A stretch of 64,000 nt of DNA from a virus: IMG/VR virus record IMGVR_UViG_3300035698_035275, positions 2,843-66,842 of that record; one strand, 5' to 3'. This document shows positions 1-64,000 of this stretch, piece after piece (positions within the stretch are counted from its first letter, which is position 1; each line of letters starts with the position of its first letter). Position numbers and translations under genes: made by a program. The notes beneath the pieces were generated by a model. The model was not told the origin of the DNA. It did no database searches and worked only from the letters and a program-made list of their open reading frames with translations.

Positions 1-513
1 TCCACGGCTAAGGCTACCCTGCAATTTGCAGAAGAACAGGTATTCGGTCCTGAGAGAGAGGATTTCGACTGGGTAATAAATGAGACGCTGGGCAAGGCCC
101 TGGGGTTGTCGCTGGTTAAGTACAACTCGATTGGTGTGCAGGTCAATGATGTGACAACGATGTCCGAGATAATGACCAAGCTGCTAGGTGTGGGGTCTAT
201 CACAATAAACGAGTCCAGGGCAATACTGCAGAAGGTCCTGAACAGGAGACTTCCGACTATAGACGAGTTCTGGGCCAATCAGCCGATAGAAATAACCAAG
301 CTGGGACTTACACCATCTGACGAGGAAGAGGACATCGAGGAAGAAGACACCAACGAGGAAGAGACGGAGGATGGGGGTGTGCTGGCGAGCTTGGAGAGGC
401 TAAGCGACATGGTAAAAGGGGCAAAGGCGCTAGGCGAGAAAATAGCCACCACCGAGCAAAAGCGGGGTCTGGAAGCGAATAACACGGAACTTGACGGGTC
501 GTCAAATGAATAA
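1..513 (+). CDS. Portal protein, C-terminal part (PBSX/XkdE-like; 5' end outside window)
   Basis: Frame +1 is open from base 1 (STAKATLQFAEEQVFGPEREDFDWVINE..), resembling the C-terminal motif of PBSX-family portals; lies upstream of MuF/protease/capsid genes. Confidence 0.75.
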   Translation, partial: STAKATLQFAEEQVFGPEREDFDWVINETLGKALGLSLVKYNSIGVQVNDVTTMSEIMTKLLGVGSITINESRAILQKVLNRRLPTIDEFWANQPIEITKLGLTPSDEEEDIEEEDTNEEETEDGGVLASLERLSDMVKGAKALGEKIATTEQKRGLEANNTELDGSSNE

Positions 514-985
514 TAGCAATATAAAGCTGCTAAAAAAATCCGGGTGTGGGGGGTCAAAATCAGCAGATATGCTTACAAAGCTAACAGGTGTATCACCGGA
601 TACAATACTAGAGAGGCTGAAGACCCTGCCGCACGCGGAATCCAGCAATGAATTCCTATTTACCTCATACAAAGTGCATCCGATAGCATCAATGGCTGAC
701 TTTGAGCACGTAATACTGAGGGGGGTATTGTATAGGTACGATAGCAAGAGGCCAGGAGCGGAGCCGGTGTTAGTTGGTCGCTGTCCAGTGTGCGGCACAA
801 TGAACATGTGGACCGGGTGTCACGTTGGTGATGACCTTACAGTGCTAGCCGTAAAAAACGGGCAGCGTTCCGATGATCCTGCTGTGATGGCGTGCAACTG
901 CGCGAGGTGTCCTGGGAAGTGGTCAGTGATGAAGGGTACTATAGTAAGTGCCAAGGAGTCTGACAGTAATGTACACGTGTATTAA
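506..985 (+). CDS. Hypothetical Cys-rich (putative Zn-binding) protein
   Basis: ATG 506 overlaps portal end; CPVC..C..CNCARC motifs. Confidence 0.55.
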   Translation: MNNSNIKLLKKSGCGGSKSADMLTKLTGVSPDTILERLKTLPHAESSNEFLFTSYKVHPIASMADFEHVILRGVLYRYDSKRPGAEPVLVGRCPVCGTMNMWTGCHVGDDLTVLAVKNGQRSDDPAVMACNCARCPGKWSVMKGTIVSAKESDSNVHVY

Positions 986-988
986 GCA

Positions 989-3900
989 ATGAGTGGGACA
1001 TACGTACAAAGAGAGGCATCCAGCGGATTCTTTACGGCATTGCCATATAGGGATCTAGGCTCTAATAAGATACAGGCTATCCAGAAGATGGGTGCTGGCG
1101 TTGAGGAGTCGGCTTCCATCTTTTTCGGTGGCGTGCTAGTAGATGGGGGTGCCGGTAAGAGCACAAAGCTAATGCAAGCACCCAGTAGCGGCGCAGCGTC
1201 AGTGATCAAAGAAGCTACCAGGCTGGCTAGGCTGTATGGGTCCTCGACGGTTTCCGTGCCACTATGCAAGGTAGGGGATAGCGTCGTATGGAAGAGAGTG
1301 GAAGAATATAGCTCGGTTGGTGAAATGGAAGCCATACTGATACTGGCTAACGATCACGATGATATAAGGGGCTTGGTGGAATTCGGGGAAATGACCTACA
1401 TACAGAAGGCAGCAGCTAAGCTGAATCCCATGACTCCAGTAGGGTATACATCGTTTGTTGGTAGGTTGAAAACTAGGCTATCGAAGACCACAGGGCCAAT
1501 GGATAGTAGCAATCTCAATGCTGCGCTGGATGAGTTGCTGGGGGAAGGCACAGATTGGATAGGTGACAAGAAGAAGACCAAAGCTGTATTGCGAGCAGTG
1601 AAAGACGCGGCACCCAGTGACTACATAATGGATGAGCAGCTACCAAAATATGAGACGGTTCTGACGGCCACAGGCGAGGAAATAACTGACGGGGTAAAGA
1701 GAGATCTGGTGTATGAGCAGGGCGTATCAATGGGGCTAGATTTTACACTGGCAGACGAGAAGGCAATAGCAGCAGTGGCGGCAACACATACTAACTTTGT
1801 GCGCAACAGCTTTGGGGCGAGAAATGCGCAAATGTCGATAAAGGCCAGGAGTATAGTATCCCAGGGTCTGGAGGAGGGGCTAGGTAGAGGAGAAATAGCC
1901 GGGTTATTACGTAAGGACCTCAAGAACTCATATGAGAAGAACACCAAGAATTATATGGACGTGGTAGCTGCATCGTTCGTCGGTCGAGCAAGATCCAAGT
2001 CGTGTATGACCTCGTATCAGGAAGCACAAATAGAAGTAGTAGAGGTGCTGGCTGTACTAGACGACGCCACATCTGATATTTGCCGGTTTATGGATGGTAA
2101 GGTGCTATCCGTAAAAGAGACAATACGTATAACCGAGGCGGCTGATGGGCTGTCGAATCCGGCAGATGTAAAGACAGCTCTGCCATGGATGCGGTCTAAT
2201 AAAAACGGTCTGTCCGTGCCTACTGCAGGTGGCGGGTCACTACAGGTGGCATCGAAGGGTGATGATGGAGTGCTTAAGGGCAAAATAGACGATGGGAAAT
2301 ACGCCGATGCGAAGATAGGATTCCCACCGTATCACGGACTATGCAGGACCACCACTATAGCCTCAAGTGACCTTACTGCCAGCGTGCAGGTCCCAGCCGA
2401 GGCACCGGTATCGGATAAGGAAATTAAGCCAGAGTCGGTACTCAGTGGCAAGCCCATTAAAGCCAAGCCGAAGGAAGAAGATGTAGATACGGGTAGCAAT
2501 CTAGACATTGACGTATTCACACCAGCCACAGACTTTAATAGTGCTCTAAAACGCACGAAAGAGTTAGGGGTGGATATTGGCATGTACGGCAAAGATGCAT
2601 CGCTGGACGTAATGAATGAAATAAACGGTGGCCTGGTAGAGGCACGGAATATGTTCGGGTCTAGTCAAATATCTGGGTTAAAAGTGTACTCGGACAGCTC
2701 CACACCTAAGGGCGGGTTAGTGCTGCCGGAGCCATCATCTGCTGTAGGGCAGGAGCTATCCCTAAAAAACATAAACAGCAGAATAAAGTCAAGCAATAAT
2801 AAGAATGTGGTGCTTGTATCAGGCGCTGGTTCGGCTAGGCTATCGAAATCGGAGACAATAAAGGACGAAATAATAAGACAGGTAGCTGTTAGGCACGCTA
2901 TGGAAATAACTCCCAAAGAAAGGAAGGAGTTCGGGGCAATAGCTAATAGTCTCACGCCACAACAGGCATATCAATTAGGGGCTAGAACGTCTAGATATAT
3001 GGAGACAAAGCAGTCTAATCACCTGGCTGATGTATTTGGTGATATGATGTTGCACAGTGCACAGGCCACCAGGCAGGGAAAAAACCAGCCACAATACATG
3101 GTTAAGAACAAAGCAGCACTTGACACGCTGTTGACGTCAATAAAGAATAAAAAGCTACAGCCAAAATCAAAGCCAGTACCAGTACCAAAGCCAGTATCGA
3201 TGCCAAAGGCAGGGACTAAAAACGCGACAAATGAGAAAATCAGGAGTAAGAGAGAAGAGGACAAACCGTCAATCGCAGACGTGCAGGAGGGCAGAAACAA
3301 GGTATCTGACAGGATGAAGGAGCCGGAATGGACCAAGCATTTCGATGATGCATTTTCGGCTGCTAGCAAAGAGATAGGGCGTGACGTACTCGACAGTAAA
3401 ACTGACATGTCAGACTTAAGCTATGCCAAGCAGGTCAAGATAAGGGAAATCATCACAAAGAAGGTATTCTCTAAGATGTCCGATAAAGAGAGAGGCGGGA
3501 TGACCCCAGATGATTTGATGAGTACTATGGTAAGTGTAACTCGGTCATGGACGTCCTCTTCTAATAGAGGTGGTGCCGCTATGCTTAAGGTGTGGGGGGA
3601 AAGCAGGTTTGGCACTGGCACATGTTTCCACTCTGAGTATATGGATGATGATAAGGGCAAGAGAGATGGGGCAATGTCTTATGGTTTGAAAGACATGGCT
3701 ATAAGAATGACTCAGAAGCCAGCTATAACCGCCAAGAATAAAGCCAATAATAAAGGGTGGAAAAGCATAGCCGGTAATAGTAGTGAGCTAAAAAAGAGGG
3801 CTATAGCTGTAGGTGACACCCAGTATTGGATGACACAGAAACTACTAAGGGGGGAGGGGGTGAAGGGGAAGCCACTATATAGAGGCGTTAGTGGTGACAT

Positions 3901-4381
3901 GGTAGCTGTTCATAAGGAGGAGACTGCCAAGCATCGTAGAGAGAGTCCTCAGCCTAAGCACGAGCCTAATGGGTTCACCAATACTAGAGAAAACCCGGTT
4001 GCAAGTTGGACTACTGACCCGACAACAGCCGCACAATTTGCCCTTGAGAATGGCCCAAAAAGGGAGAGCGGCAGAATCATGGTCAAATATATAGACTCAA
4101 AGGATACGCTATATTCTGACCGGGTGTTAGACATGATGGGCGGGTCCTCTGCAGAGAGAGAATGGGTCACATTAGCCAGAAATCATGAGAGGTCGTTTAT
4201 GAGTGAGCGCGTAGACCTTGACTATCACTCGGAGGAGGAGTACAAAGAGATAGAAGACAAGATTGGCAAGTACGAGACTATTGGCGGCGCTAAGTCGGAG
4301 AAGGAAATGTTCAGGCTTATGGTAAAGAGCGGATTTGCTAACCAGGAAGAGGTAGACGAGGAATTCGATAATGCCAAATAA
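989..4381 (+). CDS. MuF (SPP1 gp7-like) minor head protein with C-terminal ADP-ribosyltransferase-like domain
   Basis: MuF motifs LDDATSDICRFMDGK and FPPYHGLCRTT; C-terminal LYRG / SWTTD / EREW matches the R-S-E ART triad. Confidence 0.8.
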   Translation: MSGTYVQREASSGFFTALPYRDLGSNKIQAIQKMGAGVEESASIFFGGVLVDGGAGKSTKLMQAPSSGAASVIKEATRLARLYGSSTVSVPLCKVGDSVVWKRVEEYSSVGEMEAILILANDHDDIRGLVEFGEMTYIQKAAAKLNPMTPVGYTSFVGRLKTRLSKTTGPMDSSNLNAALDELLGEGTDWIGDKKKTKAVLRAVKDAAPSDYIMDEQLPKYETVLTATGEEITDGVKRDLVYEQGVSMGLDFTLADEKAIAAVAATHTNFVRNSFGARNAQMSIKARSIVSQGLEEGLGRGEIAGLLRKDLKNSYEKNTKNYMDVVAASFVGRARSKSCMTSYQEAQIEVVEVLAVLDDATSDICRFMDGKVLSVKETIRITEAADGLSNPADVKTALPWMRSNKNGLSVPTAGGGSLQVASKGDDGVLKGKIDDGKYADAKIGFPPYHGLCRTTTIASSDLTASVQVPAEAPVSDKEIKPESVLSGKPIKAKPKEEDVDTGSNLDIDVFTPATDFNSALKRTKELGVDIGMYGKDASLDVMNEINGGLVEARNMFGSSQISGLKVYSDSSTPKGGLVLPEPSSAVGQELSLKNINSRIKSSNNKNVVLVSGAGSARLSKSETIKDEIIRQVAVRHAMEITPKERKEFGAIANSLTPQQAYQLGARTSRYMETKQSNHLADVFGDMMLHSAQATRQGKNQPQYMVKNKAALDTLLTSIKNKKLQPKSKPVPVPKPVSMPKAGTKNATNEKIRSKREEDKPSIADVQEGRNKVSDRMKEPEWTKHFDDAFSAASKEIGRDVLDSKTDMSDLSYAKQVKIREIITKKVFSKMSDKERGGMTPDDLMSTMVSVTRSWTSSSNRGGAAMLKVWGESRFGTGTCFHSEYMDDDKGKRDGAMSYGLKDMAIRMTQKPAITAKNKANNKGWKSIAGNSSELKKRAIAVGDTQYWMTQKLLRGEGVKGKPLYRGVSGDMVAVHKEETAKHRRESPQPKHEPNGFTNTRENPVASWTTDPTTAAQFALENGPKRESGRIMVKYIDSKDTLYSDRVLDMMGGSSAEREWVTLARNHERSFMSERVDLDYHSEEEYKEIEDKIGKYETIGGAKSEKEMFRLMVKSGFANQEEVDEEFDNAK

Positions 4382-4550
4382 TGACAAGTCGTTCAGCACT
4401 AAGGAGGAGCACAGGAACATGCGCAAGACATACGCAGCGGCAGAAATACTAGGTATTAATGATGTGTTCATACCGGATCCGGACTGGATGAATGCACCGC
4501 CGACTGCGCCATCTAGTGGAAAAAAACGGTACAAACGAAGCAAGGCGTGA
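4371..4550 (+). CDS. 59-aa ORF overlapping the MuF-ART stop (candidate immunity/partner protein)
   Basis: ATG 4371 preceded by GAGG; reads MPNNDKSFSTKEEHRNMRKTYAAAEILGINDVFIPDPDW..; below the ORF-track length cutoff. Confidence 0.45.
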   Translation: MPNNDKSFSTKEEHRNMRKTYAAAEILGINDVFIPDPDWMNAPPTAPSSGKKRYKRSKA

Positions 4551-4562
4551 CTAACCTAATAC

Positions 4563-4592
4563 TTGACAGAAACCAACCAATTGTGGTAGAAT
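4563..4592 (+). promoter_or_regulatory. Sigma70-type promoter with extended -10
   Basis: TTGACA (4563-4568), 18 nt, TAGAAT (4587-4592) preceded by TGn; intergenic, upstream of scaffold/protease/capsid genes. Confidence 0.65.
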
Positions 4593-4632
4593 TGGGTTAG
4601 CTAGGTGAGGGGAATAAATAAGGTGCCACCTG

Positions 4633-5013
4633 ATGGAGATAAAAGCAATGCCCGATAAAAAGCGTCCGGTTATGGTAGAGCTGGCTGTGAACGGCAAGAA
4701 GCTGGAGTGGATCAGTGAAAGAATAGCCGATATAGTAGAGCTTAGCTTCTGGGGTGACATGGGATGGAAAAGGTCAGAGGCAGCAACGGCAGCGGCAACG
4801 GGAATGATCCCACCGGTAAACTACTATACCGGGTCCGAGAAGAAGAGGAGAGCGCAGTTATGTGTAAAGCTGGTAGAAGAGCTAAGGCATGACCTGAAGT
4901 GGTCGTGGGAGAGGATAGTAGACATGCTGTCAACGGCTCTTAGACACAAATTAGACGGCAGTAATTGGACACCACCAACAAAAAGCGGGTGGGCAATACC
5001 GGATATAGTGTAA
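4633..5013 (+). CDS. Hypothetical protein
   Basis: 126-aa ORF with AAGGTG RBS directly after the promoter. Confidence 0.6.
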   Translation: MEIKAMPDKKRPVMVELAVNGKKLEWISERIADIVELSFWGDMGWKRSEAATAAATGMIPPVNYYTGSEKKRRAQLCVKLVEELRHDLKWSWERIVDMLSTALRHKLDGSNWTPPTKSGWAIPDIV

Positions 5014-5033
5014 ATACTCAAAAGGAGAAATCA

Positions 5034-5657
5034 ATGTCCCTGAAAATCGACGCAAAGAAAATGGCGGCTTCGTCCGTTGGTGACCTTAGAAGTCTGGCGG
5101 TAGGAGCTAACAAGCTGGCGGACGATGTAGAGAAGAAGGCCATCGACCAGGACAAATTCGATGCAGGCGTGAAGAGTCTGGCGGATAGCCTCATGAAGCT
5201 GGCTAACGTCCCAAAGGTGGACGAAACGGAGAAGGACAAGAAGAGTAAAGACGATCAGAAGAAAGCAGCGGACCTGGCGGACCTTGTAAAGTCCATGGGT
5301 GATGCAGCCAACAACGACGAGTTAAGCGACGACCAAAAAGCGGCTTTATCCGCTGCCACCGATGCACTGCGGGGCTTGGTTCCGGACGAGACATCCGAGG
5401 TGCTGAAGTCCGTAGTATCTGCCATCGAAAAGATGACAGCAGCCATGGATGAGATGAAGAAAGGCTCCGACGACGCAGGCGCAGACGATGACAAGGAGAA
5501 AGCCGCAGCCGCAGCCGCAGCCGCTAAAAAAGCCGACGATGCCAAGGCTGGCAAAGAAGAGGACGTCACAAAGGGCGATGACAGCGGAGACGATGACGAT
5601 GCCGATGTTGACTGGGGTACCGACATGACCAAACAGACTGACAAGCTCAAAAAATAG
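5034..5657 (+). CDS. Scaffold-like acidic/Ala-Lys coiled-coil protein
   Basis: AAGGAG RBS before ATG 5034; helical D/K/A-rich sequence; head-assembly position. Confidence 0.55.
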   Translation: MSLKIDAKKMAASSVGDLRSLAVGANKLADDVEKKAIDQDKFDAGVKSLADSLMKLANVPKVDETEKDKKSKDDQKKAADLADLVKSMGDAANNDELSDDQKAALSAATDALRGLVPDETSEVLKSVVSAIEKMTAAMDEMKKGSDDAGADDDKEKAAAAAAAAKKADDAKAGKEEDVTKGDDSGDDDDADVDWGTDMTKQTDKLKK

Positions 5658-5675
5658 CCTACGGCTAAAGGAGCA

Positions 5676-7340
5676 GTGCTGATGAGCAGCGAAATATTAA
5701 GAGAAGCTACACAGTTGCTAGAGAAAATAGCGAGCAAAAAGCTGGGTGTCAGTCTGGAGGTTCCAGACGGTACAGCGTCCCTGCTAGAGCACGCTAAATC
5801 AGCCTCATCTGGTGCCGGTGTCAGTGGTGAAATAGTCGGTATACTGTCGGCCATAGATACTAGTAAGTCATCCGACAGTGTGGAGGACTTATGTTGTACT
5901 ATCGAAGAGCTTATGAGTGGCATAGATAGCAGTAGTGACCTGTACAAAGAGTTGTCACCCCACGTCGATAGCCTGTATAAATCATCTGGGTTCGAGCAGC
6001 TAGCATCAAAACTCGGTTGGGATGAGTCCACCGGACAATGGAGATACTGTGTACGCGATCCGGAGGACTTCAACGAGGATTCATTCTATACGCAGACCAT
6101 ATCTGGTGGTGTACAAGCCGTAGTGGGAGTCACCAAGGGCGATAAGAGCAAAATACAGTCTATGCGATTCAGCAAAACCGCATTTGATGACCTAGGCTCT
6201 GCCAAGGATTGGGCGGCTGAACACGAAGACATCATAAAGGGCATGAATGAGAAGGTAGACTCCCGAAAATCGGCAGAGGTGAACGTTAGTAAGTCGATGC
6301 TATTGGAGGGGGAGGACCTATGGGGCTTCGAGCAAAAAGTACGCGGGGCCTTGCGTGCACATGCCAAGGCTGGCAAATTACTGAATCTTCCACAGTCTGA
6401 GTACGGGAACGGTGGTTATGGCCCATATGTATCGGGGCTATTTGACACGTACCTAGTATTTGATTGGGAAGGCGACAAGTATTACTCGGTTGACTGGTCT
6501 AGGTCCGGAGACGAATTCACATTTGGCGAGTCGGTCACTGAAGTTAGTATGAAGGTCACTTATCAGCCAGTCAGTAAGTCATGCGATGATGCGGGGGTAA
6601 ACGTCAGTAAGTCGGATATAATGGACGGTGAGAGCATGGATGACTTCAGGCGCAATCTGGAATCATCTCTGCATGACTGCATTAAAGACGGATCGGTAGC
6701 ACTGCCGCAGCAGGCAGACCGGGCATCCGACTTTTGGCCGTACGTGTCCAGTATATTTGACACATACCTGATTGTCGAGATGGAGAGCAGTAAATACTAT
6801 ATGGTGATTTGGTCTAGGTCCAATGATGGCAAATTCTCATTTGATAGTGCGGCTCCCGAGGTGATGAAGAGGACGGTATATCAGCCGGTTAGCAAGGGCA
6901 ATGAGCTGGAAAAGCTGGATGTACTACTGGCCGGACACTATATCAGCAAATCAGATGACGGGGACGAAGAAAGATTTGTCCTTGGTGGCGTACTGGAGCC
7001 TAATGATGGTACGGATGGCAAACTGAAGCCGGACACCGACAAGGATATATACAGTGCAGAGGAAATCCGTAAGGCAGCACATAATTGGGCAGCTAATGGA
7101 TTCGAGCTGGGCATACAACATCTGGTTAAAGCCAAGTCTACGTTAATACCCGTTGAAAGCTATATAGCCCCACAAGATCTGGTGGTTGAAGGTGTCGAGT
7201 TCAAGAAAGGCACGTGGATAATGGCTGCTAAGGTAGTCGATGATACACTGTGGAGTATGGTTAAGAAGGGCAAAATGACTGGATGGTCTATAGAGGGCAA
7301 GGCATTTCGTACCCCTATAGATGGAAAAGGAGGAGACTGA
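5676..7340 (+). CDS. Prohead serine protease (XkdF-like) with N-terminal extension and internal tandem duplication
   Basis: C-terminal EERFVLGGVLEP..DIYSAEEIRKAAH..VESYIAP..KKGTW..GKMTGWSIEG is typical of XkdF-type proteases. Confidence 0.8.
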   Translation: MLMSSEILREATQLLEKIASKKLGVSLEVPDGTASLLEHAKSASSGAGVSGEIVGILSAIDTSKSSDSVEDLCCTIEELMSGIDSSSDLYKELSPHVDSLYKSSGFEQLASKLGWDESTGQWRYCVRDPEDFNEDSFYTQTISGGVQAVVGVTKGDKSKIQSMRFSKTAFDDLGSAKDWAAEHEDIIKGMNEKVDSRKSAEVNVSKSMLLEGEDLWGFEQKVRGALRAHAKAGKLLNLPQSEYGNGGYGPYVSGLFDTYLVFDWEGDKYYSVDWSRSGDEFTFGESVTEVSMKVTYQPVSKSCDDAGVNVSKSDIMDGESMDDFRRNLESSLHDCIKDGSVALPQQADRASDFWPYVSSIFDTYLIVEMESSKYYMVIWSRSNDGKFSFDSAAPEVMKRTVYQPVSKGNELEKLDVLLAGHYISKSDDGDEERFVLGGVLEPNDGTDGKLKPDTDKDIYSAEEIRKAAHNWAANGFELGIQHLVKAKSTLIPVESYIAPQDLVVEGVEFKKGTWIMAAKVVDDTLWSMVKKGKMTGWSIEGKAFRTPIDGKGGD

Positions 7341-7341
7341 T

Positions 7342-8043
7342 ATGGCCACAGCAGGCAGCAAAAAGGTCATACGCAAGATGGCCGGTAGTGGCAGTGACGA
7401 CGGAACGCATCTTCTCAGTGAGATAGAAGTGAGTAAGATTGATCTTGTCACTGCAGCCGCCAACAGAATGAAATTCGCGGTCATCAAAAGCGATGACGGA
7501 GTGGGATTCGAAGGTTCCGATAAGATATTAGAGGCAGCTATATTGCTTGCAAAGACCAACGATGATGATCGGGTTTCGGCGGCAAAGGACCTGCTCCTGA
7601 CAATATTAGAGGTCACAAAGGTTGACATAGACGAAATAGCCAAGTCCGAATCTTCGGATGATGTTAGCTCCCATTGGATGACGCAGATGAAGGGTCTGTT
7701 TGAACAAATGAGCAGCACATTGAAGAGCTTAAACGAAAAGAAGGGCGATGAGGACAATGCTGATTACTTGAAGAACTTATTCAAGGCAGAAGGCGGCGTC
7801 GAGCCTAAGGAGCTAGTAGAAACCGTCAAGGCGATGTCAAGCGCACTCTCTGAGGTTGGTAAGATGGCCGGTGAGATAGGTGAACTGTCCAAGCGGCTGA
7901 ATTCGCTATCTAAGAGAGTCGGAACCATAGAGAGAATTCCTGTAGGGAAAATGGGGTCTACTCTTGAAAGCGACGGAACACAGCCGGACGACGACGATGA
8001 TGACCTTAGAGGTGACTTAGCTGCAAAGGCTGCTAAGCGCTGA
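7342..8043 (+). CDS. Capsid scaffolding protein (putative)
   Basis: AGGAGG RBS; LSEIEVSKIDLVTAAAN motif as seen next to XkdF proteases; coiled-coil; directly before capsid gene. Confidence 0.6.
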   Translation: MATAGSKKVIRKMAGSGSDDGTHLLSEIEVSKIDLVTAAANRMKFAVIKSDDGVGFEGSDKILEAAILLAKTNDDDRVSAAKDLLLTILEVTKVDIDEIAKSESSDDVSSHWMTQMKGLFEQMSSTLKSLNEKKGDEDNADYLKNLFKAEGGVEPKELVETVKAMSSALSEVGKMAGEIGELSKRLNSLSKRVGTIERIPVGKMGSTLESDGTQPDDDDDDLRGDLAAKAAKR

Positions 8044-8076
8044 CACGCAAAAACTGACTAAAGGAGGTTTACGATT

Positions 8077-9009
8077 ATGGATAACAAAACTCTGCTCGCA
8101 AAGGCGCAGATTAAGCTGAGCGATTTAGTCACAGACGGTGGCTATCTTAGACCGAAACACGCGGCTAGCTTCATCCTCAGCCTGATTGACTCTGCTGAAC
8201 TCATGAAAATGTGCTACGTGACCGGAATGGCATCCCCAAAGATGTATGTCGATAAGATCGTGTTCGGAGATCGCATTCTGCATGGCGTGAGTGGCGATGG
8301 TACGGCACTGGCCGAGGCGCAGCGTAGCAAACCGACGACCGACAACATCGAGCTGGATTCACAGATGTTCAAAGCGGAAATACGCATACCGCAGGACGTT
8401 ATCGAGGACAACATCCAGGGTGACGGGCTGAAGACGACCGTCATGGGCATGATTAAAGAGCGTGTGGCACTGGACATGGATGAGATTATCGCAAACGGCG
8501 ATACAACGTCCAGCGATCCGGACCTGGCAATGCTTGACGGAATCCGCAAGCAGGCATCATCCAACGTGGTTGACGTTGGTGGGGCGTCCACCACAAAGGC
8601 CGTTCTGCACAACATCATCAAGACCATGCCGAAGAAATATCGCCGTAACCGTCGCGATGTTGTGTTCTTGATGGCCGATCAATGCGAGTTGGCGTACAGA
8701 AACTCCCTGGCCGAGCGTGCGACAGGTGGCGGCGATAAATGGCTTGCAGAAGATATACCCGTCTTCTACAGCGGGTCCCCAATTCGAACCGTCCCGGTAC
8801 TCCCGGAGAATCTCGGGGTTGGCAGCAACTACGCCGATATGCTGTATCTCAATCCCAAAAACATCAGAGTAGGTATCTATAAAAAGGTACAGCTCCGCAC
8901 GGATGAGGACATTAGCGCTGGGGTTCTCGTTATTGTCGCACGTGTCCGCTTCGATGTGAAATACACTGAAGAGCAGGCAGTGACTAAGGCCCATTCCATC
9001 GCTGTCTAG
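8077..9009 (+). CDS. Major capsid protein (XkdG/P2-like, HK97 fold)
   Basis: AAGGAGG RBS; 310 aa; GGYLRPKHA..F, IPQDVIEDNI, ALDMDEIIANGD, LNPKNI..G, R.DVKY motifs. Confidence 0.9.
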   Translation: MDNKTLLAKAQIKLSDLVTDGGYLRPKHAASFILSLIDSAELMKMCYVTGMASPKMYVDKIVFGDRILHGVSGDGTALAEAQRSKPTTDNIELDSQMFKAEIRIPQDVIEDNIQGDGLKTTVMGMIKERVALDMDEIIANGDTTSSDPDLAMLDGIRKQASSNVVDVGGASTTKAVLHNIIKTMPKKYRRNRRDVVFLMADQCELAYRNSLAERATGGGDKWLAEDIPVFYSGSPIRTVPVLPENLGVGSNYADMLYLNPKNIRVGIYKKVQLRTDEDISAGVLVIVARVRFDVKYTEEQAVTKAHSIAV

Positions 9010-9012
9010 CGG

Positions 9013-9036
9013 CTGGGGTGAATACCAGACTTTTTA
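9013..9036 (+). terminator. Weak intrinsic terminator after capsid gene
   Basis: Short imperfect stem CTGG..CCAG followed by CTTTTT. Confidence 0.3.
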
Positions 9037-9071
9037 CTAATACGCCAATGAAGGCGTGAGGAGGTTTTGAC

Positions 9072-9395
9072 ATGACACCGACTTATTCAACCGGTGATCT
9101 TATTGGTGGTGCCGCTAGTGCGGCCACATTCTTCAAGAAAGTAAAGATCACATGCGATGACACCTACCCGGACGGTGGATATCCAAAGGAGGTAGCCGAC
9201 CTCCTGCCTAACGGCGCGGCGCTTGTTTCCGAATACCCCGTAAGAACCGGTCCGACCAGTGACAGTGACTACGAGCTGTACTGGGACGCGGACACCGGCA
9301 AAATCCACGTTATCGTGACAGCCACAAACGCGGAGGCCGCAACGGGTCTTGATCTTACCGGTCTTAATTGCTGGTTCTTGCTGATTGCAAGTTAA
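9072..9395 (+). CDS. Putative head decoration protein
   Basis: GAGGAGG RBS; small beta-rich ORF after capsid gene; D.TYP.GGY motif. Confidence 0.5.
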   Translation: MTPTYSTGDLIGGAASAATFFKKVKITCDDTYPDGGYPKEVADLLPNGAALVSEYPVRTGPTSDSDYELYWDADTGKIHVIVTATNAEAATGLDLTGLNCWFLLIAS

Positions 9396-9427
9396 CAGGT
9401 TCGACCCCGTGAAAGGAGGTTCTACAA

Positions 9428-9781
9428 GTGGCAACTTTAAACACCCTGGACAGACGAGCACTGAGTGGAAGCGGCGCTGCCGAACCACATGCCAAGTCTC
9501 TTCTGGACAGCATCGATGCAATCATCGGGGAAGTGAACGCCAGACGTACAAAGGTACTCGGTCCCTACACTGCTGACGGGCTGGAACAGTCCATAGAGCA
9601 CGGACTTGGTAGAATACCGACCGGCGTAGCTCCCTGCATCGTATACAATCCCGATAGCAATTATGCGGCAGGCTCCGAGGCGTTCAGCCTTGCACTTGGC
9701 ACGCATACTGCTACTCATGTGAAGGTGACGTCTACTTCAGGCATCCAGTATTATCTGGTTGTTACTGGGGAGACGGCATAG
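9428..9781 (+). CDS. Putative virion protein (head fibre/decoration)
   Basis: AAGGAGG RBS, GTG start; HGLGRIP motif common in fibre-type modules. Confidence 0.5.
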   Translation: MATLNTLDRRALSGSGAAEPHAKSLLDSIDAIIGEVNARRTKVLGPYTADGLEQSIEHGLGRIPTGVAPCIVYNPDSNYAAGSEAFSLALGTHTATHVKVTSTSGIQYYLVVTGETA

Positions 9782-9797
9782 TATGGACGATCACACT

Positions 9798-9836
9798 TGC
9801 GGTCTGGGGATCATAGATATCGGCCCCCAGGCCGCA
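9798..9836 (+). promoter_or_regulatory. GC-rich RNA hairpin just upstream of the glycosyltransferase RBS
   Basis: TGCGGTCTGGGG (9798-9809) pairs with CCCCAGGCCGCA (9825-9836), one G-U. Confidence 0.55.
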
Positions 9837-9852
9837 TGATGGAGTTATTACA

Positions 9853-11859
9853 GTGAGGAAAAGGGCTAGCACAGAAATAATAAAGTCGGAGATAACGATT
9901 GTGTGTGCAGTGCACGATCCGGGTTGTCTTCCCGTGCTGGCCAAGTCGGTAGCGTCTATATTTGATTCCGGAATAAGAAATATCGTAGTGGTTGATTCCG
10001 GCAACAACGAGCCACACATAGTAGATATACTGCGCTCGGTGCCGTGGAAGACAGCTCATTATTACGGGGTGTCAGGCGGCAAGTTAGGATTTTCCAGGTC
10101 TAAACTAATCAATTACGGTGTAGCCAGAGTGAGCACCAGGTTCATTATGGTTTCTAACGCCGATAACATACTAGTTCCACAATTAATAAATAGTGTATGC
10201 GAGACGCTAGCGCGTGCAGCGTCGTCTATGGTCGTTATACCAGTTAGGTATGTGTCCGCCACGGATACTGAGTCGTTTATGTCGAAGGAGTGCAGGGCTA
10301 CCGAGTTACCAGCAATGATCACCAAATCGGACGATTCCATACCCGACTCGGGGGAGCCGATGGTATCCCCGTCATCCCCGTTTGTATGTGGGAGATACGA
10401 TTACTGCTCATCTGGGGGGTTTGACTGTACACTGGGCAGCGTCTCATTCGAGATGGAAGACCTCAAGGGTCGGTGGAAACAGCAGGGCAGAGATATAGTA
10501 TATGCCGATGGGTACTCACATCATTTGTACCACGCTGAGAGAGAGCACGTTAACAACACGAAGGCTGCGGCTGTTGGCACTGATGATGTTGTACAGTTTT
10601 CATATTCAGCAGTGGAAGGCGTGTCCTTTGTAGACTGTGCCATCAAACCGGTGGCCACGGTTATCGTAAAGAAGAATATACTGATATGCGGTGAGACTCT
10701 GGGGCTAGGTGGCGCTGAGAAGATGACGGTAGACATAGCTAATTCCCTAAACAGGTCCGGTCGTTTCAACGTCGAGGTAGTGCTAACCGTATCACGTAAT
10801 GGCATATTCAAGGATAGGCTCGACGGCGGTATACCGGTTAGCCTGGTTACATCTACGAAGGGCCTGACAGACATCGTATGCGAGCACAAGCCAGATGCCG
10901 TACTTGTTAACAACTGCAGAATCGCAACGCAGTGCATTAGAGACATAACCAACAGGCACAAACCCGACTACATAGGTGTGCTGTTACACGGGTTTAATGA
11001 GTGGACTATGAGAATGGTCCCAGACGAATTAGATGACGTGATAACCGACATCGTGACAATATCCCATGAGGCGGCTGGTGGAATAATAGGTAAGAAGCCA
11101 GCGTATAAGGGAAGACTGGCGGTATTCGAAAATTACGTAGATACCGACATATTTACGAAGAGCAGCGGAGCACGTACGATCTTTAATAAGTACGGGTGGC
11201 CGGACGACTCATTCGTATTCAGCTATATGGGCAGGCTCTCCGGAGAGAAATCATTAGTGCCGCTGGTAGAAACTTTTAAACGTGTGTTAACTAGAAACAA
11301 AAAAGCCAGACTGTTAATGATAGGCGGTTCAGATCCTGGTGTTCAGTCGTATAAGGGGTACTGGGACTCTAATATTAGGGTTATTACTGACTACATTAAG
11401 CAAATAGGGGTGGAGCAGGAAGTAAAAATAACCGGAGTCGTCAAGGACCCGTGGACGTACCTAAATGAGACAGATGTGCTCGTTATGTCGTCGCAATTTG
11501 AGGGAGTCCCACTAGCACTGTTAGAGGCTATGTCGTGCGAGGTGCCGTTTATTTCAACGGACGTAGGTAGCGTCTCCAGGTTCTCTAACGCTGGAGCCGG
11601 TGTGGTAGTGAAGAAGGTCGGACCGGATATGAATGACGGGGAAAGGTCGGAGTTCGCAGGTCACATGCTATCGGCTATGCGTAATCAGCCACGCGGGATA
11701 GCAATGGGTAAGGTTGGTAGGGAATACATAGAGAGGTTTCACAGCCTTAACGAATATAGTAGCAAAATATCTAGGTATTTTTGTAATGCAGTGTCTGGTG
11801 ACGGTACGACTAATAGTGATCGTGCCTGTGATAGAATAGTGGATCCAATAGTAATCTGA
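9853..11859 (+). CDS. Bifunctional glycosyltransferase (N-terminal GT2-like, C-terminal GT4/GT-B)
   Basis: VVVDSG, SRSKLINYG, GGFD..ED (GT-A); GLGGAEK, MGRLSGEK, FEGVPLALLEAM (EX7E of GT4). Confidence 0.85.
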   Translation: MRKRASTEIIKSEITIVCAVHDPGCLPVLAKSVASIFDSGIRNIVVVDSGNNEPHIVDILRSVPWKTAHYYGVSGGKLGFSRSKLINYGVARVSTRFIMVSNADNILVPQLINSVCETLARAASSMVVIPVRYVSATDTESFMSKECRATELPAMITKSDDSIPDSGEPMVSPSSPFVCGRYDYCSSGGFDCTLGSVSFEMEDLKGRWKQQGRDIVYADGYSHHLYHAEREHVNNTKAAAVGTDDVVQFSYSAVEGVSFVDCAIKPVATVIVKKNILICGETLGLGGAEKMTVDIANSLNRSGRFNVEVVLTVSRNGIFKDRLDGGIPVSLVTSTKGLTDIVCEHKPDAVLVNNCRIATQCIRDITNRHKPDYIGVLLHGFNEWTMRMVPDELDDVITDIVTISHEAAGGIIGKKPAYKGRLAVFENYVDTDIFTKSSGARTIFNKYGWPDDSFVFSYMGRLSGEKSLVPLVETFKRVLTRNKKARLLMIGGSDPGVQSYKGYWDSNIRVITDYIKQIGVEQEVKITGVVKDPWTYLNETDVLVMSSQFEGVPLALLEAMSCEVPFISTDVGSVSRFSNAGAGVVVKKVGPDMNDGERSEFAGHMLSAMRNQPRGIAMGKVGREYIERFHSLNEYSSKISRYFCNAVSGDGTTNSDRACDRIVDPIVI

Positions 11860-11874
11860 ACGAGAGGACCTAAA

Positions 11875-12477
11875 ATGTCAAAGTTAGTAAGAATCAAACC
11901 CGTAAACAAGAAATCCGGCAATATGGTGCGCAGATACGGAGCATTCGGCCACGTGTTTGACGTTGAAGACGGGTGGTATATGGTGGATGACGATGTTGCC
12001 GGTAGACTGGTGCTGAAGACGACAGACCCCCATGACTCCATGACCTCCACCGTGTTTGATGTGGTGGACTCCAAGGATGAAGCCGTCCAGTTAGAGGCTG
12101 TAGATAGGGCGAGAAAACTGCAGGAAGCCAGACAGCAGGATTACCGGGGTTCCAGAGACTCCATTCTGCTATCCAAGGACGGCGAAAGACTGACTCAATC
12201 GATTCCAGACGTAGCACCGGAGACAGTGACCAGGAATATTAGAAACGTGGGATCCCTGGATGACATCGTGGATTCCGAGGATCTGGATGATGAAGAGGAC
12301 GACATCGACGACGATGAAGAGATTGATATGGTGGCAGAGGCAGAGGCAGAACGCAGGGCTGATAGCCCCAAAGCTCTGAAGACAAACGGAGCAAAAAAAG
12401 CCGCTGCACCTCCTACGAAGAAGGTGGCTGGCAAAGGCAAGGGCAAAAAGGCCGCTAGCAAAAAGTCCGCATTATGA
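11875..12477 (+). CDS. Hypothetical protein with acidic tract and Lys/Ala-rich tail
   Basis: GAGG RBS; 200-aa ORF in head-neck region. Confidence 0.65.
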   Translation: MSKLVRIKPVNKKSGNMVRRYGAFGHVFDVEDGWYMVDDDVAGRLVLKTTDPHDSMTSTVFDVVDSKDEAVQLEAVDRARKLQEARQQDYRGSRDSILLSKDGERLTQSIPDVAPETVTRNIRNVGSLDDIVDSEDLDDEEDDIDDDEEIDMVAEAEAERRADSPKALKTNGAKKAAAPPTKKVAGKGKGKKAASKKSAL

Positions 12478-12782
12478 GCGATAATAACACCAATAACGGT
12501 GATAACAGAGCTGCTATAATCGGGAAAGTAGCCCTTCCAGAAAGTGGCGAGTCTAGAAGGACATCCGATATAGGGCTGGCAGCGTTCGCCAAAACCAGGG
12601 GGCTAACTCTCAAGGCTGTTAAGAGGGTGCCTGGTAGGGGTAGAAATGAAATGCAGTTCACGCTAGACGATCCGAACAAAATATTCGATAGCATAATACT
12701 GGACTGGGTTAACTCCCCCGAGAAGAAATTCGATGACGAAATCAGAAGCTTAAAGAAGCTGATGTCAAGGTACGAGGCGTAG
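12474..12782 (+). CDS. Small phage protein (DUF5659-like)
   Basis: TSDIGLAAF motif; start overlaps upstream stop. Confidence 0.5.
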   Translation: MSDNNTNNGDNRAAIIGKVALPESGESRRTSDIGLAAFAKTRGLTLKAVKRVPGRGRNEMQFTLDDPNKIFDSIILDWVNSPEKKFDDEIRSLKKLMSRYEA

Positions 12783-12783
12783 T

Positions 12784-13143
12784 ATGGCACCTATGAACGA
12801 AAAGCAGATGATGTCACTGGCAATGAAGCTGGTATTTGTTGAGGGTAGTATGACCGCAATAAATAATATAAAGAAGGCCCCCAGTGACATCATAAAGGCG
12901 GTGGTGAATAAACACGTACCTAACGCAAGCGATGAGTCTGTGGCACTGGTGCAGGCGTCTATAATCGGCATGTGTGACTCGTACCTTGCTAGCACGCTTC
13001 AAGAGGCAAAAAAGATGGCCGACGGGTATAAAGAAGTCATTACCGATGACACATCTATGGAGCGCACACTAAAAAGAATATCTGAAATGCTGGGCGGTAA
13101 AAGCGATGATATCTCTGTACAGGAATCAAATAGTAGGGGCTGA
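12784..13143 (+). CDS. Hypothetical protein
   Basis: Tightly packed 119-aa helical ORF. Confidence 0.55.
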   Translation: MAPMNEKQMMSLAMKLVFVEGSMTAINNIKKAPSDIIKAVVNKHVPNASDESVALVQASIIGMCDSYLASTLQEAKKMADGYKEVITDDTSMERTLKRISEMLGGKSDDISVQESNSRG

Positions 13144-14116
13144 TGATCCGGCTCTTGTTTGGTATTTCACCGATGGATCTACCGGTCTGCTGGCTGACCC
13201 CGATAGCATGGACTATCGGATAGTAGTACTAAACGATCCATTAGAGCAGGTCCTACCAGAGGTTGAGATGTGGCAGGAACTGGATATTGACGCTAATAAG
13301 CTCAGTATCGGCAGGTATGTGCTCCCGTGGTCGGTGCCGAGCGATGCAGACATTGACTATGCGTACAGGGTGTATGTTAGGTGGGTGATGGGGGGAGTCA
13401 CTAAGACAGCGTGGCAGGATATTGGGGTTAATGACATGGACTACGGGCTTAGCAATGAATGCTGTTGCCTGATGTGTGACTTAACGCTATCCGGGATAGA
13501 CCTTTCGAGCATACGTAATAAGATGAGGGCAGCTTCTCTAATACAACGGATGTCCCAGTACATTAGAAACATTACCGATAGATCGTTTCACCCCGAGTAT
13601 AAGACCATCAAGCTGGACTCTATCAGCAACGACACGTTGATGTTGAGGGAGCCAATAATTGGGATAGAAAGCATGGTATTGCCGGAGCTGCTCGATTTCG
13701 AGGTTGACGCTGGATCAATGGCGATATACTCAAGACACCTAACTGACAATCTCAAGGATCCGGATGATAGAGACGTCCCTATGATTTACATGGAGAATGG
13801 CATACGTGGCGGGTCACAGAATATCGAACTTACCGGGGTATTTGGTTACACAGACCCGGACGGCACCTGCTTCGGGAAGGTCCCAGACTTAATAAGGGAT
13901 GCGTGCGTGCAGTTAGTATGGAGGGATATGCCGGGGCTAATGGATCAGTCCGAGCAAAACGATAGGAGAAGGGAAGGGTTTATTACGTCCGAGAAGACCA
14001 GTACACAGAGCTATACTATGGATTCGTCGGTGGTGCCATCTGGTGTCACCGGAATAGGGGATGTAGATACAATACTGAGTATGTATTGCGCTCCATTCTC
14101 AGTGAGTGTAGCATGA
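13106..14116 (+). CDS. Head-tail adaptor (gp6/gp15-like) with N-terminal Ig-like domain
   Basis: GVFGYT..VPDLIRDACVQL..SEKT..SYT..VDTIL..Y pattern of adaptors; position. Confidence 0.65.
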   Translation: MISLYRNQIVGADDPALVWYFTDGSTGLLADPDSMDYRIVVLNDPLEQVLPEVEMWQELDIDANKLSIGRYVLPWSVPSDADIDYAYRVYVRWVMGGVTKTAWQDIGVNDMDYGLSNECCCLMCDLTLSGIDLSSIRNKMRAASLIQRMSQYIRNITDRSFHPEYKTIKLDSISNDTLMLREPIIGIESMVLPELLDFEVDAGSMAIYSRHLTDNLKDPDDRDVPMIYMENGIRGGSQNIELTGVFGYTDPDGTCFGKVPDLIRDACVQLVWRDMPGLMDQSEQNDRRREGFITSEKTSTQSYTMDSSVVPSGVTGIGDVDTILSMYCAPFSVSVA

Positions 14117-14637
14117 GAGGGAGGCTAATAAACAAAATGTATGCTATGATAGCTAGGCTAGACACCGATACCACAGCAAAGGTGGAATTGGATAATGGTA
14201 GAACCGGCTATGACGACGTGTTTAGGGAAGTCGAGAAGAAATCAGACCCAGACGGCGGCGCTGTTGGTGAATCGGTACGTGCGGAAATGGAGCTAATATC
14301 TATTCCCTGTCAGGTGGAGCCGCTGACGTGGAGGGAGACGCAGGTAACACCAGGCGGAGATAACCCAGCCTCTGCTATTAAGCTGATAACGCATATGCGG
14401 TACCTGGAGAGTGACGGTCTGATAAGGGATGATGGCTTGCCTAGTCTTAGGAAGGGTGATAGGCTGGACAGAATAATGAACAAGCATAATAAGACTGTAC
14501 AGCAATTTGATGGCCACCCGACTGGAATGTATTTATACTCAATAACACCGAGCAGCCACGGGCTTAATATGGCAGACCCTAAAGTTAATCTGGTAATTTT
14601 AATATTCACTAATAGGCAACAGGGAATATCGGCGTAA
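14113..14637 (+). CDS. Head closure / head-tail joining protein
   Basis: Coupled to adaptor; GYDDVFRE, PCQVE motifs; position. Confidence 0.55.
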   Translation: MRGRLINKMYAMIARLDTDTTAKVELDNGRTGYDDVFREVEKKSDPDGGAVGESVRAEMELISIPCQVEPLTWRETQVTPGGDNPASAIKLITHMRYLESDGLIRDDGLPSLRKGDRLDRIMNKHNKTVQQFDGHPTGMYLYSITPSSHGLNMADPKVNLVILIFTNRQQGISA

Positions 14638-15257
14638 TGGCTAGTAAGACTCTAATAGGGCATTGGAAAGATGCCAATAACCTGCTGGGTGAGTTCAGCA
14701 GTCGTCTACACAAGGCCACAGAGGTAGCTATGAAGAGTACCGCCATTAACTTAGAGGGAACAATAAAGAAGGGAATACGTGATCAAGCGCCTGGTGGGGT
14801 CAAGTTTAAGGCACCGTCTAAGATGACGCTAGCTAGCAGAGAATTCAGCGGCAAAAAGGGAAGAACCAAGGCGCTGATAGTGGACAGTGACCTATTGAAT
14901 TCCATAACACATAAGGCCGACGCCGACAGTGCATTTGTAGGGATAAAGAGGAGCGCACGCAGTAAAAAGGGTGATGGAAAGAAGATGATAAATATAGCCG
15001 AAATACAAGAAAAGGGTTTCGGACCAATAGTCATCCCATTCACCCCGAAAGCGAAAAGATACCTGTTTGCAATGATGAAGGCAACTGGTATGGCGGTAAA
15101 AGCGAAAAGCGTGAGCACTGGTACAGGCAAAAACGTGATAATTGTATACATTCCCCCGAGGTCCTATTTGGTGTCAACATTTAAGAAGTGGAAGAATACA
15201 GCTCCGGACGAGTTCAGGGCCAAAATTGCTAAGGTAATGGAGGACTACGGAAATTAA
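14637..15257 (+). CDS. Neck/tail-completion (virion morphogenesis) protein
   Basis: KALIVDSDLLNSI, IAEIQEKG, IPPRSYL motifs of HK97 gp10/Mu gpG-type proteins. Confidence 0.7.
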   Translation: MASKTLIGHWKDANNLLGEFSSRLHKATEVAMKSTAINLEGTIKKGIRDQAPGGVKFKAPSKMTLASREFSGKKGRTKALIVDSDLLNSITHKADADSAFVGIKRSARSKKGDGKKMINIAEIQEKGFGPIVIPFTPKAKRYLFAMMKATGMAVKAKSVSTGTGKNVIIVYIPPRSYLVSTFKKWKNTAPDEFRAKIAKVMEDYGN

Positions 15258-16273
15258 TGACTATTCCGGCAATAAATAGCATGGGACCAACAGCGGGAAG
15301 ATCGGTAGGCGCATACACCACCTATATACTCGGGTCCGGGTTCAGGCAGACGCCAGATGTGGACTCGGAGTTTTACATCGACATAGGCGGGGTGGTAGTA
15401 GTGGATTGGCCGGAAACCGTAAAAGTGGAGGTAAACGGGGTAGCAGCGGATAGCGTGGAGGTACTCAGTGCCACCGTTATAAAGTTCAATATGCCAGCAT
15501 ATAACGGGGATCCGAAATCGCTACCGGCAACGGTGGATGTTGTAGTATCGAATCTTGACAGTGACGAGGTAGTAATTGCAGGCGAGACGGTGACAGCAAC
15601 GGAGATATTCACGTACAAGCAAAAGGACCTTACTAGTAGATCTCATTTGCTGGGGGTCATAGCGTCCCTGGTACTGTCCTTAAGGAACGGTATAATACCG
15701 AATGTATCGATGACTCAGGATGTGGATTGGACATCGATGCCAACCAGTGAGGACAGGCCAGACAGCGATGCCGAATTACCAGCAATATATGTATTAGGAC
15801 CAAGGTTGCAAGACTACAAAGAGGATAAGTCACTGCAAGAGGATAATATACTAGTGGAGTCGGAAGACTCGGAGGACGAATACAAGCATAGAAAAGACCC
15901 GGTGACTGCTAACTGTGTATTTACGATAATGGGCGTGTCCAATAATAAGTCCGAGTCTATAAATATGGCGCAGGCGTTTATAGAGTGGTCGCAGGCCATA
16001 AAGGAAATAAGGGCATACAGAAACCCGAATAACCTGGAGTCAGAGGCACTACAATATAGTATGGGCTTAACACCGGACGGACAGCCTGATTTTAGTAGCC
16101 GGTCTGGACTCCATCAGTGGGCTGCATCGATAATTATAGACGGTGTGCAAATGACACCTGAAGAGCACTTGATAGTCGATGAGGGATACACCGTGTACGA
16201 CGGGACAGAGCTTGAATGGGCTATGGGTCTTCCGTTTGCATGGCTGACAACTACAAGAAAAGAAAATGACTAA
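15257..16273 (+). CDS. Tail terminator-like protein with N-terminal IPT/TIG domain
   Basis: PAINSMGPTAG..G..YILGSGF (IPT/TIG start); ELPAIYVLGP; precedes sheath. Confidence 0.55.
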   Translation: MTIPAINSMGPTAGRSVGAYTTYILGSGFRQTPDVDSEFYIDIGGVVVVDWPETVKVEVNGVAADSVEVLSATVIKFNMPAYNGDPKSLPATVDVVVSNLDSDEVVIAGETVTATEIFTYKQKDLTSRSHLLGVIASLVLSLRNGIIPNVSMTQDVDWTSMPTSEDRPDSDAELPAIYVLGPRLQDYKEDKSLQEDNILVESEDSEDEYKHRKDPVTANCVFTIMGVSNNKSESINMAQAFIEWSQAIKEIRAYRNPNNLESEALQYSMGLTPDGQPDFSSRSGLHQWAASIIIDGVQMTPEEHLIVDEGYTVYDGTELEWAMGLPFAWLTTTRKEND

Positions 16274-16286
16274 GGAGGAAAGCGCA

Positions 16287-16655
16287 ATGGCCAATATATG
16301 TATGAAGAACGACGGGAAATCACCAATTACCGTAACACTCCTGCATGACACATACTGCAGGCTGTCCGGTAAGTGCGTGTGTGAGCGCAGGTCGGTAAGG
16401 GGTAGTAAGAGGAAAAAAGATGGATCCGTGGCTACTACTGTCAAAGATAAGAGAATGCCGCATGTGATAATGCTGGCAGTCGGGGAGAAATCGTGTGGAC
16501 TGCACGAGTCGGCTAGAACACTGCCAGACGCTATGAGGGCCATTGAACACGGGCTTAAGATACAAGATGATAAGGGTAACAACAAGGACAATGCCTCAGC
16601 AAAGCAGGGGGTATCAACTAAGCGGTTACATACAGGCACTGGCAAGAAGAAATAA
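16287..16655 (+). CDS. Hypothetical basic protein
   Basis: AAGGAGG RBS before ATG 16287; H..C..C.C cluster. Confidence 0.55.
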   Translation: MANICMKNDGKSPITVTLLHDTYCRLSGKCVCERRSVRGSKRKKDGSVATTVKDKRMPHVIMLAVGEKSCGLHESARTLPDAMRAIEHGLKIQDDKGNNKDNASAKQGVSTKRLHTGTGKKK

Positions 16656-16682
16656 TAGCCATACCAAATAGGGAGGTTTAAG

Positions 16683-18944
16683 ATGGGTCAATTGTTATCG
16701 TCAAAATGGGTCGTGAAAAGGCAACCGCCGAGAGTCACGAATATACCATCAGAGGCAACGGCTGTCACTGCTAACATAGGAGTCACCGAAAGAGGGCCAA
16801 TCGGAATCGATACCCTGGTGACATCATGGGAGGAGTTCTACAGGAAATTCGGCGGAATAACGGCAAATGCGGACGCGTCGATGCAGGCGTACTTGTTCTT
16901 CGAGGAGGGCGGTCAGATGTTGCATGTCACCAGGACATGCCACTATTCGAATATTGACTCAGCGGCCACATACGCGGCCACGAAAGGCACCGCTAATCTC
17001 AGCACAGGCGCTGTATCTCCATCGACCGGAAGTATTGACACTACGGAGTCGGCACCGTTCAACCTGTCCAATGGTGACACGCTGCTGATCGAAGCAATCA
17101 ATGATGGGGTGTCGTCCGGTGATTTGACCACCACCTTTACAGGTACGGCGGCACAGGTCGAGTCTGCTGCAGAAATGTACGCACTAGCTGACGGGCAGAC
17201 GTTAACCCTAAAGGTGGACAAGGGACCGGAGCAGTCCTTATCGTTCTTGACGGCTGAATTCGTTGACATAACAACTGCTACCGCTAAGGAGGTGGCAGCG
17301 GTTATCGGTGCAAAGGCTACCGGTATCAGGGTGACATCAGACAGCAGCAAGGTGCAAGTAATAAGCGATGTTGCTGGTTCGTCCTCGTATGTGGAAATAA
17401 CCGGTGGTACTGCAAATGCCGTACTGGGGTTCTCCACTAGTGAACAGGCTGGCACCGGAAATGTAGAAGACCTGGCGAATGTCACGGTGGACGAGCTATA
17501 CGGCTTGTTAACAACTGCATTAGGCGTGAATGCCGATGTATCGAAGACTGTCACGGTTGTGACAATAGCCAGCATCGGCACCGGGGCTGACTCATCCATA
17601 CAGGTTAAGGCGGTATCGACGGCTGATACTAAGATTGGCTTGACTAATGCTGTCTATTCCGGGTCTGACGGCGGCACAGCCGTAACACTGCGGATAGACG
17701 GCAAGACAGAAGGAAGCTACACGGACGATGTACAAATAGCTGTAGAGGCAGCATCATCCGGCGTAAGCTCCGAGTTCAACCTATCGATCATAGTAGGCGG
17801 ATATGTTGAAGAGTCATTCCCCAATCTGACTATGGACTCAGACAACGACAGATATATCGAAACGGTTATCAACCATACGGCAATCGGGTCCGACTATATA
17901 GCCGGTGTTGACATGAGCGCGGCTGGGTCGGTGCTGCAACGTAGACCCACCAACGGATCATCGTTTGGTCCTCTCACTGGTGGCGGTGACGGTCTGTCCA
18001 GTCTGTCGGCCACTGACTTTATCGGGTCATCGGTAGCCAGGAATGGAATGCATTCACTGGAGCGCGTGAACTCGGTAGACCTGCTGATTATTCCGAATTA
18101 CAGCAGCGTCTCTGCAGTGGCTAACGCTATGATACAGTATTGCGAGATAGATAAAAGCAGCATGATGTTCTGCATTATCGATCCGCCTGCTAGCAAGACA
18201 GCCGTAGAAATGGTCACATGGCTGGAGGACGAAGCGCAGATTTATGGCGAGTCAGAACAGGCCGCTACATACTGGCCTCGCATACGAGTCAGCAACAAGT
18301 GGGAGAGCGTGTATGGCTCCGATGACACCGTGGTGGTTTCCCCGTCTGGTGCCATAGCGGGCCTATATGCCAGAAATGACGCATCGGGGCCTGGTGGCAT
18401 CTACAAGACGCCTGCCGGTTCAGACGCACAGGGACAGCTTTATACCGCTGTCGGATTTGAAGGCGATGAGGACGAGCCGCACGAAGTGGAAGATGAGAAA
18501 AAGCGTGATATTATCTTCCCGAAACGCATAAATCCGATACGGCGTGATAGCGGTCCTATATACCTGGACGGTGCCAGATGCTTGAAGGGTGATGGCCCGT
18601 TCCCGTTTGTGCAGCAGTCCAGAGGCACTATAAAAATATCCAGGGAGATGACGAACGGCCTTGACTGGGTGCGCCACAAGAGAAATTCCAAGTCGTTAAG
18701 GAATAGAGTACAACGCGCGGCCATCAAATATCTGAATAGTCAGACTGCCGTCAACGCATTCGCATCAAAAGACCCTGATAAGGCGTACTTCTTGGACGTT
18801 AGCGAGCAATTAAACACCCCGTCAGTGCAGGCGTCTGGTCAATTGCTGGTCAGAGTAGGTCTGGCATACGAAGACCCCATTGAATGGGGCGTACTGATGA
18901 TTACCAAGGACACCCGGAAGCTCGAAGACGAGCTGGGATTATAA
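16683..18944 (+). CDS. Contractile tail sheath protein with inserted accessory domains
   Basis: GVTERGPI..VTSWEEF..FG, YWPRI, SPSGAIAGLYARND, INPIR, GAR sheath motifs. Confidence 0.92.
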   Translation: MGQLLSSKWVVKRQPPRVTNIPSEATAVTANIGVTERGPIGIDTLVTSWEEFYRKFGGITANADASMQAYLFFEEGGQMLHVTRTCHYSNIDSAATYAATKGTANLSTGAVSPSTGSIDTTESAPFNLSNGDTLLIEAINDGVSSGDLTTTFTGTAAQVESAAEMYALADGQTLTLKVDKGPEQSLSFLTAEFVDITTATAKEVAAVIGAKATGIRVTSDSSKVQVISDVAGSSSYVEITGGTANAVLGFSTSEQAGTGNVEDLANVTVDELYGLLTTALGVNADVSKTVTVVTIASIGTGADSSIQVKAVSTADTKIGLTNAVYSGSDGGTAVTLRIDGKTEGSYTDDVQIAVEAASSGVSSEFNLSIIVGGYVEESFPNLTMDSDNDRYIETVINHTAIGSDYIAGVDMSAAGSVLQRRPTNGSSFGPLTGGGDGLSSLSATDFIGSSVARNGMHSLERVNSVDLLIIPNYSSVSAVANAMIQYCEIDKSSMMFCIIDPPASKTAVEMVTWLEDEAQIYGESEQAATYWPRIRVSNKWESVYGSDDTVVVSPSGAIAGLYARNDASGPGGIYKTPAGSDAQGQLYTAVGFEGDEDEPHEVEDEKKRDIIFPKRINPIRRDSGPIYLDGARCLKGDGPFPFVQQSRGTIKISREMTNGLDWVRHKRNSKSLRNRVQRAAIKYLNSQTAVNAFASKDPDKAYFLDVSEQLNTPSVQASGQLLVRVGLAYEDPIEWGVLMITKDTRKLEDELGL

Positions 18945-18964
18945 GCTGAAAGGAAAATATTGAT

Positions 18965-19447
18965 ATGGCCAGCAAATTCAGTCACAAATATTTATTTCGT
19001 ATTGAGATAGACGGGGTGGAAAGGGCGGTGTTTGAAACCTGCTCGGATCTAGCCGGAGAGGTGGAGGACGTCGTATTCTCGCCAGCGGGATCACTAAGAG
19101 ATCACAGTGAGCCTGGAAAGGTGAAGTTCGACGATATAACCCTTACAGCGGGCAAAACCAACAGCTTAGAGCTGTACAACCTGTGGGAGGAGACGGTAAA
19201 AGCCGACGCTGGCATGGATGATGACACTATCGAAGTTGGTGGTGGAACCGGCAGTGACGACACCGAGATGCATTTTGATATCGTCGAGCTGAACAGATCG
19301 GGATCGGAGAAGGCTAGGAATCGAGTAGTCACCGACTACGTTAAAAGATACGTGCATGGCTCATGGGATTCCAAGGCCAATGAGGTAGTCGTACAGAGCA
19401 TTACATTCAAAACCCAGCAGTGGAAACCAGTATCCAAATCGGCCTAA
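18965..19447 (+). CDS. Tail tube protein (T4 gp19-like)
   Basis: FRIEIDG..FETCSDL..PGKVKFDDITLTAG..LYNLW; follows sheath. Confidence 0.88.
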   Translation: MASKFSHKYLFRIEIDGVERAVFETCSDLAGEVEDVVFSPAGSLRDHSEPGKVKFDDITLTAGKTNSLELYNLWEETVKADAGMDDDTIEVGGGTGSDDTEMHFDIVELNRSGSEKARNRVVTDYVKRYVHGSWDSKANEVVVQSITFKTQQWKPVSKSA

Positions 19448-19480
19448 ATAGCCAACGAGTAATAGAGAGGGCATAATAAA

Positions 19481-20401
19481 ATGTCTGGGATTAGCATAGA
19501 GGCAGAAAAGGGCAAAGACATAGGTGGAACCGTCGAGGATGCTGTTGGGACAGTAGGCACTGGTGGCAGTGACCTGTCAACAGCCAGCGACGGAGTAAGA
19601 AGCGGAAAGACTAACACCCTAAAGCTGGTATCCGGGCTTACTCTGCTGGTGTCAAAATTCAAGGTTAAGCACGAGGACATATGGTCCGACCGAGATAAGA
19701 TGTACGCTGGTGGAATGGAGGACATATTCGAGGACATAACCATTAAGGTTGTAGACCCAGGACCATATAGCGAAACCGGCGTATTCAAGGACGGAGTGCT
19801 TGACTGGTCTAGGGTCCTCACTGGCGATAGGGTTGACCTCCTAGTACAAAACAGAATAAAGTCGTATCGACACGGTAACGAGTATTGGTTCGATCACGTA
19901 TGCCCAAAATGTCAGGCAGCACAGGATGATACATTCGTCGACTTGCTGAAGCTGAAGAGAAGGGAGCTGTCCGCCGACTCCAGAGCTAAGCTTATTTCGG
20001 GAGGACCGTTTGTAGCCGACCTTATGGATGCCGATGGTGGCGCTAAGTTCCTAATGCAGACCGGAGCGGACGAACGCAAGCTGATGGATATGGAAAGAAA
20101 CGGACAGATAGACAAGGGTAAGAAGTCGGCAGAACTCATTATCAGGGTTAAGAGCATAGACGGTATTGCCCCAGAAAGGCTTGTCCCATACATCAGGGAG
20201 GACATGACGTCAGACGATGCGTGTGACCTGAGAAATAAAATGGATGAGGTTGACTGTGGCATAGATACATCCGTGTTCCATAAGTGCTGGTCGTGTAAAA
20301 GTCAGTATTGGGCTGATGTCCCTTTCGATCAGGGGTTCTTATCTCCGCAGAGGGAAATAGCGAAGAGAAGGAAGGCAATGCATGCAGAAGAAGGCGTGTA
20401 G
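19481..20401 (+). CDS. Tail assembly chaperone (T4 gp26-like, two CxxC pairs)
   Basis: GDRVDLLVQNRIKSY, CPKC and CWSC; between tube and tape measure. Confidence 0.7.
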   Translation: MSGISIEAEKGKDIGGTVEDAVGTVGTGGSDLSTASDGVRSGKTNTLKLVSGLTLLVSKFKVKHEDIWSDRDKMYAGGMEDIFEDITIKVVDPGPYSETGVFKDGVLDWSRVLTGDRVDLLVQNRIKSYRHGNEYWFDHVCPKCQAAQDDTFVDLLKLKRRELSADSRAKLISGGPFVADLMDADGGAKFLMQTGADERKLMDMERNGQIDKGKKSAELIIRVKSIDGIAPERLVPYIREDMTSDDACDLRNKMDEVDCGIDTSVFHKCWSCKSQYWADVPFDQGFLSPQREIAKRRKAMHAEEGV

Positions 20402-20607
20402 GCCATGCGTGGATGGTCCTGCCGTTAATGGATCAAGCTAACTCATTCAAGAAGAGGCTGTCATTGTGCTGGAGGGCGCATGGTGGCAGCGGCCTTGGCA
20501 TTACGTTTGGAGATATTGATGATATGACCGTCGATGAATTTGAAATGGCGCTGGATGTAGTAAGAGAATTTCGAGAGCTGGAGTCTAGGGCCATAAAGAA
20601 AGGGTGA
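20320..20607 (+). CDS. -1 frameshift extension of tail assembly chaperone (G-T type)
   Basis: C CCT TTC heptamer in X XXY YYZ phase; -1 frame open 20317-20607. Confidence 0.6.
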   Translation, partial: PFRSGVLISAEGNSEEKEGNACRRRRVGHAWMVLPLMDQANSFKKRLSLCWRAHGGSGLGITFGDIDDMTVDEFEMALDVVREFRELESRAIKKG

Positions 20608-20614
20608 TAGTACA

Positions 20615-22840
20615 TTGTCACTGAATAACCTAGGTTTGGGATTTAATTTTACCGCTAGAGATATGGCCAGCGGAGCTGTAAGAGGGCTAAATAGTAGTAT
20701 GTCCAAGCTAGGTAATTCAGCCACCGGAGCACAAAGCAAGATATCAAGTGCCATGTCAATGATGGGTAAGGGTGCTGGTATAGCTGCGGCTGGTGCTGCA
20801 ATAACCGGAATGGTGGCGGCACCTGTCGTTATATCAGCATCCTTCTCAAAGGGAATGGCAGAAGTGAACACGTTAGGTGACTTCACCACCGAGCAAATGG
20901 ACAACATGGGCAATAGTCTTCTGGACATGTCTGCTAAATATGCATCTGGTCTGGACACAGCGACAAAATCCCTGTATGATACGTTGTCCGCGTCAATGAG
21001 TGTTGCCGATAGTACGGCATTCCTTGAGCGGTCGTTCAAGGCGTCCGTTGGTGGGTCTACTGATGCTAGTACGGCGGTGGATGCGCTATCCACTGTTATA
21101 AACGGCTATAAGGGGTCAATAGCTGGTGTAACGTTAGAAACAGATGGAATGGCTAAGGTGGTAGCCAGAACCAGTGACTTAATGTTTATGGCTGTAAACA
21201 AGGGTAAGACGACATTCCCCGAGCTTGCAGCATATATGGGGCAGGTGGTACCGACTGCCAACGCGTTAGGAGTAGGTTTTGACCAGTTGACTGGGGCCTA
21301 TGCCACTATGACCAAGCAGGGAATAAAAGCTGCTAACGCTACCACACTAATAAAGCAGGCATTGACAGCCGCCACCAGCAAGCAGGAGGTAGCGGCTAAG
21401 ATGGGTAAGAAGGTAGCTGACGCCTTCAGTCTGCAGAGCCTAAGGTCAAAGGGCCTGCAACAATGGATGGTAGATGTGGGTAATGCGGTAGGCAATAGCA
21501 AGGAGAAGATGATAAAGCTCCTGGGCAGTAGTGAGGCTATGTCGGCATTTATAGCTATGACAGGGGTTAACGCTAAAACGGCAGCGGATGACTTGGCGGC
21601 AATGGGGGATAGCGCTGGTGTTACAGATAGATCATTCAAGAAAATGAGCAACACGCTGATATTCCAGTCTGATAAAATGGCTAAGAGTTCTAAGGTGCTG
21701 GCTGTTAAGTTAGGCAGTGGCCTTGAGAAAGCACTACTGCCTGTAGCAAAGGCTATGAATAGGGTAATAAGTGCGGTTATAGAATTTGCGGGGGAAAATC
21801 CGAAGTTAGTTGATACCGTCATGAAAACGGTGGCCGTGGTGGGCCTGCTGGTGATGGCTGTAGGTGGTGGTATGTTCATATACGGACTGATAGCGGCTTT
21901 GACACTGTTAGCACCAATAGCGCTAGCAGCAGCGGCACCAGTAGCCATTATACTAGGAGTCATAGCGGCAGTCATAGCTATAGGGTACTTGCTTAAGAAG
22001 GCTTGGGATGAAAACCTGGGCGGGTTCAAAGACTCAATAATGGAGTCATGGGGAGTGTTGAAGAGCGCGTTTTCAGACCTGGCCTATGTATTCGGTCCGC
22101 TTATAGACGTCGGGAAAATGGCACTGGAGGGCCTCGGGTTGATGGGTGGCGGTCTGGATGATACTGGTGACTCTGTTAGCGTGTTTGGGGCGATAGTGAC
22201 AGCTCTGGCAACGGTAGTAGGTAAGGGATTAAGCTTTATGGTACAGCTAATAGTATTTAATATAAAGTTAGGTACTACAATAATAAAGGGAATGATCGAC
22301 GGGATAGCATGGCTAATAGGGGCTGTGGTAGATGGTGCTCCAAAGGTGGCTGACGCTCTAACAGGTGCATTTTCCAAGGCGTGGGACTTTATTTGTAAGC
22401 TGTTCAGGCGTGGCGCTGCATTTGTACTAGAGATGGTCACTGCTCCGATAAGGGGGCTATTAAGTCTAGCATCGAAAATACCTGGTATCGGTAAACACGC
22501 AGAGCGACTTAGAGAGTCAATAAATGGGGTTATAGGAGATGTACGCGGTGACATGTCGGAGGGAGAGCCTAAAACAGGGGCTGACTCGTCAGGGGTATTT
22601 GACGCCAGCAATACGCCAGCAATAGCCGAGGCGGAACATAGGGAAACGATGTCTAGCGAGTCGAATGATGCTATTAGGGAGTCCGCAAAGTCTAATTATG
22701 CATTAGCTAGCATAGTAAAAGACGCTTCTGTAGCCGATAAAAAAATAGTGCTGGAAGTGGACGGCGAGGAATTAGCTAATGCTGTAAGCAGGAGTAATGA
22801 CTCATTGGCAGAGCGGTCATTTGCTCCGGGTGGTGCATAA
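20615..22840 (+). CDS. Tape measure protein (TP901-type)
   Basis: LGLGFNFTARDMAS start, AVNKGKTTFPELA core, hydrophobic central segment, Ala/Gly-rich helices. Confidence 0.9.
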   Translation: MSLNNLGLGFNFTARDMASGAVRGLNSSMSKLGNSATGAQSKISSAMSMMGKGAGIAAAGAAITGMVAAPVVISASFSKGMAEVNTLGDFTTEQMDNMGNSLLDMSAKYASGLDTATKSLYDTLSASMSVADSTAFLERSFKASVGGSTDASTAVDALSTVINGYKGSIAGVTLETDGMAKVVARTSDLMFMAVNKGKTTFPELAAYMGQVVPTANALGVGFDQLTGAYATMTKQGIKAANATTLIKQALTAATSKQEVAAKMGKKVADAFSLQSLRSKGLQQWMVDVGNAVGNSKEKMIKLLGSSEAMSAFIAMTGVNAKTAADDLAAMGDSAGVTDRSFKKMSNTLIFQSDKMAKSSKVLAVKLGSGLEKALLPVAKAMNRVISAVIEFAGENPKLVDTVMKTVAVVGLLVMAVGGGMFIYGLIAALTLLAPIALAAAAPVAIILGVIAAVIAIGYLLKKAWDENLGGFKDSIMESWGVLKSAFSDLAYVFGPLIDVGKMALEGLGLMGGGLDDTGDSVSVFGAIVTALATVVGKGLSFMVQLIVFNIKLGTTIIKGMIDGIAWLIGAVVDGAPKVADALTGAFSKAWDFICKLFRRGAAFVLEMVTAPIRGLLSLASKIPGIGKHAERLRESINGVIGDVRGDMSEGEPKTGADSSGVFDASNTPAIAEAEHRETMSSESNDAIRESAKSNYALASIVKDASVADKKIVLEVDGEELANAVSRSNDSLAERSFAPGGA

Positions 22841-22841
22841 T

Positions 22842-23378
22842 ATGTCTAATGTAATGTGTATAAACCCCGTTAAAGGGTATATCGAAAACACGGTCACTGG
22901 TGAGGGCAAGGAGTTCCTTATGAATCCTAACTCAGCATCCGAGTCGGTGACTGTAAACCATGAGGACGCTACGCCACATGCAATGTCGCACAGCGTGTAC
23001 TCATATAATAACACGACCGGAGCGACCAGGCCGGTGGTGCTATTTGTGTCAAGAGCTGATGTAATGCGGCGAATGAAGACCGGGGCAAAGGCGGCACAGG
23101 AAATAATAGATGACTATAGAAGGTTCCTGTGGTCCTTGACAGTCCCTGATGGACAATCACTGTTAAACGGTGCAATGGGGGCTGATACCCCAATAGTCAA
23201 TCTGTGCTGGCCTGGTACGTTCACTGGCAAATGCAAGGTGTTCGGAATGAGCATATCATACAGGCTATTTGATGTAAGCCTTAGGCCCAAGGTCTATATG
23301 GCATCGATAGAGTTCAAGGAGTACAGAATAGGTAGAAAATGGTCAGAAGAGGTACGAAGAAACGGAATACATTGGTGA
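22842..23378 (+). CDS. Tube initiator / P2 gpU-like baseplate protein
   Basis: FLMNP..SV.VN..; P.V.L.WPG; follows tape measure. Confidence 0.65.
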   Translation: MSNVMCINPVKGYIENTVTGEGKEFLMNPNSASESVTVNHEDATPHAMSHSVYSYNNTTGATRPVVLFVSRADVMRRMKTGAKAAQEIIDDYRRFLWSLTVPDGQSLLNGAMGADTPIVNLCWPGTFTGKCKVFGMSISYRLFDVSLRPKVYMASIEFKEYRIGRKWSEEVRRNGIHW

Positions 23379-23384
23379 TTAATA

Positions 23385-23705
23385 ATGCCACCTAAAAGAG
23401 ACAGCTTTCATGGACAGTGCTTGGCAATAGCCCGACGCGGCAAATTGTACCTCACCACTCTTGAGCCTATGAGATACGAGGACAGGGAGGACACGACGCT
23501 GCATGAGGCCATGTCTGGGGATACACTGATGCAGATAGCAGAGTTATACTATGGTAAAGACGGGTGGAAATACTGGAGAATGCTGGCTATGTTCCAGCCG
23601 GATCCAATAGTAGATCCGACTGTGGCGTTTAAAGCTGGTAAAATGGTATATGTGCCTTCCAGAAGGAAGGTATCAGAGTATATGAATCCAAGCGTTAGGA
23701 GATAG
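23385..23705 (+). CDS. LysM/gpX-like baseplate protein
   Basis: GDTLMQIAELYYG..W..LA..DP..G..VYVPS. Confidence 0.75.
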   Translation: MPPKRDSFHGQCLAIARRGKLYLTTLEPMRYEDREDTTLHEAMSGDTLMQIAELYYGKDGWKYWRMLAMFQPDPIVDPTVAFKAGKMVYVPSRRKVSEYMNPSVRR

Positions 23706-25291
23706 TGATGACCGCTAGCGCCGCACTAATAGATATGTGGACCGATTACGGGGCGTTCGAGGTGACGGTTGGAAGCGGTGTGTATTTCTCTGTAGAGGTT
23801 ATCAACAGTGGCAATGTCGATGGGTACTTAGACCTATCTGACAAGTTCACATCATTCTCATTTAAGGACCCGGATAATAAGGCTGACTCATTCACTATCA
23901 AATTACACAACAGTGACTTGACGCTGTTCGACGATCCTAGGCTGTTCGAGGGCCAGGTGGTGAAATTGTCATGGGGATATTATAACCTAATGACAATACC
24001 AAGAAAGATGAAAATAAAGAAAGTTAAGGGCTGGAGAAAGGTCACGATCGAGGGAATAGCTATGTCGGTGGAGATGGACAAGTCCGCTAAGTTTAGGCGA
24101 TTTGACAGCATGACACATTCTGAGATAGCTGAACAGATAGCACTTGAAGAGGGATTCGACCCGCTAATGATACATACTCAAGAATCCGAAATAGCCACTA
24201 CGACGATGTATAACGCCGACCTAGAGTATAAAATATCGGCGTCAGAAGAGGCAGCATCGGAGGAGGAAATGGCTATAATGAGTATGCCGCCTCTTAGGGG
24301 TACTGTTATTCCATCGATCAGCCAGTTCGACAGTAATGCTAAGTTCCTGGCTAGGCTGGCTGTCAAGGCTGGGTTCGTATTCTTTGTAGATCACACCGGA
24401 TTCCACTTTCATCGTAGGAAGCTTGGAACGCCACCAATGAAGACATACTCATGGGGTATTGAGGTAGACGGGGTGTCGTCCAGGATAATAGGCGATCCAC
24501 TGTTCGAGTCGGAGCATACACATAAGAAACCCGGAGTCATAAAGGTAGTAGGCATAGACGATGAAACCGGGGTACCGTTTGAGGTAAGAGCTAGTAATAG
24601 CGATACTAGTAGAGATGGCCTCGGGTCGTCGCAGTCAACAATGGACCCTGAAGCAGTGAGCACCGGAACCACGTATGATAGATTGGCAAGTGAGGAAGTA
24701 ATACATTCATCAGCCAAGAACGAGCAGCAGGCCAAAGAAGAGGCTGATGCTAAGTTCTTCCATAGATCAACCGATCGCATGAAGCTGTCGTTTAAGGCTG
24801 AAGGGGATCCAAGGGCATACTCGAAGGGTGTTATTCAATTCTGGTGTGCATCCAAATATGTGTCTGGTGCATACTACACCGTGGACGTGGCCACCGACAT
24901 ATCTAATGGCGGGTTTACGCAGTCACTGAAACTATCCAGGGACGCCAGCAACGCGATACCACTTGAGATATCACTACCGGATGTATCAGTAGCAATGCCA
25001 TACGTGCCAGAGGGGGAAGAAGAGAGCGCAGACACCATAAACCTGTCTGGCACCTCTGACAGGGTACCCAGCATGGCAAAGGTTAATACTGGAGAAGTGG
25101 CCGATATAAACGCCCCCACAGTGGTTCCCACTGCGGAGGAGCTGCCGGATGGTAGTTGGCAAAAAGCGTGGTCGTATCAGTGGAGCGGTTTAGCATTAGG
25201 GACTACCATAAAATACACGCAGAGTGCCGGACATAACGCGAGTCTGCTACTCAAGAAGAGAATAAGAACAGAACTGGGCATATCACTATGA
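23705..25291 (+). CDS. Baseplate hub (P2 gpD / Mu gp44-like)
   Basis: ADSFTIKLHN, WGY, SNAKFLARLA..GF.F.VD, GDP..G.Y motifs. Confidence 0.8.
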   Translation: MMTASAALIDMWTDYGAFEVTVGSGVYFSVEVINSGNVDGYLDLSDKFTSFSFKDPDNKADSFTIKLHNSDLTLFDDPRLFEGQVVKLSWGYYNLMTIPRKMKIKKVKGWRKVTIEGIAMSVEMDKSAKFRRFDSMTHSEIAEQIALEEGFDPLMIHTQESEIATTTMYNADLEYKISASEEAASEEEMAIMSMPPLRGTVIPSISQFDSNAKFLARLAVKAGFVFFVDHTGFHFHRRKLGTPPMKTYSWGIEVDGVSSRIIGDPLFESEHTHKKPGVIKVVGIDDETGVPFEVRASNSDTSRDGLGSSQSTMDPEAVSTGTTYDRLASEEVIHSSAKNEQQAKEEADAKFFHRSTDRMKLSFKAEGDPRAYSKGVIQFWCASKYVSGAYYTVDVATDISNGGFTQSLKLSRDASNAIPLEISLPDVSVAMPYVPEGEEESADTINLSGTSDRVPSMAKVNTGEVADINAPTVVPTAEELPDGSWQKAWSYQWSGLALGTTIKYTQSAGHNASLLLKKRIRTELGISL

Positions 25292-25866
25292 TAGACGCTG
25301 ATGGCAAAATAAGGGTCCCGGTCGAGGGAACAGTGGTTAGTAATAACGACCCTGATGGCAGATACAGGGTTACAGTATACGTTCCAGGTCTGTTCGAGCC
25401 GGGGTCTGGATGGGTTAGGCCAACAGGGACAATAGGCGGTGGGAAGGCTGGCCGTGGTGGGTTCCTCGGTCCGGCAGAAGGATCATTAGTCACTTTGATA
25501 TTCATAGGCGGAGATCCTGATAACCCTAGATATCTATGTGGAGACTGGCCTAAGGGGGGATTGCCGGAGAATAGCGACGGCGGTAATCCGGACGTGCTAG
25601 CGCTGTCGCTGGGCGGGTTAAGACTGGTACTGTCAAAAGGGGTAGTAGACGACGACTACCCAGATGGCAGGGGAAAAGCCATCATATACACCGTTCCAGG
25701 GAACTCCAGAAACTACATAGAACTGGATGGGGAGACTAATTCCGTGACTGTAAGTGGAATAACGGACACACAGGTATTGGCTGATGGAAGAGTTAAGATT
25801 AAAGGTCGTTGTGCTACTGAAATATCGGACAGGGTTGTAATACCATCTCCGAAACCAATATCGTGA
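25288..25866 (+). CDS. Baseplate spike (gpV/gp5 OB-fold)
   Basis: GTVVSNNDPDG.YRV.V.VPGL..W..P..G..V..FIGGDPDNP.Y. Confidence 0.85.
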   Translation: MIDADGKIRVPVEGTVVSNNDPDGRYRVTVYVPGLFEPGSGWVRPTGTIGGGKAGRGGFLGPAEGSLVTLIFIGGDPDNPRYLCGDWPKGGLPENSDGGNPDVLALSLGGLRLVLSKGVVDDDYPDGRGKAIIYTVPGNSRNYIELDGETNSVTVSGITDTQVLADGRVKIKGRCATEISDRVVIPSPKPIS

Positions 25867-25876
25867 GGTAATTAAT

Positions 25877-26644
25877 ATGGCCGTGGTACTCAGTCACTCG
25901 AACTGCATAAAGATAAAGACAAGCCATACGACCTGTGAGCCGTCATTTGCCGGCGTCCCAATATTGGTGGGCCTTAGTGTTGATATGTTCGACCCACTCG
26001 GGCAGGCGCTAGATGCTGTAAACAGCCTGATGGGGTCACTAGCACCAATGAAGCCGTTCTTTGACGTGCTGGCGCTGGCAGTGCAGGCGGTGAAGTGCGT
26101 GCAGGAAATACCGGATGCAATAATAAAGCTGGACCCGTCCGGGATAATAAATTGTATACCTAAGTTGGCTGAGAGAATGGCTGCTGTGATGGGGCATCTG
26201 CCGCAGGTGTCGCTATTTAAAATGGTAGCTGGTATGGTGTGCTTATTAATAACGCTACTCGAAGCCATAAAGACATGGCTTGAGACTATACGTGACTCCG
26301 TGCTTGACTTAAGCTTCGTGCTGGAGCAGAACATAACCCTAAATGACCCCAATCTGGGGGCAATGATATCATGTGGCGAAGCAACCATGATAGGTATGCT
26401 GGACGGTCTATCTGGTCTGTTTGACATGGTAATGGTAATTATCGACGTAGTGAATATATTCCTGGAGCTGGCGCAGTTAGACCCAATAGAGATTGGTGGG
26501 GCGCACTCGTTCGGCTTGGACGCTGGCATGTCGTTGGAACCAACGTGGCTGGACCCGATAATTGAGATACTGGACACTACTATAGCATCGTTAAGGGTGG
26601 CACTAGCGGTCATTCCGACCGGGGTCACTATGATGCCAGTGTGA
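25877..26644 (+). CDS. Hydrophobic helical hypothetical protein in baseplate operon
   Basis: GAGG RBS; 255 aa, strongly aliphatic. Confidence 0.6.
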   Translation: MAVVLSHSNCIKIKTSHTTCEPSFAGVPILVGLSVDMFDPLGQALDAVNSLMGSLAPMKPFFDVLALAVQAVKCVQEIPDAIIKLDPSGIINCIPKLAERMAAVMGHLPQVSLFKMVAGMVCLLITLLEAIKTWLETIRDSVLDLSFVLEQNITLNDPNLGAMISCGEATMIGMLDGLSGLFDMVMVIIDVVNIFLELAQLDPIEIGGAHSFGLDAGMSLEPTWLDPIIEILDTTIASLRVALAVIPTGVTMMPV

Positions 26645-26651
26645 GGCTATT

Positions 26652-27086
26652 ATGGCAGTAGCTAGCGGAATAAAAGATAGATACAGGACTCTTTCACCGT
26701 CTATGTACAGGGACGGCAGCGACGATTTCAAGGTAGTATCCGGAGAAGATGCTATAAGTGAGTCGATAGAGACAATATTAACCACCAGATCAACTAGGCC
26801 GGGGTCAGTCGGTGAGCTTCCATGGAGGCCGTCATTTGGTAGCAGAATGCAGGAGTTAAGACATAAGAGCCTGCCAGACCAGGTACTTATAGAACTGGCT
26901 AGGCAGGACGCCACCGAGTCCATCGGCATCTGGGAAAAGAGGGCAATAGTGACGGGGGTTGACATACAAATAACTAGAAATAACGGTGGAGAAGGTAGGT
27001 GCTTCCAAATGAGTGTATTATGGGTTCCTACCGGGGTTAACTCCGGCAGCGTGCAGAGACGTACAACCGTATTAGTGGGGGGTTGA
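26652..27086 (+). CDS. Baseplate wedge / sheath initiator (gp25/GPW-like)
   Basis: SIETILTT..GELPWRPSFGS..WEKR. Confidence 0.85.
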   Translation: MAVASGIKDRYRTLSPSMYRDGSDDFKVVSGEDAISESIETILTTRSTRPGSVGELPWRPSFGSRMQELRHKSLPDQVLIELARQDATESIGIWEKRAIVTGVDIQITRNNGGEGRCFQMSVLWVPTGVNSGSVQRRTTVLVGG

Positions 27087-27090
27087 TAAC

Positions 27091-28617
27091 ATGATATTAA
27101 ACCCGGCAAAAATGCCAGCCAATCTTGATTATACGGACAAGGATTTCGACTCTATAAGAAGGAGACTGATTAATCTCACTGGGTCAGTATTTCCCGAGTG
27201 GGAAATCTCAGCCCTTGGTGACTGGTCTGCGATACTGTTAGAAATGAATGCGTTCGTACTAGACATCGTATGTGGGTATTTGGACTTCTCCACGATGGAG
27301 GGCAGACTAGCCACAACCACACAAAGGATAGAGGCCATACGCATACTGGAGCTTATAGGCTATGAGATGGCTGGGCAGACTTCCGCCACCGTTGATGTGC
27401 AGGTATCTATTACTAGTGGTCTGTTACAGGCATCAGTAAGGATACCGGCTGGCACAAAAGTGAGAAATAAGGACACCTCAAATAGGATAGAATATCAGAC
27501 CCTGGCTGACGTCGTATTCACTGCTGGAGGAGACGCCATCAAAATGGTGTCGGTCGAGAATTCATCCGTTCAGCAGGAGGTGTTTACCCCAGATGGCACA
27601 CCTGAACAGACATACATGCTATCTAAATACCCGTATTTGGACGAGGGCGATGATTCAGTTATAGGCATAAATATTGAGGGCAATTGGGCAATAAAGGACT
27701 CTCTGCTTAACTCCGGCGCTAACGACAGACACGTAATGATAAGGGTAGACCAATATGACAGAGCTACCCTGTATTTCGGAGATGGCATTAATGGTGCCGT
27801 GCCGGTTTCCCCGATAACGCTGGCTTATAAGTACGGCGGTGGAGCCACAGGCAGAGTATCGGCTGGGTCCCTTATCGTAATAGACGGGGTGTTTAAGGAT
27901 GTCAACGGGAATCTAGTGACATTTGGTGTCACCAACCCGGCGGGGTCTACTGGTGGGGATAACAGGGAAACAGTGAATAGCGCAAAGCAGCTAGGGCCTG
28001 CCAGCCTGAGAGCAACAGAAAGGACCGTCACGACCGAAGACTTTGCAATAAGGGCGATTCAAGGCGGCGCTGATAGAGCTATGATGCTTACTAGTGACGA
28101 AGATTTATCCGTCCCGGAAAATGTAGGCCAATTATATATGGTGTCGTCGACAAGCGATACCATATCATCTGCCATAAAGTTAGCAATAACGGCTTTGTAC
28201 ACAGTGGACTATCCGAAAATAACTACATTCTCGGTGCAGCTAATAGACGCTCCAACAAAGGCCGTTAACGTGGGGGCTACCGTACACTTTAACGATGGAT
28301 ATGACAAAACGACGGTTAGGAATAGCATACTGGAAAATCTGGGGGTGTACATGAGTCCAATAAACGCGGACGGCACGTCTAATAGTAATGTTGACTTCGG
28401 GTACAATATGAGGAATGATGAGGGGCTACACCCTGTATTAGCGTTCTCAGATATTTACAACATAGTAAGGGATACTATTGGTGTAAGAAAGATAAGCCCG
28501 AATGTTGGTGACTTTACATTAAACGACGTACAAGCGGATGTTGTGCTGCTGAATAACCAATTCCCGGTATTAGGGACTGTGGTAATAGTAGATGGAGATA
28601 CTGGGTCTACCGTATGA
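27091..28617 (+). CDS. Baseplate J-like wedge protein
   Basis: DYTDKDFDSIR, FGDGINGAVP, NP.GSTGG..ET, RTVTTEDF. Confidence 0.9.
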   Translation: MILNPAKMPANLDYTDKDFDSIRRRLINLTGSVFPEWEISALGDWSAILLEMNAFVLDIVCGYLDFSTMEGRLATTTQRIEAIRILELIGYEMAGQTSATVDVQVSITSGLLQASVRIPAGTKVRNKDTSNRIEYQTLADVVFTAGGDAIKMVSVENSSVQQEVFTPDGTPEQTYMLSKYPYLDEGDDSVIGINIEGNWAIKDSLLNSGANDRHVMIRVDQYDRATLYFGDGINGAVPVSPITLAYKYGGGATGRVSAGSLIVIDGVFKDVNGNLVTFGVTNPAGSTGGDNRETVNSAKQLGPASLRATERTVTTEDFAIRAIQGGADRAMMLTSDEDLSVPENVGQLYMVSSTSDTISSAIKLAITALYTVDYPKITTFSVQLIDAPTKAVNVGATVHFNDGYDKTTVRNSILENLGVYMSPINADGTSNSNVDFGYNMRNDEGLHPVLAFSDIYNIVRDTIGVRKISPNVGDFTLNDVQADVVLLNNQFPVLGTVVIVDGDTGSTV

Positions 28618-28630
28618 TGGAGGTTATATA

Positions 28631-30613
28631 ATGGCTACTGCCAAGATACTAATAAACGGCGCTGCCGGTTCCAATGTCGGGATTACACTGGGATCTACCG
28701 TGCAGCTATCCAATGAGGACAACAGTGGTGTACTGACGCCAGAATGGTCTATGCTGTCTGTTCCACCGGGATCGTCCGCTTCGATAAGTAATCCAGCGGC
28801 CAGTGCTCCTACGTTTATAGCGGACGTAGCAGGCTCATACCTCATAAAGCTGGACGTAAACGACGGTGAATCAGTACATCAAGAGATAGCGGCAGCACTG
28901 GGCGAGAGGACTGATGTAAGAATACCAGCGTACACGGAAACCATGGAATTTGGTGGGCAGGGGTGGGCTGCGTCCCGGTACGCTGACTTAATGAAGATAG
29001 ATCGAATATTGGCGTCTGGTAGTCCGGTAGTGTGTAAAAATGGCACAGGATCCGTCATTGCCAGTAAGAAGATATTGGAGGTTGACTCGGTAGTAATTCC
29101 GGCTAGCGGCGCACCGATTCCGACTATAAGACTTGCATCGGACGGCAGCGAAATAATCGGAATCTATGGGATATGCATGGGCGGCATCGACGGATTACAA
29201 AGCGTTAATGACGGCGACAACCTAATACTGGTGTCGATGGGACCGGCGCTAATGGATACCAGCTCATTTGCAGTAGGGGGCACAATATATGTTGGCGACT
29301 CCGGGGAACCGTCCGACTCCGGAAGCGTTGCGCTGGCTGTGGTACTGGTATCTGGGGTGAATGGTGTGGTGTGGGTAAATCCGCAGGTACCGGGTCCGTC
29401 CGGAGACGGCGGATTTCCACCGGTTGCTGATGGTGGACTGTGGCCGCGATTTATGCTATACGGCGCTCCACTTGACATATACCCATTGCACGTTGGCATA
29501 GACGGCAAATACCCGATTCCCGAGGCTGGAAATGTAAGATGGATGTATGCCATTAGGAACACAGCCGGGGCATCTGGGGAGACACTAGTAAACGCGTATT
29601 TAAACGGATCGCCACTGCTATCCGGTGATGATAGAATATCGTTCGTTAATTACGATGGGGATGAGTCTGTAAAATACTGTATGATAAACGAAGACTGTTC
29701 AGCGGGTGACATCCTGGAAGTCAGGTTGGAGGGCGTCGAGGCTGGAGGTGCTGAAGACTTATATGTTGTATTCCTGGTACAAACGCCCGTACCACCAGCC
29801 AGGTTTGGGTATTCGGCACCATTAATAGGGCCATTTGACGCAATAAACCCGCTGGATTTACCGGCACGACTCGGTAGATTTGTAGTACCGTATAGCGGCG
29901 ATATAAGGTCGCTGTCATTGTGGAGGGGTACCGCTGGCACATCAGGGAGCACGGTAATCACTCTGCTAAAAGTGCAGGCAGCTAGCGGAAGTTACCCCGG
30001 CGAGACGCTAACAGACTTATATCAAGGCTCTTCGAAGCCCACTGCTACCTCACTTGACGGAGACGACTATGTATCCCTGGTTGGTCCTCCTAGCTCTGCA
30101 TCCGTGGTGGCCGGTGACATCCTGGAAGTCAGGTTGGAGGGCGTCGAGGCTGGAGGTGCTGAAGACCTGCATGCATCGCTATCAATAAGTGCCGGTGGTG
30201 ACATGAAGAGCACCATGAGCTTTGAGGTACAAGGCGATGTATCGATACCGTCTTTGCCATTTAGCATGGACGGAAAGCACATAGTAGTCGAAGATGGGGA
30301 GCTACTAAACATATGTATTGCTAGGAGGGTGCCTGGTTCGAGTGGAAGCATATGCATAGATGTAACACTAGATGGTAATTCGGTATTTAGTGGCGGCGCT
30401 CCATACTACTATGGCGGCTGTTATCCGGGTTCTGGTGGTGGCCCTGGTGATGAACTGCTATCCCTGCAAACGGATGAGATGTCAAAGTGCACCGATTCTT
30501 TAGTATTGACGGAAGTTAACAGGGGTGGTATAATAGAGGTATTGGTGGTGTCGGTGGAGGACGGATCACCGGAGGACATAGACGTCACGATTACTACTAA
30601 AATAAACAAGTAG
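28631..30613 (+). CDS. Tail fibre/receptor-binding-like protein (N-terminal PKD-like domain, three C-terminal repeated domains)
   Basis: WSMLSVPPGSSA..PTFIADVAGSY (PKD-like); three GD/GGI.EV..VE.G..ED modules. Confidence 0.6.
   Translation: MATAKILINGAAGSNVGITLGSTVQLSNEDNSGVLTPEWSMLSVPPGSSASISNPAASAPTFIADVAGSYLIKLDVNDGESVHQEIAAALGERTDVRIPAYTETMEFGGQGWAASRYADLMKIDRILASGSPVVCKNGTGSVIASKKILEVDSVVIPASGAPIPTIRLASDGSEIIGIYGICMGGIDGLQSVNDGDNLILVSMGPALMDTSSFAVGGTIYVGDSGEPSDSGSVALAVVLVSGVNGVVWVNPQVPGPSGDGGFPPVADGGLWPRFMLYGAPLDIYPLHVGIDGKYPIPEAGNVRWMYAIRNTAGASGETLVNAYLNGSPLLSGDDRISFVNYDGDESVKYCMINEDCSAGDILEVRLEGVEAGGAEDLYVVFLVQTPVPPARFGYSAPLIGPFDAINPLDLPARLGRFVVPYSGDIRSLSLWRGTAGTSGSTVITLLKVQAASGSYPGETLTDLYQGSSKPTATSLDGDDYVSLVGPPSSASVVAGDILEVRLEGVEAGGAEDLHASLSISAGGDMKSTMSFEVQGDVSIPSLPFSMDGKHIVVEDGELLNICIARRVPGSSGSICIDVTLDGNSVFSGGAPYYYGGCYPGSGGGPGDELLSLQTDEMSKCTDSLVLTEVNRGGIIEVLVVSVEDGSPEDIDVTITTKINK
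29705..30166 (+). repeat. Exact 54-bp direct repeat (29705-29758 and 30113-30166)
   Basis: GGTGACATCCTGGAAGTCAGGTTGGAGGGCGTCGAGGCTGGAGGTGCTGAAGAC identical in both copies. Confidence 0.95.
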
Positions 30614-30634
30614 ATAAATAAAAGGGAGAATAAC

Positions 30635-32527
30635 ATGGGAAGCATACTAGGTAGCATTTTAGGAAGCGCTATAACCGGTCTTAAGGGTGCGCTTGGCGGT
30701 AATGACACCCGTGCTCTGGCCGTGAGGCCGCTGTTGGGGTATGACGAGCTGAACAGGGTAGACAGAAGAGCTATATCCGCCATACTGGGCGCATCGTATC
30801 GGACATACGAGAGAGCCATTCCAATAGGAGTAGTGGCAAGAGATGTAAAGGCTGTAGCCGACTCCAAGTTAAGACCCCTAAGCGACATACACTATATAGA
30901 CGACAATTCAGCCCTGGGTGGCATGTCTGACGGTGCTATAGTACAAACGTTCAAACCCAAGTCATCTCATTTTGGTAAGATGTCCCTGGAAGTGGATCTA
31001 AGGCCAAATGATGAGGCAGCGGACGGATCCGACCTGTCCACTATAGAAGCGTTTGACGATACCGCGTTCATCTCTAACTTCATTTTCCAGACAGGCCCCA
31101 TAGACACGGCCACCATGAACGCTGGCGATGTAGATGCTGAACTGCTAGTCACTAGAGACACAGCCAGCAAGTTTAGCGGTGCCTCGTCCTGTAAGGTGGC
31201 GTTCGAGAGTGTTACAGACGTCTATATTGGAATGGAAAGCTTCGGAGCTACCTATCCTGGTATAAGTGGAGTAGGCAGTGGGGGAGACGTCGTTACAGCA
31301 AGAATCAGATGCCCCGATAGAAACACCCTTCTGTCAAGCGGTGGCCCAAATCAAAGGGCTACCGGAATGCAACCGATAAGACTACACATGACAGATGTTG
31401 GCAGCAACAACGTTTGGGCAGACGGCATTGAAGGCCCCGAAGACTCAAACGGGTGGAAGTTAATAGTGTTCAATCTCAGAGATGCATATTCCGCTAGTGA
31501 CACCGAGTATGACGGGTTTACCGGCGGCGCTAGTATCGATCTGTTTGAGATTGAGGTGCCATTTGGCAACCTGCCACCGGATTCGGAAGTGGGATTGGAC
31601 AACTTAAGGCACTTTACTATTAGCCTGCCGATCAGCTCAATGCTACGCCTGGAGCTGTTCAAATACACTGGCACATTCCCATTACACGGCGGTGTGCTTC
31701 CCGTTGGCCCATACAGCACTGACTTATCGAGTCCATGGACAAAGGTGACTCCGGTTAACTGCGGAGCCAATACCAGTATCGACATGGGCGGCGGCGAATA
31801 CGCGTTTGAGCTGTGTCCAATAGGGGGATATCTTGGCAGGCATAAAGTGGCGTTCGGCACCATATTCGGAAAGCCTCCGGTGGCTATCGACTCTAGCCAA
31901 ATGGACTATCCCGGCGATACGATAGAGGCTAACGCTACCTATGCATTCGCTATTACCTGCCCCCACATTGACCCCAATCTACTGATGCATGTGCTGGGGT
32001 TTGATGAGGACTCCGGTTATCAGAGCGGCAGAGCGTTCAAGTCGTCAGACACCGGGGTCACAATAACAGAGGCTAACGCTATCGATAGCCAGTGCTCCTG
32101 CGAATACTCCTATGAGGTGTACGATAAAGAGTGTGTAATGGACGAAATAGACTCATTCTCCGAATACGTTCCGTCTGGGAGGGTGTCAAGCGGGTTCGAT
32201 TACTCCCACATGCTGACACCGTATTACGGCGATGACTTCGTGGAGCAAGAGGCACCAGCTATCGTACAGGTTCTGGACAGCTCGGGCAATATACTATGGA
32301 GAGAAGAGGTTCCATCTCCACTGTCTCCTTATGTATACCCCAGTAGGGCGCTTAACGGCCAAGCAGGATCGGCGGCTATGGATAGGAAAGGGCTTCCGAT
32401 ACACCTTCCTGCCGGTAGTACGCTGTTGATACAGCAGTCGTGCAGCAGGGCATCGATGAGGACCGCTAGTAGAGCCGTTAATGTGAAGATGTCACTCAGG
32501 CACGATGGCGATTTAACCAACACATAA
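30635..32527 (+). CDS. Putative virion (tail-associated) protein
   Basis: GGGAG RBS; 630 aa acidic beta-rich ORF in tail operon. Confidence 0.55.
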   Translation: MGSILGSILGSAITGLKGALGGNDTRALAVRPLLGYDELNRVDRRAISAILGASYRTYERAIPIGVVARDVKAVADSKLRPLSDIHYIDDNSALGGMSDGAIVQTFKPKSSHFGKMSLEVDLRPNDEAADGSDLSTIEAFDDTAFISNFIFQTGPIDTATMNAGDVDAELLVTRDTASKFSGASSCKVAFESVTDVYIGMESFGATYPGISGVGSGGDVVTARIRCPDRNTLLSSGGPNQRATGMQPIRLHMTDVGSNNVWADGIEGPEDSNGWKLIVFNLRDAYSASDTEYDGFTGGASIDLFEIEVPFGNLPPDSEVGLDNLRHFTISLPISSMLRLELFKYTGTFPLHGGVLPVGPYSTDLSSPWTKVTPVNCGANTSIDMGGGEYAFELCPIGGYLGRHKVAFGTIFGKPPVAIDSSQMDYPGDTIEANATYAFAITCPHIDPNLLMHVLGFDEDSGYQSGRAFKSSDTGVTITEANAIDSQCSCEYSYEVYDKECVMDEIDSFSEYVPSGRVSSGFDYSHMLTPYYGDDFVEQEAPAIVQVLDSSGNILWREEVPSPLSPYVYPSRALNGQAGSAAMDRKGLPIHLPAGSTLLIQQSCSRASMRTASRAVNVKMSLRHDGDLTNT

Positions 32528-32540
32528 ACGGGAGTATCAA

Positions 32541-33599
32541 ATGTCGGCAAATAAGGGATGGGGAATAGCACCGTGGGGGGATGACCCATGGGGCGGCGTT
32601 TCACCCGCTGACGTCCCAGACATAAATTGGTCATTTGAAGTCTCGGATGGGGAGGACCCACCAGGTGCCGACAAGTGGACTCACACCCTATCAGGCGATG
32701 CTTATTTGATAGCTCTGTTTGCTGACGTGTACGAGTACGAGTCATGGCTGTTGTCGGGCTACAAGTTCAGCCTTGGCACAGCCGTATATGTGGCTGACTT
32801 TACACGTGGAGACGGCACCGATACAATGGCTGAGTCGTTTGAGACTGAATGGATGGGCAATACCTATTACATGTTCTCACTATTGGGATCTAACTCAGTT
32901 ATTGCGCTATTTGACTCCGGGCTAGTAGACGTTGAGGACATGAGTGGCAAATGGGGGCATGGCGCTGTCGAGCCGACAGAATACATGTGGGCAGCATATA
33001 GGTCGTCGTTTACTATGGACATATGGTCGACAGAGATAGAATCTGCTACGGTTAACGACCATTCGACTATTACAATAGCAAAGTCCAGCCTGTTAGGTGA
33101 TAGGCCAGTATATACTAGGTATGAATTGGCACTGCAAGCCGGTTCATATTCCCCGTCTGATATAGCGTCTGTATTAAATACGTGGTTCTCTGACTCTGGC
33201 CCGTCCGGGTGGTCGGCGTCAGTAGTCGGTAGCACTGTTAAAGTGACTGCCGCCTTTGAGTCCGGGGTGTTCTACGAATTGCTTGCCCCGTCCGAGAGTT
33301 CGTATACCGACGCATGGCCGGTGTTTGGCTTTATGATTGGCTCACTGTCTAGGATCGTCACGGGCGACTTAGGAATACATACCCCAGTGCCGGACGCTGA
33401 CGGGTTCGAGACGTCATGGGGTTCTAGTGGGGAAATATATCAAAATATGGACGACAGAGGAGACGGCACGGGGTATGACTACATCGACCCATCAGGGGTA
33501 CCCGTTGTAGACCTAGATGCATCGTACTTTACACACGGGAATTATTTCGAACCGTTCTATGCACCAGATTGGGGCGGGTCTGAAGACCCTATAGCATAA
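32541..33599 (+). CDS. Putative virion structural protein
   Basis: GWG.APWG.DPWG N-terminus; aromatic/acidic composition. Confidence 0.55.
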   Translation: MSANKGWGIAPWGDDPWGGVSPADVPDINWSFEVSDGEDPPGADKWTHTLSGDAYLIALFADVYEYESWLLSGYKFSLGTAVYVADFTRGDGTDTMAESFETEWMGNTYYMFSLLGSNSVIALFDSGLVDVEDMSGKWGHGAVEPTEYMWAAYRSSFTMDIWSTEIESATVNDHSTITIAKSSLLGDRPVYTRYELALQAGSYSPSDIASVLNTWFSDSGPSGWSASVVGSTVKVTAAFESGVFYELLAPSESSYTDAWPVFGFMIGSLSRIVTGDLGIHTPVPDADGFETSWGSSGEIYQNMDDRGDGTGYDYIDPSGVPVVDLDASYFTHGNYFEPFYAPDWGGSEDPIA

Positions 33600-33612
33600 T
33601 GGAGGATATAAT

Positions 33613-34386
33613 ATGTCTTTGGTAGACTGGACTGTAATGGATGGCAGCTTGGACGGCACCAACTGGGTAGGTACAATAGTAAAAAGAGGAGTCACATCCG
33701 GCATCAGTGGGCCACCGGGCAGCACTCACTTTGTATTTGGATTTAACTCCACTCAGATCACTGATGGGGCGGTGGCTATATCGTGCTCAATAGCTAACTT
33801 TGGGCCTATTGAACCCCGTCCCGTTCATTCCGGATCAGGTGGTGGTGGTGGATCGATACGTGGGTGTGTAAAGAGGGGGCAAAGTGCCGGTAAGACCGGA
33901 TTTAGTCCATTCCTGTTTATAGGTGCCAACCTTAACGACGTGCAGGCGACGACGTATATGCTTGGGCTAGAGGATGCCGACCCCAATAGGATAGTGCTGG
34001 TAAAGGGGCAGATACAGCATGGAGTGCCCAGTGTTGACGCACCTGGCACGCAGACGGTATTGAGATGCTCCCAGAATGTGTACGACTGGGACAAATGGCA
34101 TCACCTGAGACTGGACATGATCGTAAACGATAATGGGGACGTCGTATTGTACGCATACGAGAATGACCTGGATACCAATAACTGCAATGCCCCCGTGTGG
34201 ACCCCGATTGAATTTAATGACGGGCTGGAGTACCCAGACGGTGTATACGTCGATGACTCGTTGGGCGTAATGACGGAATCCGACCCACTGTTATCTGGGT
34301 ATTTGGGGTTCGGGTTTGAGGTATCGAATTCGGCCAGAAGAGGCTATTTCGACCATATGGAAGTAATGAGACAGAAGGCCCCGTAA
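33613..34386 (+). CDS. Putative virion protein (lectin-like beta-sandwich)
   Basis: GGAGG RBS; WHHLRLDM..GYLGFGF..YFDH pattern typical of ConA-like folds. Confidence 0.55.
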   Translation: MSLVDWTVMDGSLDGTNWVGTIVKRGVTSGISGPPGSTHFVFGFNSTQITDGAVAISCSIANFGPIEPRPVHSGSGGGGGSIRGCVKRGQSAGKTGFSPFLFIGANLNDVQATTYMLGLEDADPNRIVLVKGQIQHGVPSVDAPGTQTVLRCSQNVYDWDKWHHLRLDMIVNDNGDVVLYAYENDLDTNNCNAPVWTPIEFNDGLEYPDGVYVDDSLGVMTESDPLLSGYLGFGFEVSNSARRGYFDHMEVMRQKAP

Positions 34387-35174
34387 TGAGTGAAAAGTCA
34401 GCATATTGGTCTGGAGAAAAGGGCGTTAATTGGGGCAGGGTAATGCCTACTCCTTGGACTGCGCCACATGGGGACTGGGTGTTTTGCCTAGGCGTGCAGG
34501 GGGTAAGCACCTCTATGCCTAGTGATCACTCAGAGAGCATGCCAGTAATGGAGATGATTATCAACCCAGACGGCGAATATGGAGACTCTGAGAATCAGCT
34601 ATCCGGGTGGTCGCTGTCCGGAGCCGGGTATATTAACTCTGATTCTGGTGTGTTGTATTGGAAGCTTACTAATCCGTCCACTCCTACTGTTGGCATATAT
34701 AGGGACTCCCTAGGGGCATTACCGGTGGCACTCGGTAGCCTTCCTTCTGGTGTGTCTGGTCAAATAACGCTGTCAGAGGTGGGCGGGTCTGGAATAACCG
34801 GAAGCGTAAATGTTGATTACTCACTTGACGACATAGACGTTGCAAATAATAAGCTTATACTGGTTAAACAGTGGTCTACGAAGTCCATAGATCTCCCGTA
34901 TGGAATAAAGGTAGGGGATAGAAGAGAGGTAAAGCAGAGCATAAGCCTTACCGGAATAAATGTGCTAAGAATGGCAGCACATATCAATGCTCCGAGCCAA
35001 TCACCAGATGGAACCGCGTGGGAAGTCAGTATACTGATAGACGGCACCAAAAAGTCAAGAATGAGGATAAACTCAATAAGAACTAGAACCAGGTACGATA
35101 TGGCAGCTAATACTAGTAAGCTAGACGGCAGCCATTTGGTATCATTTAGATTAGAGCTGGTGTCGAATGGCTGA
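34386..35174 (+). CDS. Putative virion structural protein
   Basis: Coupled 262-aa ORF in tail operon. Confidence 0.55.
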   Translation: MSEKSAYWSGEKGVNWGRVMPTPWTAPHGDWVFCLGVQGVSTSMPSDHSESMPVMEMIINPDGEYGDSENQLSGWSLSGAGYINSDSGVLYWKLTNPSTPTVGIYRDSLGALPVALGSLPSGVSGQITLSEVGGSGITGSVNVDYSLDDIDVANNKLILVKQWSTKSIDLPYGIKVGDRREVKQSISLTGINVLRMAAHINAPSQSPDGTAWEVSILIDGTKKSRMRINSIRTRTRYDMAANTSKLDGSHLVSFRLELVSNG

Positions 35175-37167
35175 ATATAGAATACCGTTTATTGGCGTAG
35201 ATACAATAATCCTAGACACGGATGATACTAGGCCAATAACGATAAACAGGGACCCGGAGCCGTATGAAACCGGGGTGCCAGTTAGCACGACCATAAGCCT
35301 CGAAATAATGGACCCTGAGCATGACGGAATAGACCTATCTGGTACCAGTGTATACATAGATGGTGTACTAGCGTTTGACGGGTCGGCGTATGATGGATCG
35401 GCTGAGTCAGTATTTGCTACTGGGTTTAATGGCAGCGAGTCGGCATTTATTACAACATCCGACTCGTTGATAATAGCAATAGACCCCGAGTTAGATTTTG
35501 TATCCCTAAACAGAACCAATATAAGGGTGAAGACCTGCACAAACGGGCTGCACCCAGGCATAATCGATCTCCCGTACTCATTCTGGATAGAAGATAAGAC
35601 AGCACCGACTATCGCTAGTGCTGTGGCGTGGGGGCAAAAAAAGGTAAGGGTGACGTTCAAGCAACCTATGACACAGAACGATATGACAATATCTGGCGTG
35701 ACCGCAATAATGCCATGGGGGGTGGAGTCCCTTGTGTACAACAAGTCACTCGGTAGGTATGTGCTAAACGATGTGTCATACCCATATGTCAGTAGCTCCA
35801 TTGAAGCGTTCGCATTAAAGCACCTCGACACTATATATATATCTATTGACGGAAAGGCCGCGCAGACATTCCGATTTCTGCTGTCGTCATTTAATGACAT
35901 ATCTAGTGCCACAGCAAACGAGGTGGCGTTATTCCTTAACGATGCGGTGCCTGGGGCGTCGTCATGGTCTAAGGATGGAATGGTGTATTTGAGGTCTGAC
36001 AATCAAGCCGGTTCAGTGCAGGTAGTCGGCGGTACTGCAAACGCTGAATTATCGTTCTCCGACTCCCTGCAGATTAGAACGCTGCCATACGGGACGGTTG
36101 ACGGCGAGTACGCAATAGCAGCATTCGCTGAATATTCTAACGGGGCTATCGGGGAGAGAAGAGCGTTTTATGAGTTATCCAGACACGATGACTCGTTTGT
36201 ACTAGAAATGGTGTCTGAAGCTATGGACGGCACGACAGCCGCTAATCATAACAACTACGTTATGGAGCGTGTGAATGACAGCATGACACCGACTGTCAAC
36301 GTGTCCATTGTCTCTGCGGAAATGACAAGCTCTGGGGTAGTGGAGCTATCAATAGATATACCAATGACACCGGGGTCACCGTATAAGCTGACGGCATCCG
36401 GTGTAAAAGATGCTAGCGGGAATGTAATAGTAGAGCCACTTAATGAAGCGCTGTTCACCGGGTGGGTGCCACAAACCCCGTCCGGCAGAAGATTTGATTT
36501 ATGGAAGATGGTTCCTGAAGCGGTTAGGAATAAGGACAGCACCGGGGATCATAGAAGAATAATAGGATGCATGCAGGAAGCTCTTAATCTGGTTCTACAC
36601 GACATAGACACTCTATACACCACGTGGAGCGCGTTGGACGCCAGTGACGAATTTGTGCAGGCAATGCTATATGATCTTGGTAATCCGTTTTCGTGGCTTG
36701 AGATTAATGCTGATACCAGTCGAAAGCTGGTGCTTAACTTAGTTAAAATATACAAGTCAAAGGGAACCAGTCCAGGCATAAAGGCCGTATTAAGGCTATT
36801 GATGGCGGTAGAGGCGGATGTAATACCCTTTGACGACGATTCCGAGGTGTGGGTATTAGGTATGTCAGAGCTAGGCATTGGCACGACACTTGGGATAGAC
36901 TCCGTAAGATACATAAGGTCGTTTAATATTAAGGTGAATACAATAGGCGGCGCAGAAAGAAATCTCACTGATGCTGAGAAGCTGACTGCTAGGAAGCTAA
37001 TAAACTATATGAAGGCCGCTAACGAGCATTTTATAGACTTCATCGAACCAGTACAGGAGGACGAATCAACGGCATGGGTATTGGGTGTGTCAGAACTTGG
37101 TGGGCTGACATTAGATGGCGTCGAAGAGGGTGAAACCGAGTTAGCGGATGAGGAAGAAGGAGAATAA
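35167..37167 (+). CDS. Baseplate wedge protein (C-terminal P2 gpI-like domain, N-terminal Ig-like domains)
   Basis: DLWKMVP..LYDLGNPF..RKL..IYKSKGT..GI..YMKAANEHF. Confidence 0.75.
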   Translation: MAEYRIPFIGVDTIILDTDDTRPITINRDPEPYETGVPVSTTISLEIMDPEHDGIDLSGTSVYIDGVLAFDGSAYDGSAESVFATGFNGSESAFITTSDSLIIAIDPELDFVSLNRTNIRVKTCTNGLHPGIIDLPYSFWIEDKTAPTIASAVAWGQKKVRVTFKQPMTQNDMTISGVTAIMPWGVESLVYNKSLGRYVLNDVSYPYVSSSIEAFALKHLDTIYISIDGKAAQTFRFLLSSFNDISSATANEVALFLNDAVPGASSWSKDGMVYLRSDNQAGSVQVVGGTANAELSFSDSLQIRTLPYGTVDGEYAIAAFAEYSNGAIGERRAFYELSRHDDSFVLEMVSEAMDGTTAANHNNYVMERVNDSMTPTVNVSIVSAEMTSSGVVELSIDIPMTPGSPYKLTASGVKDASGNVIVEPLNEALFTGWVPQTPSGRRFDLWKMVPEAVRNKDSTGDHRRIIGCMQEALNLVLHDIDTLYTTWSALDASDEFVQAMLYDLGNPFSWLEINADTSRKLVLNLVKIYKSKGTSPGIKAVLRLLMAVEADVIPFDDDSEVWVLGMSELGIGTTLGIDSVRYIRSFNIKVNTIGGAERNLTDAEKLTARKLINYMKAANEHFIDFIEPVQEDESTAWVLGVSELGGLTLDGVEEGETELADEEEGE

Positions 37168-37169
37168 CC

Positions 37170-38735
37170 GTGGACAAAATTGACTATTATTTCAAGCTGG
37201 TAGTTAGGGAGACGCACCTTGACTGGTCCTTCCAGAAGGTAGAGGAGTATATCTGGAAGTCGGCCAAATACGCATTTGGCCCTGGCATAATAGAAGGCGG
37301 TGGAGTAACACCCACTACCCCAGATGCCAGCCTAGCCGCAGTAGTAGGGGACCTTAAACTGGTAGACAAACAAGGCAGATATGTCGGTAAGGTTGCTGAC
37401 ACTACAGTCAACTGCTCGGTAGACAAAGACGGAATATCGACCGTCGACGACCTGACAGCAGGGCAGGGTAGGTGGCTGACTATAGGGTGCGCGTTAAGCA
37501 GGGATAACTCAGATCCGAAGGTCGATGGCAACGGTAACACGGTGTATATGTATGCCACTGACTCATACGAGGTGTTTGTGGTGGCCGGTGCCAAGGGCGG
37601 GCTAGATGGGTCCGGGGTGCCTCTGGCCGATAAACCCAGTCTACCTGGTAGCTATGAGTCTTCGGACGACTTTAGGCCGGATGCGCTGATACTGGCTGAC
37701 ATAAAGATACAGCAGACGGCGCAATCGATAATATCCGGAGACATTGACTACACCAGGCGTGAGAATTGGATTCGTAAGACCGGGTACACACACATAGCAT
37801 CGGATGTGCTGGTAGCTGGCACTGCTAAAGAAGCCCTTATTCAGTTCGCTGACTGGCTTGACGCCTACCTTGGTGGGATGGCTACAGTCGGATTCTGGGA
37901 CAACATAGGCGCAAACGAGGGGCAGGGATTTGCCGACTTAACAACCCTGTCAGCAGGGACGACCGTCACCATAAACACTGTATTTGACGCTCTTATAGCC
38001 GCATATACAGCAAAAGGTGGAGCGGGGAAAATCGGTTGTACTGGGGCTTCCGTTGGGTCAGGTTCGGGGACAATAGGTCTACCTGATGGGACGCTACAAG
38101 ATGCCGTCCATTACCTCCTTGCGCTTGTCTACTCTGAGTCCCTGTCACGGGCGGCAGTTGATGCGACCAAATACGATAAGACAGGCGGAGAAGTCTCAGG
38201 GGATATCTACCCTGATGCTAACGGAATAAGAGCACTAGGGAAGCCAACAGTGCGCTTTAACGGGATTTTCCTAAAGAAAGAAACAAAAGGAAAGACGTTT
38301 TTTGCATCACAAGCGCAACCAATAACCGTTGCAGGCGTTGATTCCGGTTGGGACTTTAAGAATAATGACGGTGAATACTGGGAGTCTACAGGGGGACCCG
38401 GGCCGCAACTCGTGTTGCCGATTAACTTGCCGACCGGCGCTATATTCTCAGACTTATTAATTGGTATTGGCTTGTGGGGTGCTGGTGTAAATAAGTCAAT
38501 TACATGCACACTATTAAGTCAGTCAGCATTTGCTAAGGGGTCAACAGTTATAGCCACAGAAAGTCAAACAGTCATTGACGACCTTGACCGGGCTTTTATC
38601 TTCACAAGTCCAATCCTCCCAGAGACGACTATCGTTACCGAAACAAAATACTATCTGGTTATACAGGGTGGAGTGGGGGTTGTATTTTATGGTGCAAGTG
38701 CAACTGGGGAATTTGATCAGGCTATTTCACTATAA
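37170..38735 (+). CDS. Tail fibre / receptor-binding protein
   Basis: AAGGAG RBS; last large tail gene; YDKTGG.VSGDI.P fibre-type motif. Confidence 0.6.
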   Translation: MDKIDYYFKLVVRETHLDWSFQKVEEYIWKSAKYAFGPGIIEGGGVTPTTPDASLAAVVGDLKLVDKQGRYVGKVADTTVNCSVDKDGISTVDDLTAGQGRWLTIGCALSRDNSDPKVDGNGNTVYMYATDSYEVFVVAGAKGGLDGSGVPLADKPSLPGSYESSDDFRPDALILADIKIQQTAQSIISGDIDYTRRENWIRKTGYTHIASDVLVAGTAKEALIQFADWLDAYLGGMATVGFWDNIGANEGQGFADLTTLSAGTTVTINTVFDALIAAYTAKGGAGKIGCTGASVGSGSGTIGLPDGTLQDAVHYLLALVYSESLSRAAVDATKYDKTGGEVSGDIYPDANGIRALGKPTVRFNGIFLKKETKGKTFFASQAQPITVAGVDSGWDFKNNDGEYWESTGGPGPQLVLPINLPTGAIFSDLLIGIGLWGAGVNKSITCTLLSQSAFAKGSTVIATESQTVIDDLDRAFIFTSPILPETTIVTETKYYLVIQGGVGVVFYGASATGEFDQAISL

Positions 38736-38756
38736 CCTATTAGCTAAGGGGAGCGG

Positions 38757-39098
38757 ATGATTACTGTAATTGCCACTGCTACTATTGCCACTGCCACTGC
38801 CGCTGCTCAAGTGGAGCCTAGTGTAGTAATTCCAATGTGGATTATATGGCTGATAACCTCGGTGTTAGCCGCTGCCGGTGGGCTGGTGGCGTTCTTCCTA
38901 AATCGAATATTAGGGGAGTTCGATAGGATGAAATCTAGCTTAGAAGAAATGCGTATGTATTCCGAGCAGGAATTTGTCAAGCGCTCTGATTGCGCAGACA
39001 GAGCATCTAGATTTGGGCTTAGGCTGGAGAAGACGGAGACGGGCATTAACGACATCAAAATACACTGTGCTGAAACGCACGGCGGGAAGGGCAAATGA
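38757..39098 (+). CDS. Membrane protein with coiled-coil tail (holin-like)
   Basis: Hydrophobic IIWLITSVLAAAGGLVAFFL followed by charged helix; end of late operon. Confidence 0.5.
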   Translation: MITVIATATIATATAAAQVEPSVVIPMWIIWLITSVLAAAGGLVAFFLNRILGEFDRMKSSLEEMRMYSEQEFVKRSDCADRASRFGLRLEKTETGINDIKIHCAETHGGKGK

Positions 39099-39574
39099 GT
39101 ATGAGATGGACAATAGCTAATAGTAGGAGCATCTGGCTGTCAGTATCTGTTGTGCTGTTCGTTATTAGTATGGCGTCAATGATGTGCGCTGTGGCTTCTG
39201 ATGGTAAGGCTACCGAGCTGTCCGATCAAAGCGTCGAGCTAATCCTTATAGAAGCAGTTGACGACGCTGCCGGTGTAGGGGGTGTGGCCTTGCCACTTTT
39301 CCTAGCCAGCCTGATCATAAACATCGTAACAAAGCTGCTAAAGAGCCGAATATTCTTCAACGTACTAAGGAAGAAGGTAAGCTCGCGGTACAGAATATAC
39401 ATCCCAATACTGATGGGGGTGGTATTGGCGGGGTGTTCCTACTTAATAGGAATGGACCCCACGAAGGCCATAATATTAGCATTCTCTGGGCCTACGGCGA
39501 TAGTAATGCATGAGCTGGTAGACGAGAGCATCCTTGGGAATTACACAAGGAGAGCATCTGGCGGGAAGGAGTAG
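39095..39574 (+). CDS. Multi-pass membrane protein (holin-like)
   Basis: Three to four hydrophobic segments. Confidence 0.5.
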   Translation: MSMRWTIANSRSIWLSVSVVLFVISMASMMCAVASDGKATELSDQSVELILIEAVDDAAGVGGVALPLFLASLIINIVTKLLKSRIFFNVLRKKVSSRYRIYIPILMGVVLAGCSYLIGMDPTKAIILAFSGPTAIVMHELVDESILGNYTRRASGGKE

Positions 39575-39657
39575 CAGGCTTACACTTGTTGTATGCACAT
39601 AGTCGATGCAGGTGTATTCCTGAGTGCCTTTGTTTAAGGCCGAGGCCAAATTACAAA
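39575..39657. terminator. Paired hairpins between convergent transcription units
   Basis: CAGG..TACACTTG / CAGGTGTA..CCTG stem, then TTTGT..GGCCGAGGCC..ACAAA. Confidence 0.5.
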
Positions 39658-39662
39658 CGGGA

Positions 39663-41108
39663 TTACACGTCCTCCACTACCCTATTGGATCTTAAATAAT
39701 CGTTGAAGGATATCTTTCTGGAGTACGCATCTATGATCATCTCATCAACAGACTTTTTATTATCCGGGCGCACCGACACGATGTCATAGACGACGGAGCC
39801 GCCTTTTTTAAACGGACTATAATTTCTCTCAAGAGACTGCTGCCTTATTTCGATATCCCAGTCGTGTGACAGGTATATCATTTGATCCGCTTGAGGGATG
39901 GTGTGTCCTCTAGATATACTCCTGGATTGGGCTAGCAGGACTTTCACTTCGTCCTGCGGCTCATCCTTAAACATCTTTATTCTAAAGAACACCTTCTCCT
40001 GCTTGACACTACCATCGACCCTGGTGTATCTTATTTTAGCCTTAGACAAAGCCTCTTCCATTAGGTCGAGGTCATACAAGAATCTAGACCATACTATAAA
40101 CTTCCCGTCATTGCCGCATATAATATCTATTGCCGACTGCACTTTGTTGCTCTTTATGTTTACTATGTCCCCGTCCTCATCCCTTACCCAGCCGGATGAT
40201 ACTCCTTGTCGGTGCACATATGAATCTATTCCGCCCTCTTTCTCGAAGGCTTTAATTAGTGGCATTTGCTGGCTATTCATCATTATCGGCACCTTTATAA
40301 ACGATACCGGCGGGATGTCCATACACTCATTCTTCTTATATCGTATTGACCTTTCAGATAGTATCTCCTCAGCTTTTTTAATGGCTGAGTCTCTTAGTCT
40401 CCAGTCAGGGTATTCGGACCCAACGTTTATGTAGTAGCTATTTTTGAACTGGTAGTAATTACTGCCGAATGGGGACTTATAACCATCTAAAACACACCAC
40501 TGCCCATATAGGTCTTCTATTCCTCTGTTAGCTGTGGCGGTACCCGTCAACATTAGCAAGTTGGGGGTGTCTTGAAATACGGCGCTGGCATGCCGTGTGA
40601 GCTTGCTGTTATAGTGCCGATACACGCTGGCTGACTCGTCCAGTATAACGAGGTCAAACCTATCCATACAACCAGGCAGCACCTTCACTATCTCATGATT
40701 CGATATAACTAACCCATCACGTTCCAGTACCTTCCTTCTTTTATCCTTGGGACCGCCGAGGTCCGTATGAACGTCAATATCCGGGGCGTGAGTGTTGGCC
40801 TCTTGTACCCACTCTAGCACCATCGTTCGCAGTGTAAGAACTAATGCGCTCTTAATCTTCTCTGTATGAATAAGCCACCTAAAGAAGTCTAAAGCCACCT
40901 TGCTCTTACCCATTCGCATATCCAGCAGTACCGGCAGTCTTCTATGATACATGCATGCCAGGAGACTCACTAGCTGATGGTGGTATGGCTTAGTGCAGAA
41001 CGTGAAGCCGTCGAAATACTCATCGATAATGTCATCAACGGACAAGGGATGACATTCCATTTTAAGCTTATCACAGAATCCAAGCTCTGATAACAGTCCT
41101 ACCGACAC
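39663..41108 (-). CDS. SNF2-like DNA helicase
   Basis: LDMRMGKS (I), ILDES (II), LTGT (III), C-terminal helicase motifs. Confidence 0.88.
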   Translation of the reverse strand: MSVGLLSELGFCDKLKMECHPLSVDDIIDEYFDGFTFCTKPYHHQLVSLLACMYHRRLPVLLDMRMGKSKVALDFFRWLIHTEKIKSALVLTLRTMVLEWVQEANTHAPDIDVHTDLGGPKDKRRKVLERDGLVISNHEIVKVLPGCMDRFDLVILDESASVYRHYNSKLTRHASAVFQDTPNLLMLTGTATANRGIEDLYGQWCVLDGYKSPFGSNYYQFKNSYYINVGSEYPDWRLRDSAIKKAEEILSERSIRYKKNECMDIPPVSFIKVPIMMNSQQMPLIKAFEKEGGIDSYVHRQGVSSGWVRDEDGDIVNIKSNKVQSAIDIICGNDGKFIVWSRFLYDLDLMEEALSKAKIRYTRVDGSVKQEKVFFRIKMFKDEPQDEVKVLLAQSRSISRGHTIPQADQMIYLSHDWDIEIRQQSLERNYSPFKKGGSVVYDIVSVRPDNKKSVDEMIIDAYSRKISFNDYLRSNRVVEDV

Positions 41109-41110
41109 CT

Positions 41111-41671
41111 TTATTCCTCCTTTTCAACGATTGGCAGAGTTATTTCGGATTGGCCCTGGTATTTACCGGATCTTGAATAGTAGTTGGTAGCGCACGCGGC
41201 ACCGCGAAAGAATATAGCCTGCATTATTCCTTCTCTAGCATGCACCCTTACCGGTAATGGGGTGCTGTTGCTTATTTCTATTGTAACCTTCCCGTGCCAC
41301 CCAGGTTCAAGCGGTGTTACATTGACGATTATTCCGCACCTTGCATATGTGCTCTTCCCAATACATATTGCTATTACATTGTCCGGCATGTGGATAGTCT
41401 CTACGGACTTAGCCAGGGCGAATGAGTTAGGCGGTATGTCACAATAATCACCTTCCACCCGTACGAATGATTCCGTCTTCATATTCTTCGGGTCTATCGT
41501 GACATTGTGCACATTATGGAACACTAGGAACTCGTTATCTACACGCAGGTCGTACCCATACGATGACACCCCATACGATATTACCCCACTCGACACCTGC
41601 TTATTAAGAAATGGATCTACTATCTTATGATTTTCAATCTGTCTGTCGTTCAGTATCACCTTTTCCTCCAT
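41111..41671 (-). CDS. dcd: dCTP deaminase
   Basis: SYGVSSYGYDLR, IPPNSFALA, GKSTYARCG, TPLEPGW, YQGQ. Confidence 0.95.
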   Translation of the reverse strand: MEEKVILNDRQIENHKIVDPFLNKQVSSGVISYGVSSYGYDLRVDNEFLVFHNVHNVTIDPKNMKTESFVRVEGDYCDIPPNSFALAKSVETIHMPDNVIAICIGKSTYARCGIIVNVTPLEPGWHGKVTIEISNSTPLPVRVHAREGIMQAIFFRGAACATNYYSRSGKYQGQSEITLPIVEKEE

Positions 41672-41906
41672 TATATTGCTATTTAATCGGCATACTAATA
41701 AAGACGCAGTGTGTAATGTAGTGTTTCAGGGAACACCATCAGATAGTACCAGGTAATACCAAAGGAACGGAGTCCTGCACCCACCGTCATTATAAATGAT
41801 TGACCCAAGCTGACAGTATGGAAGAGATTGGCGTTTAACATTTGGCATATGATATTTGACACCTGGCATATAAGGCCGCTGAAACGCGATTCTTTGTGCA
41901 ACGTCT

Positions 41907-41996
41907 TTATTGGTTCATGTAGTGGGCCGGTCGTCGTCATAGTATACCCCTGACTAATTTACTCTATGATGGCGATTGGCTGCACTACGCTAATAG
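41907..41996 (+). ncRNA. Long G-U-rich RNA hairpin in the leader of the rightward early operon
   Basis: About 32 pairs; core GTAGTG-GGCCGGTCGTCGTCATAG / CTATGATGGCGATTGGCT-G-CACTAC; all non-Watson-Crick pairs are G-U on the + strand. Confidence 0.6.
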
Positions 41997-42018
41997 TCGG
42001 TAATGAGGGAGATACAAA

Positions 42019-42327
42019 ATGCCAATTTGGAAGGATTGTTATGAGAAGAAGACACTTGAAAGGTGTGTTTATTTTAACATCGCAGATGACTGCGAGTATC
42101 CAATAAAAGATACCCTTCTAGAGACACACCATGTAGCCTATCCGGACGGAACGTTATTTGATATGTCTGAGGGCCTATTCCTGGATAACTTCTGGTTCGG
42201 GACGGATGCCGAGCTTACTGAGATACTGATACAGCAGAAGACGCTAATGATTGAGAGGGCAACCGCAGAGGTCGAAATGCTTAAAGTGGCGTCGGCTATC
42301 TCAAAAGAAACCCCTAGCACTCATTAA
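42019..42327 (+). CDS. Hypothetical protein
   Basis: GAGGGGAG RBS, 102 aa. Confidence 0.65.
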   Translation: MPIWKDCYEKKTLERCVYFNIADDCEYPIKDTLLETHHVAYPDGTLFDMSEGLFLDNFWFGTDAELTEILIQQKTLMIERATAEVEMLKVASAISKETPSTH

Positions 42328-42350
42328 TTCACCCTGAAAGGACACACGTT

Positions 42351-42611
42351 ATGCGCGAAAATGACAGAATGAGACTGGTAGACCCGTATGCATTGTGTAC
42401 CGAATCATCGAAGAATGTAAGAATGATATCTGAAAGCGACGGCGGCAACGTGTACGACATACTACACAGTACCGCCACACCTAACTTGGTCATGGAGCTT
42501 CGGTCTGGGGGTAGCAAAGAAGCGTCTATTGCCGCTGCAAACGTACAAGCGGCACTGGATAGATTTCTGCGTAGTGGTGGCTCCGTGTACCTGGAGGAGT
42601 CGTTTGTATAA
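42351..42611 (+). CDS. Hypothetical protein
   Basis: AAGGA RBS, 86 aa. Confidence 0.55.
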   Translation: MRENDRMRLVDPYALCTESSKNVRMISESDGGNVYDILHSTATPNLVMELRSGGSKEASIAAANVQAALDRFLRSGGSVYLEESFV

Positions 42612-42625
42612 AGGAGGAGTTGCAA

Positions 42626-42850
42626 ATGGGCGAGTTGGAGATTCTGAAGCGGTGCGCGTCCAGTAGGAAAGAGGTCACGAGCACCCGTCATGATATGTTT
42701 AACGTTCTAGTGCTTATCGAAGACCTGTGCACGTCTGCTATTAAGATTCGAGATGAGCAGGCATATGAGAAGGACCGCGCTCAAGAGGACGTTCAAGAGG
42801 ACGTTCAAGAGGACGTTCAAGAGGACGATGATAGCCGGGGCGATAGGTAA
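42626..42850 (+). CDS. Hypothetical protein with QEDV repeats
   Basis: AGGAGGAG RBS before ATG 42626. Confidence 0.55.
   Translation: MGELEILKRCASSRKEVTSTRHDMFNVLVLIEDLCTSAIKIRDEQAYEKDRAQEDVQEDVQEDVQEDDDSRGDR
42782..42827 (+). repeat. 12-bp tandem repeat (CAAGAGGACGTT, almost 4 copies)
   Basis: Read directly; in frame. Confidence 0.9.
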
Positions 42851-42875
42851 TGCCTAAGGCATAAAAGGAGACACC

Positions 42876-42989
42876 ATGCGTATTGTAACAGTGTATGTAG
42901 AGACGCTCTTTGAGGGTGCGGATAACGTCTCCCACGTTTTCGACTATCTGGAGAAGGAGAAAGCGATCACGGAGGAACAGGATGATTAA
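42876..42989 (+). CDS. 37-aa hypothetical protein
   Basis: AAGGAG RBS; MRIVTVYVETLFEGADNVSHVFDYLEKEKAITEEQDD; overlaps next start. Confidence 0.5.
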   Translation: MRIVTVYVETLFEGADNVSHVFDYLEKEKAITEEQDD

Positions 42990-43242
42990 TGGCATTCCGG
43001 ACTACGACCCAGACACCTGTATTACTGCTGGCGAGCTTCGTGCTGATGGTGTTAATATTCCTGACACAATACCAGACTGCGCCTGGATATCGCGCAGCTC
43101 GCTAATACCGGTAAGCTTTAATGCCGTACACGTCGGTAATAATGGGGCAGTATGCATTGAGACGTCCTGCAGCATCACAGAGCCGTTTCGGTGGATTGAG
43201 GCAACGATAACCCTACCGGGGAAGGACGAGGCGAGTAAATGA
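42982..43242 (+). CDS. Hypothetical protein
   Basis: GGAGG RBS before ATG 42982 (MINGIPDYDPD..). Confidence 0.55.
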   Translation: MINGIPDYDPDTCITAGELRADGVNIPDTIPDCAWISRSSLIPVSFNAVHVGNNGAVCIETSCSITEPFRWIEATITLPGKDEASK

Positions 43243-43406
43243 AAGCTGTATTTGCTGCGATATTCGTTGTGGCGGTTGTGATTGTGATTAGCAAGATAGG
43301 GCTTAATATTTACGATCACCATCAATTAGAACAGGAACTTAATGCCTGTCAAGAAAGCTTAGCTCGGTGTGAGTCCGGCTGTGTATATAGTGGAGGAGGT
43401 GAATGA
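43239..43406 (+). CDS. 55-aa membrane-anchored protein
   Basis: ATGA overlaps at both ends; N-terminal hydrophobic helix, then coiled-coil with three Cys. Confidence 0.5.
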   Translation: MKAVFAAIFVVAVVIVISKIGLNIYDHHQLEQELNACQESLARCESGCVYSGGGE

Positions 43407-43675
43407 TGAAGCGGGTGATAGGGGCTATAAAATGCTCCGCTTGTATGATAGGAGCCTTGCTGGGTTCGTTTGTCCTAATATTTATTACCCAGGTGCCTGA
43501 GCTGATTAGGTACGAGTACGAGGCTTATTTCGACACGTTAACCAATGTAGAGCGTGCACTATGGACAACCACTGCGTGGTTGGGTGGGGGGCTTTTATTT
43601 ATGGCTCTGTTTAGTGTCGCAGTTCTCATAATTACATATAACCCGAGGCAGACGGACGATGACGACGGTAGCTAA
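43403..43675 (+). CDS. Two-TM membrane protein
   Basis: GGAGGAGGT RBS; two hydrophobic segments. Confidence 0.6.
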   Translation: MMKRVIGAIKCSACMIGALLGSFVLIFITQVPELIRYEYEAYFDTLTNVERALWTTTAWLGGGLLFMALFSVAVLIITYNPRQTDDDDGS

Positions 43676-44003
43676 CCGGGTGCCTGAGTTAAATTGCCAA
43701 GAATGCGGGGCGTGCTGCTGCCTGTTCACAGTGCAGTTATCTGACGGTGACGAGCTGAATATTTCTAATGAACTTGTTGAGCCTTGGCCTAATCATAAAG
43801 GTGAGTTCGTTATGAGGGGAACCGGGGGAGATGTTGACATGGATAATAAGCAGACCGGTAATGGCTGTGCTGCCTTTGTTGGAAAGGTAGGGGCTGCGTG
43901 CTCATGTGCAATTTATAAGTCAGGTAGGCCGTGGGTGTGTCGGAATTTTGAGCCTGGGGGCGTTCTGTGCCATCAAGCCAGAAGATTTCACGGACTGGAG
44001 TAG
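43659..44003 (+). CDS. YkgJ-family (CxxCxxCC) cysteine-cluster protein
   Basis: CQECGACC..C..CAIY..RP.VCR.F. Confidence 0.8.
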   Translation: MTTVANRVPELNCQECGACCCLFTVQLSDGDELNISNELVEPWPNHKGEFVMRGTGGDVDMDNKQTGNGCAAFVGKVGAACSCAIYKSGRPWVCRNFEPGGVLCHQARRFHGLE

Positions 44004-44008
44004 GAATA

Positions 44009-44524
44009 ATGCGCGGAGATGCCACAGCCGAGTATATGCGCTTAGCTACATCAAGAGGGTGCAAAATAGGTAAGGCCACCAAGCTTAGATTAGTAGCAAT
44101 GGAAGATTGGCTAGAGGAAGTCATTATAGATGATGGCTCTGGGTTCGTTAGAGCGCAATTCGATAGGCTGCCGTCTCGCATGTGCCTAAATGCATTTAGG
44201 ATGCATTGTCCTCCTCCAAATGTAATGATAGGCGAAAAGGCGATTGAGAGATACCTGCACGTGGCTGATATTGAGAAGGTAGTAAACGAACTTGACGCCG
44301 AGTCGTGCGCCCGTGCATCTGCCTCATTTATAACTGAGTCAATGATTGACGTCGAGCACATACCGCATATGGTAGATGCTGGCAAGCTAAGTAGAAGGCT
44401 AATTAACGCAATAAGGAATAAGTTGGGGTCCGGTGGTTGCTTAGATAGTAGCGTAATAATTAACGAGATAGCCAATACAGTGCTGCGTGAAAGAGAATCT
44501 GACTTTCGCCGTCTTTATAATTGA
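44009..44524 (+). CDS. Hypothetical protein
   Basis: GGAG/AGGA RBS before ATG 44009. Confidence 0.55.
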   Translation: MRGDATAEYMRLATSRGCKIGKATKLRLVAMEDWLEEVIIDDGSGFVRAQFDRLPSRMCLNAFRMHCPPPNVMIGEKAIERYLHVADIEKVVNELDAESCARASASFITESMIDVEHIPHMVDAGKLSRRLINAIRNKLGSGGCLDSSVIINEIANTVLRERESDFRRLYN

Positions 44525-44589
44525 AGACGTGGCACAAAATATTAATATTAGGTGCTCAAATAATAAAAACAGATTGGAAGGACAAGACG

Positions 44590-45909
44590 ATGGACAAGAA
44601 GACCGAGAAAGTTATTGCATCGCTGTTGAAGAAGGATGCAATCAAGCTGATTGACGCTGAAGGCAAGAAGAAGAAAGCCGTGTCTGTCAAGGCTAGCAAC
44701 ATCGATTGCAGTATATCGCTGCCTACGGTGTCGAGTCTGACAGGCAACAAGCAGATGTATGTCGAAATGGATGGTGATATGCACCGCCTGATGGGGGTTG
44801 CCGCTAAGCAGCAGAAGCCAAGAAGCCCCAAATATGACCTCAAGTTCATAGTGGAGGTTGGCGGCAAGAAGAAGTACATCAACCCCGATAAAATCGACGG
44901 GTTCACCAACGATTACGCCGACGCTGACGACGCTGACGACGCTGACGACGCTGACACCAATGAACAGCAGGATGACACGTCCCCCACACCGTCTACCCCC
45001 TTGGCTATTGGTGGTCTGCCCACCAAACCGGTAATGACCGAGGCCGACATCCCGAAAAGATTCCTCGACAAAAAGAAAGTCCCGTACTCCCACATCAAGA
45101 TGTACAACGAGATGAAGAATATGGCCGGTGACGAAATCTCCGAGCTGCATAACGTCATCTTTGGCGTTCCGCCTGACTTGCTGGGTGCCAGCGATGACGA
45201 GGCGGACTTCTACCGGAAGCGCTGCTATTACGGGTACGGTCTTGTTGTCTCGAAGGAGGTCAATATTGAAAAGTTCGTTGAGAATCTCAACGGCCTTGTC
45301 AAGTTTGAGAAGAAGACCAACAACATTGGATCGGTTACTGGCAAGCCCAAGAAGGCGGCAGTGACGGATGACGGAATCGGCACAATCAAAACCGTCGAGG
45401 GCAACCGTGTCAGGGTTAACCCCAGCTCCGTGGTCTTCATAGATGAGGACCCAATCATCAAACGACGCATCCCGAAGAACGGATTCAGAGACGAACTCGC
45501 TGAGAAGCTCTTCTATATGACGATGAAACAGGTCTGCGCCTACGCTGTGGAAATCGGCGCGTGTGACAAGGATGATGTCAAAAAATACCTGAATGCGTCC
45601 GACAACAACAACGATCCGGGTCTTGCTCGCATGGCCATCGGAAACCGCATCCGTGGACAGGTCAATCGAAACGAGCGTGGTGATGCGCCCAAGAAGGAAA
45701 AGAAGAAGTCAGGTGTTAAGGCCGTTCCGGGCGAGAAGTCTCTGGCGCAGTTAGCTGTTAAGGCTGCTGTAAAAGCAAAGGCGAAAGCTGCCACCAAGGA
45801 CACTGTGGAAGAGAAGAGCGCCGACAAAAAGCCGCCGAGTGTAAGAAGCAGTCTGGCCAAGCTCGCTGCCGCCAAGAAGGGCAAGAAGAAGAATAAGGCC
45901 AGTAAGTGA
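44590..45909 (+). CDS. Lys-rich hypothetical protein (possible DNA-binding early protein)
   Basis: AAGGA RBS after AT-rich intergenic; (DAD)n repeat near 44920-44955; Lys/Ala-rich C-terminus. Confidence 0.7.
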   Translation: MDKKTEKVIASLLKKDAIKLIDAEGKKKKAVSVKASNIDCSISLPTVSSLTGNKQMYVEMDGDMHRLMGVAAKQQKPRSPKYDLKFIVEVGGKKKYINPDKIDGFTNDYADADDADDADDADTNEQQDDTSPTPSTPLAIGGLPTKPVMTEADIPKRFLDKKKVPYSHIKMYNEMKNMAGDEISELHNVIFGVPPDLLGASDDEADFYRKRCYYGYGLVVSKEVNIEKFVENLNGLVKFEKKTNNIGSVTGKPKKAAVTDDGIGTIKTVEGNRVRVNPSSVVFIDEDPIIKRRIPKNGFRDELAEKLFYMTMKQVCAYAVEIGACDKDDVKKYLNASDNNNDPGLARMAIGNRIRGQVNRNERGDAPKKEKKKSGVKAVPGEKSLAQLAVKAAVKAKAKAATKDTVEEKSADKKPPSVRSSLAKLAAAKKGKKKNKASK

Positions 45910-46391
45910 TCTACCTGGGACATCCAATAGATATGGCATCAAAGAGGTACGATCCCACCCAGCTCTTGGCAGCAATGTCAGGGGCTGGGTGCCAATCTGT
46001 GTATGTGCCATCTTCAGCGTTCAGGGTGCATACAAACTCCGAGGCGTACGCGTCCGGTGCTGACCCGCGTTCGTTGTGTAGGATAAATGACTTTGCAATG
46101 TCTATGTGCACTTCAGCAATATTTATTTATGCACAGAAGAAGTCCGTATGCCTGCCTATTGAGCTGGAGAATGCGACGAAGGGCAACATAAGGGCGGTAG
46201 ACGGCGGCCTGCTGAATGTGTATGTAGTGTGTCCGTGGGTGTTTAAGTCTGTAAAGATGATAGAGATGGTGACATACGGCGCTCCGTCTAGAATAAATGT
46301 ATACAATAGTGAGGGTGGGCTTATAGAGGACATAGTGTCAAGGTCGGATAGGGTGTCTAACTTGTTATCCAGTGAGCTGCTGGAAGCCTAA
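45906..46391 (+). CDS. Nucleoside 2-deoxyribosyltransferase / nucleotide N-hydrolase-like protein
   Basis: IYLGHPID N-terminus, VYVP, INDFAM..C, SVCLPIELENA (S-x5-E-x3-A catalytic Glu pattern). Confidence 0.55.
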   Translation: MIYLGHPIDMASKRYDPTQLLAAMSGAGCQSVYVPSSAFRVHTNSEAYASGADPRSLCRINDFAMSMCTSAIFIYAQKKSVCLPIELENATKGNIRAVDGGLLNVYVVCPWVFKSVKMIEMVTYGAPSRINVYNSEGGLIEDIVSRSDRVSNLLSSELLEA

Positions 46392-46412
46392 AACCCCTTA
46401 TATAGTAGGATA

Positions 46413-47480
46413 GTGATGTCATCAGATAAGAAGACAGGTAAAAAGAAGGCTGGTAAAAAGAAGGCTGGTAAAAAGAAATTAAATGCGTATGACGCAATAC
46501 GCGGAATGATAGATGACGTAATAACCGGTAATGAAATGCTGGATTACGAGTGCCTGCCATCGGCTCTGCCGTCGTTAAACCTTTCGATACGTGGGTATCC
46601 GAAACCCCCTGGCGGATACCCACGTGGTGCAATGACCGAGGTAGTGGGTGGTAGTCAAACCGGAAAGACTAGAATACTGCTGGATATGGCTGCTGCTGCA
46701 CAGGAGGACGACGAGAATGCTATAGTGTACTTCTTTGACTCCGAGAGAGGTGTAACACGCAGCTTAATGGACTTGCACAACGTGGATAAAGATAGAATAG
46801 TGTTTATTCGGCCAATGTGCATGGAGGATATGTTCTTAGGCGTTGAGAAGATACTCAAAGCTAGCGCTGGCAGGTCACGACTGGACGGGGACCCCGGCGC
46901 TATAATAGTGGACTCTGTAAAGGGATTCCCACCCAGTGTTGAACTCGACATGGTAGACGCATCTAATGACGGGGAAAAAAAGGGAATCCCAATGGCCCTT
47001 CAGGGCCAGCTATCTAGCTCCCACCTACCCAAAATAATACCATTGCTTGAGAAGACAAAGATGTTGATGGGTGTATCCAACCAGCTAAGAACAAAGCCGG
47101 GTGTTGTATATGGAAATCCGGAGTATTCAACTGGTGGCTCCTCCTGGGAGTTCTATTCAGGTCTTAGGCTGAAGCTGACAAAGGGGTCAAAGGTAAAGCG
47201 CAGTAAAACAGATGACACCATCGTTGGAATGAACGGTACTATACAAGTCATAAAAAGCCGTGTTGCGTGGTGCTGGCGTAAAACATCTTTGATATTCGCT
47301 GAGAATGGCAGACTGATTGATACTGGCTTGTTGGACATAATGATTGACAAGGGTCTAGTATCCGTAGACAAAGCTACCGGGTGGCATACATACGGTGACG
47401 AGAAGTTTTATAAAGCCAACTGGCCCACCGTAATGGATGATAACCTAATAGAAATAATGGATGACCTGGAGGGCAAATAA
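46413..47480 (+). CDS. recA: RecA/UvsX-like recombinase
   Basis: GGYPRG..E..GGSQTGKT, FDSE, IIVDSV, NQLR, TGG..FYS. Confidence 0.92.
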   Translation: MMSSDKKTGKKKAGKKKAGKKKLNAYDAIRGMIDDVITGNEMLDYECLPSALPSLNLSIRGYPKPPGGYPRGAMTEVVGGSQTGKTRILLDMAAAAQEDDENAIVYFFDSERGVTRSLMDLHNVDKDRIVFIRPMCMEDMFLGVEKILKASAGRSRLDGDPGAIIVDSVKGFPPSVELDMVDASNDGEKKGIPMALQGQLSSSHLPKIIPLLEKTKMLMGVSNQLRTKPGVVYGNPEYSTGGSSWEFYSGLRLKLTKGSKVKRSKTDDTIVGMNGTIQVIKSRVAWCWRKTSLIFAENGRLIDTGLLDIMIDKGLVSVDKATGWHTYGDEKFYKANWPTVMDDNLIEIMDDLEGK

Positions 47481-47482
47481 TA

Positions 47483-48523
47483 ATGAAGGTAGCAATATTC
47501 TCTGACCCACATATGCACAAGTTCAAGCCGTTCTCCAGGATGGTTGACCATAAGTACGTGGATAGCACTGGAAGCGCCAGGAAGATGCTTGTTAATTCTA
47601 GGCTCCTTAACTCATATAAGGCCGTAGCTGAGATATTCAGGTGGTCGGTTGCCCACAGTGTTGATTACGTTATATGTGCCGGTGACTGGTTCGAGGACAA
47701 GGGGCGTATTGATGTAGACGCCCTGTCTTTAGCTAGTGATGCCGTGTCAATACTGGATAGTAATGGAATACCGCTAATATCTACGTACGGAAATCACGAT
47801 ATATCGCCAGCTAGCAGGTACGCGGTAGAGTCGATAATGAGGCTTGATAGCTCCCAGCCAGTGCCGTCGATGTTTGTGAGGAGTGCATCAGTCAAATTGC
47901 CGTCTGTGTCCGGTAGTGGGTCTGTGAGGGTGGCGCTGCACGGGTACGACGGAGCGTTTGACCCAAATAAGAGCTTATCGCACCTGCCGAAGTCAGATAT
48001 CCTGGTAATACATCAGACACCACGTGGGGCTGTAGACGGGTATTACCACGCATCCGATGGGGCGTTTGACGCTAATAACAGGAACTTTAAGAAGTTCGGC
48101 TGTGTGCTGTGCGGACACATACACGCGCCACAGAAGGTAGGCTCTGTGCAGATAATAGGGTCCCCGCTGCACTATAGAAGAGGGGATATTGGTGATCGTG
48201 GATTCTGGGTGTGGGATGACGGCAAGCTCGACTTCTACGCTATGAATTACCCGAAATTCGTGACACTGGACGATACCGCTAGTGCTAAATCAGTAAACAC
48301 CGCTATCGGCAACGGCGATTACGTCACAATAACGACCGGTGACAAGTCGCTGCAGGACAAATACGCAGGTGTGCCTAATGCTCTGGTGGAGTCGGTTATT
48401 GACGTTAGCCACGTAGATAAGATAGGTGACTCCGACCCAGTGGAAGTGTATGTCGGTAGGAATGACCCTGGGTTCAGCAAAAAAACAGCCATAAGGGTAA
48501 TAAAGAAGTACCTAGGAGAATAA
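47483..48523 (+). CDS. SbcD/Mre11-like nuclease (gp47-like)
   Basis: SDPH, AGDWF, GNHD, HQ, GHIH metallophosphoesterase motifs. Confidence 0.9.
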   Translation: MKVAIFSDPHMHKFKPFSRMVDHKYVDSTGSARKMLVNSRLLNSYKAVAEIFRWSVAHSVDYVICAGDWFEDKGRIDVDALSLASDAVSILDSNGIPLISTYGNHDISPASRYAVESIMRLDSSQPVPSMFVRSASVKLPSVSGSGSVRVALHGYDGAFDPNKSLSHLPKSDILVIHQTPRGAVDGYYHASDGAFDANNRNFKKFGCVLCGHIHAPQKVGSVQIIGSPLHYRRGDIGDRGFWVWDDGKLDFYAMNYPKFVTLDDTASAKSVNTAIGNGDYVTITTGDKSLQDKYAGVPNALVESVIDVSHVDKIGDSDPVEVYVGRNDPGFSKKTAIRVIKKYLGE

Positions 48524-48524
48524 C

Positions 48525-50201
48525 ATGGATATATCGTTTCACTCGGTAAGAATAGAAAATTTCAGGTCGATAAGGAAGGCATTTGTCCCTCTCGATGACG
48601 TCGGCCTAGTATCTATTGAGGGTGCTGTGCACGGTAGCAGTGGCTTTGAGTCTAACGGCGCTGGAAAGTCGTCTATACCGTGGGCAATATGCTGGTGCCT
48701 GTATGGGCTGATTCCTGGTGGCATAGCTGGCGGTGGTATAATGTCCACGTGGTCGAAGTCCTGCTCTGTTGTGCTGTCAGGGGTAATTGATGGGGCTAGG
48801 TTCTCGGTCGAGAGAATCAGAAAGGGCAGCACTACAGATGTCGTGTTCTCAGTAGGTGACGGGGAGTCCAAAGGGAAATCCAAGGATGTCCAGTCTGAGA
48901 TAGATAGGGTATTCGGGACATTACACTATTTCCTGAACTCGGTGCTATTTGGGAGCAGGGTTGTAGGCTTTACCAAGTCCAGCGGTGAAGAGAAGAAGAA
49001 GATATTCAACGAGATAATAGGGCTGGATGAGTACAGGGCGGCCAAGGATAAAGCCTGGTCGGACATGAAGTTAATAAAGCAAGGTATGCTGCTTGCGTCT
49101 GATAGAATATCGTCAGCAGAGGGTAGCATAAAAATCCTAACCGGGCTAATGGTGTCTGATGACGATGTACGCGATGCTAGGAACGAGCTAGCCGGGGTAG
49201 AGTCCTCAATACTGGATAAATACGACTGTTCATACGATGATTTGGAGTCGTCACTGAGTGGGCTGGATAGCATAGTAAGTACAGAAAGGGATTTGCTGGC
49301 GAAATCGCGATCTGTTAAGTCCAAATATGAATTTGTGTTGGAGTCTCTTAATGATAGCCTAGACAAAATGTCTGACATAGACGCGGGTTCGGTGTGCTCC
49401 GAATGTATGCAGATTATTGACGGTGAGCACAAGAAAAGAGAAGTAAAGAAGCTAAAAGCGAAGATATCCGACCATAAGTCAAAAGCGCCGCTGGTTGACC
49501 CGTCCAGGTATAACACAGCGGTGGAATATTGTGACGGTGCCAGGGAAGTGATACACGAGTACGAGCGGGCAAAGTCTGAACTCAGCAAGGTGCTACTAGC
49601 TAACAGTAAGACATCCGATGCCATGGCAGAGGTGAACGAAAAGAAGATCACCAACGAAAAGAAGCTTAAGGTCTTAAAGAAGAGGCGCGTAGAGGCCGAG
49701 TATGCACATAAGGCCCTGTCGGATACTGGGATACCGTCTTTGTTGATGGATAAACTGGTGCCAGCTCTTAACGAGTCGTCGGCTAAGTATATGCGGGTTA
49801 TGTTCCCACAAGCATACTTATCATTCTCGACCGACAGTGGCAAGAGTGATAGATTTGTATTCCTGTCACACAAAATAGACGGGACTGACTACAAGCTGAT
49901 GTCAGAGGGGGAGAGAGCACGTGTGGACTTGTGTGCTGCTATGGCTATTCAGGAGTCATCTAGCGGCACGTCCGGCAGGTCGTTCAATATTAGATTCTAT
50001 GACGAGGTATTCGACGGAATGGACGATGCTGGTATGGAAAACGTAGTAATGATGCTGTCAGAGAGGGTATCAAAGGTGAAGTCAATATTTGTAATATCGC
50101 ACTTAGGGCAAATACGTGACATGCTGCCATCGCGCATATTGGTGACTAAGAGGCTTGTAGGTGGGAATATGGAATCCAGTGTTAACAGCGTGGAGGGGTA
50201 A
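48525..50201 (+). CDS. SbcC/Rad50-like ATPase (gp46-like)
   Basis: NFRS, NGAGKSS, CSEC zinc hook, MSEGE signature, DEVFDGMD, ISH. Confidence 0.92.
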   Translation: MDISFHSVRIENFRSIRKAFVPLDDVGLVSIEGAVHGSSGFESNGAGKSSIPWAICWCLYGLIPGGIAGGGIMSTWSKSCSVVLSGVIDGARFSVERIRKGSTTDVVFSVGDGESKGKSKDVQSEIDRVFGTLHYFLNSVLFGSRVVGFTKSSGEEKKKIFNEIIGLDEYRAAKDKAWSDMKLIKQGMLLASDRISSAEGSIKILTGLMVSDDDVRDARNELAGVESSILDKYDCSYDDLESSLSGLDSIVSTERDLLAKSRSVKSKYEFVLESLNDSLDKMSDIDAGSVCSECMQIIDGEHKKREVKKLKAKISDHKSKAPLVDPSRYNTAVEYCDGAREVIHEYERAKSELSKVLLANSKTSDAMAEVNEKKITNEKKLKVLKKRRVEAEYAHKALSDTGIPSLLMDKLVPALNESSAKYMRVMFPQAYLSFSTDSGKSDRFVFLSHKIDGTDYKLMSEGERARVDLCAAMAIQESSSGTSGRSFNIRFYDEVFDGMDDAGMENVVMMLSERVSKVKSIFVISHLGQIRDMLPSRILVTKRLVGGNMESSVNSVEG

Positions 50202-50722
50202 TGTCCAACGTATTTATTAGTATAGGTATTGACCCAGGTTCACAGGGGGCATGGGTAGCCGTCACTAAGGATGAGGAGTCAAAGAGATACATAGTGTTGG
50301 GGACTGGTTCAGTGACCAACTCGACAATAGATATTATAGCTATGGCAGACTCACTACTGGTCATACTGGAGGAGACTAGTATTGACTGTGAGGTATTCGT
50401 AGAGATACCAAAGACGACCGGCATCTATAAGAGTAAGCACGCTTCATACCAGCAAGGGTTCGGGCACGGGGCGATAATTACTGCTCTGTCGCATATAGAG
50501 GCTAAGTCAACAGCGATTGACCCCAACGACTGGCAAATACAAACCGGAGTCAAGGCTATTGCTGGTAAAAAGTCGAAAGCCGCTGTTGATATAATCCTCA
50601 ATGACCTGCTACACGAGAGATCTGCCGAGTACAAAGGTAAAAAAGCAGTAACAAACGACGGCAAGCGAGATGCTGCCCTGCTGGCCATACACGGGTATCG
50701 TCTAAGGAATGGAATCTTGTAA
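50201..50722 (+). CDS. RuvC-like Holliday junction resolvase
   Basis: IGIDPG..GA, VFVE, P..WQ, DGKRDAALLA. Confidence 0.8.
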   Translation: MSNVFISIGIDPGSQGAWVAVTKDEESKRYIVLGTGSVTNSTIDIIAMADSLLVILEETSIDCEVFVEIPKTTGIYKSKHASYQQGFGHGAIITALSHIEAKSTAIDPNDWQIQTGVKAIAGKKSKAAVDIILNDLLHERSAEYKGKKAVTNDGKRDAALLAIHGYRLRNGIL

Positions 50723-50768
50723 CACGGGTTGTTATTTATGAATGTAATAGCATAATAACGAGGTAATT

Positions 50769-53255
50769 ATGTCCTGTGACGGCTGTCCATTACGCGGTGT
50801 AAGCATAAATACAAAAGTGCCTGGGGGTGGTAGTAATAGCCCATCAATAATGCTGGTAGGTGAGGCACCAGGGAGAGAAGAGGACGAATTAAATCAAGTG
50901 TTTGTGGGTCCGGTCGGGGTGTTCCTAAGAGAATGCATGGCCAGCATGGAGGTAGACGCATCCGATATCTACTTCACTAATATTGTAAAGTGCAGGCCAC
51001 CGAATAACAAGCTGGTAGGCAAATATAAAAAGGCCGTAAAGCACTGTAAGGAGTACCTGCTAGAGGAAATAGAAAGGCTGTCCCCGACGGTTATAGTGCC
51101 TCTCGGTGACACAGCAATGGAAGCATTACTAGGAATACGCGGTATTTGGAAGAACCACGGCAGGGTAATAGATAGAGACGGAATCCCTGTAGTACCCACT
51201 TTCCACCCGTCATACGTCAAATTCTACAATAAGAGTGACCAGGTATTTGACTTATACTCCCAGGACCTATATAATGCTGCGGTAATAGCAGAGGGCGGCA
51301 CGCCAGAAATTATAATACCAGACGTTGACTATATAACAGAGGGTGTTACTAATGACGATATATTGCTGCTGCTCAAGGCGGATATACTGTCTATAGACAT
51401 CGAGACTAACACAGTCAGCACGCACTATTGCACCATATCGGCGGATGCTGACAGGGGACCACGAATACTGTCGATATCGTTTTCATGGGATGAGGGCGTC
51501 GCAATGTTTGTCCCATGGGATGAGGAGCACATGCCAGCTATAAAGGCAGTGTTGGAGTCGGACATCCCAAAGGTGGCGCATAACTGGAAATTTGAATACT
51601 CGTGGCTAGTGTTAAAAGAGGGTATTGCCGTTAGCAACATATACATGGATACCATGCTAGCACATTACCTGGTGGACGAAAACAGCAGGCACGGGTTGAA
51701 GGAGCTAGCGTACACGTACACCGATATTGGTGGGTATGACGTGGAGATGGATGTGTACATAGGTGATCACCCGGAGTGTGACCCAAAGAAGAGCGGGTCA
51801 TATGCGAATATACCGCTTAGGCTACTATCTAAGTACAATTGTGGAGACGTGGATGCGACCCTGCGAATAGCGCGTAAGCTTAGCAAGGTAATGGATGACA
51901 AACTGTGGTCACTACATAATAACATACTGGTGCCAGCGGCTGAGATGCTGTCTCGGGCGGAGCTTAGCGGGTTTGAGTTAGATATTGATATGTGGGACTG
52001 CCTGAACAACGAGTATACGGCTAAGGTTAGTGAAGCTATTGATGACGCTATGTCTATTGACGAGGTTAGGCACTTCTGGAAGTATTATAAGGAGTCCACC
52101 AAGGCCAAGGGAGACAGGGTTAATCTTAGGTCTTCCAAGCAGGTATCGCTCTTAATGACGGAGTACTTCAGATTTCCAGTGATAAGGGAAACCGACTCCG
52201 GCAATCCGTCATGGGATTCCGAGGTAATAGACGAGCTGCTAAGGATGGATAGGTACAAGGGGAATAAATTCCTGCCGATACTAAAAAGAGTAAGAAGCAT
52301 TTTGCAGATACAAAGCAACTGTCTAGGGACGACGCCTAAGCAAATAGCGGAGTCGGTTGATGCCAGGGTGCATACGAATTTTATCTTGCATTTTGTAGTC
52401 ACTGGTCGCCTGTCGTCTAGAAACCCAAATATGCAGGCTATTCCTAGAGAGTCTACTGTTGGCCCGTTGAACGTGCCGTCAATAAAGACAATGTATATTT
52501 CCAGGTACGACGGCGGGAACATTGTACAGGCCGACTATAGCCAGATAGAGCTTAGGATATTGGCTATGCTGTCTGGTGATAAGGCGTTCAGGCGCATATT
52601 TGAAGAGGGGCTGGACCCGCATGCTAGTGTTGGGGTTAATATATACAAAATGCTAGAGGGGAAGGACATAGACATAGCGGACCTGCCGAAAGAGTGGAGA
52701 GATAAAGGGAAGACAACCAACTTTGCAATAGTGTATGGGCAGACACCAGAGGGGATGGCTAAAAAGCTAGGCTGTACAGACGCGGAAGCTAAGAAGATGA
52801 TGTCTGCCACCATGTCTACATACTCGGGAATAGACGACCTGCTTAAGGGGTATAGGAATGATGTCATAAAGAATGGGTATGTTGAATCCCCATTTGGCAG
52901 GAGGAGGAGACTGCCGATAATCGAGGGTATGAGTAGGTCAGATAAGAATGCGGCACTGAGAGAGGCCGGTAATCACCCTGTACAAAGTGCCGCGTCGGAC
53001 ATGACCCTATACTCAGCGGTACTACTGGATGCCGAAATCAGAAGACTGGGTATGAAGTCGCACATAATATGCCTTGTGCACGACTCGATAATACTGGATA
53101 CTCCCAGTAATGAGACTGAAAAGGTGTGTAAGATGGTAGGGGATATTATGAGGTCATTACACAAGCATTTCGACTGGATAGACGGCAGTTTCCCGATAGA
53201 GGTAGACGTTGAGTATGGCCCGTCATGGGGCGAGCTTAACGAGTACGAGGCATGA
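50769..53255 (+). CDS. polA: Family A DNA polymerase with N-terminal family-4 uracil-DNA glycosylase domain and 3'-5' exonuclease
   Basis: CxxC, GEAPG, NIVKCRPP, HPS (UDG4); DIET, YNCGD (exo); DYSQIELR, KTTNFAIVYG, VHDS (pol motifs A/B/C). Confidence 0.93.
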   Translation: MSCDGCPLRGVSINTKVPGGGSNSPSIMLVGEAPGREEDELNQVFVGPVGVFLRECMASMEVDASDIYFTNIVKCRPPNNKLVGKYKKAVKHCKEYLLEEIERLSPTVIVPLGDTAMEALLGIRGIWKNHGRVIDRDGIPVVPTFHPSYVKFYNKSDQVFDLYSQDLYNAAVIAEGGTPEIIIPDVDYITEGVTNDDILLLLKADILSIDIETNTVSTHYCTISADADRGPRILSISFSWDEGVAMFVPWDEEHMPAIKAVLESDIPKVAHNWKFEYSWLVLKEGIAVSNIYMDTMLAHYLVDENSRHGLKELAYTYTDIGGYDVEMDVYIGDHPECDPKKSGSYANIPLRLLSKYNCGDVDATLRIARKLSKVMDDKLWSLHNNILVPAAEMLSRAELSGFELDIDMWDCLNNEYTAKVSEAIDDAMSIDEVRHFWKYYKESTKAKGDRVNLRSSKQVSLLMTEYFRFPVIRETDSGNPSWDSEVIDELLRMDRYKGNKFLPILKRVRSILQIQSNCLGTTPKQIAESVDARVHTNFILHFVVTGRLSSRNPNMQAIPRESTVGPLNVPSIKTMYISRYDGGNIVQADYSQIELRILAMLSGDKAFRRIFEEGLDPHASVGVNIYKMLEGKDIDIADLPKEWRDKGKTTNFAIVYGQTPEGMAKKLGCTDAEAKKMMSATMSTYSGIDDLLKGYRNDVIKNGYVESPFGRRRRLPIIEGMSRSDKNAALREAGNHPVQSAASDMTLYSAVLLDAEIRRLGMKSHIICLVHDSIILDTPSNETEKVCKMVGDIMRSLHKHFDWIDGSFPIEVDVEYGPSWGELNEYEA

Positions 53256-53298
53256 AAGCTGATTCTTTTCATGCCGTCTGTAATAACGGAGGTGACGC

Positions 53299-53529
53299 AT
53301 GGCCAAGGTAGCAACAAAGAAGATAACAGTAGAGTACGGTATGTCGCTGGAACTGCCGAATAAGTGGGTAAGGTTCGCTACTACCTCTGAAGCTAAGATC
53401 CCAAGCGGTTCCATTGCCATAGATGTTGCACTTATAAGAGAGGACGAAATGCAGCGGTGCGTTAATTTCGTGCAGGGCGTCGCTGACGAGGTACACAAGC
53501 AAACCAAGAGAAAGAAAGGCGGTAGATAG
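53299..53529 (+). CDS. Hypothetical protein
   Basis: GGAGGTG RBS, 76 aa. Confidence 0.6.
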   Translation: MAKVATKKITVEYGMSLELPNKWVRFATTSEAKIPSGSIAIDVALIREDEMQRCVNFVQGVADEVHKQTKRKKGGR

Positions 53530-54053
53530 TGGCTAAGAAGGTAATAAAGAAGCCTGCAGACCATAGCGGCAGGGACCAGGTTATCAACGCCAGGGAGTTC
53601 ATGAATGAGCTGCTGGCAGCGTGTCAGATTGGGGATGTCGTTGAAGCTGCCACCACTCAGGTAGGCATGTTCGTCGAATACTCGATGGCATGGGCTAAAG
53701 CCAGAACGAAGGTGGATAGATCCAAGGCCATGTTCGATGCTGTGAAATCCAAGCTCCAAATAGCTGTTAGGGACGACCTAATGGAGGCCGGGGGCAAATT
53801 CACAGAGGCCAAGGTTCAGGCAGAGGTAGACGGTAGGCCCGAATACTCGGAAGCCCAAACCATGATGATGAACGCTATCGAGGCTGAACGCATACATAGA
53901 GTAGGGGTGGATGCCCTGAACATGCGAAAGGACATGATCGTTGTGCTGTCGAGGTTTACAGCCGACGAAAGAAATGCTGGAACGCTGGTAAGTAGAACCA
54001 GAATCAAGCGGAAGCTCGACAGTGCCGGTAGATCGATAAACAAAAACACATAA
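53529..54053 (+). CDS. UvsY-like recombination mediator
   Basis: Helical; KFTEAKV.A.V..Y and AL.MRKDM pattern; adjacent to SSB. Confidence 0.6.
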   Translation: MAKKVIKKPADHSGRDQVINAREFMNELLAACQIGDVVEAATTQVGMFVEYSMAWAKARTKVDRSKAMFDAVKSKLQIAVRDDLMEAGGKFTEAKVQAEVDGRPEYSEAQTMMMNAIEAERIHRVGVDALNMRKDMIVVLSRFTADERNAGTLVSRTRIKRKLDSAGRSINKNT

Positions 54054-54071
54054 AGCGGAGGATGAGAGAGA

Positions 54072-55238
54072 ATGGCTATAAAGATTAGACGCAGTGTCCT
54101 GGTTGATCAGGCAAAGCAAGCGCAGGAGTCCGGGGGCGGGAAGTATATGAAGTTTCAGGACGGAAAGACATATGTGCGCGTGCTCCCGTTCCTAGTAGAG
54201 AAGGGCATGTATGATGTCGCACTCAAATTTGGAACACACAACAACATACCGGGTGTGCGGGGTCCCGTCACGTGTAGACGCCTTTTCCCGAAGAAGTCCG
54301 CTAAGGGCAAGAGTCTGGAATGCCCTATCTGTATGGCAGTGGAGATGCTGGAGTTAGCCGGTGAGTCTGAGAAGGCTAACAAGCTCCGTGCCAATCCGAA
54401 TCGGTGGGCAATGTACATGTACGATGTGTCGAACAAGCAGGGTCCGAAAACGGCAACCGTCGGATCGCAGATAGCCACTCCTATTCTGAAATACGGGGTG
54501 GACGATGAAGAGTACGGAGATGTATTTGATCCCAAGGTAGGGCGTGATTTCATCGTTGAGAAGACCGGCACCGGTATGGATACTGAGTACCAGGTACGTA
54601 TTCGCGATGCAAGCAGATGCAAACCGGTGCCTGCGGCTGTCATGGCTAAGGTCAACTCGCTATTTGACGAGCTAAGACCGAAGTCATACGCGGAATTGCT
54701 CGAGATGATGGGTCCTTTGGGTCTGAACATTCCAAAAACCGAGTCGGCAATAGCAGCCAACAACGACGACGAGGAAGAGGACGACGTACCATTCGACAGC
54801 AGCGATGATGAGGACGACGACGAGGAAGAGGACGAAGACATCGATGAGGATGACGACGACGAAGAGGAAGAGGACGAAGACATCGATGAGGATGACGAGG
54901 ATGACGAGGATGACGAGGATGACGAGGATGACGAGGACGAGGAAATCGACTATGAGTCCTTAGGGTTCATCAACAGTGACGACCTGGAGGATACAGTGGG
55001 AAAGGTTGATGCATCCAATCCCAAAGTCAAGAAGCTGTTCGATAAGTGGGGGGCGGAAGACGGCACTAAGAGCGGCCTGCTGGTCATTCTGAAGAAGCAG
55101 AAGGTCTTTGCCGTGCAGAAACCCGGCAAGGCTGGCGGTGGTGGTGCTCTGGACAGGCTGAAGAAGAAGATGGAGAGCGCTAGCGACTCGAAAGCGAAGG
55201 TAAAAGCAAAAGCGAAGAAAACCGGCAGGAAGAAATAA
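54072..55238 (+). CDS. gp32-like single-stranded DNA-binding protein
   Basis: VRVLP, H..C..CPIC zinc site, FDPKVGRDF..KTG.G..TEY; long acidic tract. Confidence 0.8.
   Translation: MAIKIRRSVLVDQAKQAQESGGGKYMKFQDGKTYVRVLPFLVEKGMYDVALKFGTHNNIPGVRGPVTCRRLFPKKSAKGKSLECPICMAVEMLELAGESEKANKLRANPNRWAMYMYDVSNKQGPKTATVGSQIATPILKYGVDDEEYGDVFDPKVGRDFIVEKTGTGMDTEYQVRIRDASRCKPVPAAVMAKVNSLFDELRPKSYAELLEMMGPLGLNIPKTESAIAANNDDEEEDDVPFDSSDDEDDDEEEDEDIDEDDDDEEEEDEDIDEDDEDDEDDEDDEDDEDEEIDYESLGFINSDDLEDTVGKVDASNPKVKKLFDKWGAEDGTKSGLLVILKKQKVFAVQKPGKAGGGGALDRLKKKMESASDSKAKVKAKAKKTGRKK
54763..54945 (+). repeat. Coding low-complexity repeats (GATGACGAG units and a duplicated block) encoding poly-D/E
   Basis: Read directly within the SSB gene. 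Confidence 0.85.
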
Positions 55239-55244
55239 CTAGCC

Positions 55245-56378
55245 ATGCCCAAATTCGGTAATGTAGACCTGATAATAGGCGGTCAGTACGGATCAGAGGG
55301 AAAAGGTAAACTCGCCGGGTATGTATCCCGGCGGGTTCCTTATTCCGTCGCCGTGTGCAACTTCACATCTCAAGCCGGTCATACATTTGTGTATGACGAA
55401 GGCAGAAAGGTTATTACGCAACAACTACCAACAGCTATAGTGAGTAGTTGTGAGAATATAATGATAGGGCCTGGTGCTATCATAGATGAAGACGTACTGG
55501 AGAGGGAGATAAACGAGTACGGACTAACAGAAGCCAGACTTACTATAGACAGCAACGCTATAGTGATAGACCAGAGGCACAAAGACGCTGAGAGGGCCAA
55601 CGCCATAAGGGTAGCATCAACGATGAAGGGCAATGGAGCTGCAGCAGCGGAGAAGTGTCTCAGATTCCAGGGCTTGAGGACTGCTGGCGATGACTCGTTC
55701 AGATTTAAGCAGTACGTTGGTGATGTGAGGTCGGCACTACACAATACGCACGTGATGGGTGGTGACATACTGCTGGAGGGGTCGCAAGGGTTCGACCTGG
55801 ATGTTAATCTTGGATTTTATCCATTTGTCACCAGCAGGGGGACCACTAGCGCGGCAGAGCTTAGCAGGTGCGGCCTTTCGCCACAAAGCGTAAGGAATGT
55901 ATTCGGCGCATATCGGACGTTCCCAATACGCGTTGGGAACTTGAAGGATGAAAACGGTGTGGAGGTGGGTAATTCCGGGCCTGTATACGATGACCAGACG
56001 GAGATGACGTGGGATGAGCTGTCTAGCCAATATGGGGGTGCTGATAAGCTGCTGGAGAGGACCACAGTGACAGGCAGGGTCAGAAGGGTGTTTACGTTCT
56101 CCCGGACCCAATTTGCCAGATCGATAGTGTCGAACGGGGTAAACTGCATATTTATAAATTACGCTAACTACATCGACGGGGCCTTGTACGGTGCCAGTGG
56201 TGATAGTGACGATTCCCCATCGCGTAATGCCAAGCTTCTTGACTGGTTGCAGCAGAACATCGTTCCCGTCCTTTCGAAGGTGCACGATATAGGTGAGAGG
56301 GTCATTATACCACTTCTTATTGGTACTGGCCCCGCCGACTCTGACATGTTGTCGATTAACATGATTGTGGGGTCCTAA
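55245..56378 (+). CDS. purZ: N6-succino-2-amino-deoxyadenylate synthase (PurZ-type PurA paralogue)
   Basis: GQYGSEGKG (Ser replacing the PurA catalytic Asp), AGHT, EGSQGF, YPFVTSR, RTFPIRVG, ERTTVT..RR, NYANY replacing PurA TKLD. Confidence 0.85.
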   Translation: MPKFGNVDLIIGGQYGSEGKGKLAGYVSRRVPYSVAVCNFTSQAGHTFVYDEGRKVITQQLPTAIVSSCENIMIGPGAIIDEDVLEREINEYGLTEARLTIDSNAIVIDQRHKDAERANAIRVASTMKGNGAAAAEKCLRFQGLRTAGDDSFRFKQYVGDVRSALHNTHVMGGDILLEGSQGFDLDVNLGFYPFVTSRGTTSAAELSRCGLSPQSVRNVFGAYRTFPIRVGNLKDENGVEVGNSGPVYDDQTEMTWDELSSQYGGADKLLERTTVTGRVRRVFTFSRTQFARSIVSNGVNCIFINYANYIDGALYGASGDSDDSPSRNAKLLDWLQQNIVPVLSKVHDIGERVIIPLLIGTGPADSDMLSINMIVGS

Positions 56379-56379
56379 T

Positions 56380-57369
56380 ATGCGAGGGTTCGAAGTAAAA
56401 TTCGTGTCCGGCTATACAGGGTCTGGCAAGACGGCCTATACTGATAGGTTGCACCTGGATACTGGGTGGCCGGTACTGCACATAGGTGACTCGTTAAGGG
56501 AGTTTGGTATATCGTCCAAATCCATATCCGAGATGCCGGATGCGCACGCTCCCGCGTCGTTGGACAAGATGGTTAATCAAACGGTGGCTAATTTCATTGC
56601 TGAAGCGTTAGGACCTGAAGGAGGGGGCGGCGTAATAATAGATGGATTTCCACGTAAGCCGTCGCAGGTTCACGAGGCATATGAGATGGTGTGTGGGCTG
56701 GTGCGTTACGCACCAGGAGAAATACGCCTAAGATTTGTATTTGTGACGGCACCTATTGATACAAGAATATCCAGGGTGCTGAGTAGCAGGAGCGAGGCCA
56801 GAAGAGAGTTATCTGTAATGAAGATAGAATCGGAGTCTGCCGATATGGATAACTCTATAAAAGTGGCAAAGGAGATCGAGAGAGGTAAGCCAGCGTTAGC
56901 AATGAGCATTATGGTTACAGAGACGGGGATAAAAGAGATATACCCAGGAGTGATGGTGGCAGATGTACTGGTGGTTGGAGACGGGTACAGAATGCCCGTG
57001 CATGCTGGGGACGTTGGGATAGACTTAAGCTCAAACGGCAGGGTTGAAATACTCCCTGGGGAGTTCAGCAATGTAGAAACCGGGGTAAGCGTTAAGATAG
57101 ATGATAGATGCTGGGGAAGAGTGACCGGCAGATCATCGGCTGTATGGGGTAAGGGAATAATGGTGATGGAGGGAGTCATTGACCCAGGGTATACCGGTGA
57201 GCTGTTTATGCTCGTGTATAACCCTGGGAAAAAGGCGGTGGTGGTGGATAGGGGAGACAGAATAGCCCAACTAATTCTAATACCAAGGGTTGACTATAGC
57301 GTATTGAGGGTAGACAGTCTGCCAAAGACGAGTAGAGGCAATAAAGGATTCGGCTCAACCGGTAAATGA
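56380..57369 (+). CDS. Adenylate/NMP-kinase-like domain fused to trimeric dUTPase
   Basis: GYTGSGKT, IGDSLR, IDGFPR (ADK family); GIDL, GRSS, GVIDPGYTG, GDRIAQL, RGNKGFGSTG (dUTPase motifs 1-5). Confidence 0.88.
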   Translation: MRGFEVKFVSGYTGSGKTAYTDRLHLDTGWPVLHIGDSLREFGISSKSISEMPDAHAPASLDKMVNQTVANFIAEALGPEGGGGVIIDGFPRKPSQVHEAYEMVCGLVRYAPGEIRLRFVFVTAPIDTRISRVLSSRSEARRELSVMKIESESADMDNSIKVAKEIERGKPALAMSIMVTETGIKEIYPGVMVADVLVVGDGYRMPVHAGDVGIDLSSNGRVEILPGEFSNVETGVSVKIDDRCWGRVTGRSSAVWGKGIMVMEGVIDPGYTGELFMLVYNPGKKAVVVDRGDRIAQLILIPRVDYSVLRVDSLPKTSRGNKGFGSTGK

Positions 57370-57387
57370 TAATGTAGGGGCTTATAT

Positions 57388-59571
57388 ATGAATAACAGAA
57401 GCAAGTTGGTCCTGTCACCAGATAGGAAAACAGCGATATTTGGGGAGAGGTACGCCAAGAAGGGTGAAGATTCGGTGGAGTCTGTCATGCACAGAGTAGC
57501 GATGGCAGTAGCTACCAGTTATGAGAGCAACCACGGCGGCAAGCTGGAGGATACTGCCGATATAGTGGATGAGTGGGTAGGGTATATGTCGAGGTTCGAG
57601 TTTGTTCCTGGCGGTCGTATTCTGTCTAATGCAGGCGTTGACAAGAATCTGCTGAACTGCTTTGTAGTGCCGGTGGATGACAGCATAGGGGGCATATTCG
57701 ACTCGCTGAAAAGAAGCATGATGATACAAGGGGTTGGTGGTGGTGTTGGGTTCAACTTCGGCGGAATAAGGCCGAAGGGGTATCCGACATCCGGCCTTGG
57801 TGTGGCCTCTGGCCCGTGCAGCTTTATAGATGTATTTGATAAGGCCAGTGATACAATAAGCTCTACCTCTGACAGGAAAGCCGCTAATATGGGGATACTG
57901 CCAGTGTGGCACCCAGACATACGGGAGTTTATCAGATCAAAGGTAGGGAACGACGGCAATACTGGTAGATGGATAAAATTCAATATATCAGTGGCTGTGA
58001 ATAACAAGTTTATCAATGCTGTCAAGTCGGGGTCCGGATTTGACTTGATGTGGGATGGAAAGGTAGTAGACACAATCGACGCGGCGGGATTGTGGAAGGA
58101 GATGGTGGATAGTCAATGGCTGTGTGGTGACCCTGGTTTGTGGAATTATGATACAGCCAACGAAATGAATAATACCGGGTACTTCCAGGAGCTGATAGGT
58201 ACAAATCCGTGTGGTGAGATATCCCTGCCTGCTTGGGGTTCGTGCTGTCTGGGTTCAATAAATCTCAGCAAATTCGTTGTCGATGGGTCGGTTGACATAC
58301 CAGCCCTTGAGAGGGTCGCTGGTTCAGCGGTGAAATTCCTAGACTCGGTAATAACAGAAAATGAATACCTGTTTGATGAGATGGAAGCGGAGGCCAAGCT
58401 ATCCAGGAGAATAGGGCTTGGAGTGATGGGCGTAGCTCACGCGTTAATGAAGATGGGTATTAGATACGGCAGTGAGGAGGCCAGATTGGTTGTTGGGTCG
58501 ATGATGACCACAATAAGAGACGCAGCATACGAGACATCTACAATGCTGGCAACATGTATGGGGTCGTTCACTGGGTATGACGAGAAGAAATATACGTCCA
58601 AAAAGTCAGGGTATACTAAGTCGCTCCCTAACGGGGTAATGGACAAGATAAAAGCACGCGGGATAAGAAATTCAACACTGCTCACGGTTGCCCCGACTGG
58701 AACGACATCGGTTGTAGCAGGTTCATCGTCTGGTATTGAGCCTGTATACTCGTTGAAATTCGTACAGAAGAGGTTCAAGGACGGGTCGTGGCACTCTGAG
58801 AATGTAATGGACCCTATATACGAGGAGTGGCTTAATAAAAACCCCGAAGGTGCTGCCGTTCCTGACTATTTTGTGACGTCGAAGAACATACATCCGGATG
58901 ATCACCTGAAGATGCAATTGGCTGTGCAGGCGGTGGTGGATAACAGCATAAGCAAGACAATAAATATGCCAAGTCACGCGACTAGGCAGGAAGTATCAAA
59001 AGTGCTGCTGGACGCCATGACGGGCGGCGCTAAGGGCTGTACTATATACAGGGACGGCTCTTTGTCTCACCAACCCCTGAGTGACACGCCTAGTACAAGA
59101 AACAAGGGTGTAAAGATTAGGCGTGGGCTGACGTATGAAATAAGTACGCCACAGGGGAAGGCATATGTGACCATAAACGACTTTGAGCAGGGTGGTGGTC
59201 CGATGCAGGTGTTCATAAGGGCTGATAAGCCAGGGTCGGATTCCTACGCATATTGCAATGCAATGGGTAGGCTGATATCGATAGGGCTGCAAGACGGCAC
59301 CGACCCGAAGAGAATAGCAAACACTCTAATGGGTATAAACTCATCCGGTGTGACATGGGAATTTATGCCAGACAGCCAGGATAAGCCGGTCACGATAACT
59401 TCAGTGCCAGACGCGGTAGCAAAGCTTATGCTATCCTACTGTGGGGAGCCGGTAGTAATAATGGATAATGCGTCGTCGAAGGCTGTTATGTGCAGCAACT
59501 GCGGCGCTCCGATGGAAATGATAGAGGGTTGTCTAACGTGCAGGAGCTGCGGAAATGCTCTGTGCCAATAA
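57388..59571 (+). CDS. nrdJ: Adenosylcobalamin-dependent (class II) ribonucleotide reductase with TSCPD-like domain
   Basis: PGGRIL, NCFV, GGGVG, TNPCGE, RRIGLGVMG, APTGT, SKTIN, TSVPD, terminal Cys ribbon; no beta subunit gene adjacent. Confidence 0.9.
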   Translation: MNNRSKLVLSPDRKTAIFGERYAKKGEDSVESVMHRVAMAVATSYESNHGGKLEDTADIVDEWVGYMSRFEFVPGGRILSNAGVDKNLLNCFVVPVDDSIGGIFDSLKRSMMIQGVGGGVGFNFGGIRPKGYPTSGLGVASGPCSFIDVFDKASDTISSTSDRKAANMGILPVWHPDIREFIRSKVGNDGNTGRWIKFNISVAVNNKFINAVKSGSGFDLMWDGKVVDTIDAAGLWKEMVDSQWLCGDPGLWNYDTANEMNNTGYFQELIGTNPCGEISLPAWGSCCLGSINLSKFVVDGSVDIPALERVAGSAVKFLDSVITENEYLFDEMEAEAKLSRRIGLGVMGVAHALMKMGIRYGSEEARLVVGSMMTTIRDAAYETSTMLATCMGSFTGYDEKKYTSKKSGYTKSLPNGVMDKIKARGIRNSTLLTVAPTGTTSVVAGSSSGIEPVYSLKFVQKRFKDGSWHSENVMDPIYEEWLNKNPEGAAVPDYFVTSKNIHPDDHLKMQLAVQAVVDNSISKTINMPSHATRQEVSKVLLDAMTGGAKGCTIYRDGSLSHQPLSDTPSTRNKGVKIRRGLTYEISTPQGKAYVTINDFEQGGGPMQVFIRADKPGSDSYAYCNAMGRLISIGLQDGTDPKRIANTLMGINSSGVTWEFMPDSQDKPVTITSVPDAVAKLMLSYCGEPVVIMDNASSKAVMCSNCGAPMEMIEGCLTCRSCGNALCQ

Positions 59572-59580
59572 TAACGGTCG

Positions 59581-59910
59581 GTGGTAATTGTGTATATTTC
59601 TAACAGCAGGATTGTGTCTATCGTTAGTGCCATAATCACGGTTTCTGATGATGGGGGTGCAGAAATAGACGTCAGTAATTGCATTCTTGAGGTAGGTGTT
59701 TCGATGCTGGTCTTTGGGTGCTTGAGCAACTCCGTAGTGTATATTATAGAAGGTGCCTATGTCGATCATCTAGTGGAAGAGCTGCACGGTCTGAGCGACG
59801 GGGTAATAAACAGCGAGTCGGTAAGAGTGCGTAAAGCTTCGGGCGTGCTGGACATAGCCGGGTTATCAAATTCTCTAATGGCTGTTGAGGTGTTCCTTGG
59901 CATCGAATAA
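59581..59910 (+). CDS. Hypothetical protein
   Basis: ORF fills the gap between nrdJ and helicase; start uncertain. Confidence 0.4.
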   Translation: MVIVYISNSRIVSIVSAIITVSDDGGAEIDVSNCILEVGVSMLVFGCLSNSVVYIIEGAYVDHLVEELHGLSDGVINSESVRVRKASGVLDIAGLSNSLMAVEVFLGIE

Positions 59911-61213
59911 ATTAAAATTCGACTTTGACGATGAGTTTCAACTGTCGGTGGTGTCACTGCTGCTGAGAGATTATAGATTTGCTAGGAGAGCTTTATCTGT
60001 CCTAGACCCTGACTATTTCACTGACGACGACTTATCTGCTATATCCGGAGCTGCTATCGGGTATGTTAGGAAATACGGAGTATGTCCATCATCCCCTAGT
60101 GACTTTTTGCTGTACATGGCATCACTAGGGGATATGGATGGCCGTATGCCAGAATTCGAGGACTCTATTCCATTACTGTACGAGGGGCGCATGCCGTCCG
60201 GGATAGTGGTGGATACAGTGGTGGAGTGGTGTAGGAGAGTTAGGGTGGAGAGTGCGTTATCCTCTGCCATGCTGGAGATGTCGGCAAACAGTGGTGATGT
60301 TGACTACTCCTCCATTAGAGGAGGAATAATAGACGCTATAGACTCTGGTGGGATATTAGATCCAGGGGTTGACTTGTTCAAGGATGCTGAGGATATACTA
60401 AATAGGCCGAGGAAGCCTGGAGCGTGTAGGACCGGAATAAATTCTCTAGATAAAGTGCTAGGTGGTGGCCTCGGGGCAGGGGAGATGGGCCTGATTTCTG
60501 CGCCGTCCGGTCGTGGAAAGTCCACTCTCGCTATCAATTTTGCATGTGGCTCACTATATATGGGTAATGACATCTACTACTATACACTGGAAATGCCAAA
60601 GCACCAGGCCAGCATGTATTTTATACAGTGCTTAACAGGAATGACGAAGGAGGGAATATATAAGGCTGAGAATGGGAAGAACAGGGCCTTAAAGAAGCTC
60701 CTGAGAATAGCTAATACATATAAGTCAAATGCGTACATAAAGGAGTTTCAGGAGCGTAAGACTACATACGATGACATAAGAACGGACATTCTAAGGAGAA
60801 TGGACGAAACCGGCAGAGCGCCAGCTCTAATAGTCGTGGACTCCCCTTATTTATTAAAACCGGTAAGGCACAGGGCCAGAGGGGATGAGGAAATAGAAGA
60901 TAACGTTCTTGGGGTAAGGGCAATAGCTAAGGAGCTTGGAATAGCAGTGTGGGGTATGGGGCAGGGAAACCGCAGCTCTGAGGATCCGGACACCGAGACT
61001 ATGACTAATTACCACTTGGCAATGGCATATTCTCAAGCATTCGGTCTTGACGTATCATTGACTATTAATAGGACATCTGGGGAAATAGACAGAGGAGAGG
61101 CAAGGATATACATTGCTAAAAACAGAGAAGATATGTCGGCAATGTCGGTAAGGACCAAGTGCGATCTAGCCAAAAGAAGATTCACTGACATGGATGAGGG
61201 AGGGAGTGACTAG
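59897..61213 (+). CDS. DnaB-like replicative helicase
   Basis: GAGGTG RBS before TTG; TGINSLD..GG, APSGRGKST, YTLEM, VVDS, Q.NR, IAKNR. Confidence 0.88.
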   Translation: MASNKLKFDFDDEFQLSVVSLLLRDYRFARRALSVLDPDYFTDDDLSAISGAAIGYVRKYGVCPSSPSDFLLYMASLGDMDGRMPEFEDSIPLLYEGRMPSGIVVDTVVEWCRRVRVESALSSAMLEMSANSGDVDYSSIRGGIIDAIDSGGILDPGVDLFKDAEDILNRPRKPGACRTGINSLDKVLGGGLGAGEMGLISAPSGRGKSTLAINFACGSLYMGNDIYYYTLEMPKHQASMYFIQCLTGMTKEGIYKAENGKNRALKKLLRIANTYKSNAYIKEFQERKTTYDDIRTDILRRMDETGRAPALIVVDSPYLLKPVRHRARGDEEIEDNVLGVRAIAKELGIAVWGMGQGNRSSEDPDTETMTNYHLAMAYSQAFGLDVSLTINRTSGEIDRGEARIYIAKNREDMSAMSVRTKCDLAKRRFTDMDEGGSD

Positions 61214-61215
61214 AG

Positions 61216-62196
61216 ATGGCGAGGAATGACAGCAGAATAGTTAACGAGCTATCCAGGAAGCTTGGAAGACCGCAAAGCGACGCTGACGGATCTCCCCATG
61301 TGTCGGTTGGTGGTGATTACTCGTTCTGCTGTCCAATGTGCATAAGTAGAAGCAGGTCAAAGACCAGAGATACCAAATACAAGCTGATGATTAACATTGG
61401 CAAGGGGATATACCACTGTTACAGGTGCAAGGCTAGCGGTAGCTTGCACGACCTCATAGACATTAAGATTGGGATGGCTGCGTCGGCGGTGGATAGGGCG
61501 GCTGTTAGACCGCCATCCGGTATGCCGTCGCACTCCACGGAAATAGTGCGTACAGGTGATAAGTGGAAATGGCTGTCGTCACGAAGGAAGATAGGCAGAG
61601 GCATAGATCCAGTATACGACTGGGACGGCACGCCCTGGGCTAAAGGGCTGTTTATGGAGTCATTGGGTATGCCGTGGCACATAATATTAGTATTCCCGAA
61701 TTCCGATTACTGGCTGGCATACGCTACTATTAAAGAGATAGAACCAAAGACAATAAACGAAACAGGGAAGAAGATAGTATACAATCCTCGCATACTCAAG
61801 GACGTAGATGACCTATGGTTAGTGGAAGGCCCAATGGATTGTCTATCCTGCCCTAACTCGGTCGCTTCTCTCGGTAAAGAATACTGGCCTGGTTTGGGGC
61901 GAGCACTGCTGGATATTGGATTTAGTAGGTTGGTCATTTGCTTAGACGGGGGTGAGTTGGAGTCTACGGTTGAGATGGCCGTTAAGTTGTCGCGAAATGG
62001 AATAAACAGCAACAGAATATTCTACTGCCTGCTGCCGAACGGGTATGATCCTAATGACGTGGGGTCGTCCAGTGTGGAAATGGCAGAATACATGAATTCG
62101 TCGTGTGACGGGCTAATACACCCAATGCACACACTACCAATAATACGAAGAATGCCAAGAATGGCCATCCCAGAGGTGGACTATGATAAATCCTGA
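61216..62196 (+). CDS. DNA primase (Zn finger + TOPRIM)
   Basis: CPMC..HCYRC, LVEGPMD, CLDG, DPND; follows helicase. Confidence 0.82.
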   Translation: MARNDSRIVNELSRKLGRPQSDADGSPHVSVGGDYSFCCPMCISRSRSKTRDTKYKLMINIGKGIYHCYRCKASGSLHDLIDIKIGMAASAVDRAAVRPPSGMPSHSTEIVRTGDKWKWLSSRRKIGRGIDPVYDWDGTPWAKGLFMESLGMPWHIILVFPNSDYWLAYATIKEIEPKTINETGKKIVYNPRILKDVDDLWLVEGPMDCLSCPNSVASLGKEYWPGLGRALLDIGFSRLVICLDGGELESTVEMAVKLSRNGINSNRIFYCLLPNGYDPNDVGSSSVEMAEYMNSSCDGLIHPMHTLPIIRRMPRMAIPEVDYDKS

Positions 62197-62944
62197 CAAA
62201 CTGACACCCGTTGAGCATTTGGCTGCTATTGGTGTGTACCTAAAGAGAGATGACCTGTTCAAGGTGGCTGGGGTGTGTGGCGGTAAGGCCAGATCGTGTT
62301 TTAAGCTGATTGACAAATACGCTGGTGACTCGAAGGTGCTGGTCACTAAGTGCTCAAGGTTCAGCCCCCAGGGTATAATAGTGAGTGCGCTGGCGGCACG
62401 CTTAGGCAAGAAGTCCATGATATTCGTTCCGTGGTCTAAAGAGGATACAGAGGAGAATACCAGGATAATAAATAACGGTGGGCAGTTGATTAAGTGCTAC
62501 CCTGGTTATCCGTCCGTTATAGATAAGAAGATGAAGGAACTCACCCCAGACGACGCATATATTATTCCGTTTGGAATGGAATGCTCCGAGGCGGTGGAGT
62601 CCACCAGAGCGCAGACCAGGAATATTCCATTTGACAAGATAGATAGGATAGTGATTACCCTGGGATCCGGGATGTCACTTAGTGGCCTGCTGTGGGGGAT
62701 GAAGGATAAAGGCGTCCACAAAAAAGTGCTAGCGGTAATGATCGGTAAAGACACTAGGCCATCAGTAATAAAATGGTCGCCTGCCGATATGTTGGAGGAT
62801 GTGGAGTTTGTCCAGAGCGGCTACAAATACAATAGGGTAGTAAAAAGCGAAATCGGCTCGGTAGCGCTGGATCCTCATTACGAGGCAAAGGCCGCAGAAC
62901 TCGTGCAACCGGGAGACTTATTCTGGATAGTAGGCAAAAGATAG
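62183..62944 (+). CDS. PLP-dependent enzyme (fold type II, ACC deaminase/cysteine synthase-like)
   Basis: LTPVE..LKRDDL..GGKAR (PLP lysine), SPQ, GSGMS phosphate loop, LDPHYEAK. Confidence 0.85.
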   Translation: MINPDKLTPVEHLAAIGVYLKRDDLFKVAGVCGGKARSCFKLIDKYAGDSKVLVTKCSRFSPQGIIVSALAARLGKKSMIFVPWSKEDTEENTRIINNGGQLIKCYPGYPSVIDKKMKELTPDDAYIIPFGMECSEAVESTRAQTRNIPFDKIDRIVITLGSGMSLSGLLWGMKDKGVHKKVLAVMIGKDTRPSVIKWSPADMLEDVEFVQSGYKYNRVVKSEIGSVALDPHYEAKAAELVQPGDLFWIVGKR

Positions 62945-62953
62945 GCGTATAAA

Positions 62954-64000
62954 ATGGACCACAAGTCATTATTGGAGAGATTTGCACAGGAAGCAATCGA
63001 TGCTGGTATTACTGACAAGTCGGAAGCGTCGAAATTCATAAGGGTGGCCCTAATAAAAGAAATGGGGGTTCTGCCGTCCAGCATGATGGGAATGGACAGG
63101 TCACTGGATATACGGGGTAATGGCGTCAAGGCTGGCCGTAATCTGTTAGCGTACACTGAGGATGCCCCTACTGATATGTACGCTAACCAGAAAAAAGCCG
63201 GTAGGCTGTCCGTGTTCGAGGGCAGGCTAGCCGACCTTTGCATCAAGATGTGGTCGGATGCTGGTGATATAGTGCTGGACCCCTTCTCCGGAAGAGTGAC
63301 CAGGCTGGCATTCTCGGTCGAGAATGGTAGGAAGTACATTGGATTTGACACATCGCCCGAGGCGTGCAAGTACAATAATGATTGGTTGGCTGGCACCGAG
63401 TACGGGGACGATGCACTGATAGTGAACGAGTCATTGATAACGTTCGACGGGCTTAATGGCGAGTCGGCTGATATGGTTTTTACCTGCCCCCCGTACTGGA
63501 ACAGCGAGTTTTACGGAGATAACGGTAATGGCATAGAAGGAACGGAATCATACGGGGACTTCATAGAGGAAATAGCTGCCATATTCTGTAAGGCGTACGC
63601 GGCGCTAAAGCCGGATTGCTACTTCGTGGTGGTTGTTAAGGACTTCTACCTGCATAGGCAGATGGTGAGTCTCCACTCTGACATAATAAGGGTAATGAGT
63701 GCTATCGGTGCCGTCACGTGGGATGTAATCGCTAAGATGGCATCTAATACCAGGATTATGTTCCACAGGGACATAGCAGCTAACAGAAGGACAGCTCAAA
63801 CCCACGAATACGTATTGGTGTTCAGGAAATCAGCTCATAAGAAGAACAGGGACCAGTATAGGAATAACTGTTATAATAAGAACACCAAGAGGAAGGAAGA
63901 GGATGAAGGTCTGGCCCGTGCCAGGGCAAAAATCCTAAGCGATGCCGGAGTAGATGTTAGTTCCATATTGCCGATATTGAAATATGATAAGGTTAAATAG
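62954..64000 (+). CDS. SAM-dependent DNA amino-methyltransferase-like protein
   Basis: VLDPFSG (SAM binding) precedes FTCPPYW (catalytic-type motif); LKP..YF; HEYVLVFRK. Confidence 0.8.
   Translation: MDHKSLLERFAQEAIDAGITDKSEASKFIRVALIKEMGVLPSSMMGMDRSLDIRGNGVKAGRNLLAYTEDAPTDMYANQKKAGRLSVFEGRLADLCIKMWSDAGDIVLDPFSGRVTRLAFSVENGRKYIGFDTSPEACKYNNDWLAGTEYGDDALIVNESLITFDGLNGESADMVFTCPPYWNSEFYGDNGNGIEGTESYGDFIEEIAAIFCKAYAALKPDCYFVVVVKDFYLHRQMVSLHSDIIRVMSAIGAVTWDVIAKMASNTRIMFHRDIAANRRTAQTHEYVLVFRKSAHKKNRDQYRNNCYNKNTKRKEEDEGLARARAKILSDAGVDVSSILPILKYDKVK

What the first reader, a model, noticed from the sequence alone, without database searches (positions are those of the whole stretch)
56380..57369. 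Adenylate-kinase/dUTPase fusion coupled to purZ: candidate dedicated dZMP kinase
The ATG lies 1 nt after the purZ stop. The N-terminal half has ADK-family motifs (P-loop, GD.LR, DGFPR) and the C-terminal half has all five dUTPase motifs. Described Z pathways rely on host PurB and host kinases to reach dZTP. Inference: a phage-encoded kinase that activates dZMP while the fused trimeric domain sanitises the pool (dUTP, or possibly dGTP/dATP in place of MazZ/DatZ). With purZ, nrdJ and the NDT-like gene, this would be a Z pathway variant I do not know to be described.
Basis: partly seen in the sequence, partly recalled or inferred. Interest (0 to 1): 0.85.

Follow-up and report, generated by a model that had tools for sequence, protein, structure and literature searches.

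The report
Kinase-dUTPase fusion beside phage PurZ
An uncultured phage that probably replaces adenine with 2-aminoadenine (Z) in its DNA encodes, right after its key PurZ gene, one protein joining an adenylate-kinase-like nucleotide kinase to a dUTPase-like pyrophosphatase, and the kinase may perform a phosphorylation step so far credited to the host.

Summary
ORF 56380-57369 (329 aa) starts 1 nt after the purZ stop. It fuses a short-LID adenylate-kinase-family domain to a trimeric dUTPase domain.

The dUTPase half is of a published kind. DutZ of PurZ0 actinophages hydrolyses dATP, dGTP and dUTP (PMC12884076). This record has no DatZ or MazG and carries a DmtZ-like gene. Membership of the DutZ clade stayed unresolved.

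The kinase half is the new part.
- It has no relative in 50,697 phage records.
- The same family lies within -6 to +118 nt of the purZ stop in 13 of 80 IMG/VR purZ loci.
- There it is fused or adjacent to either a Dut-like or a non-homologous all-alpha MazG-like pyrophosphatase.
- A search centred on the fusion found purZ upstream in 5 of 5 loci.
- The adenine-reading Gln of adenylate kinases is invariant.

The best reading, a phage dZMP kinase, is inferred and not shown. I found no paper describing it. This scan noted the all-alpha version before, on other DNA (e1-3413255). The verdict is a new variant of a known kind.

The parts
55245..56378 (+). purZ-type adenylosuccinate-synthetase homologue (377 aa), with Ser17 at the place of the PurA catalytic Asp
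   Evidence: Pfam PF00709 at E 5e-37 and PHROG 1211. NCBIfam PurZ NF038379 is the best model at 223 bits, below its 300-bit cut-off. Q14, G16 and S17 are invariant with the L002 and Ghobes PurZ. In the tree it lies outside the large PurZ clade, beside the PurZ0 references, with weak support.
56380..57369 (+). The finding: a single 329-aa ORF fusing a kinase to a dUTPase-like domain. Its ATG lies 1 nt after the purZ stop.
   Evidence: The identical protein is on record from 2 contigs.
56380..56889 (+). N-terminal short-LID NMP-kinase domain of the adenylate-kinase / UMP-CMP-kinase family (aa 1 to about 170). Key residues: K17, R40, D88, R92, Q96, R132.
   Evidence: These residues are invariant in 13 purZ-linked kinases. 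The profile hits Aquifex Adk at E 6.5e-17. The AF2 model has pLDDT 85.5, and its top Foldseek hits are UMP-CMPK, AK5 and AK1.
56890..56952 (+). Linker between the two domains (aa 171-191); boundaries approximate
   Evidence: The kinase model loses confidence after aa 171. The Pfam dUTPase match starts at aa 208 and the PHROG 135 match at aa 156.
56953..57369 (+). C-terminal trimeric dUTPase-fold domain (aa 192-329), DutZ-like by context
   Evidence: PF00692 at E 1e-24. TIGR00576 at 102.7 bits against a 102.55-bit cut-off. PDB dUTPases at E 3e-21. 45% identity to Ghobes gp55, the characterised DutZ. Tree placement is unresolved.
45906..46391 (+). DmtZ/NDT-like ORF (161 aa), the probable dAMP hydrolase / deoxyribose-5-phosphate transferase of the pathway
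   Evidence: It aligns with Ghobes gp53 (DmtZ) and keeps Y3, D9, P35, N61 and E86, which correspond to Y6, D12, P57, N77 and E103 (residues named in PMC12884076). BLASTP against the NDT half of P0005 gives E 2e-4. Atlas structure matches to NDT clusters have TM 0.61-0.66. There is no Pfam NDT hit, and my own AF2 model failed at pLDDT 38.
41111..41671 (-). dCTP deaminase, a source of dUTP that also needs a dUTPase
   Evidence: Pfam DCD at E 1.6e-33. TIGR02274 at 162.8 bits, above its cut-off.
57388..59571 (+). Class II-type ribonucleotide reductase, lying between the fusion gene and the helicase
   Evidence: Pfam Ribonuc_red_lgC at E 5.5e-106, plus TSCPD.
50769..53255 (+). Family A DNA polymerase with an N-terminal family-4 UDG-like domain; the upstream anchor of the shared replication module
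   Evidence: PolA homologues lie upstream of purZ in 11 of the 13 kinase loci. It does not reach the NCBIfam DpoZ cut-offs.

Best explanation
The gene encodes a bifunctional enzyme of a 2-aminoadenine (Z) DNA pathway. It works at both ends of the deoxynucleoside-monophosphate stage.

Proposed flow:
1. The C-terminal trimeric dUTPase-fold domain acts like DutZ. It strips pyrophosphate from dATP, keeping A out of the DNA and giving dAMP.
2. It also acts on dGTP, giving dGMP, the PurZ substrate.
3. It also acts on the dUTP made by the phage's own dCTP deaminase.
4. PurZ with host PurB, and probably the DmtZ-like enzyme, turn dGMP and dAMP into dZMP.
5. The N-terminal adenylate-kinase-family domain then phosphorylates dZMP to dZDP. 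Published pathways assign this step to host enzymes. Host NDK would finish to dZTP.
6. To avoid a futile cycle with its own fused dATPase, the kinase is expected to prefer dZMP over dAMP.

What is shown: the domain identities, intact catalytic residues, the fusion, the coupling to purZ, and the recurrent purZ-kinase-pyrophosphatase neighbourhood.

What comes from the literature: DutZ and DmtZ activities, and the host origin of the later steps.

What is inferred: the substrates of both domains in this protein.
For: 1. The kinase looks catalytically competent and belongs to the ADK family.
- G16, K17, G36, R40, D88, P91, R92, Q96 and R132 are invariant in 13 of 13 purZ-linked sequences.
- The profile hits Aquifex Adk at 6.5e-17, Thermus Adk at 1.5e-14 and human UMP-CMPK at 3e-13.
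- The AF2 model has pLDDT 85.5, and its best Foldseek hits are short NMP kinases.

2. Q96 aligns with the Gln of DGFPRTxxQ in the adenylate kinases, and with Asn in UMP-CMP kinase. That this Gln reads the 6-amino purine is recalled knowledge of E. coli Adk Gln92.

3. The link to purZ is strict.
- An HMM of the kinase, run over 5,910 ORFs of all loci held, hit only 14 ORFs. Each lies directly after purZ on the same strand, with the domain starting -6 to +118 nt from the purZ stop. That is 13 of 80 IMG/VR purZ loci plus the window.
- Searches started from the kinase-pyrophosphatase fusion found purZ immediately upstream in 5 of 5 loci.
- There is no tblastn hit for the kinase in 50,697 phage records.

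4. The partner enzyme is swapped while the pairing is kept.
- All-alpha MazG-like partner: fused in L002, L013, L014, L018 and L022; separate in L012 and L019.
- Trimeric Dut-like partner: fused in the window; adjacent genes in L025, L029, L031, L035, L038 and L066.

5. The published activities fit. Ghobes DutZ and Wayne DmtZ-DutZ hydrolyse dATP, dGTP and dUTP (PMC12884076, section 20). The same paper says that dZMP to dZTP is done by host enzymes, and its Fig. 7 legend leaves room for 'uncharacterized phage proteins'.

6. The record has no YfbR-like HD protein (DatZ), no MazG, no PurB and no NDK, and it has a DmtZ-like gene.

7. Across 81 purZ loci, kinase and DatZ-like HD genes never co-occur.
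- Both present: 0 loci.
- Kinase only: 14 loci.
- HD only: 54 loci.
- Neither: 13 loci.
Against: No substrate was or could be tested.

On the kinase:
- The Gln fits adenine as well as 2-aminoadenine, so a plain (d)AMP kinase is not excluded. No residue reading the 2-amino group was identified.
- The domain fails the curated family cut-offs: Pfam ADK 21.3 against 26.8 bits, NCBIfam adk 26 against 168 bits.

On the purZ linkage:
- It may partly be inheritance within one broad phage lineage. PolA lies upstream in 11 of 13 kinase loci and DnaB downstream in 7 of 13.
- The kinase label needs only 5 changes on the PurZ tree.
- The kinase/DatZ exclusivity has a naive Fisher p of 1.1e-8 but rests on only 2 independent contrasts on well-supported branches, so it is not significant once relatedness is allowed for.

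On the Dut domain:
- It is about as similar to a canonical dUTPase in the PDB (3lqw; about 56 of 118 aligned positions identical, counted by eye) as to DutZ (45%).
- Its tree is an unresolved polytomy.
- A plain dUTPase is needed anyway, downstream of the phage's dCTP deaminase.

On the record:
- It is estimated at 64% complete, so DatZ, MazZ or another kinase could lie in the missing part.
- PolA is not a DpoZ by NCBIfam cut-offs.
- That the DNA actually contains Z is not shown.

On sampling: only the best 80 of 574 purZ relatives were kept, each with 6-kb flanks.
Confidence: 0.5

Rival explanations
1. Broad-range phage dNMP kinase. The domain phosphorylates several dNMPs (as the T4 and T5 dNMP kinases do by function) to recycle host-DNA breakdown products. 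It is fused to a pool-sanitising pyrophosphatase, and dZMP is only one of several substrates.
For: The catalytic residues are intact. Phage dNMP kinases are a well-known kind (recalled). The fold matches both AMP and UMP-CMP kinases about equally. The record shows no other nucleotide kinase, though I did not search for one systematically.
Against: A broad kinase fused to a dATPase would rebuild dADP from the dAMP it has just made. The family is found only beside purZ wherever context is known (14 of 14, and 5 of 5). It has no detectable relative in 50,697 phage records, which include the classical dNMP-kinase phages. The invariant Gln is the adenylate-kinase state.
Confidence: 0.2
2. True (deoxy)adenylate kinase managing the adenine-nucleotide pool. 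Examples would be regenerating ADP/ATP for PurZ and RNR, or equilibrating dADP with dATP so that the fused pyrophosphatase can also drain dADP.
For: The best sequence matches are adenylate kinases, and the Gln is conserved. The fusion to a probable dATPase, and the lack of co-occurrence with DatZ-like HD genes, would fit joint removal of dADP and dATP. The preprint 10.1101/2025.10.22.683976 says that DatZ-type domains remove dATP and dADP (passage seen).
Against: At cellular ATP/ADP ratios an AMP-type kinase drives dAMP towards dADP, which works against exclusion of A (inference from the adenylate-kinase equilibrium). Hosts already have Adk. The NMP-binding segment carries a family-specific NPxAP-like motif unlike that of ADKs (A57 and P58 invariant in 9 of 9; mostly kept).
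Confidence: 0.12
3. Pyrimidine route. The C-terminal domain is an ordinary dUTPase downstream of the phage's dCTP deaminase, and the kinase is a dUMP/dTMP/dCMP (or modified-dUMP) kinase of the UMP-CMP-kinase type. The position beside purZ would then be mere gene order.
For: A dCTP deaminase is present. The Dut domain passes the canonical dUTPase models. The top Foldseek hit of the kinase model is human UMP-CMP kinase. The all-alpha partners in sister loci match the dUTPase_2 model and T4-type dCTPase/dUTPase genes.
Against: The specificity position is Gln in 13 of 13 sequences, not the Asn of UMP-CMP kinase. No thymidylate synthase of either type is in the record. The strict adjacency to purZ across loci whose kinase domains are only 17-26% identical to the window's would go unexplained.
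Confidence: 0.1
4. No kinase chemistry. The P-loop domain would be a nucleotide-sensing regulatory module of the pyrophosphatase, or the fusion would be an assembly artefact of two adjacent genes.
For: In 6 sister loci the kinase and the Dut-like gene are separate ORFs. DutZ enzymes show cooperative kinetics (PMC12884076, section 20).
Against: All phosphoryl-transfer residues are invariant. The frame is open throughout. The identical protein is on record from 2 contigs. Fusions of the same kinase with the all-alpha partner are frequent.
Confidence: 0.05

Closest known systems
DutZ, and the DmtZ-DutZ fusion, of PurZ0 actinophages (Gordonia phage Ghobes gp55; Arthrobacter phage Wayne) - PMC12884076
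   Same: Both are trimeric dUTPase-fold domains in a purZ phage that lacks DatZ and MazZ. The window's domain is 45% identical to Ghobes gp55. In both cases the domain is fused at its N-terminus to another Z-pathway enzyme. A DmtZ-like gene is also present in the window.
   Different: The N-terminal partner here is an NMP kinase, not the NDT-like DmtZ. The word 'kinase' does not occur in that paper. Activity on dATP and dGTP is not shown for this domain, and its clade membership is unresolved. The host and phage lineage are unknown and are not actinophage-like by gene order.
Adenylate kinase / UMP-CMP kinase family (short-LID NMP kinases; Aquifex Adk 2RGX, Thermus Adk 3CM0, human UMP-CMPK 1TEV, AK1, AK5)
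   Same: The fold, the P-loop, the NMP-binding Arg, the DGFPR motif followed by the specificity Gln, and the LID-base Arg are shared.
   Different: Identity is only about 20%. The domain is below the curated Pfam and NCBIfam cut-offs. It has a family-specific NPxAP-like segment in the NMP-binding part. It is encoded by phages, always next to purZ, and is fused or adjacent to a dNTP pyrophosphatase.
Host guanylate kinase as the dZMP kinase of described Z pathways (stated in preprint 10.1101/2025.10.22.683976, introduction passage seen)
   Same: It would perform the same proposed reaction, dZMP to dZDP.
   Different: It is a different protein family (guanylate kinase against ADK-like) and is host-encoded. 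If the reading is right, the phage enzyme would be a non-orthologous replacement.
Kinase plus all-alpha (MazG / dUTPase_2-like) pyrophosphatase fusions beside purZ in uncultured phages (L002, L013/L014, L018, L022, L099; earlier scan note e1-3413255)
   Same: They share the kinase family (E 1e-17 to 1e-36 against the family HMM), the same position after purZ, and the same logic of kinase plus dNTP pyrophosphatase.
   Different: The pyrophosphatase is a different fold. L018 adds an NDT-like third domain. The window holds the only kinase fused to a trimeric dUTPase that I saw: none among the 13 loci, and none among the 20 of 55 kinase relatives I scanned with Pfam.
Classical phage dNMP kinases (T4 gp1, T5 dNMP kinase, T7 gp1.7) - recalled
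   Same: They are phage-encoded monophosphate kinases that support phage-specific dNTP pools.
   Different: There is no detectable sequence similarity. The window's kinase domain has no tblastn hit at E <= 0.01 in the 50,697-record phage collection.

Membership tests
Adenylate kinase / UMP-CMP kinase (NMP kinase) family | Walker A P-loop with the catalytic Lys | tested here: met
   GYTGSGKT at aa 11-18. G16 and K17 are invariant in 13 of 13 sequences.
Adenylate kinase / UMP-CMP kinase (NMP kinase) family | NMP-binding Arg (GxxxR), the DGxPR motif and the LID-base Arg | tested here: met
   G36, R40, D88, P91, R92 and R132 are invariant. They align with GDILR and DGFPR of Aquifex and Thermus Adk.
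Adenylate kinase / UMP-CMP kinase (NMP kinase) family | Three-layer CORE fold with an NMP-binding subdomain and a short LID | tested here: met
   AF2 model with pLDDT 85.5 and pTM 0.81. Foldseek top hits are UMP-CMPK 7e9v at E 5.9e-8, AK5 and AK1, with TM 0.5-0.65.
Adenylate kinase / UMP-CMP kinase (NMP kinase) family | Score above the curated family thresholds | tested here: not met
   Pfam ADK 21.3 bits against 26.8. NCBIfam adk 26.3 bits against 168. The family profile nevertheless reaches E 6.5e-17 against solved Adks.
Adenylate kinase proper (AMP-specific) | Gln four residues after the DGFPR Arg, which reads the adenine | tested here: met
   Q96 is invariant. It aligns with Gln in the Adks and with Asn in human UMP-CMPK. 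The role of this Gln is recalled, not tested.
Adenylate kinase proper (AMP-specific) | AMP/dAMP phosphorylation activity | not testable with these tools
   This needs an enzyme assay.
Trimeric dUTPase (PF00692) | Five conserved motifs and a score above the family thresholds | tested here: met
   Motifs lie at aa 213-216, 250-253, 265-273, 292-298 and 319-328. PF00692 scores 87.2 bits against 22. TIGR00576 scores 102.7 against 102.55. PDB dUTPases match at E 3e-21.
DutZ (dATP/dGTP/dUTP pyrophosphatase of Z phages) | Membership of the monophyletic DutZ clade | tested here: inconclusive
   The tree of 31 Dut domains is a polytomy. The window groups only weakly (81/86) with two proteins of unknown context. 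The paper's own data set is in supplements that I could not open.
DutZ (dATP/dGTP/dUTP pyrophosphatase of Z phages) | Encoded in a purZ genome that lacks DatZ and MazZ | tested here: met
   purZ is adjacent. No YfbR-like HD protein and no MazG is found in the 66.8-kb record. The record is estimated at 64% complete.
DutZ (dATP/dGTP/dUTP pyrophosphatase of Z phages) | Hydrolysis of dATP and dGTP while sparing dZTP | not testable with these tools
   This needs an enzyme assay.
PurZ (succino-amino-deoxyadenylate synthase) | Ser in place of the PurA catalytic Asp, and PurZ as the best family model | tested here: met
   S17 in GSEGKGK, invariant with the L002 and Ghobes PurZ. NF038379 is the top model at 223 bits but is below its 300-bit cut-off.
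DmtZ (NDT-family dAMP hydrolase/transferase), for ORF 45906-46391 | The residues mutated in Ghobes DmtZ (Y6, D12, P57, N77, E103) | tested here: met
   Y3, D9, P35, N61 and E86 align with them (residue list from PMC12884076). Identity is only 20-27%.
DmtZ (NDT-family dAMP hydrolase/transferase), for ORF 45906-46391 | NDT fold or NDT family model | tested here: inconclusive
   No Pfam NDT hit. My own AF2 model has pLDDT 38. The Atlas model matches NDT clusters at TM 0.61-0.66, which is a lead only.
Classical phage dNMP kinases (T4 gp1, T5, T7 gp1.7) | Sequence homology | tested here: not met
   No tblastn match for aa 1-175 in 50,697 phage records at E <= 0.01.

The most novel reading that the evidence does not exclude
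A purZ-linked family of adenylate-kinase-like enzymes is the missing phage-encoded dZMP kinase, and it tells Z from A at the monophosphate level. With a dATP/dGTP pyrophosphatase of either of two unrelated folds, fused or adjacent, it forms a two-ended gate: dNTP is taken down to dNMP, converted, and only dZMP is taken back up. This would define a second architecture of Z-genome clusters, used in place of the DatZ-based one.
Probability: 0.4. Interest if true: 0.8.

Novelty: new variant of a known kind. Interest (0 to 1): 0.7.

Why it matters
Published Z-genome pathways leave the steps from dZMP to dZTP to host enzymes (PMC12884076, introduction and Fig. 7 legend; preprint 10.1101/2025.10.22.683976).

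A phage kinase dedicated to dZMP would fill that gap. It would add a possible new checkpoint for keeping adenine out of the DNA. It would also give synthetic biologists a compact part, kinase plus pool-sanitising pyrophosphatase in one protein, for making Z-DNA in cells.

The recurrence of the kinase with two unrelated pyrophosphatase folds is a clean natural experiment. It suggests that the pairing itself is what selection keeps.

The substrate question can be tested directly with ordinary enzyme assays.

Tried and rejected
Searches that gave little or nothing:
- Close-relative search for the whole fusion in IMG/VR found nothing. The same was true for P0024 and P0058.
- The word-indexed search of 5.8 billion proteins returned only the window's own protein at full length.
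- The single metagenome scan found one locus, matched by the Dut half only, which was not informative.
- The genome-contig scan gave 600 pattern matches and no confirmed relative.
- phmmer of the whole protein against the PDB saw only the Dut half. The kinase needed the family profile.

Analyses that failed or stayed unresolved:
- The composite alignment A5 for a full-length fold misaligned the kinases, so I dropped it and did not fold it. No full-length model was made.
- The fold of the DmtZ-like ORF failed at pLDDT 38, and its homologue search returned only itself.
- The Dut-domain tree was unresolved. It held no canonical reference dUTPases apart from 7 IMG/VR and metagenome loci without purZ.
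- The kinase/DatZ exclusivity did not survive a phylogenetic control, with only 2 independent pairs.

Readings I considered and rejected:
- 'dADP dismutase feeding the dATPase' as the main reading, because cellular ATP would drive dAMP back to dADP. This is inference.
- The window's PolA as a DpoZ, because it falls below the NCBIfam cut-offs.

Limits on the evidence:
- I did not run complex prediction, because the report claims no binding.
- Supplements of PMC12884076 (trees, presence/absence tables) were not opened and may bear on DutZ clade membership.
- Subscription papers (the 2021 Science papers; the 2023 PurZ0 paper) are not in the library. I cite them only through what the two papers I read say, or as recalled.
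- The claim that the kinase is not in print rests (listings) and on term searches inside the two relevant papers.
Full report
**The observation**

The window holds a purZ-type gene at 55245-56378. One base after its TAA stop, an ATG at 56380 opens a 329-aa frame ending at 57369.

The N-terminal half carries GYTGSGKT, GDSLR and DGFPRKPSQ. Pfam gives AAA_17 at E 2.3e-9 over aa 11-149, and a sub-threshold ADK match (21.3 bits against 26.8).

The C-terminal half matches dUTPase PF00692 at E 1e-24 over aa 208-328, with all five trimeric-dUTPase motifs. PHROGs agrees on the dUTPase half and on PurZ.

The identical protein is on record from two contigs, so the fusion is not a single assembly slip.

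**The setting**

The record is an IMG/VR virus contig of 66,842 bases, estimated at 64% complete. Around the gene lies a replication and nucleotide module:
- SNF2 helicase and dCTP deaminase on the minus strand
- RecA-like protein and a phosphoesterase
- family A polymerase with an N-terminal family-4 UDG-like domain
- an acidic 388-aa protein
- purZ, then the fusion
- class II ribonucleotide reductase
- DnaB-like helicase and primase
- a PLP enzyme and a DNA methyltransferase

PurZ has Ser17 where PurA has its catalytic Asp. Its best NCBIfam model is PurZ, below the cut-off.

The record has no YfbR-like HD protein (DatZ), MazG, ThyA, ThyX, PurB or NDK. tblastn with DatZ-like, MazG-like and DUF5664-like proteins from sister loci also finds nothing.

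- It aligns with Ghobes gp53, which is the published DmtZ by its Y6, D12, P57, N77 and E103. All five positions are kept.
- BLASTP against the NDT half of an NDT-dUTPase fusion gives E 2e-4.
- The Atlas model matches NDT clusters at TM 0.61-0.66.
- My own fold failed, and Pfam sees nothing.

**The dUTPase half is a known kind**

Poubanne et al. [quoted passage not shown] They found that all 98 PurZ0 genomes carry dutZ, and that in 77 genomes it is fused to the NDT-like DmtZ.

The window's Dut domain is 45% identical to Ghobes gp55. Its best cultured-phage matches, Microbacterium phages Goodman and IndiRoo, have purZ 1.2-1.7 kb upstream. Its best database relatives include a DUF5664-dUTPase fusion and an NDT-dUTPase fusion.

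Against this, the domain is about as similar to a canonical dUTPase in the PDB. A 31-row tree is an unresolved polytomy. The phage's own dCTP deaminase would in any case require a dUTPase.

I therefore call the domain DutZ-like by context, not by demonstrated clade membership.

**The kinase half is the new part**

phmmer of aa 1-175 against 1.84 billion representative proteins gave only 55 hits at E <= 1e-3. The top ones are long multi-ADK proteins.

I scanned 20 of the 55 with Pfam. Four of them (P0024, P0052, P0058, P0059) pair the same N-terminal kinase with a Pfam all-alpha MazG/dUTPase_2/PRA-PH match at the C-terminus. Four more of about 280-330 aa (P0036, P0046, P0053, P0065) show a similar C-terminal acidic-helix pattern in the alignment, but no Pfam match there.

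No phage in the 50,697-record collection has a detectable relative of the kinase.

A pattern search in IMG/VR found L002. This 4.4-kb contig carries, in order:
- the end of a polA gene
- a small ORF
- an acidic protein
- purZ
- a kinase-all-alpha fusion, overlapping the purZ stop

**Survey of purZ neighbourhoods**

Of 574 IMG/VR purZ relatives, the best 80 were kept with 6-kb flanks. I ran a kinase HMM over all 5,910 ORFs of the loci held.
- It hit 14 ORFs: the window and 13 of the 80 purZ loci (13 of the 79 with at least 600 bp downstream).
- Every hit is on the purZ strand, with the domain starting -6 to +118 nt from the purZ stop.

The gene that follows the kinase is of two kinds.
- An all-alpha pyrophosphatase: fused in L002, L013, L014, L018 and L022; separate in L012 and L019. 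L018 adds an NDT-like third domain.
- A trimeric Dut-like protein, as an adjacent separate gene: L025, L029, L031, L035, L038 and L066.

The window is the only case seen where the kinase and the trimeric Dut fold share one chain.

A search started from the all-alpha fusions, not from purZ, returned five loci. Two are near-identical and one is new (L099). All five have purZ immediately upstream.

**What kind of kinase**

In 13 purZ-linked sequences G16, K17, G36, R40, D88, P91, R92, Q96 and R132 are invariant.

Their profile hits Aquifex and Thermus adenylate kinases (E 6.5e-17 and 1.5e-14), human UMP-CMP kinase (3e-13) and AK1. An AF2 model (pLDDT 85.5, pTM 0.81) matches short-LID NMP kinases.

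Q96 aligns with the Gln of DGFPRTxxQ in the adenylate kinases and with Asn in UMP-CMP kinase. In E. coli Adk that Gln reads the adenine of AMP (recalled). This points to a 6-aminopurine acceptor, which Z also is.

The NMP-binding segment has a family-specific NPxAP-like motif. Whether it reads the 2-amino group is speculation.

**Mechanism proposed**

The Dut domain takes dATP, dGTP and dUTP down to monophosphates. PurZ with host PurB, and DmtZ, make dZMP. The kinase domain takes dZMP back up, and host NDK finishes.

The domain identities, the residues, the fusion and the neighbourhood are shown. [quoted passage not shown] The substrates of this particular protein are inferred.

A kinase that accepted dAMP would fight its own fused dATPase. 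That is the main argument for Z over A.

**Results that cut against the reading**

- The Gln fits A as well as Z.
- The kinase loci share polA upstream (11 of 13) and DnaB downstream (7 of 13) at 21-32% identity. Part of the linkage may therefore be old shared ancestry.
- On a quick PurZ tree the kinase label needs 5 changes, and the window's PurZ sits apart from the other kinase loci, near the PurZ0 references. Support is only 91% SH-aLRT, with a long-branch warning.
- Kinase and DatZ-like HD genes never co-occur (0 both, 14 kinase only, 54 HD only, 13 neither). The naive Fisher p is 1.1e-8, but only 2 phylogenetically independent contrasts exist, so no significance can be claimed.
- The record is incomplete.
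- PolA is not a DpoZ by the curated cut-offs.
- Z in the DNA is not shown.

**Novelty**

Full-text searches found no paper that reports a phage kinase in a purZ cluster. The searches were PurZ+dUTPase, PurZ+kinase+dZMP, 2-aminoadenine+adenylate kinase+phage, PurZ+MazZ+kinase, PurZ+kinase as whole words, and PurZ0.

'Kinase' occurs 0 times in PMC12884076. It occurs once in the preprint, for the host enzyme. 'Adenylate', 'ADK' and the AAA_17, AAA_18 and ADK Pfam accessions occur 0 times there. Subscription papers and supplements were not searchable.

My survey reaches the same family independently and adds the trimeric-Dut version.

**Verdict**

This is a new variant of a known kind: a Z cluster of the DutZ/DmtZ type with an added, undescribed kinase. 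The dZMP-kinase reading is plausible but untested.

Noticed in passing
window 45906-46391 (+): A 161-aa ORF with no Pfam hit that keeps the five residues mutated in Ghobes DmtZ (Y, D, P, N, E). Its Atlas model matches NDT clusters. It is probably a DmtZ-like dAMP hydrolase/transferase, encoded 9 kb away from purZ.
   Followed up: partly
L018 7137-8690 (+): A 517-aa ORF directly after purZ that appears to join three domains: the ADK-like kinase, an all-alpha MazG-like pyrophosphatase and an NDT-like C-terminus beginning VVYLAGPI. The domains were read from the translation and from tblastn. No family scan was run on the third domain.
   Followed up: partly
81 purZ loci (window, L002, L010-L088): Kinase and DatZ-like HD genes never co-occur within the stretches held (0 both, 14 kinase only, 54 HD only, 13 neither). 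This suggests two alternative cluster architectures. It is not significant once relatedness is allowed for.
   Followed up: partly
window 41111-41671 (-): A dCTP deaminase passes its equivalog model, yet the record has neither ThyA nor ThyX. dUTP would be made by the phage while thymidylate synthesis is left to the host or to the missing part of the genome.
   Followed up: partly
window 50769-53255 (+): The family A DNA polymerase carries an N-terminal family-4 uracil-DNA-glycosylase-like domain (aa 21-167). It scores far below both NCBIfam DpoZ models. Whether it prefers dZTP is unknown.
   Followed up: no
window 54072-55238 (+): A 388-aa protein just upstream of purZ has a roughly 70-residue run of Asp/Glu. 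Weak homologues (26-29% identity) lie in the same position in 4 of the 13 kinase loci. It is possibly an SSB-like replication protein, but no family match was found.
   Followed up: partly
window 62183-62944 (+) and 62954-64000 (+): A PLP-dependent (PALP family, threonine-dehydratase-like) enzyme is translationally coupled to the primase gene. It is followed by an N6/N4 DNA methyltransferase that is cut by the contig end. A PLP enzyme in a replication module is unexplained.
   Followed up: no
L010/L011 7166-8066; L027 2792-4739; L057 1766-3290: Other purZ loci show further combinations downstream of purZ: DUF5664-like plus Dut-like; a 361-aa protein with an unknown N-terminus plus a Dut-like domain, followed by an HD protein and a PrimPol-like gene; and a small MazG-like gene plus Dut-like plus HD. 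Dut-like enzymes are therefore not confined to actinophage PurZ0 clusters.
   Followed up: partly
window 56946-56955: An AGGAG lies 2 nt before an in-frame ATG (Met192) at the start of the Dut domain. The spacing is short for a ribosome-binding site. Separate initiation of a free Dut domain was not examined.
   Followed up: no

Follow-up and report, generated by a model that had tools for sequence, protein, structure and literature searches.

Purified M6 gp52 and ViI gp226, two phage-encoded PLP enzymes, decarboxylate amino acid-nucleobase conjugates in DNA (PMC8989533, Lee et al., NAR 2021/22), and PLP enzymes of this kind are described there as also being fused to enzymes that install the amino acid. 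The partners of M6 gp52 (PHROG 7093) and ViI gp226 (PHROG 3650) are a 5-hmdU DNA kinase and an aGPT-Pplase. Post-replicative decoration of adenine or cytosine with amino-acid-like or carboxyl groups, as proposed below, is described for tRNA-dependent adenine hypermodification of phage DNA (PMC13219725) and for carboxymethylcytosine made by CmoX (PMC12783734), the latter being, again as proposed below, a methyltransferase-type enzyme with a SAM-derived donor; both enzyme families differ from the pair studied here, and neither abstract names a PLP partner.

The window analysed here (64,000 nt, positions 2,843 to 66,842 of IMG/VR viral record IMGVR_UViG_3300035698_035275) ended with the genes of a PLP enzyme and of its partner, a SAM-dependent methyltransferase-like enzyme. 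The features of this locus were as follows.

61216..62196, + strand: primase-like gene (ORF; phrog_47 DNA primase, 3.9e-20; weak Zn-ribbon and Toprim Pfam matches)
62183..62944, + strand: gene of a stand-alone fold-type-II PLP enzyme, 253 aa (PF00291; phrog_3650; phrog_7093; hhalign)
62285..62287, + strand: codon for K35, which lies in a GGK motif and is the predicted PLP (Schiff-base) lysine (same in 23/23 relatives)
62945..62953, + strand: 9-nt spacer separating the PLP gene from the methyltransferase-like gene (ORF coordinates)
62954..64000, + strand: complete gene of the "CPPY" family, encoding an N6_N4-type DNA methyltransferase-like protein of 348 aa (PF01555; phrog_12517, 2.7e-37)
63278..63304, + strand: SAM-binding motif I, DPFSGRVTR (D109-R117; alignment with 20 relatives)
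63482..63496, + strand: predicted catalytic motif IV, TCPPY (T177-Y181), with Cys instead of the Asp, Asn or Ser of amino-methyltransferases

The ORF coordinates confirmed the arrangement given in a preliminary description of this DNA, in which the PLP gene covers the primase stop (the overlap was 14 nt) and is followed after 9 nt by a SAM-binding TCPPY gene. The primase-like ORF was clear in PHROGs (phrog_47) and weak in Pfam (Zn_ribbon_DnaG 0.0042, Toprim_2 0.028). The methyltransferase-like ORF was uncut, its TAG stop being the final three bases of both the window and the 66,842-bp record. The record appeared to be incomplete, because no terminase was found by Pfam and PHROG scans of its called ORFs (66.8 kb); as a 74,294-bp contig bore the same proteins, about 7 kb of the genome was probably unseen. 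Scanning viral contigs for exact matches to the window's last bases yielded no sequence past the end of the record, and no near-identical DNA was found among named phages.

The PLP enzyme matched PF00291 (PALP) at E 5.8e-9 and 36.1 bits, narrowly above the 35-bit cut-off, and a PHROG profile search matched it to phrog_3650 (3.1e-27) and phrog_7093 (1.4e-20). Menlow gp026, which matched phrog_3650 at 1.2e-233, and YuA gp11, which matched phrog_7093 at 7.9e-157, were taken to be orthologues of ViI gp226 and M6 gp52, respectively; the annotated neighbours of YuA gp11 (gp10 hypothetical, gp12 a radical-SAM-type "photolyase" and gp13 a putative kinase) agreed with the order of M6 gp51-54 given in PMC8989533. 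The hhalign probability of the PLP enzyme was 98.7% against Menlow gp026 and 96.8% against YuA gp11. The lysine of GGNK in D-cysteine desulfhydrase 4d8t aligned with K35, as did K36 of YuA gp11, the position of the residue named for M6 gp52 (PMC8989533), and the GSGxS phosphate loop (G161-S162-G163-x-S165) was invariant in 23/23 relatives. Like gp52 and gp226, the enzyme is a compact fold-II protein with its lysine at the same place (K35 vs K36) and with the motifs KR(D/E)DL, S-P-Q, a Gly/Ser phosphate loop and (D/N/H)PxY(E/D)xK; like them it is phage-encoded, tends towards fusion with a substrate-installing enzyme and lies in a replication module. The likeness to the ViI and M6 decarboxylases pointed to in the preliminary description was thus borne out by the phrog_3650, phrog_7093 and hhalign matches, supporting the PLP enzyme as a homologue of these DNA-adduct decarboxylases. 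Identity to gp52/gp226-type proteins was 21-24%, a remote similarity, so the type of reaction may differ.

The solved structures nearest to the PLP fold were D-cysteine desulfhydrase and ACC deaminase (4d8t, 1tzk, 1j0a), whose lysine, serine and Tyr of DPxY aligned with those of the PLP enzyme. The NCBIfam models TIGR01274 and TIGR01275 matched at 1e-5 to 1e-6 over parts of the profiles only. Identity as ACC deaminase was ruled out by scores far under the cut-offs (27.7 bits vs 392; second model 23.6 vs 289.4) and by length (253 aa vs ~320-340). Compared with both families (~330-340 aa; 24-28 bits vs cut-offs of 289-392), the enzyme was nearer to the phage decarboxylases, and it lies among DNA enzymes, not enzymes of amino-acid catabolism.

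The 348-aa protein matched PF01555 (N6_N4_Mtase) at E 3.6e-24 and 86.4 bits (cut-off 26.7), and its AlphaFold model (pLDDT 76.6) had a class-I SAM-methyltransferase fold. The nearest solved relatives, real or putative N4C/N6A methyltransferases, were 2zie (5.6e-28), 8s9n (1.4e-16), CcrM and MboIIA. Motif I, xPPY and the stretch that follows aligned with those of beta-class PF01555 methyltransferases (2zie TTHA0409, 8s9n N4-cytosine MTase, CcrM 6pbd, MboIIA 1g60 and PvuII 1boo), the motif I region falling on motif I of solved N4C and N6A enzymes and TCPPY on SPPY of 2zie. Unlike in these enzymes, the standard motif IV, (D/N/S)PP(Y/F/W), was absent, with TCPPY in its place, and motif I (109-117) preceded motif IV (177-181), whereas in the beta class (e.g. 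2zie) IV precedes I; the PF01555 match was split, with profile end 178-218 preceding profile start 2-132. C178, P179, P180 and Y181 were invariant in 20/20 aligned relatives. In motif I of the same 20 relatives D109, P110 and R117 were invariant and F111 and G113 nearly so, the conserved Arg standing where a GxG continuation is usual. CPPY was found in 69/73 motif-IV instances of the PLP-selected loci described below and in 101/104 in database representatives. Such a motif IV, together with an invariant Arg in motif I, is in keeping with an altered chemistry. ParB_N-fused CPPY forms occurred, as in other phage methylases (PMC12704722). A fold search with the methyltransferase model gave generic class-I SAM methyltransferases only (TleD 5gm2, 2e-11; Trm11 6zxw, 1.6e-9), matches that favour no reading over another, and complex prediction for the window's methyltransferase and PLP enzyme with SAM and PLP gave no answer (score 0.00), speaking neither for nor against binding.

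Fusions and split forms of the two domains were counted by six-frame HMM search at 80 IMG/VR viral loci gathered with a PLP profile, some of them near-identical and so not 80 independent events. Both domains lay in one reading frame at 55 loci, comprising 48 MT(N-half)-PLP-MT(C-half) (MT, methyltransferase), three MT-PLP and four cut or frame-broken forms. At 15/80 they were separate genes of the same locus, adjacent (8) or with the methyltransferase 0.6-4.2 kb off (7), and a nearby methyltransferase was absent from the remaining 10. Independent databases repeated this pattern. Among their representatives (the best 150 of 584 clusters of the PLP clade, 50% identity, E≤1e-30) 104 were fusions, nearly all with CPPY; the forms counted in these best 150 were 79 insertion fusions, 18 MT..PLP, five PLP..MT and four partial. 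PF00291 occurred together with PF01555 in 110/120 longer homologues among the matches listed. In the insertion form the PLP domain (~245 aa) sat between motifs II and III of an otherwise intact SAM fold, so that, compared with beta-class methyltransferases, the fold is broken in most PLP-linked CPPY members; the fusion consensus was VLDPFAGGSVRG...G.DL, the PLP domain, then W..GDS...ADF.FSCPPY, and a predicted fusion-protein model had pLDDT 81. The neighbourhood survey suggested in the preliminary description thus revealed a conserved unit and, because the two are fused in most relatives, the PLP enzyme and the methyltransferase-like enzyme were shown, by comparison of sequences, to be a functional pair. 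Clustering of 995 neighbouring ORFs gave no third conserved partner gene (the next cluster was in 13/80 loci), leaving no evident source of an alpha-amino acid other than SAM. Other fusions of the PLP clade were with a GNAT acetyltransferase (P0295, P0328), SET (P0389), a D12 adenine methyltransferase (P0230) and, in P0272, a 2OG-type hydroxylase plus PF01555; these partners are amine- or side-chain-tailoring enzymes.

Three readings had been offered in the preliminary description: a thymidine-hypermodification pathway, the transfer of an aminocarboxypropyl group that the PLP enzyme then decarboxylates, and cytosine methylation. The first found no support: Pfam and PHROG scans of the called ORFs of the 66.8-kb record, from which ~7 kb may be missing, gave no dUMP hydroxymethylase, 5-hmdU kinase or aGPT-Pplase, and likewise no amidoligase or GNAT gene, and the pathway was rejected for the visible 66.8 kb. 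Since the window also differs from M6 and ViI in its partner enzyme, both base and side chain are expected to differ from theirs.

The second reading fitted best, because of the functional pair seen in the fusions and because the PLP enzyme is homologous to DNA-adduct decarboxylases; the acp chemistry itself we infer. The pair would perform a two-step post-replicative base hypermodification, a reading that comes close to being probable. In step 1 the CPPY enzyme would bind SAM and flip the base out, and the base would receive from SAM the 3-amino-3-carboxypropyl (acp) part instead of the methyl, with methylthioadenosine as by-product; the likeliest target would be an exocyclic amine (N6 of adenine, N4 of cytosine, N2 of guanine, or N6 or N2 of 2-aminoadenine). 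In step 2, judging from homology, K35 of the PLP enzyme would join the tethered amino acid's free alpha-amine in a Schiff base and CO2 would be removed, leaving the DNA with a positively charged 3-aminopropyl side chain. We put forward tentatively, as possible but doubtful, the more general proposal that CPPY "methyltransferases" are DNA acp transferases which, with the PLP decarboxylase, write N-(3-aminopropyl) purines or cytosines, here on a 2-aminoadenine (Z) genome and possibly on Z itself. Tyw2, Tsr3 and DTW/TapT are SAM aminocarboxypropyl transferases, and the substrates known for them and for spermidine synthase are tRNA, rRNA or small amines and do not include DNA. The proposed enzyme would work like these, the C-gamma of methionine and not the methyl being offered to a nucleophile, although Pfam shows no relation between them and the window protein: at E≤0.1 it matched PF01555 alone and no aminocarboxypropyl-transferase family. 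To our knowledge SAM acp chemistry is so far confined to RNA, proteins and small molecules, and no N6_N4-type enzyme is known to us to transfer acp; a literature search found none, and full-text searching turned up neither a methyltransferase-PLP fusion nor acp/aminopropyl DNA.

With the methyltransferase as the starting point, the linkage to PLP was weak. A sample of 80 viral loci gathered with a methyltransferase profile held 27 with a CPPY enzyme, only two of which had a PLP gene within 8 kb; the records behind PLP-free CPPY loci gave no PLP gene in five records at least 90% complete and weak partial matches in 3/25, and among metagenome CPPY loci with at least 900 bp on either side a PLP gene was found in 2/21. 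PLP-linked and PLP-free CPPY enzymes were interspersed in a tree, and no conserved column separated them (fused members being aligned over the C-half only in both comparisons), so the CPPY family may share one chemistry with or without PLP, and plain methylation, the third reading, could be it. The CPPY enzyme would then be an ordinary DNA amino-methyltransferase (m6A/m4C, Cys for Ser/Asp), with the PLP enzyme acting on a small molecule on the cofactor side, e.g. in breakdown of SAH, SAM or an ACC-like product, giving less product inhibition or a host SAM drain. Besides the frequency of PLP-free CPPY enzymes indistinguishable in sequence, the PF01555 match at 86 bits and the N4C/N6A methyltransferases as nearest solved relatives speak for methylation; the desulfhydrase and ACC deaminase structures nearest to the PLP fold speak for a cofactor-side role, as does an insertion beside the SAM-binding half, which, going by the consensus, would bring PLP close to the cofactor's methionine end. 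We consider this explanation unlikely, as the decarboxylase families (1e-20 to 1e-27) outscored the ACC-deaminase/desulfhydrase models (1e-5 to 1e-6), destruction of SAM would starve the fused methyltransferase, and the GNAT, SET and hydroxylase fusions suit side-chain tailoring better. We also know of no methyltransferase with a built-in SAH- or SAM-lyase, which counts against it.

The same aminopropyl product could arise in reversed order, the PLP enzyme making decarboxy-SAM and the methyltransferase-like enzyme then moving the aminopropyl to the base. Spermidine synthases, which have a class-I methyltransferase fold, transfer aminopropyl to amines, and this counts in its favour; a PLP domain inside a SAM-binding fold would suit hand-over of a modified cofactor, and the PLP homologues are decarboxylases. 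It is nevertheless improbable: the homologues that have been characterised use substrates tethered to DNA and not free cofactors, as far as described in PMC8989533, genes up to 4 kb apart and other installers (locus L009) argue for recognition of a DNA adduct by the PLP enzyme, and PLP-free CPPY enzymes would be left without a donor.

The window's methyltransferase formed its own separate subclade in the CPPY tree, and a metagenome scan gave only three close relatives (39-49% identity). L163 looked chimeric, its frame continuing into an unrelated hydrophobic, membrane-protein-like stretch, and L165 was cut off; L164, the sole informative relative in the subclade, had a more distant PLP gene 2.3 kb downstream, with GGACT, Amidoligase_2 and a second methylase around it. 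This neighbourhood, the two distinct genes of the present phage, the missing terminase, a record ~7 kb shorter than the other contig with the same proteins, the 10/80 PLP loci without a nearby methyltransferase and the L009 locus, whose PLP gene lies beside two LPG_synthase_C-type proteins, aminoacyl-tRNA-transferase-like neighbours, would agree with separate functions, in which the PLP enzyme trims an amino acid put on by an enzyme in the unseen part of the genome (by way of aminoacyl-tRNA, an amidoligase or a thymidine pathway) and its neighbour is an unrelated protective methylase, but the 9-nt spacing and same-strand order are those of a split form of a pair fused in most relatives, CPPY, the signature typical of PLP partners, is present in the methyltransferase, and the scanned 66.8 kb gave no gene for a hydroxymethylase, kinase, aGPT-Pplase, amidoligase or GNAT, making this the least probable explanation.

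The two-step modification would in this phage be added to a probable 2-aminoadenine genome, as the preliminary description had assumed in placing it "on top of Z". Two genes bear on this.

55245..56378, + strand: PurZ-like succino-aminodeoxyadenylate synthase (NF038379, 3.9e-66; phrog_1211, 1.6e-60; P-loop GSEGKGK)
56365..57369, + strand: fusion of a P-loop kinase-like domain and dUTPase, adjoining the PurZ-like gene (Pfam AAA_17, dUTPase; TIGR00576, 1.4e-29)

The best NCBIfam match of the first was NF038379 PurZ at 223 bits, below the 300-bit cut-off. Its P-loop had Ser at the position of the PurZ-defining Ser (Asp in PurA), Ser in the P-loop being the criterion for PurZ in bioRxiv 10.1101/2025.10.22.683976. 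The kinase-like/dUTPase fusion is possibly a Dut-type dATP-clearing enzyme, a Dut-like role being described in PurZ0 phages (PMC12884076), and no DatZ or MazZ was found. A Z genome is thus plausible from the genes present. None of 30 other module-bearing records passed the PurZ cut-off and one showed a weak match, ruling out a PurZ-specific module. Thus the Z premise held as plausible, and the combination of module and Z genome was peculiar to this phage, with no general link to PurZ.

If the two-step reading is correct, amino-acid-derived DNA hypermodification would have a second general route, starting from SAM and a methyltransferase scaffold and not from 5-hydroxymethyluracil, and DNA methyltransferase-like enzymes would gain a new type of reaction. 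The route would be widespread, as the PLP clade comprises 584 clusters, most of whose best-scoring members are fused to a CPPY enzyme, and it would explain phage "methylases" of 700-1100 aa. The phage studied here would stack two genome-wide DNA modifications, and a mark on a 2-aminoadenine genome would give DNA altered at the Watson-Crick face and carrying a cationic side chain as well. There would also be a bearing on how such DNA is sequenced and restricted, and on site-directed amine labelling tools for DNA. Cultured phages with the module were Pseudanabaena phage Pam4 (gp70), Erythrobacter phages ZS04 (gp7) and vB_EliS-R6L (ORF1), and Staphylococcus phage Alsa_1.

The genes at the end of the window were called as follows:

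59885-61213, plus strand, DnaB-like helicase gene (ORF call)
61216-62196, plus strand, primase-like gene (ORF call)
62183-62944, plus strand, PLP enzyme of 253 aa (PALP in Pfam, 5.8e-9, barely above the cut-off), overlapping the end of the primase gene by 14 nt
62954-64000, plus strand, methyltransferase-like (MT) gene of 348 aa (N6_N4_Mtase in Pfam, 3.6e-24), 9 nt after the PLP ORF

The gene layout and the TCPPY motif given in a preliminary description agreed in all details with the ORF calls, Pfam matches and motif positions, except that the window end did not cut the second gene, a complete 348-aa ORF whose TAG stop was the final codon of both the window and the 66,842-bp record. TCPPY occupied residues 177-181 of the MT protein and was preceded by a SAM motif I (DPFSGRVTR, 109-117), a reversal of the usual motif order of beta-class methyltransferases.

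The nearest solved structures of the PLP enzyme, by sequence and by a fold search of a fusion model (pLDDT 81), were D-cysteine desulfhydrase and ACC deaminase. Bit scores lay over tenfold below the cut-offs of the curated models for these enzymes, on which the ACC-deaminase reading was rejected, and the window protein was ~80 residues shorter. Matches to the phage families phrog_3650 (3.1e-27) and phrog_7093 (1.4e-20) were much better. YuA gp11 was a member of phrog_7093 (7.9e-157), and Menlow gp026 (Ackermannviridae, 411 aa) of phrog_3650 (1.2e-233). Profile-profile alignments of the window's PLP family (A1) ran over the whole length with both YuA gp11 (96.8%, E 2.3e-10) and Menlow gp026 (98.7%, E 2.1e-16), and the predicted PLP lysine of the window enzyme, K35, aligned with K36 of gp11; K36 is the PLP lysine of M6 gp52 (Lee et al., PMC8989533). 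The neighbours of YuA gp11 were a gene annotated as hypothetical, one of radical-SAM type and one for a putative kinase, in the same order as for M6 gp52. From taxonomy, length and gene order we infer that Menlow gp026 and YuA gp11 are orthologues of ViI gp226 and M6 gp52, respectively. ViI gp226 has been modelled on 1j0a, the purified gp52 and gp226 both decarboxylate thymine-attached amino acids in DNA, and PLP enzymes of this sort are reported to occur naturally fused to the amino-acid-installing kinase and transferase (PMC8989533). On the phage-family matches, the A1 alignments and this proven decarboxylation, the window's PLP enzyme most likely forms a third branch within the DNA-adduct PLP enzymes.

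Eighty viral loci were retrieved with the A1 profile, and their arrangements were determined by six-frame HMM mapping; several loci were near-identical, and the counts therefore exceed the number of separate events:

48 of 80, N-terminal half of MT, PLP domain and C-terminal half of MT in a single open frame
3 of 80, MT then PLP in a single frame
4 of 80, one-frame MT/PLP interrupted by a contig end or frame break
8 of 80, separate genes, adjacent or overlapping (the window's arrangement)
7 of 80, MT 0.6-4.2 kb from the PLP gene
10 of 80, PLP gene without MT within 6 kb

In a consensus of 28 fusions, motif X, motif I (VLDPFAGGSVRG) and motif II were followed by the PLP insert of ~245 aa, then by motif III (W..GDS) and motif IV (ADF.FSCPPY). 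A second and a third database showed the same pattern. In one, PF00291 and PF01555 occurred together in 110 of the 120 longer homologues among the matches listed, often with ParB_N. In the other, the best 150 of 584 cluster representatives (E<=1e-30) included 104 fusions with this MT type, 23 short stand-alone proteins like that of the window and 21 with other or unknown extensions. Motif IV read CPPY in 69 of 73 instances in the PLP-selected loci and in 101 of 104 among the representatives. Clustering of 995 neighbouring ORFs of the 80 loci revealed no third conserved partner gene. The PLP and MT genes, described earlier as a pair, thus behaved in the neighbourhood survey as one unit, in a single frame at 55 of 80 loci and fused in 104 of the 150 best representatives.

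The fusion or pair was also found in named, cultured phages. Erythrobacter phages ZS04 (gp7) and vB_EliS-R6L (ORF1) carry the module in genes annotated as methylases only; the accessible text of the R6L paper takes ORF1 as a CcrM-like methylase and leaves the PLP part unmentioned. Pam4 gp70 (829 aa) carries the module and is annotated as a PLP enzyme only, and Staphylococcus phage Alsa_1 has it in split form.

For a DNA-adduct PLP enzyme to act, the DNA must bear an amino acid whose alpha-amine is free. Its sole constant companion in most carriers is the SAM-binding enzyme, frequently joined to it in one polypeptide, and the methionine part of SAM is the only amino acid which this MT-like enzyme can supply. 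In the simplest scheme, the CPPY enzyme (the N6_N4-type MT-like protein with CPPY as motif IV) would move the 3-amino-3-carboxypropyl (acp) group of SAM onto a flipped-out base, and the PLP enzyme would then decarboxylate it, leaving 3-aminopropyl on the base. As an exocyclic amine is usually held by the xPPY motif, the candidate target atoms are N6 of A or Z (2-aminoadenine), N4 of C and N2 of G or Z; alternatively, the invariant Cys could act as a nucleophile on pyrimidine C6. Among the options put forward in the preliminary description, acp transfer followed by decarboxylation fitted best, and we put it a little short of an even chance.

Other members of the PLP clade support a role in side-chain tailoring, judged from their fusion partners and from possible installing enzymes nearby (loci L009 and L164). 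The partners were GNAT acetyltransferases (P0295, P0328), a SET domain (P0389), a 2OG-type (Asp/Asn-hydroxylase-type) hydroxylase together with PF01555 (P0272) and, once, a D12 adenine methylase (P0230, 1513 aa, which also has an XkdF-type protease domain). A further fusion joined the PLP domain to a family-A polymerase (P0261). Some of these unusual fusions may be gene-calling run-ons. At L009 (3447-6846), two LPG_synthase_C-type (aminoacyl-tRNA transferase-like) proteins immediately preceded a stand-alone PLP gene of this clade, with an SPPY methyltransferase farther upstream; this cluster may represent a tRNA-dependent route for installing an amino acid.

The main rival to acp transfer is plain methylation, proposed earlier as cytosine methylation, and it drew on the distribution of the CPPY enzymes themselves. 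A search with the MT profile gave 80 viral loci, 27 with a CPPY enzyme, of which 2 had a PLP gene within 8 kb. When the whole records of the 25 PLP-free cases were searched for PLP, three gave a weak, partial match; the five records at least 90% complete gave none. Seen from the MT side, the pairing is not obligatory. PLP-linked and PLP-free CPPY enzymes were interspersed in a tree in which fused members were represented by their C-terminal half, and no conserved column of the alignment, with fused members again as C-terminal halves, separated the two. Two readings follow: acp transfer may be common to the whole CPPY family, with decarboxylation as an optional step, or the whole family may methylate, with the PLP enzyme doing something different at the cofactor site. 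The window MT sat in a separate subclade of ~13 known relatives, where PLP pairing could be checked in L164 alone; the CPPY enzyme there, its closest informative relative (40% identity), had a PLP gene of the gp52 type 2.3 kb away. The gene order at L164 (3291-10878) was D12 Dam-type methylase, CPPY enzyme, unknown, GGACT, 220-aa PLP enzyme (phrog_7093, 4.1e-30), unknown, Amidoligase_2, GGACT, PD-(D/E)XK nuclease and SNF2 helicase, which resembles an extended cassette for DNA modification based on amino acids. A reversed order, in which SAM is decarboxylated first and the aminopropyl group then transferred, would give the same product as acp transfer followed by decarboxylation and is improbable. 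A thymidine-hypermodification pathway, also suggested earlier, found no support in the visible 66.8-kb record.

Full-text literature searches found no description of MT-PLP fusions, of the CPPY motif or of DNA that bears acp or aminopropyl. We regard the module as a variation on phage DNA hypermodification of the known type that includes tailoring by a PLP enzyme, and there is a substantial chance that it represents new DNA chemistry.

The modification had been proposed to lie on top of a Z genome, on which the following genes bear:

55245-56378, plus strand, PurZ-like synthase (best model PurZ, under the curated cut-off; Ser in the P-loop GSEGKGK)
56365-57369, plus strand, fusion of a P-loop kinase-like (AAA_17/ADK-like) domain and dUTPase, adjoining the PurZ-like gene

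PurZ is recognised by its P-loop Ser (bioRxiv 10.1101/2025.10.22.683976). In PurZ0 phages, Dut-type enzymes stand in for DatZ/MazZ, and the Dut-like enzyme clears dATP and is sometimes fused to an NDT-like domain (PMC12884076); in contrast to those NDT-like/Dut fusions, the kinase-like N-terminus here would make another fusion type. A Z genome is plausible for the window's phage from these genes. The module was not tied to PurZ, which was above cut-off in 0/30 other module-bearing records and weakly matched in 1/30. The combination of MT/PLP module and probable Z genome is a feature of the window's phage. Methyltransferases and PLP are not mentioned in the accessible portions of the two Z-genome papers (bioRxiv 10.1101/2025.10.22.683976, PMC12884076).

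Portal, capsid, sheath, tube, tape measure and baseplate genes marked the whole record as that of a phage with a contractile tail. Its replication/nucleotide block held an SNF2 helicase, dCTP deaminase, RecA/UvsX-like recombinase, SbcCD, a family-A polymerase with an N-terminal UDG-type domain, an SSB-like protein, the PurZ-like synthase, the kinase-like/dUTPase fusion, ribonucleotide reductase, helicase and primase. The record began exactly with ATG, ended exactly with a stop and had no terminal repeat; it appears to be incomplete and to have been cut back to gene boundaries. It is probably ~7 kb short, because no terminase large subunit was found among the ORFs called on its 66,842 bp and the window's PLP and MT proteins were also recorded on a 74,294-bp contig.

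The sole minus-strand island (39663-41940), in a genome otherwise of strong plus-strand GC skew, contained genes for an SNF2-type helicase and a dCTP deaminase (TIGR02274, 6.7e-48), together with one small ORF. A plus-strand gene at 989-4381 encoded a head-associated protein of 1130 aa that had a Mu-F-like region and also matched DRAT-type ADP-ribosyltransferases (PF07357, 3.7e-6); it may be an ADP-ribosyltransferase that is packaged and injected. Amid the structural genes, 9853-11859 (plus strand) encoded a protein of 668 aa that contained a group-1 glycosyltransferase domain; at another locus (L068), a similar glycosyltransferase and a stand-alone PLP gene were 1.2 kb apart. The family-A DNA polymerase (50769-53255, plus strand, 828 aa) combined an N-terminal UDG-superfamily domain with a 3'-5' exonuclease domain. 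One group of UDG-PolA fusions is tied to T-modified phage genomes, and an N4-like group has lost its UDG catalytic residues (PMC13697223). UDG-PolA genes were also seen near stand-alone PLP genes at two further loci (L055 and L074).
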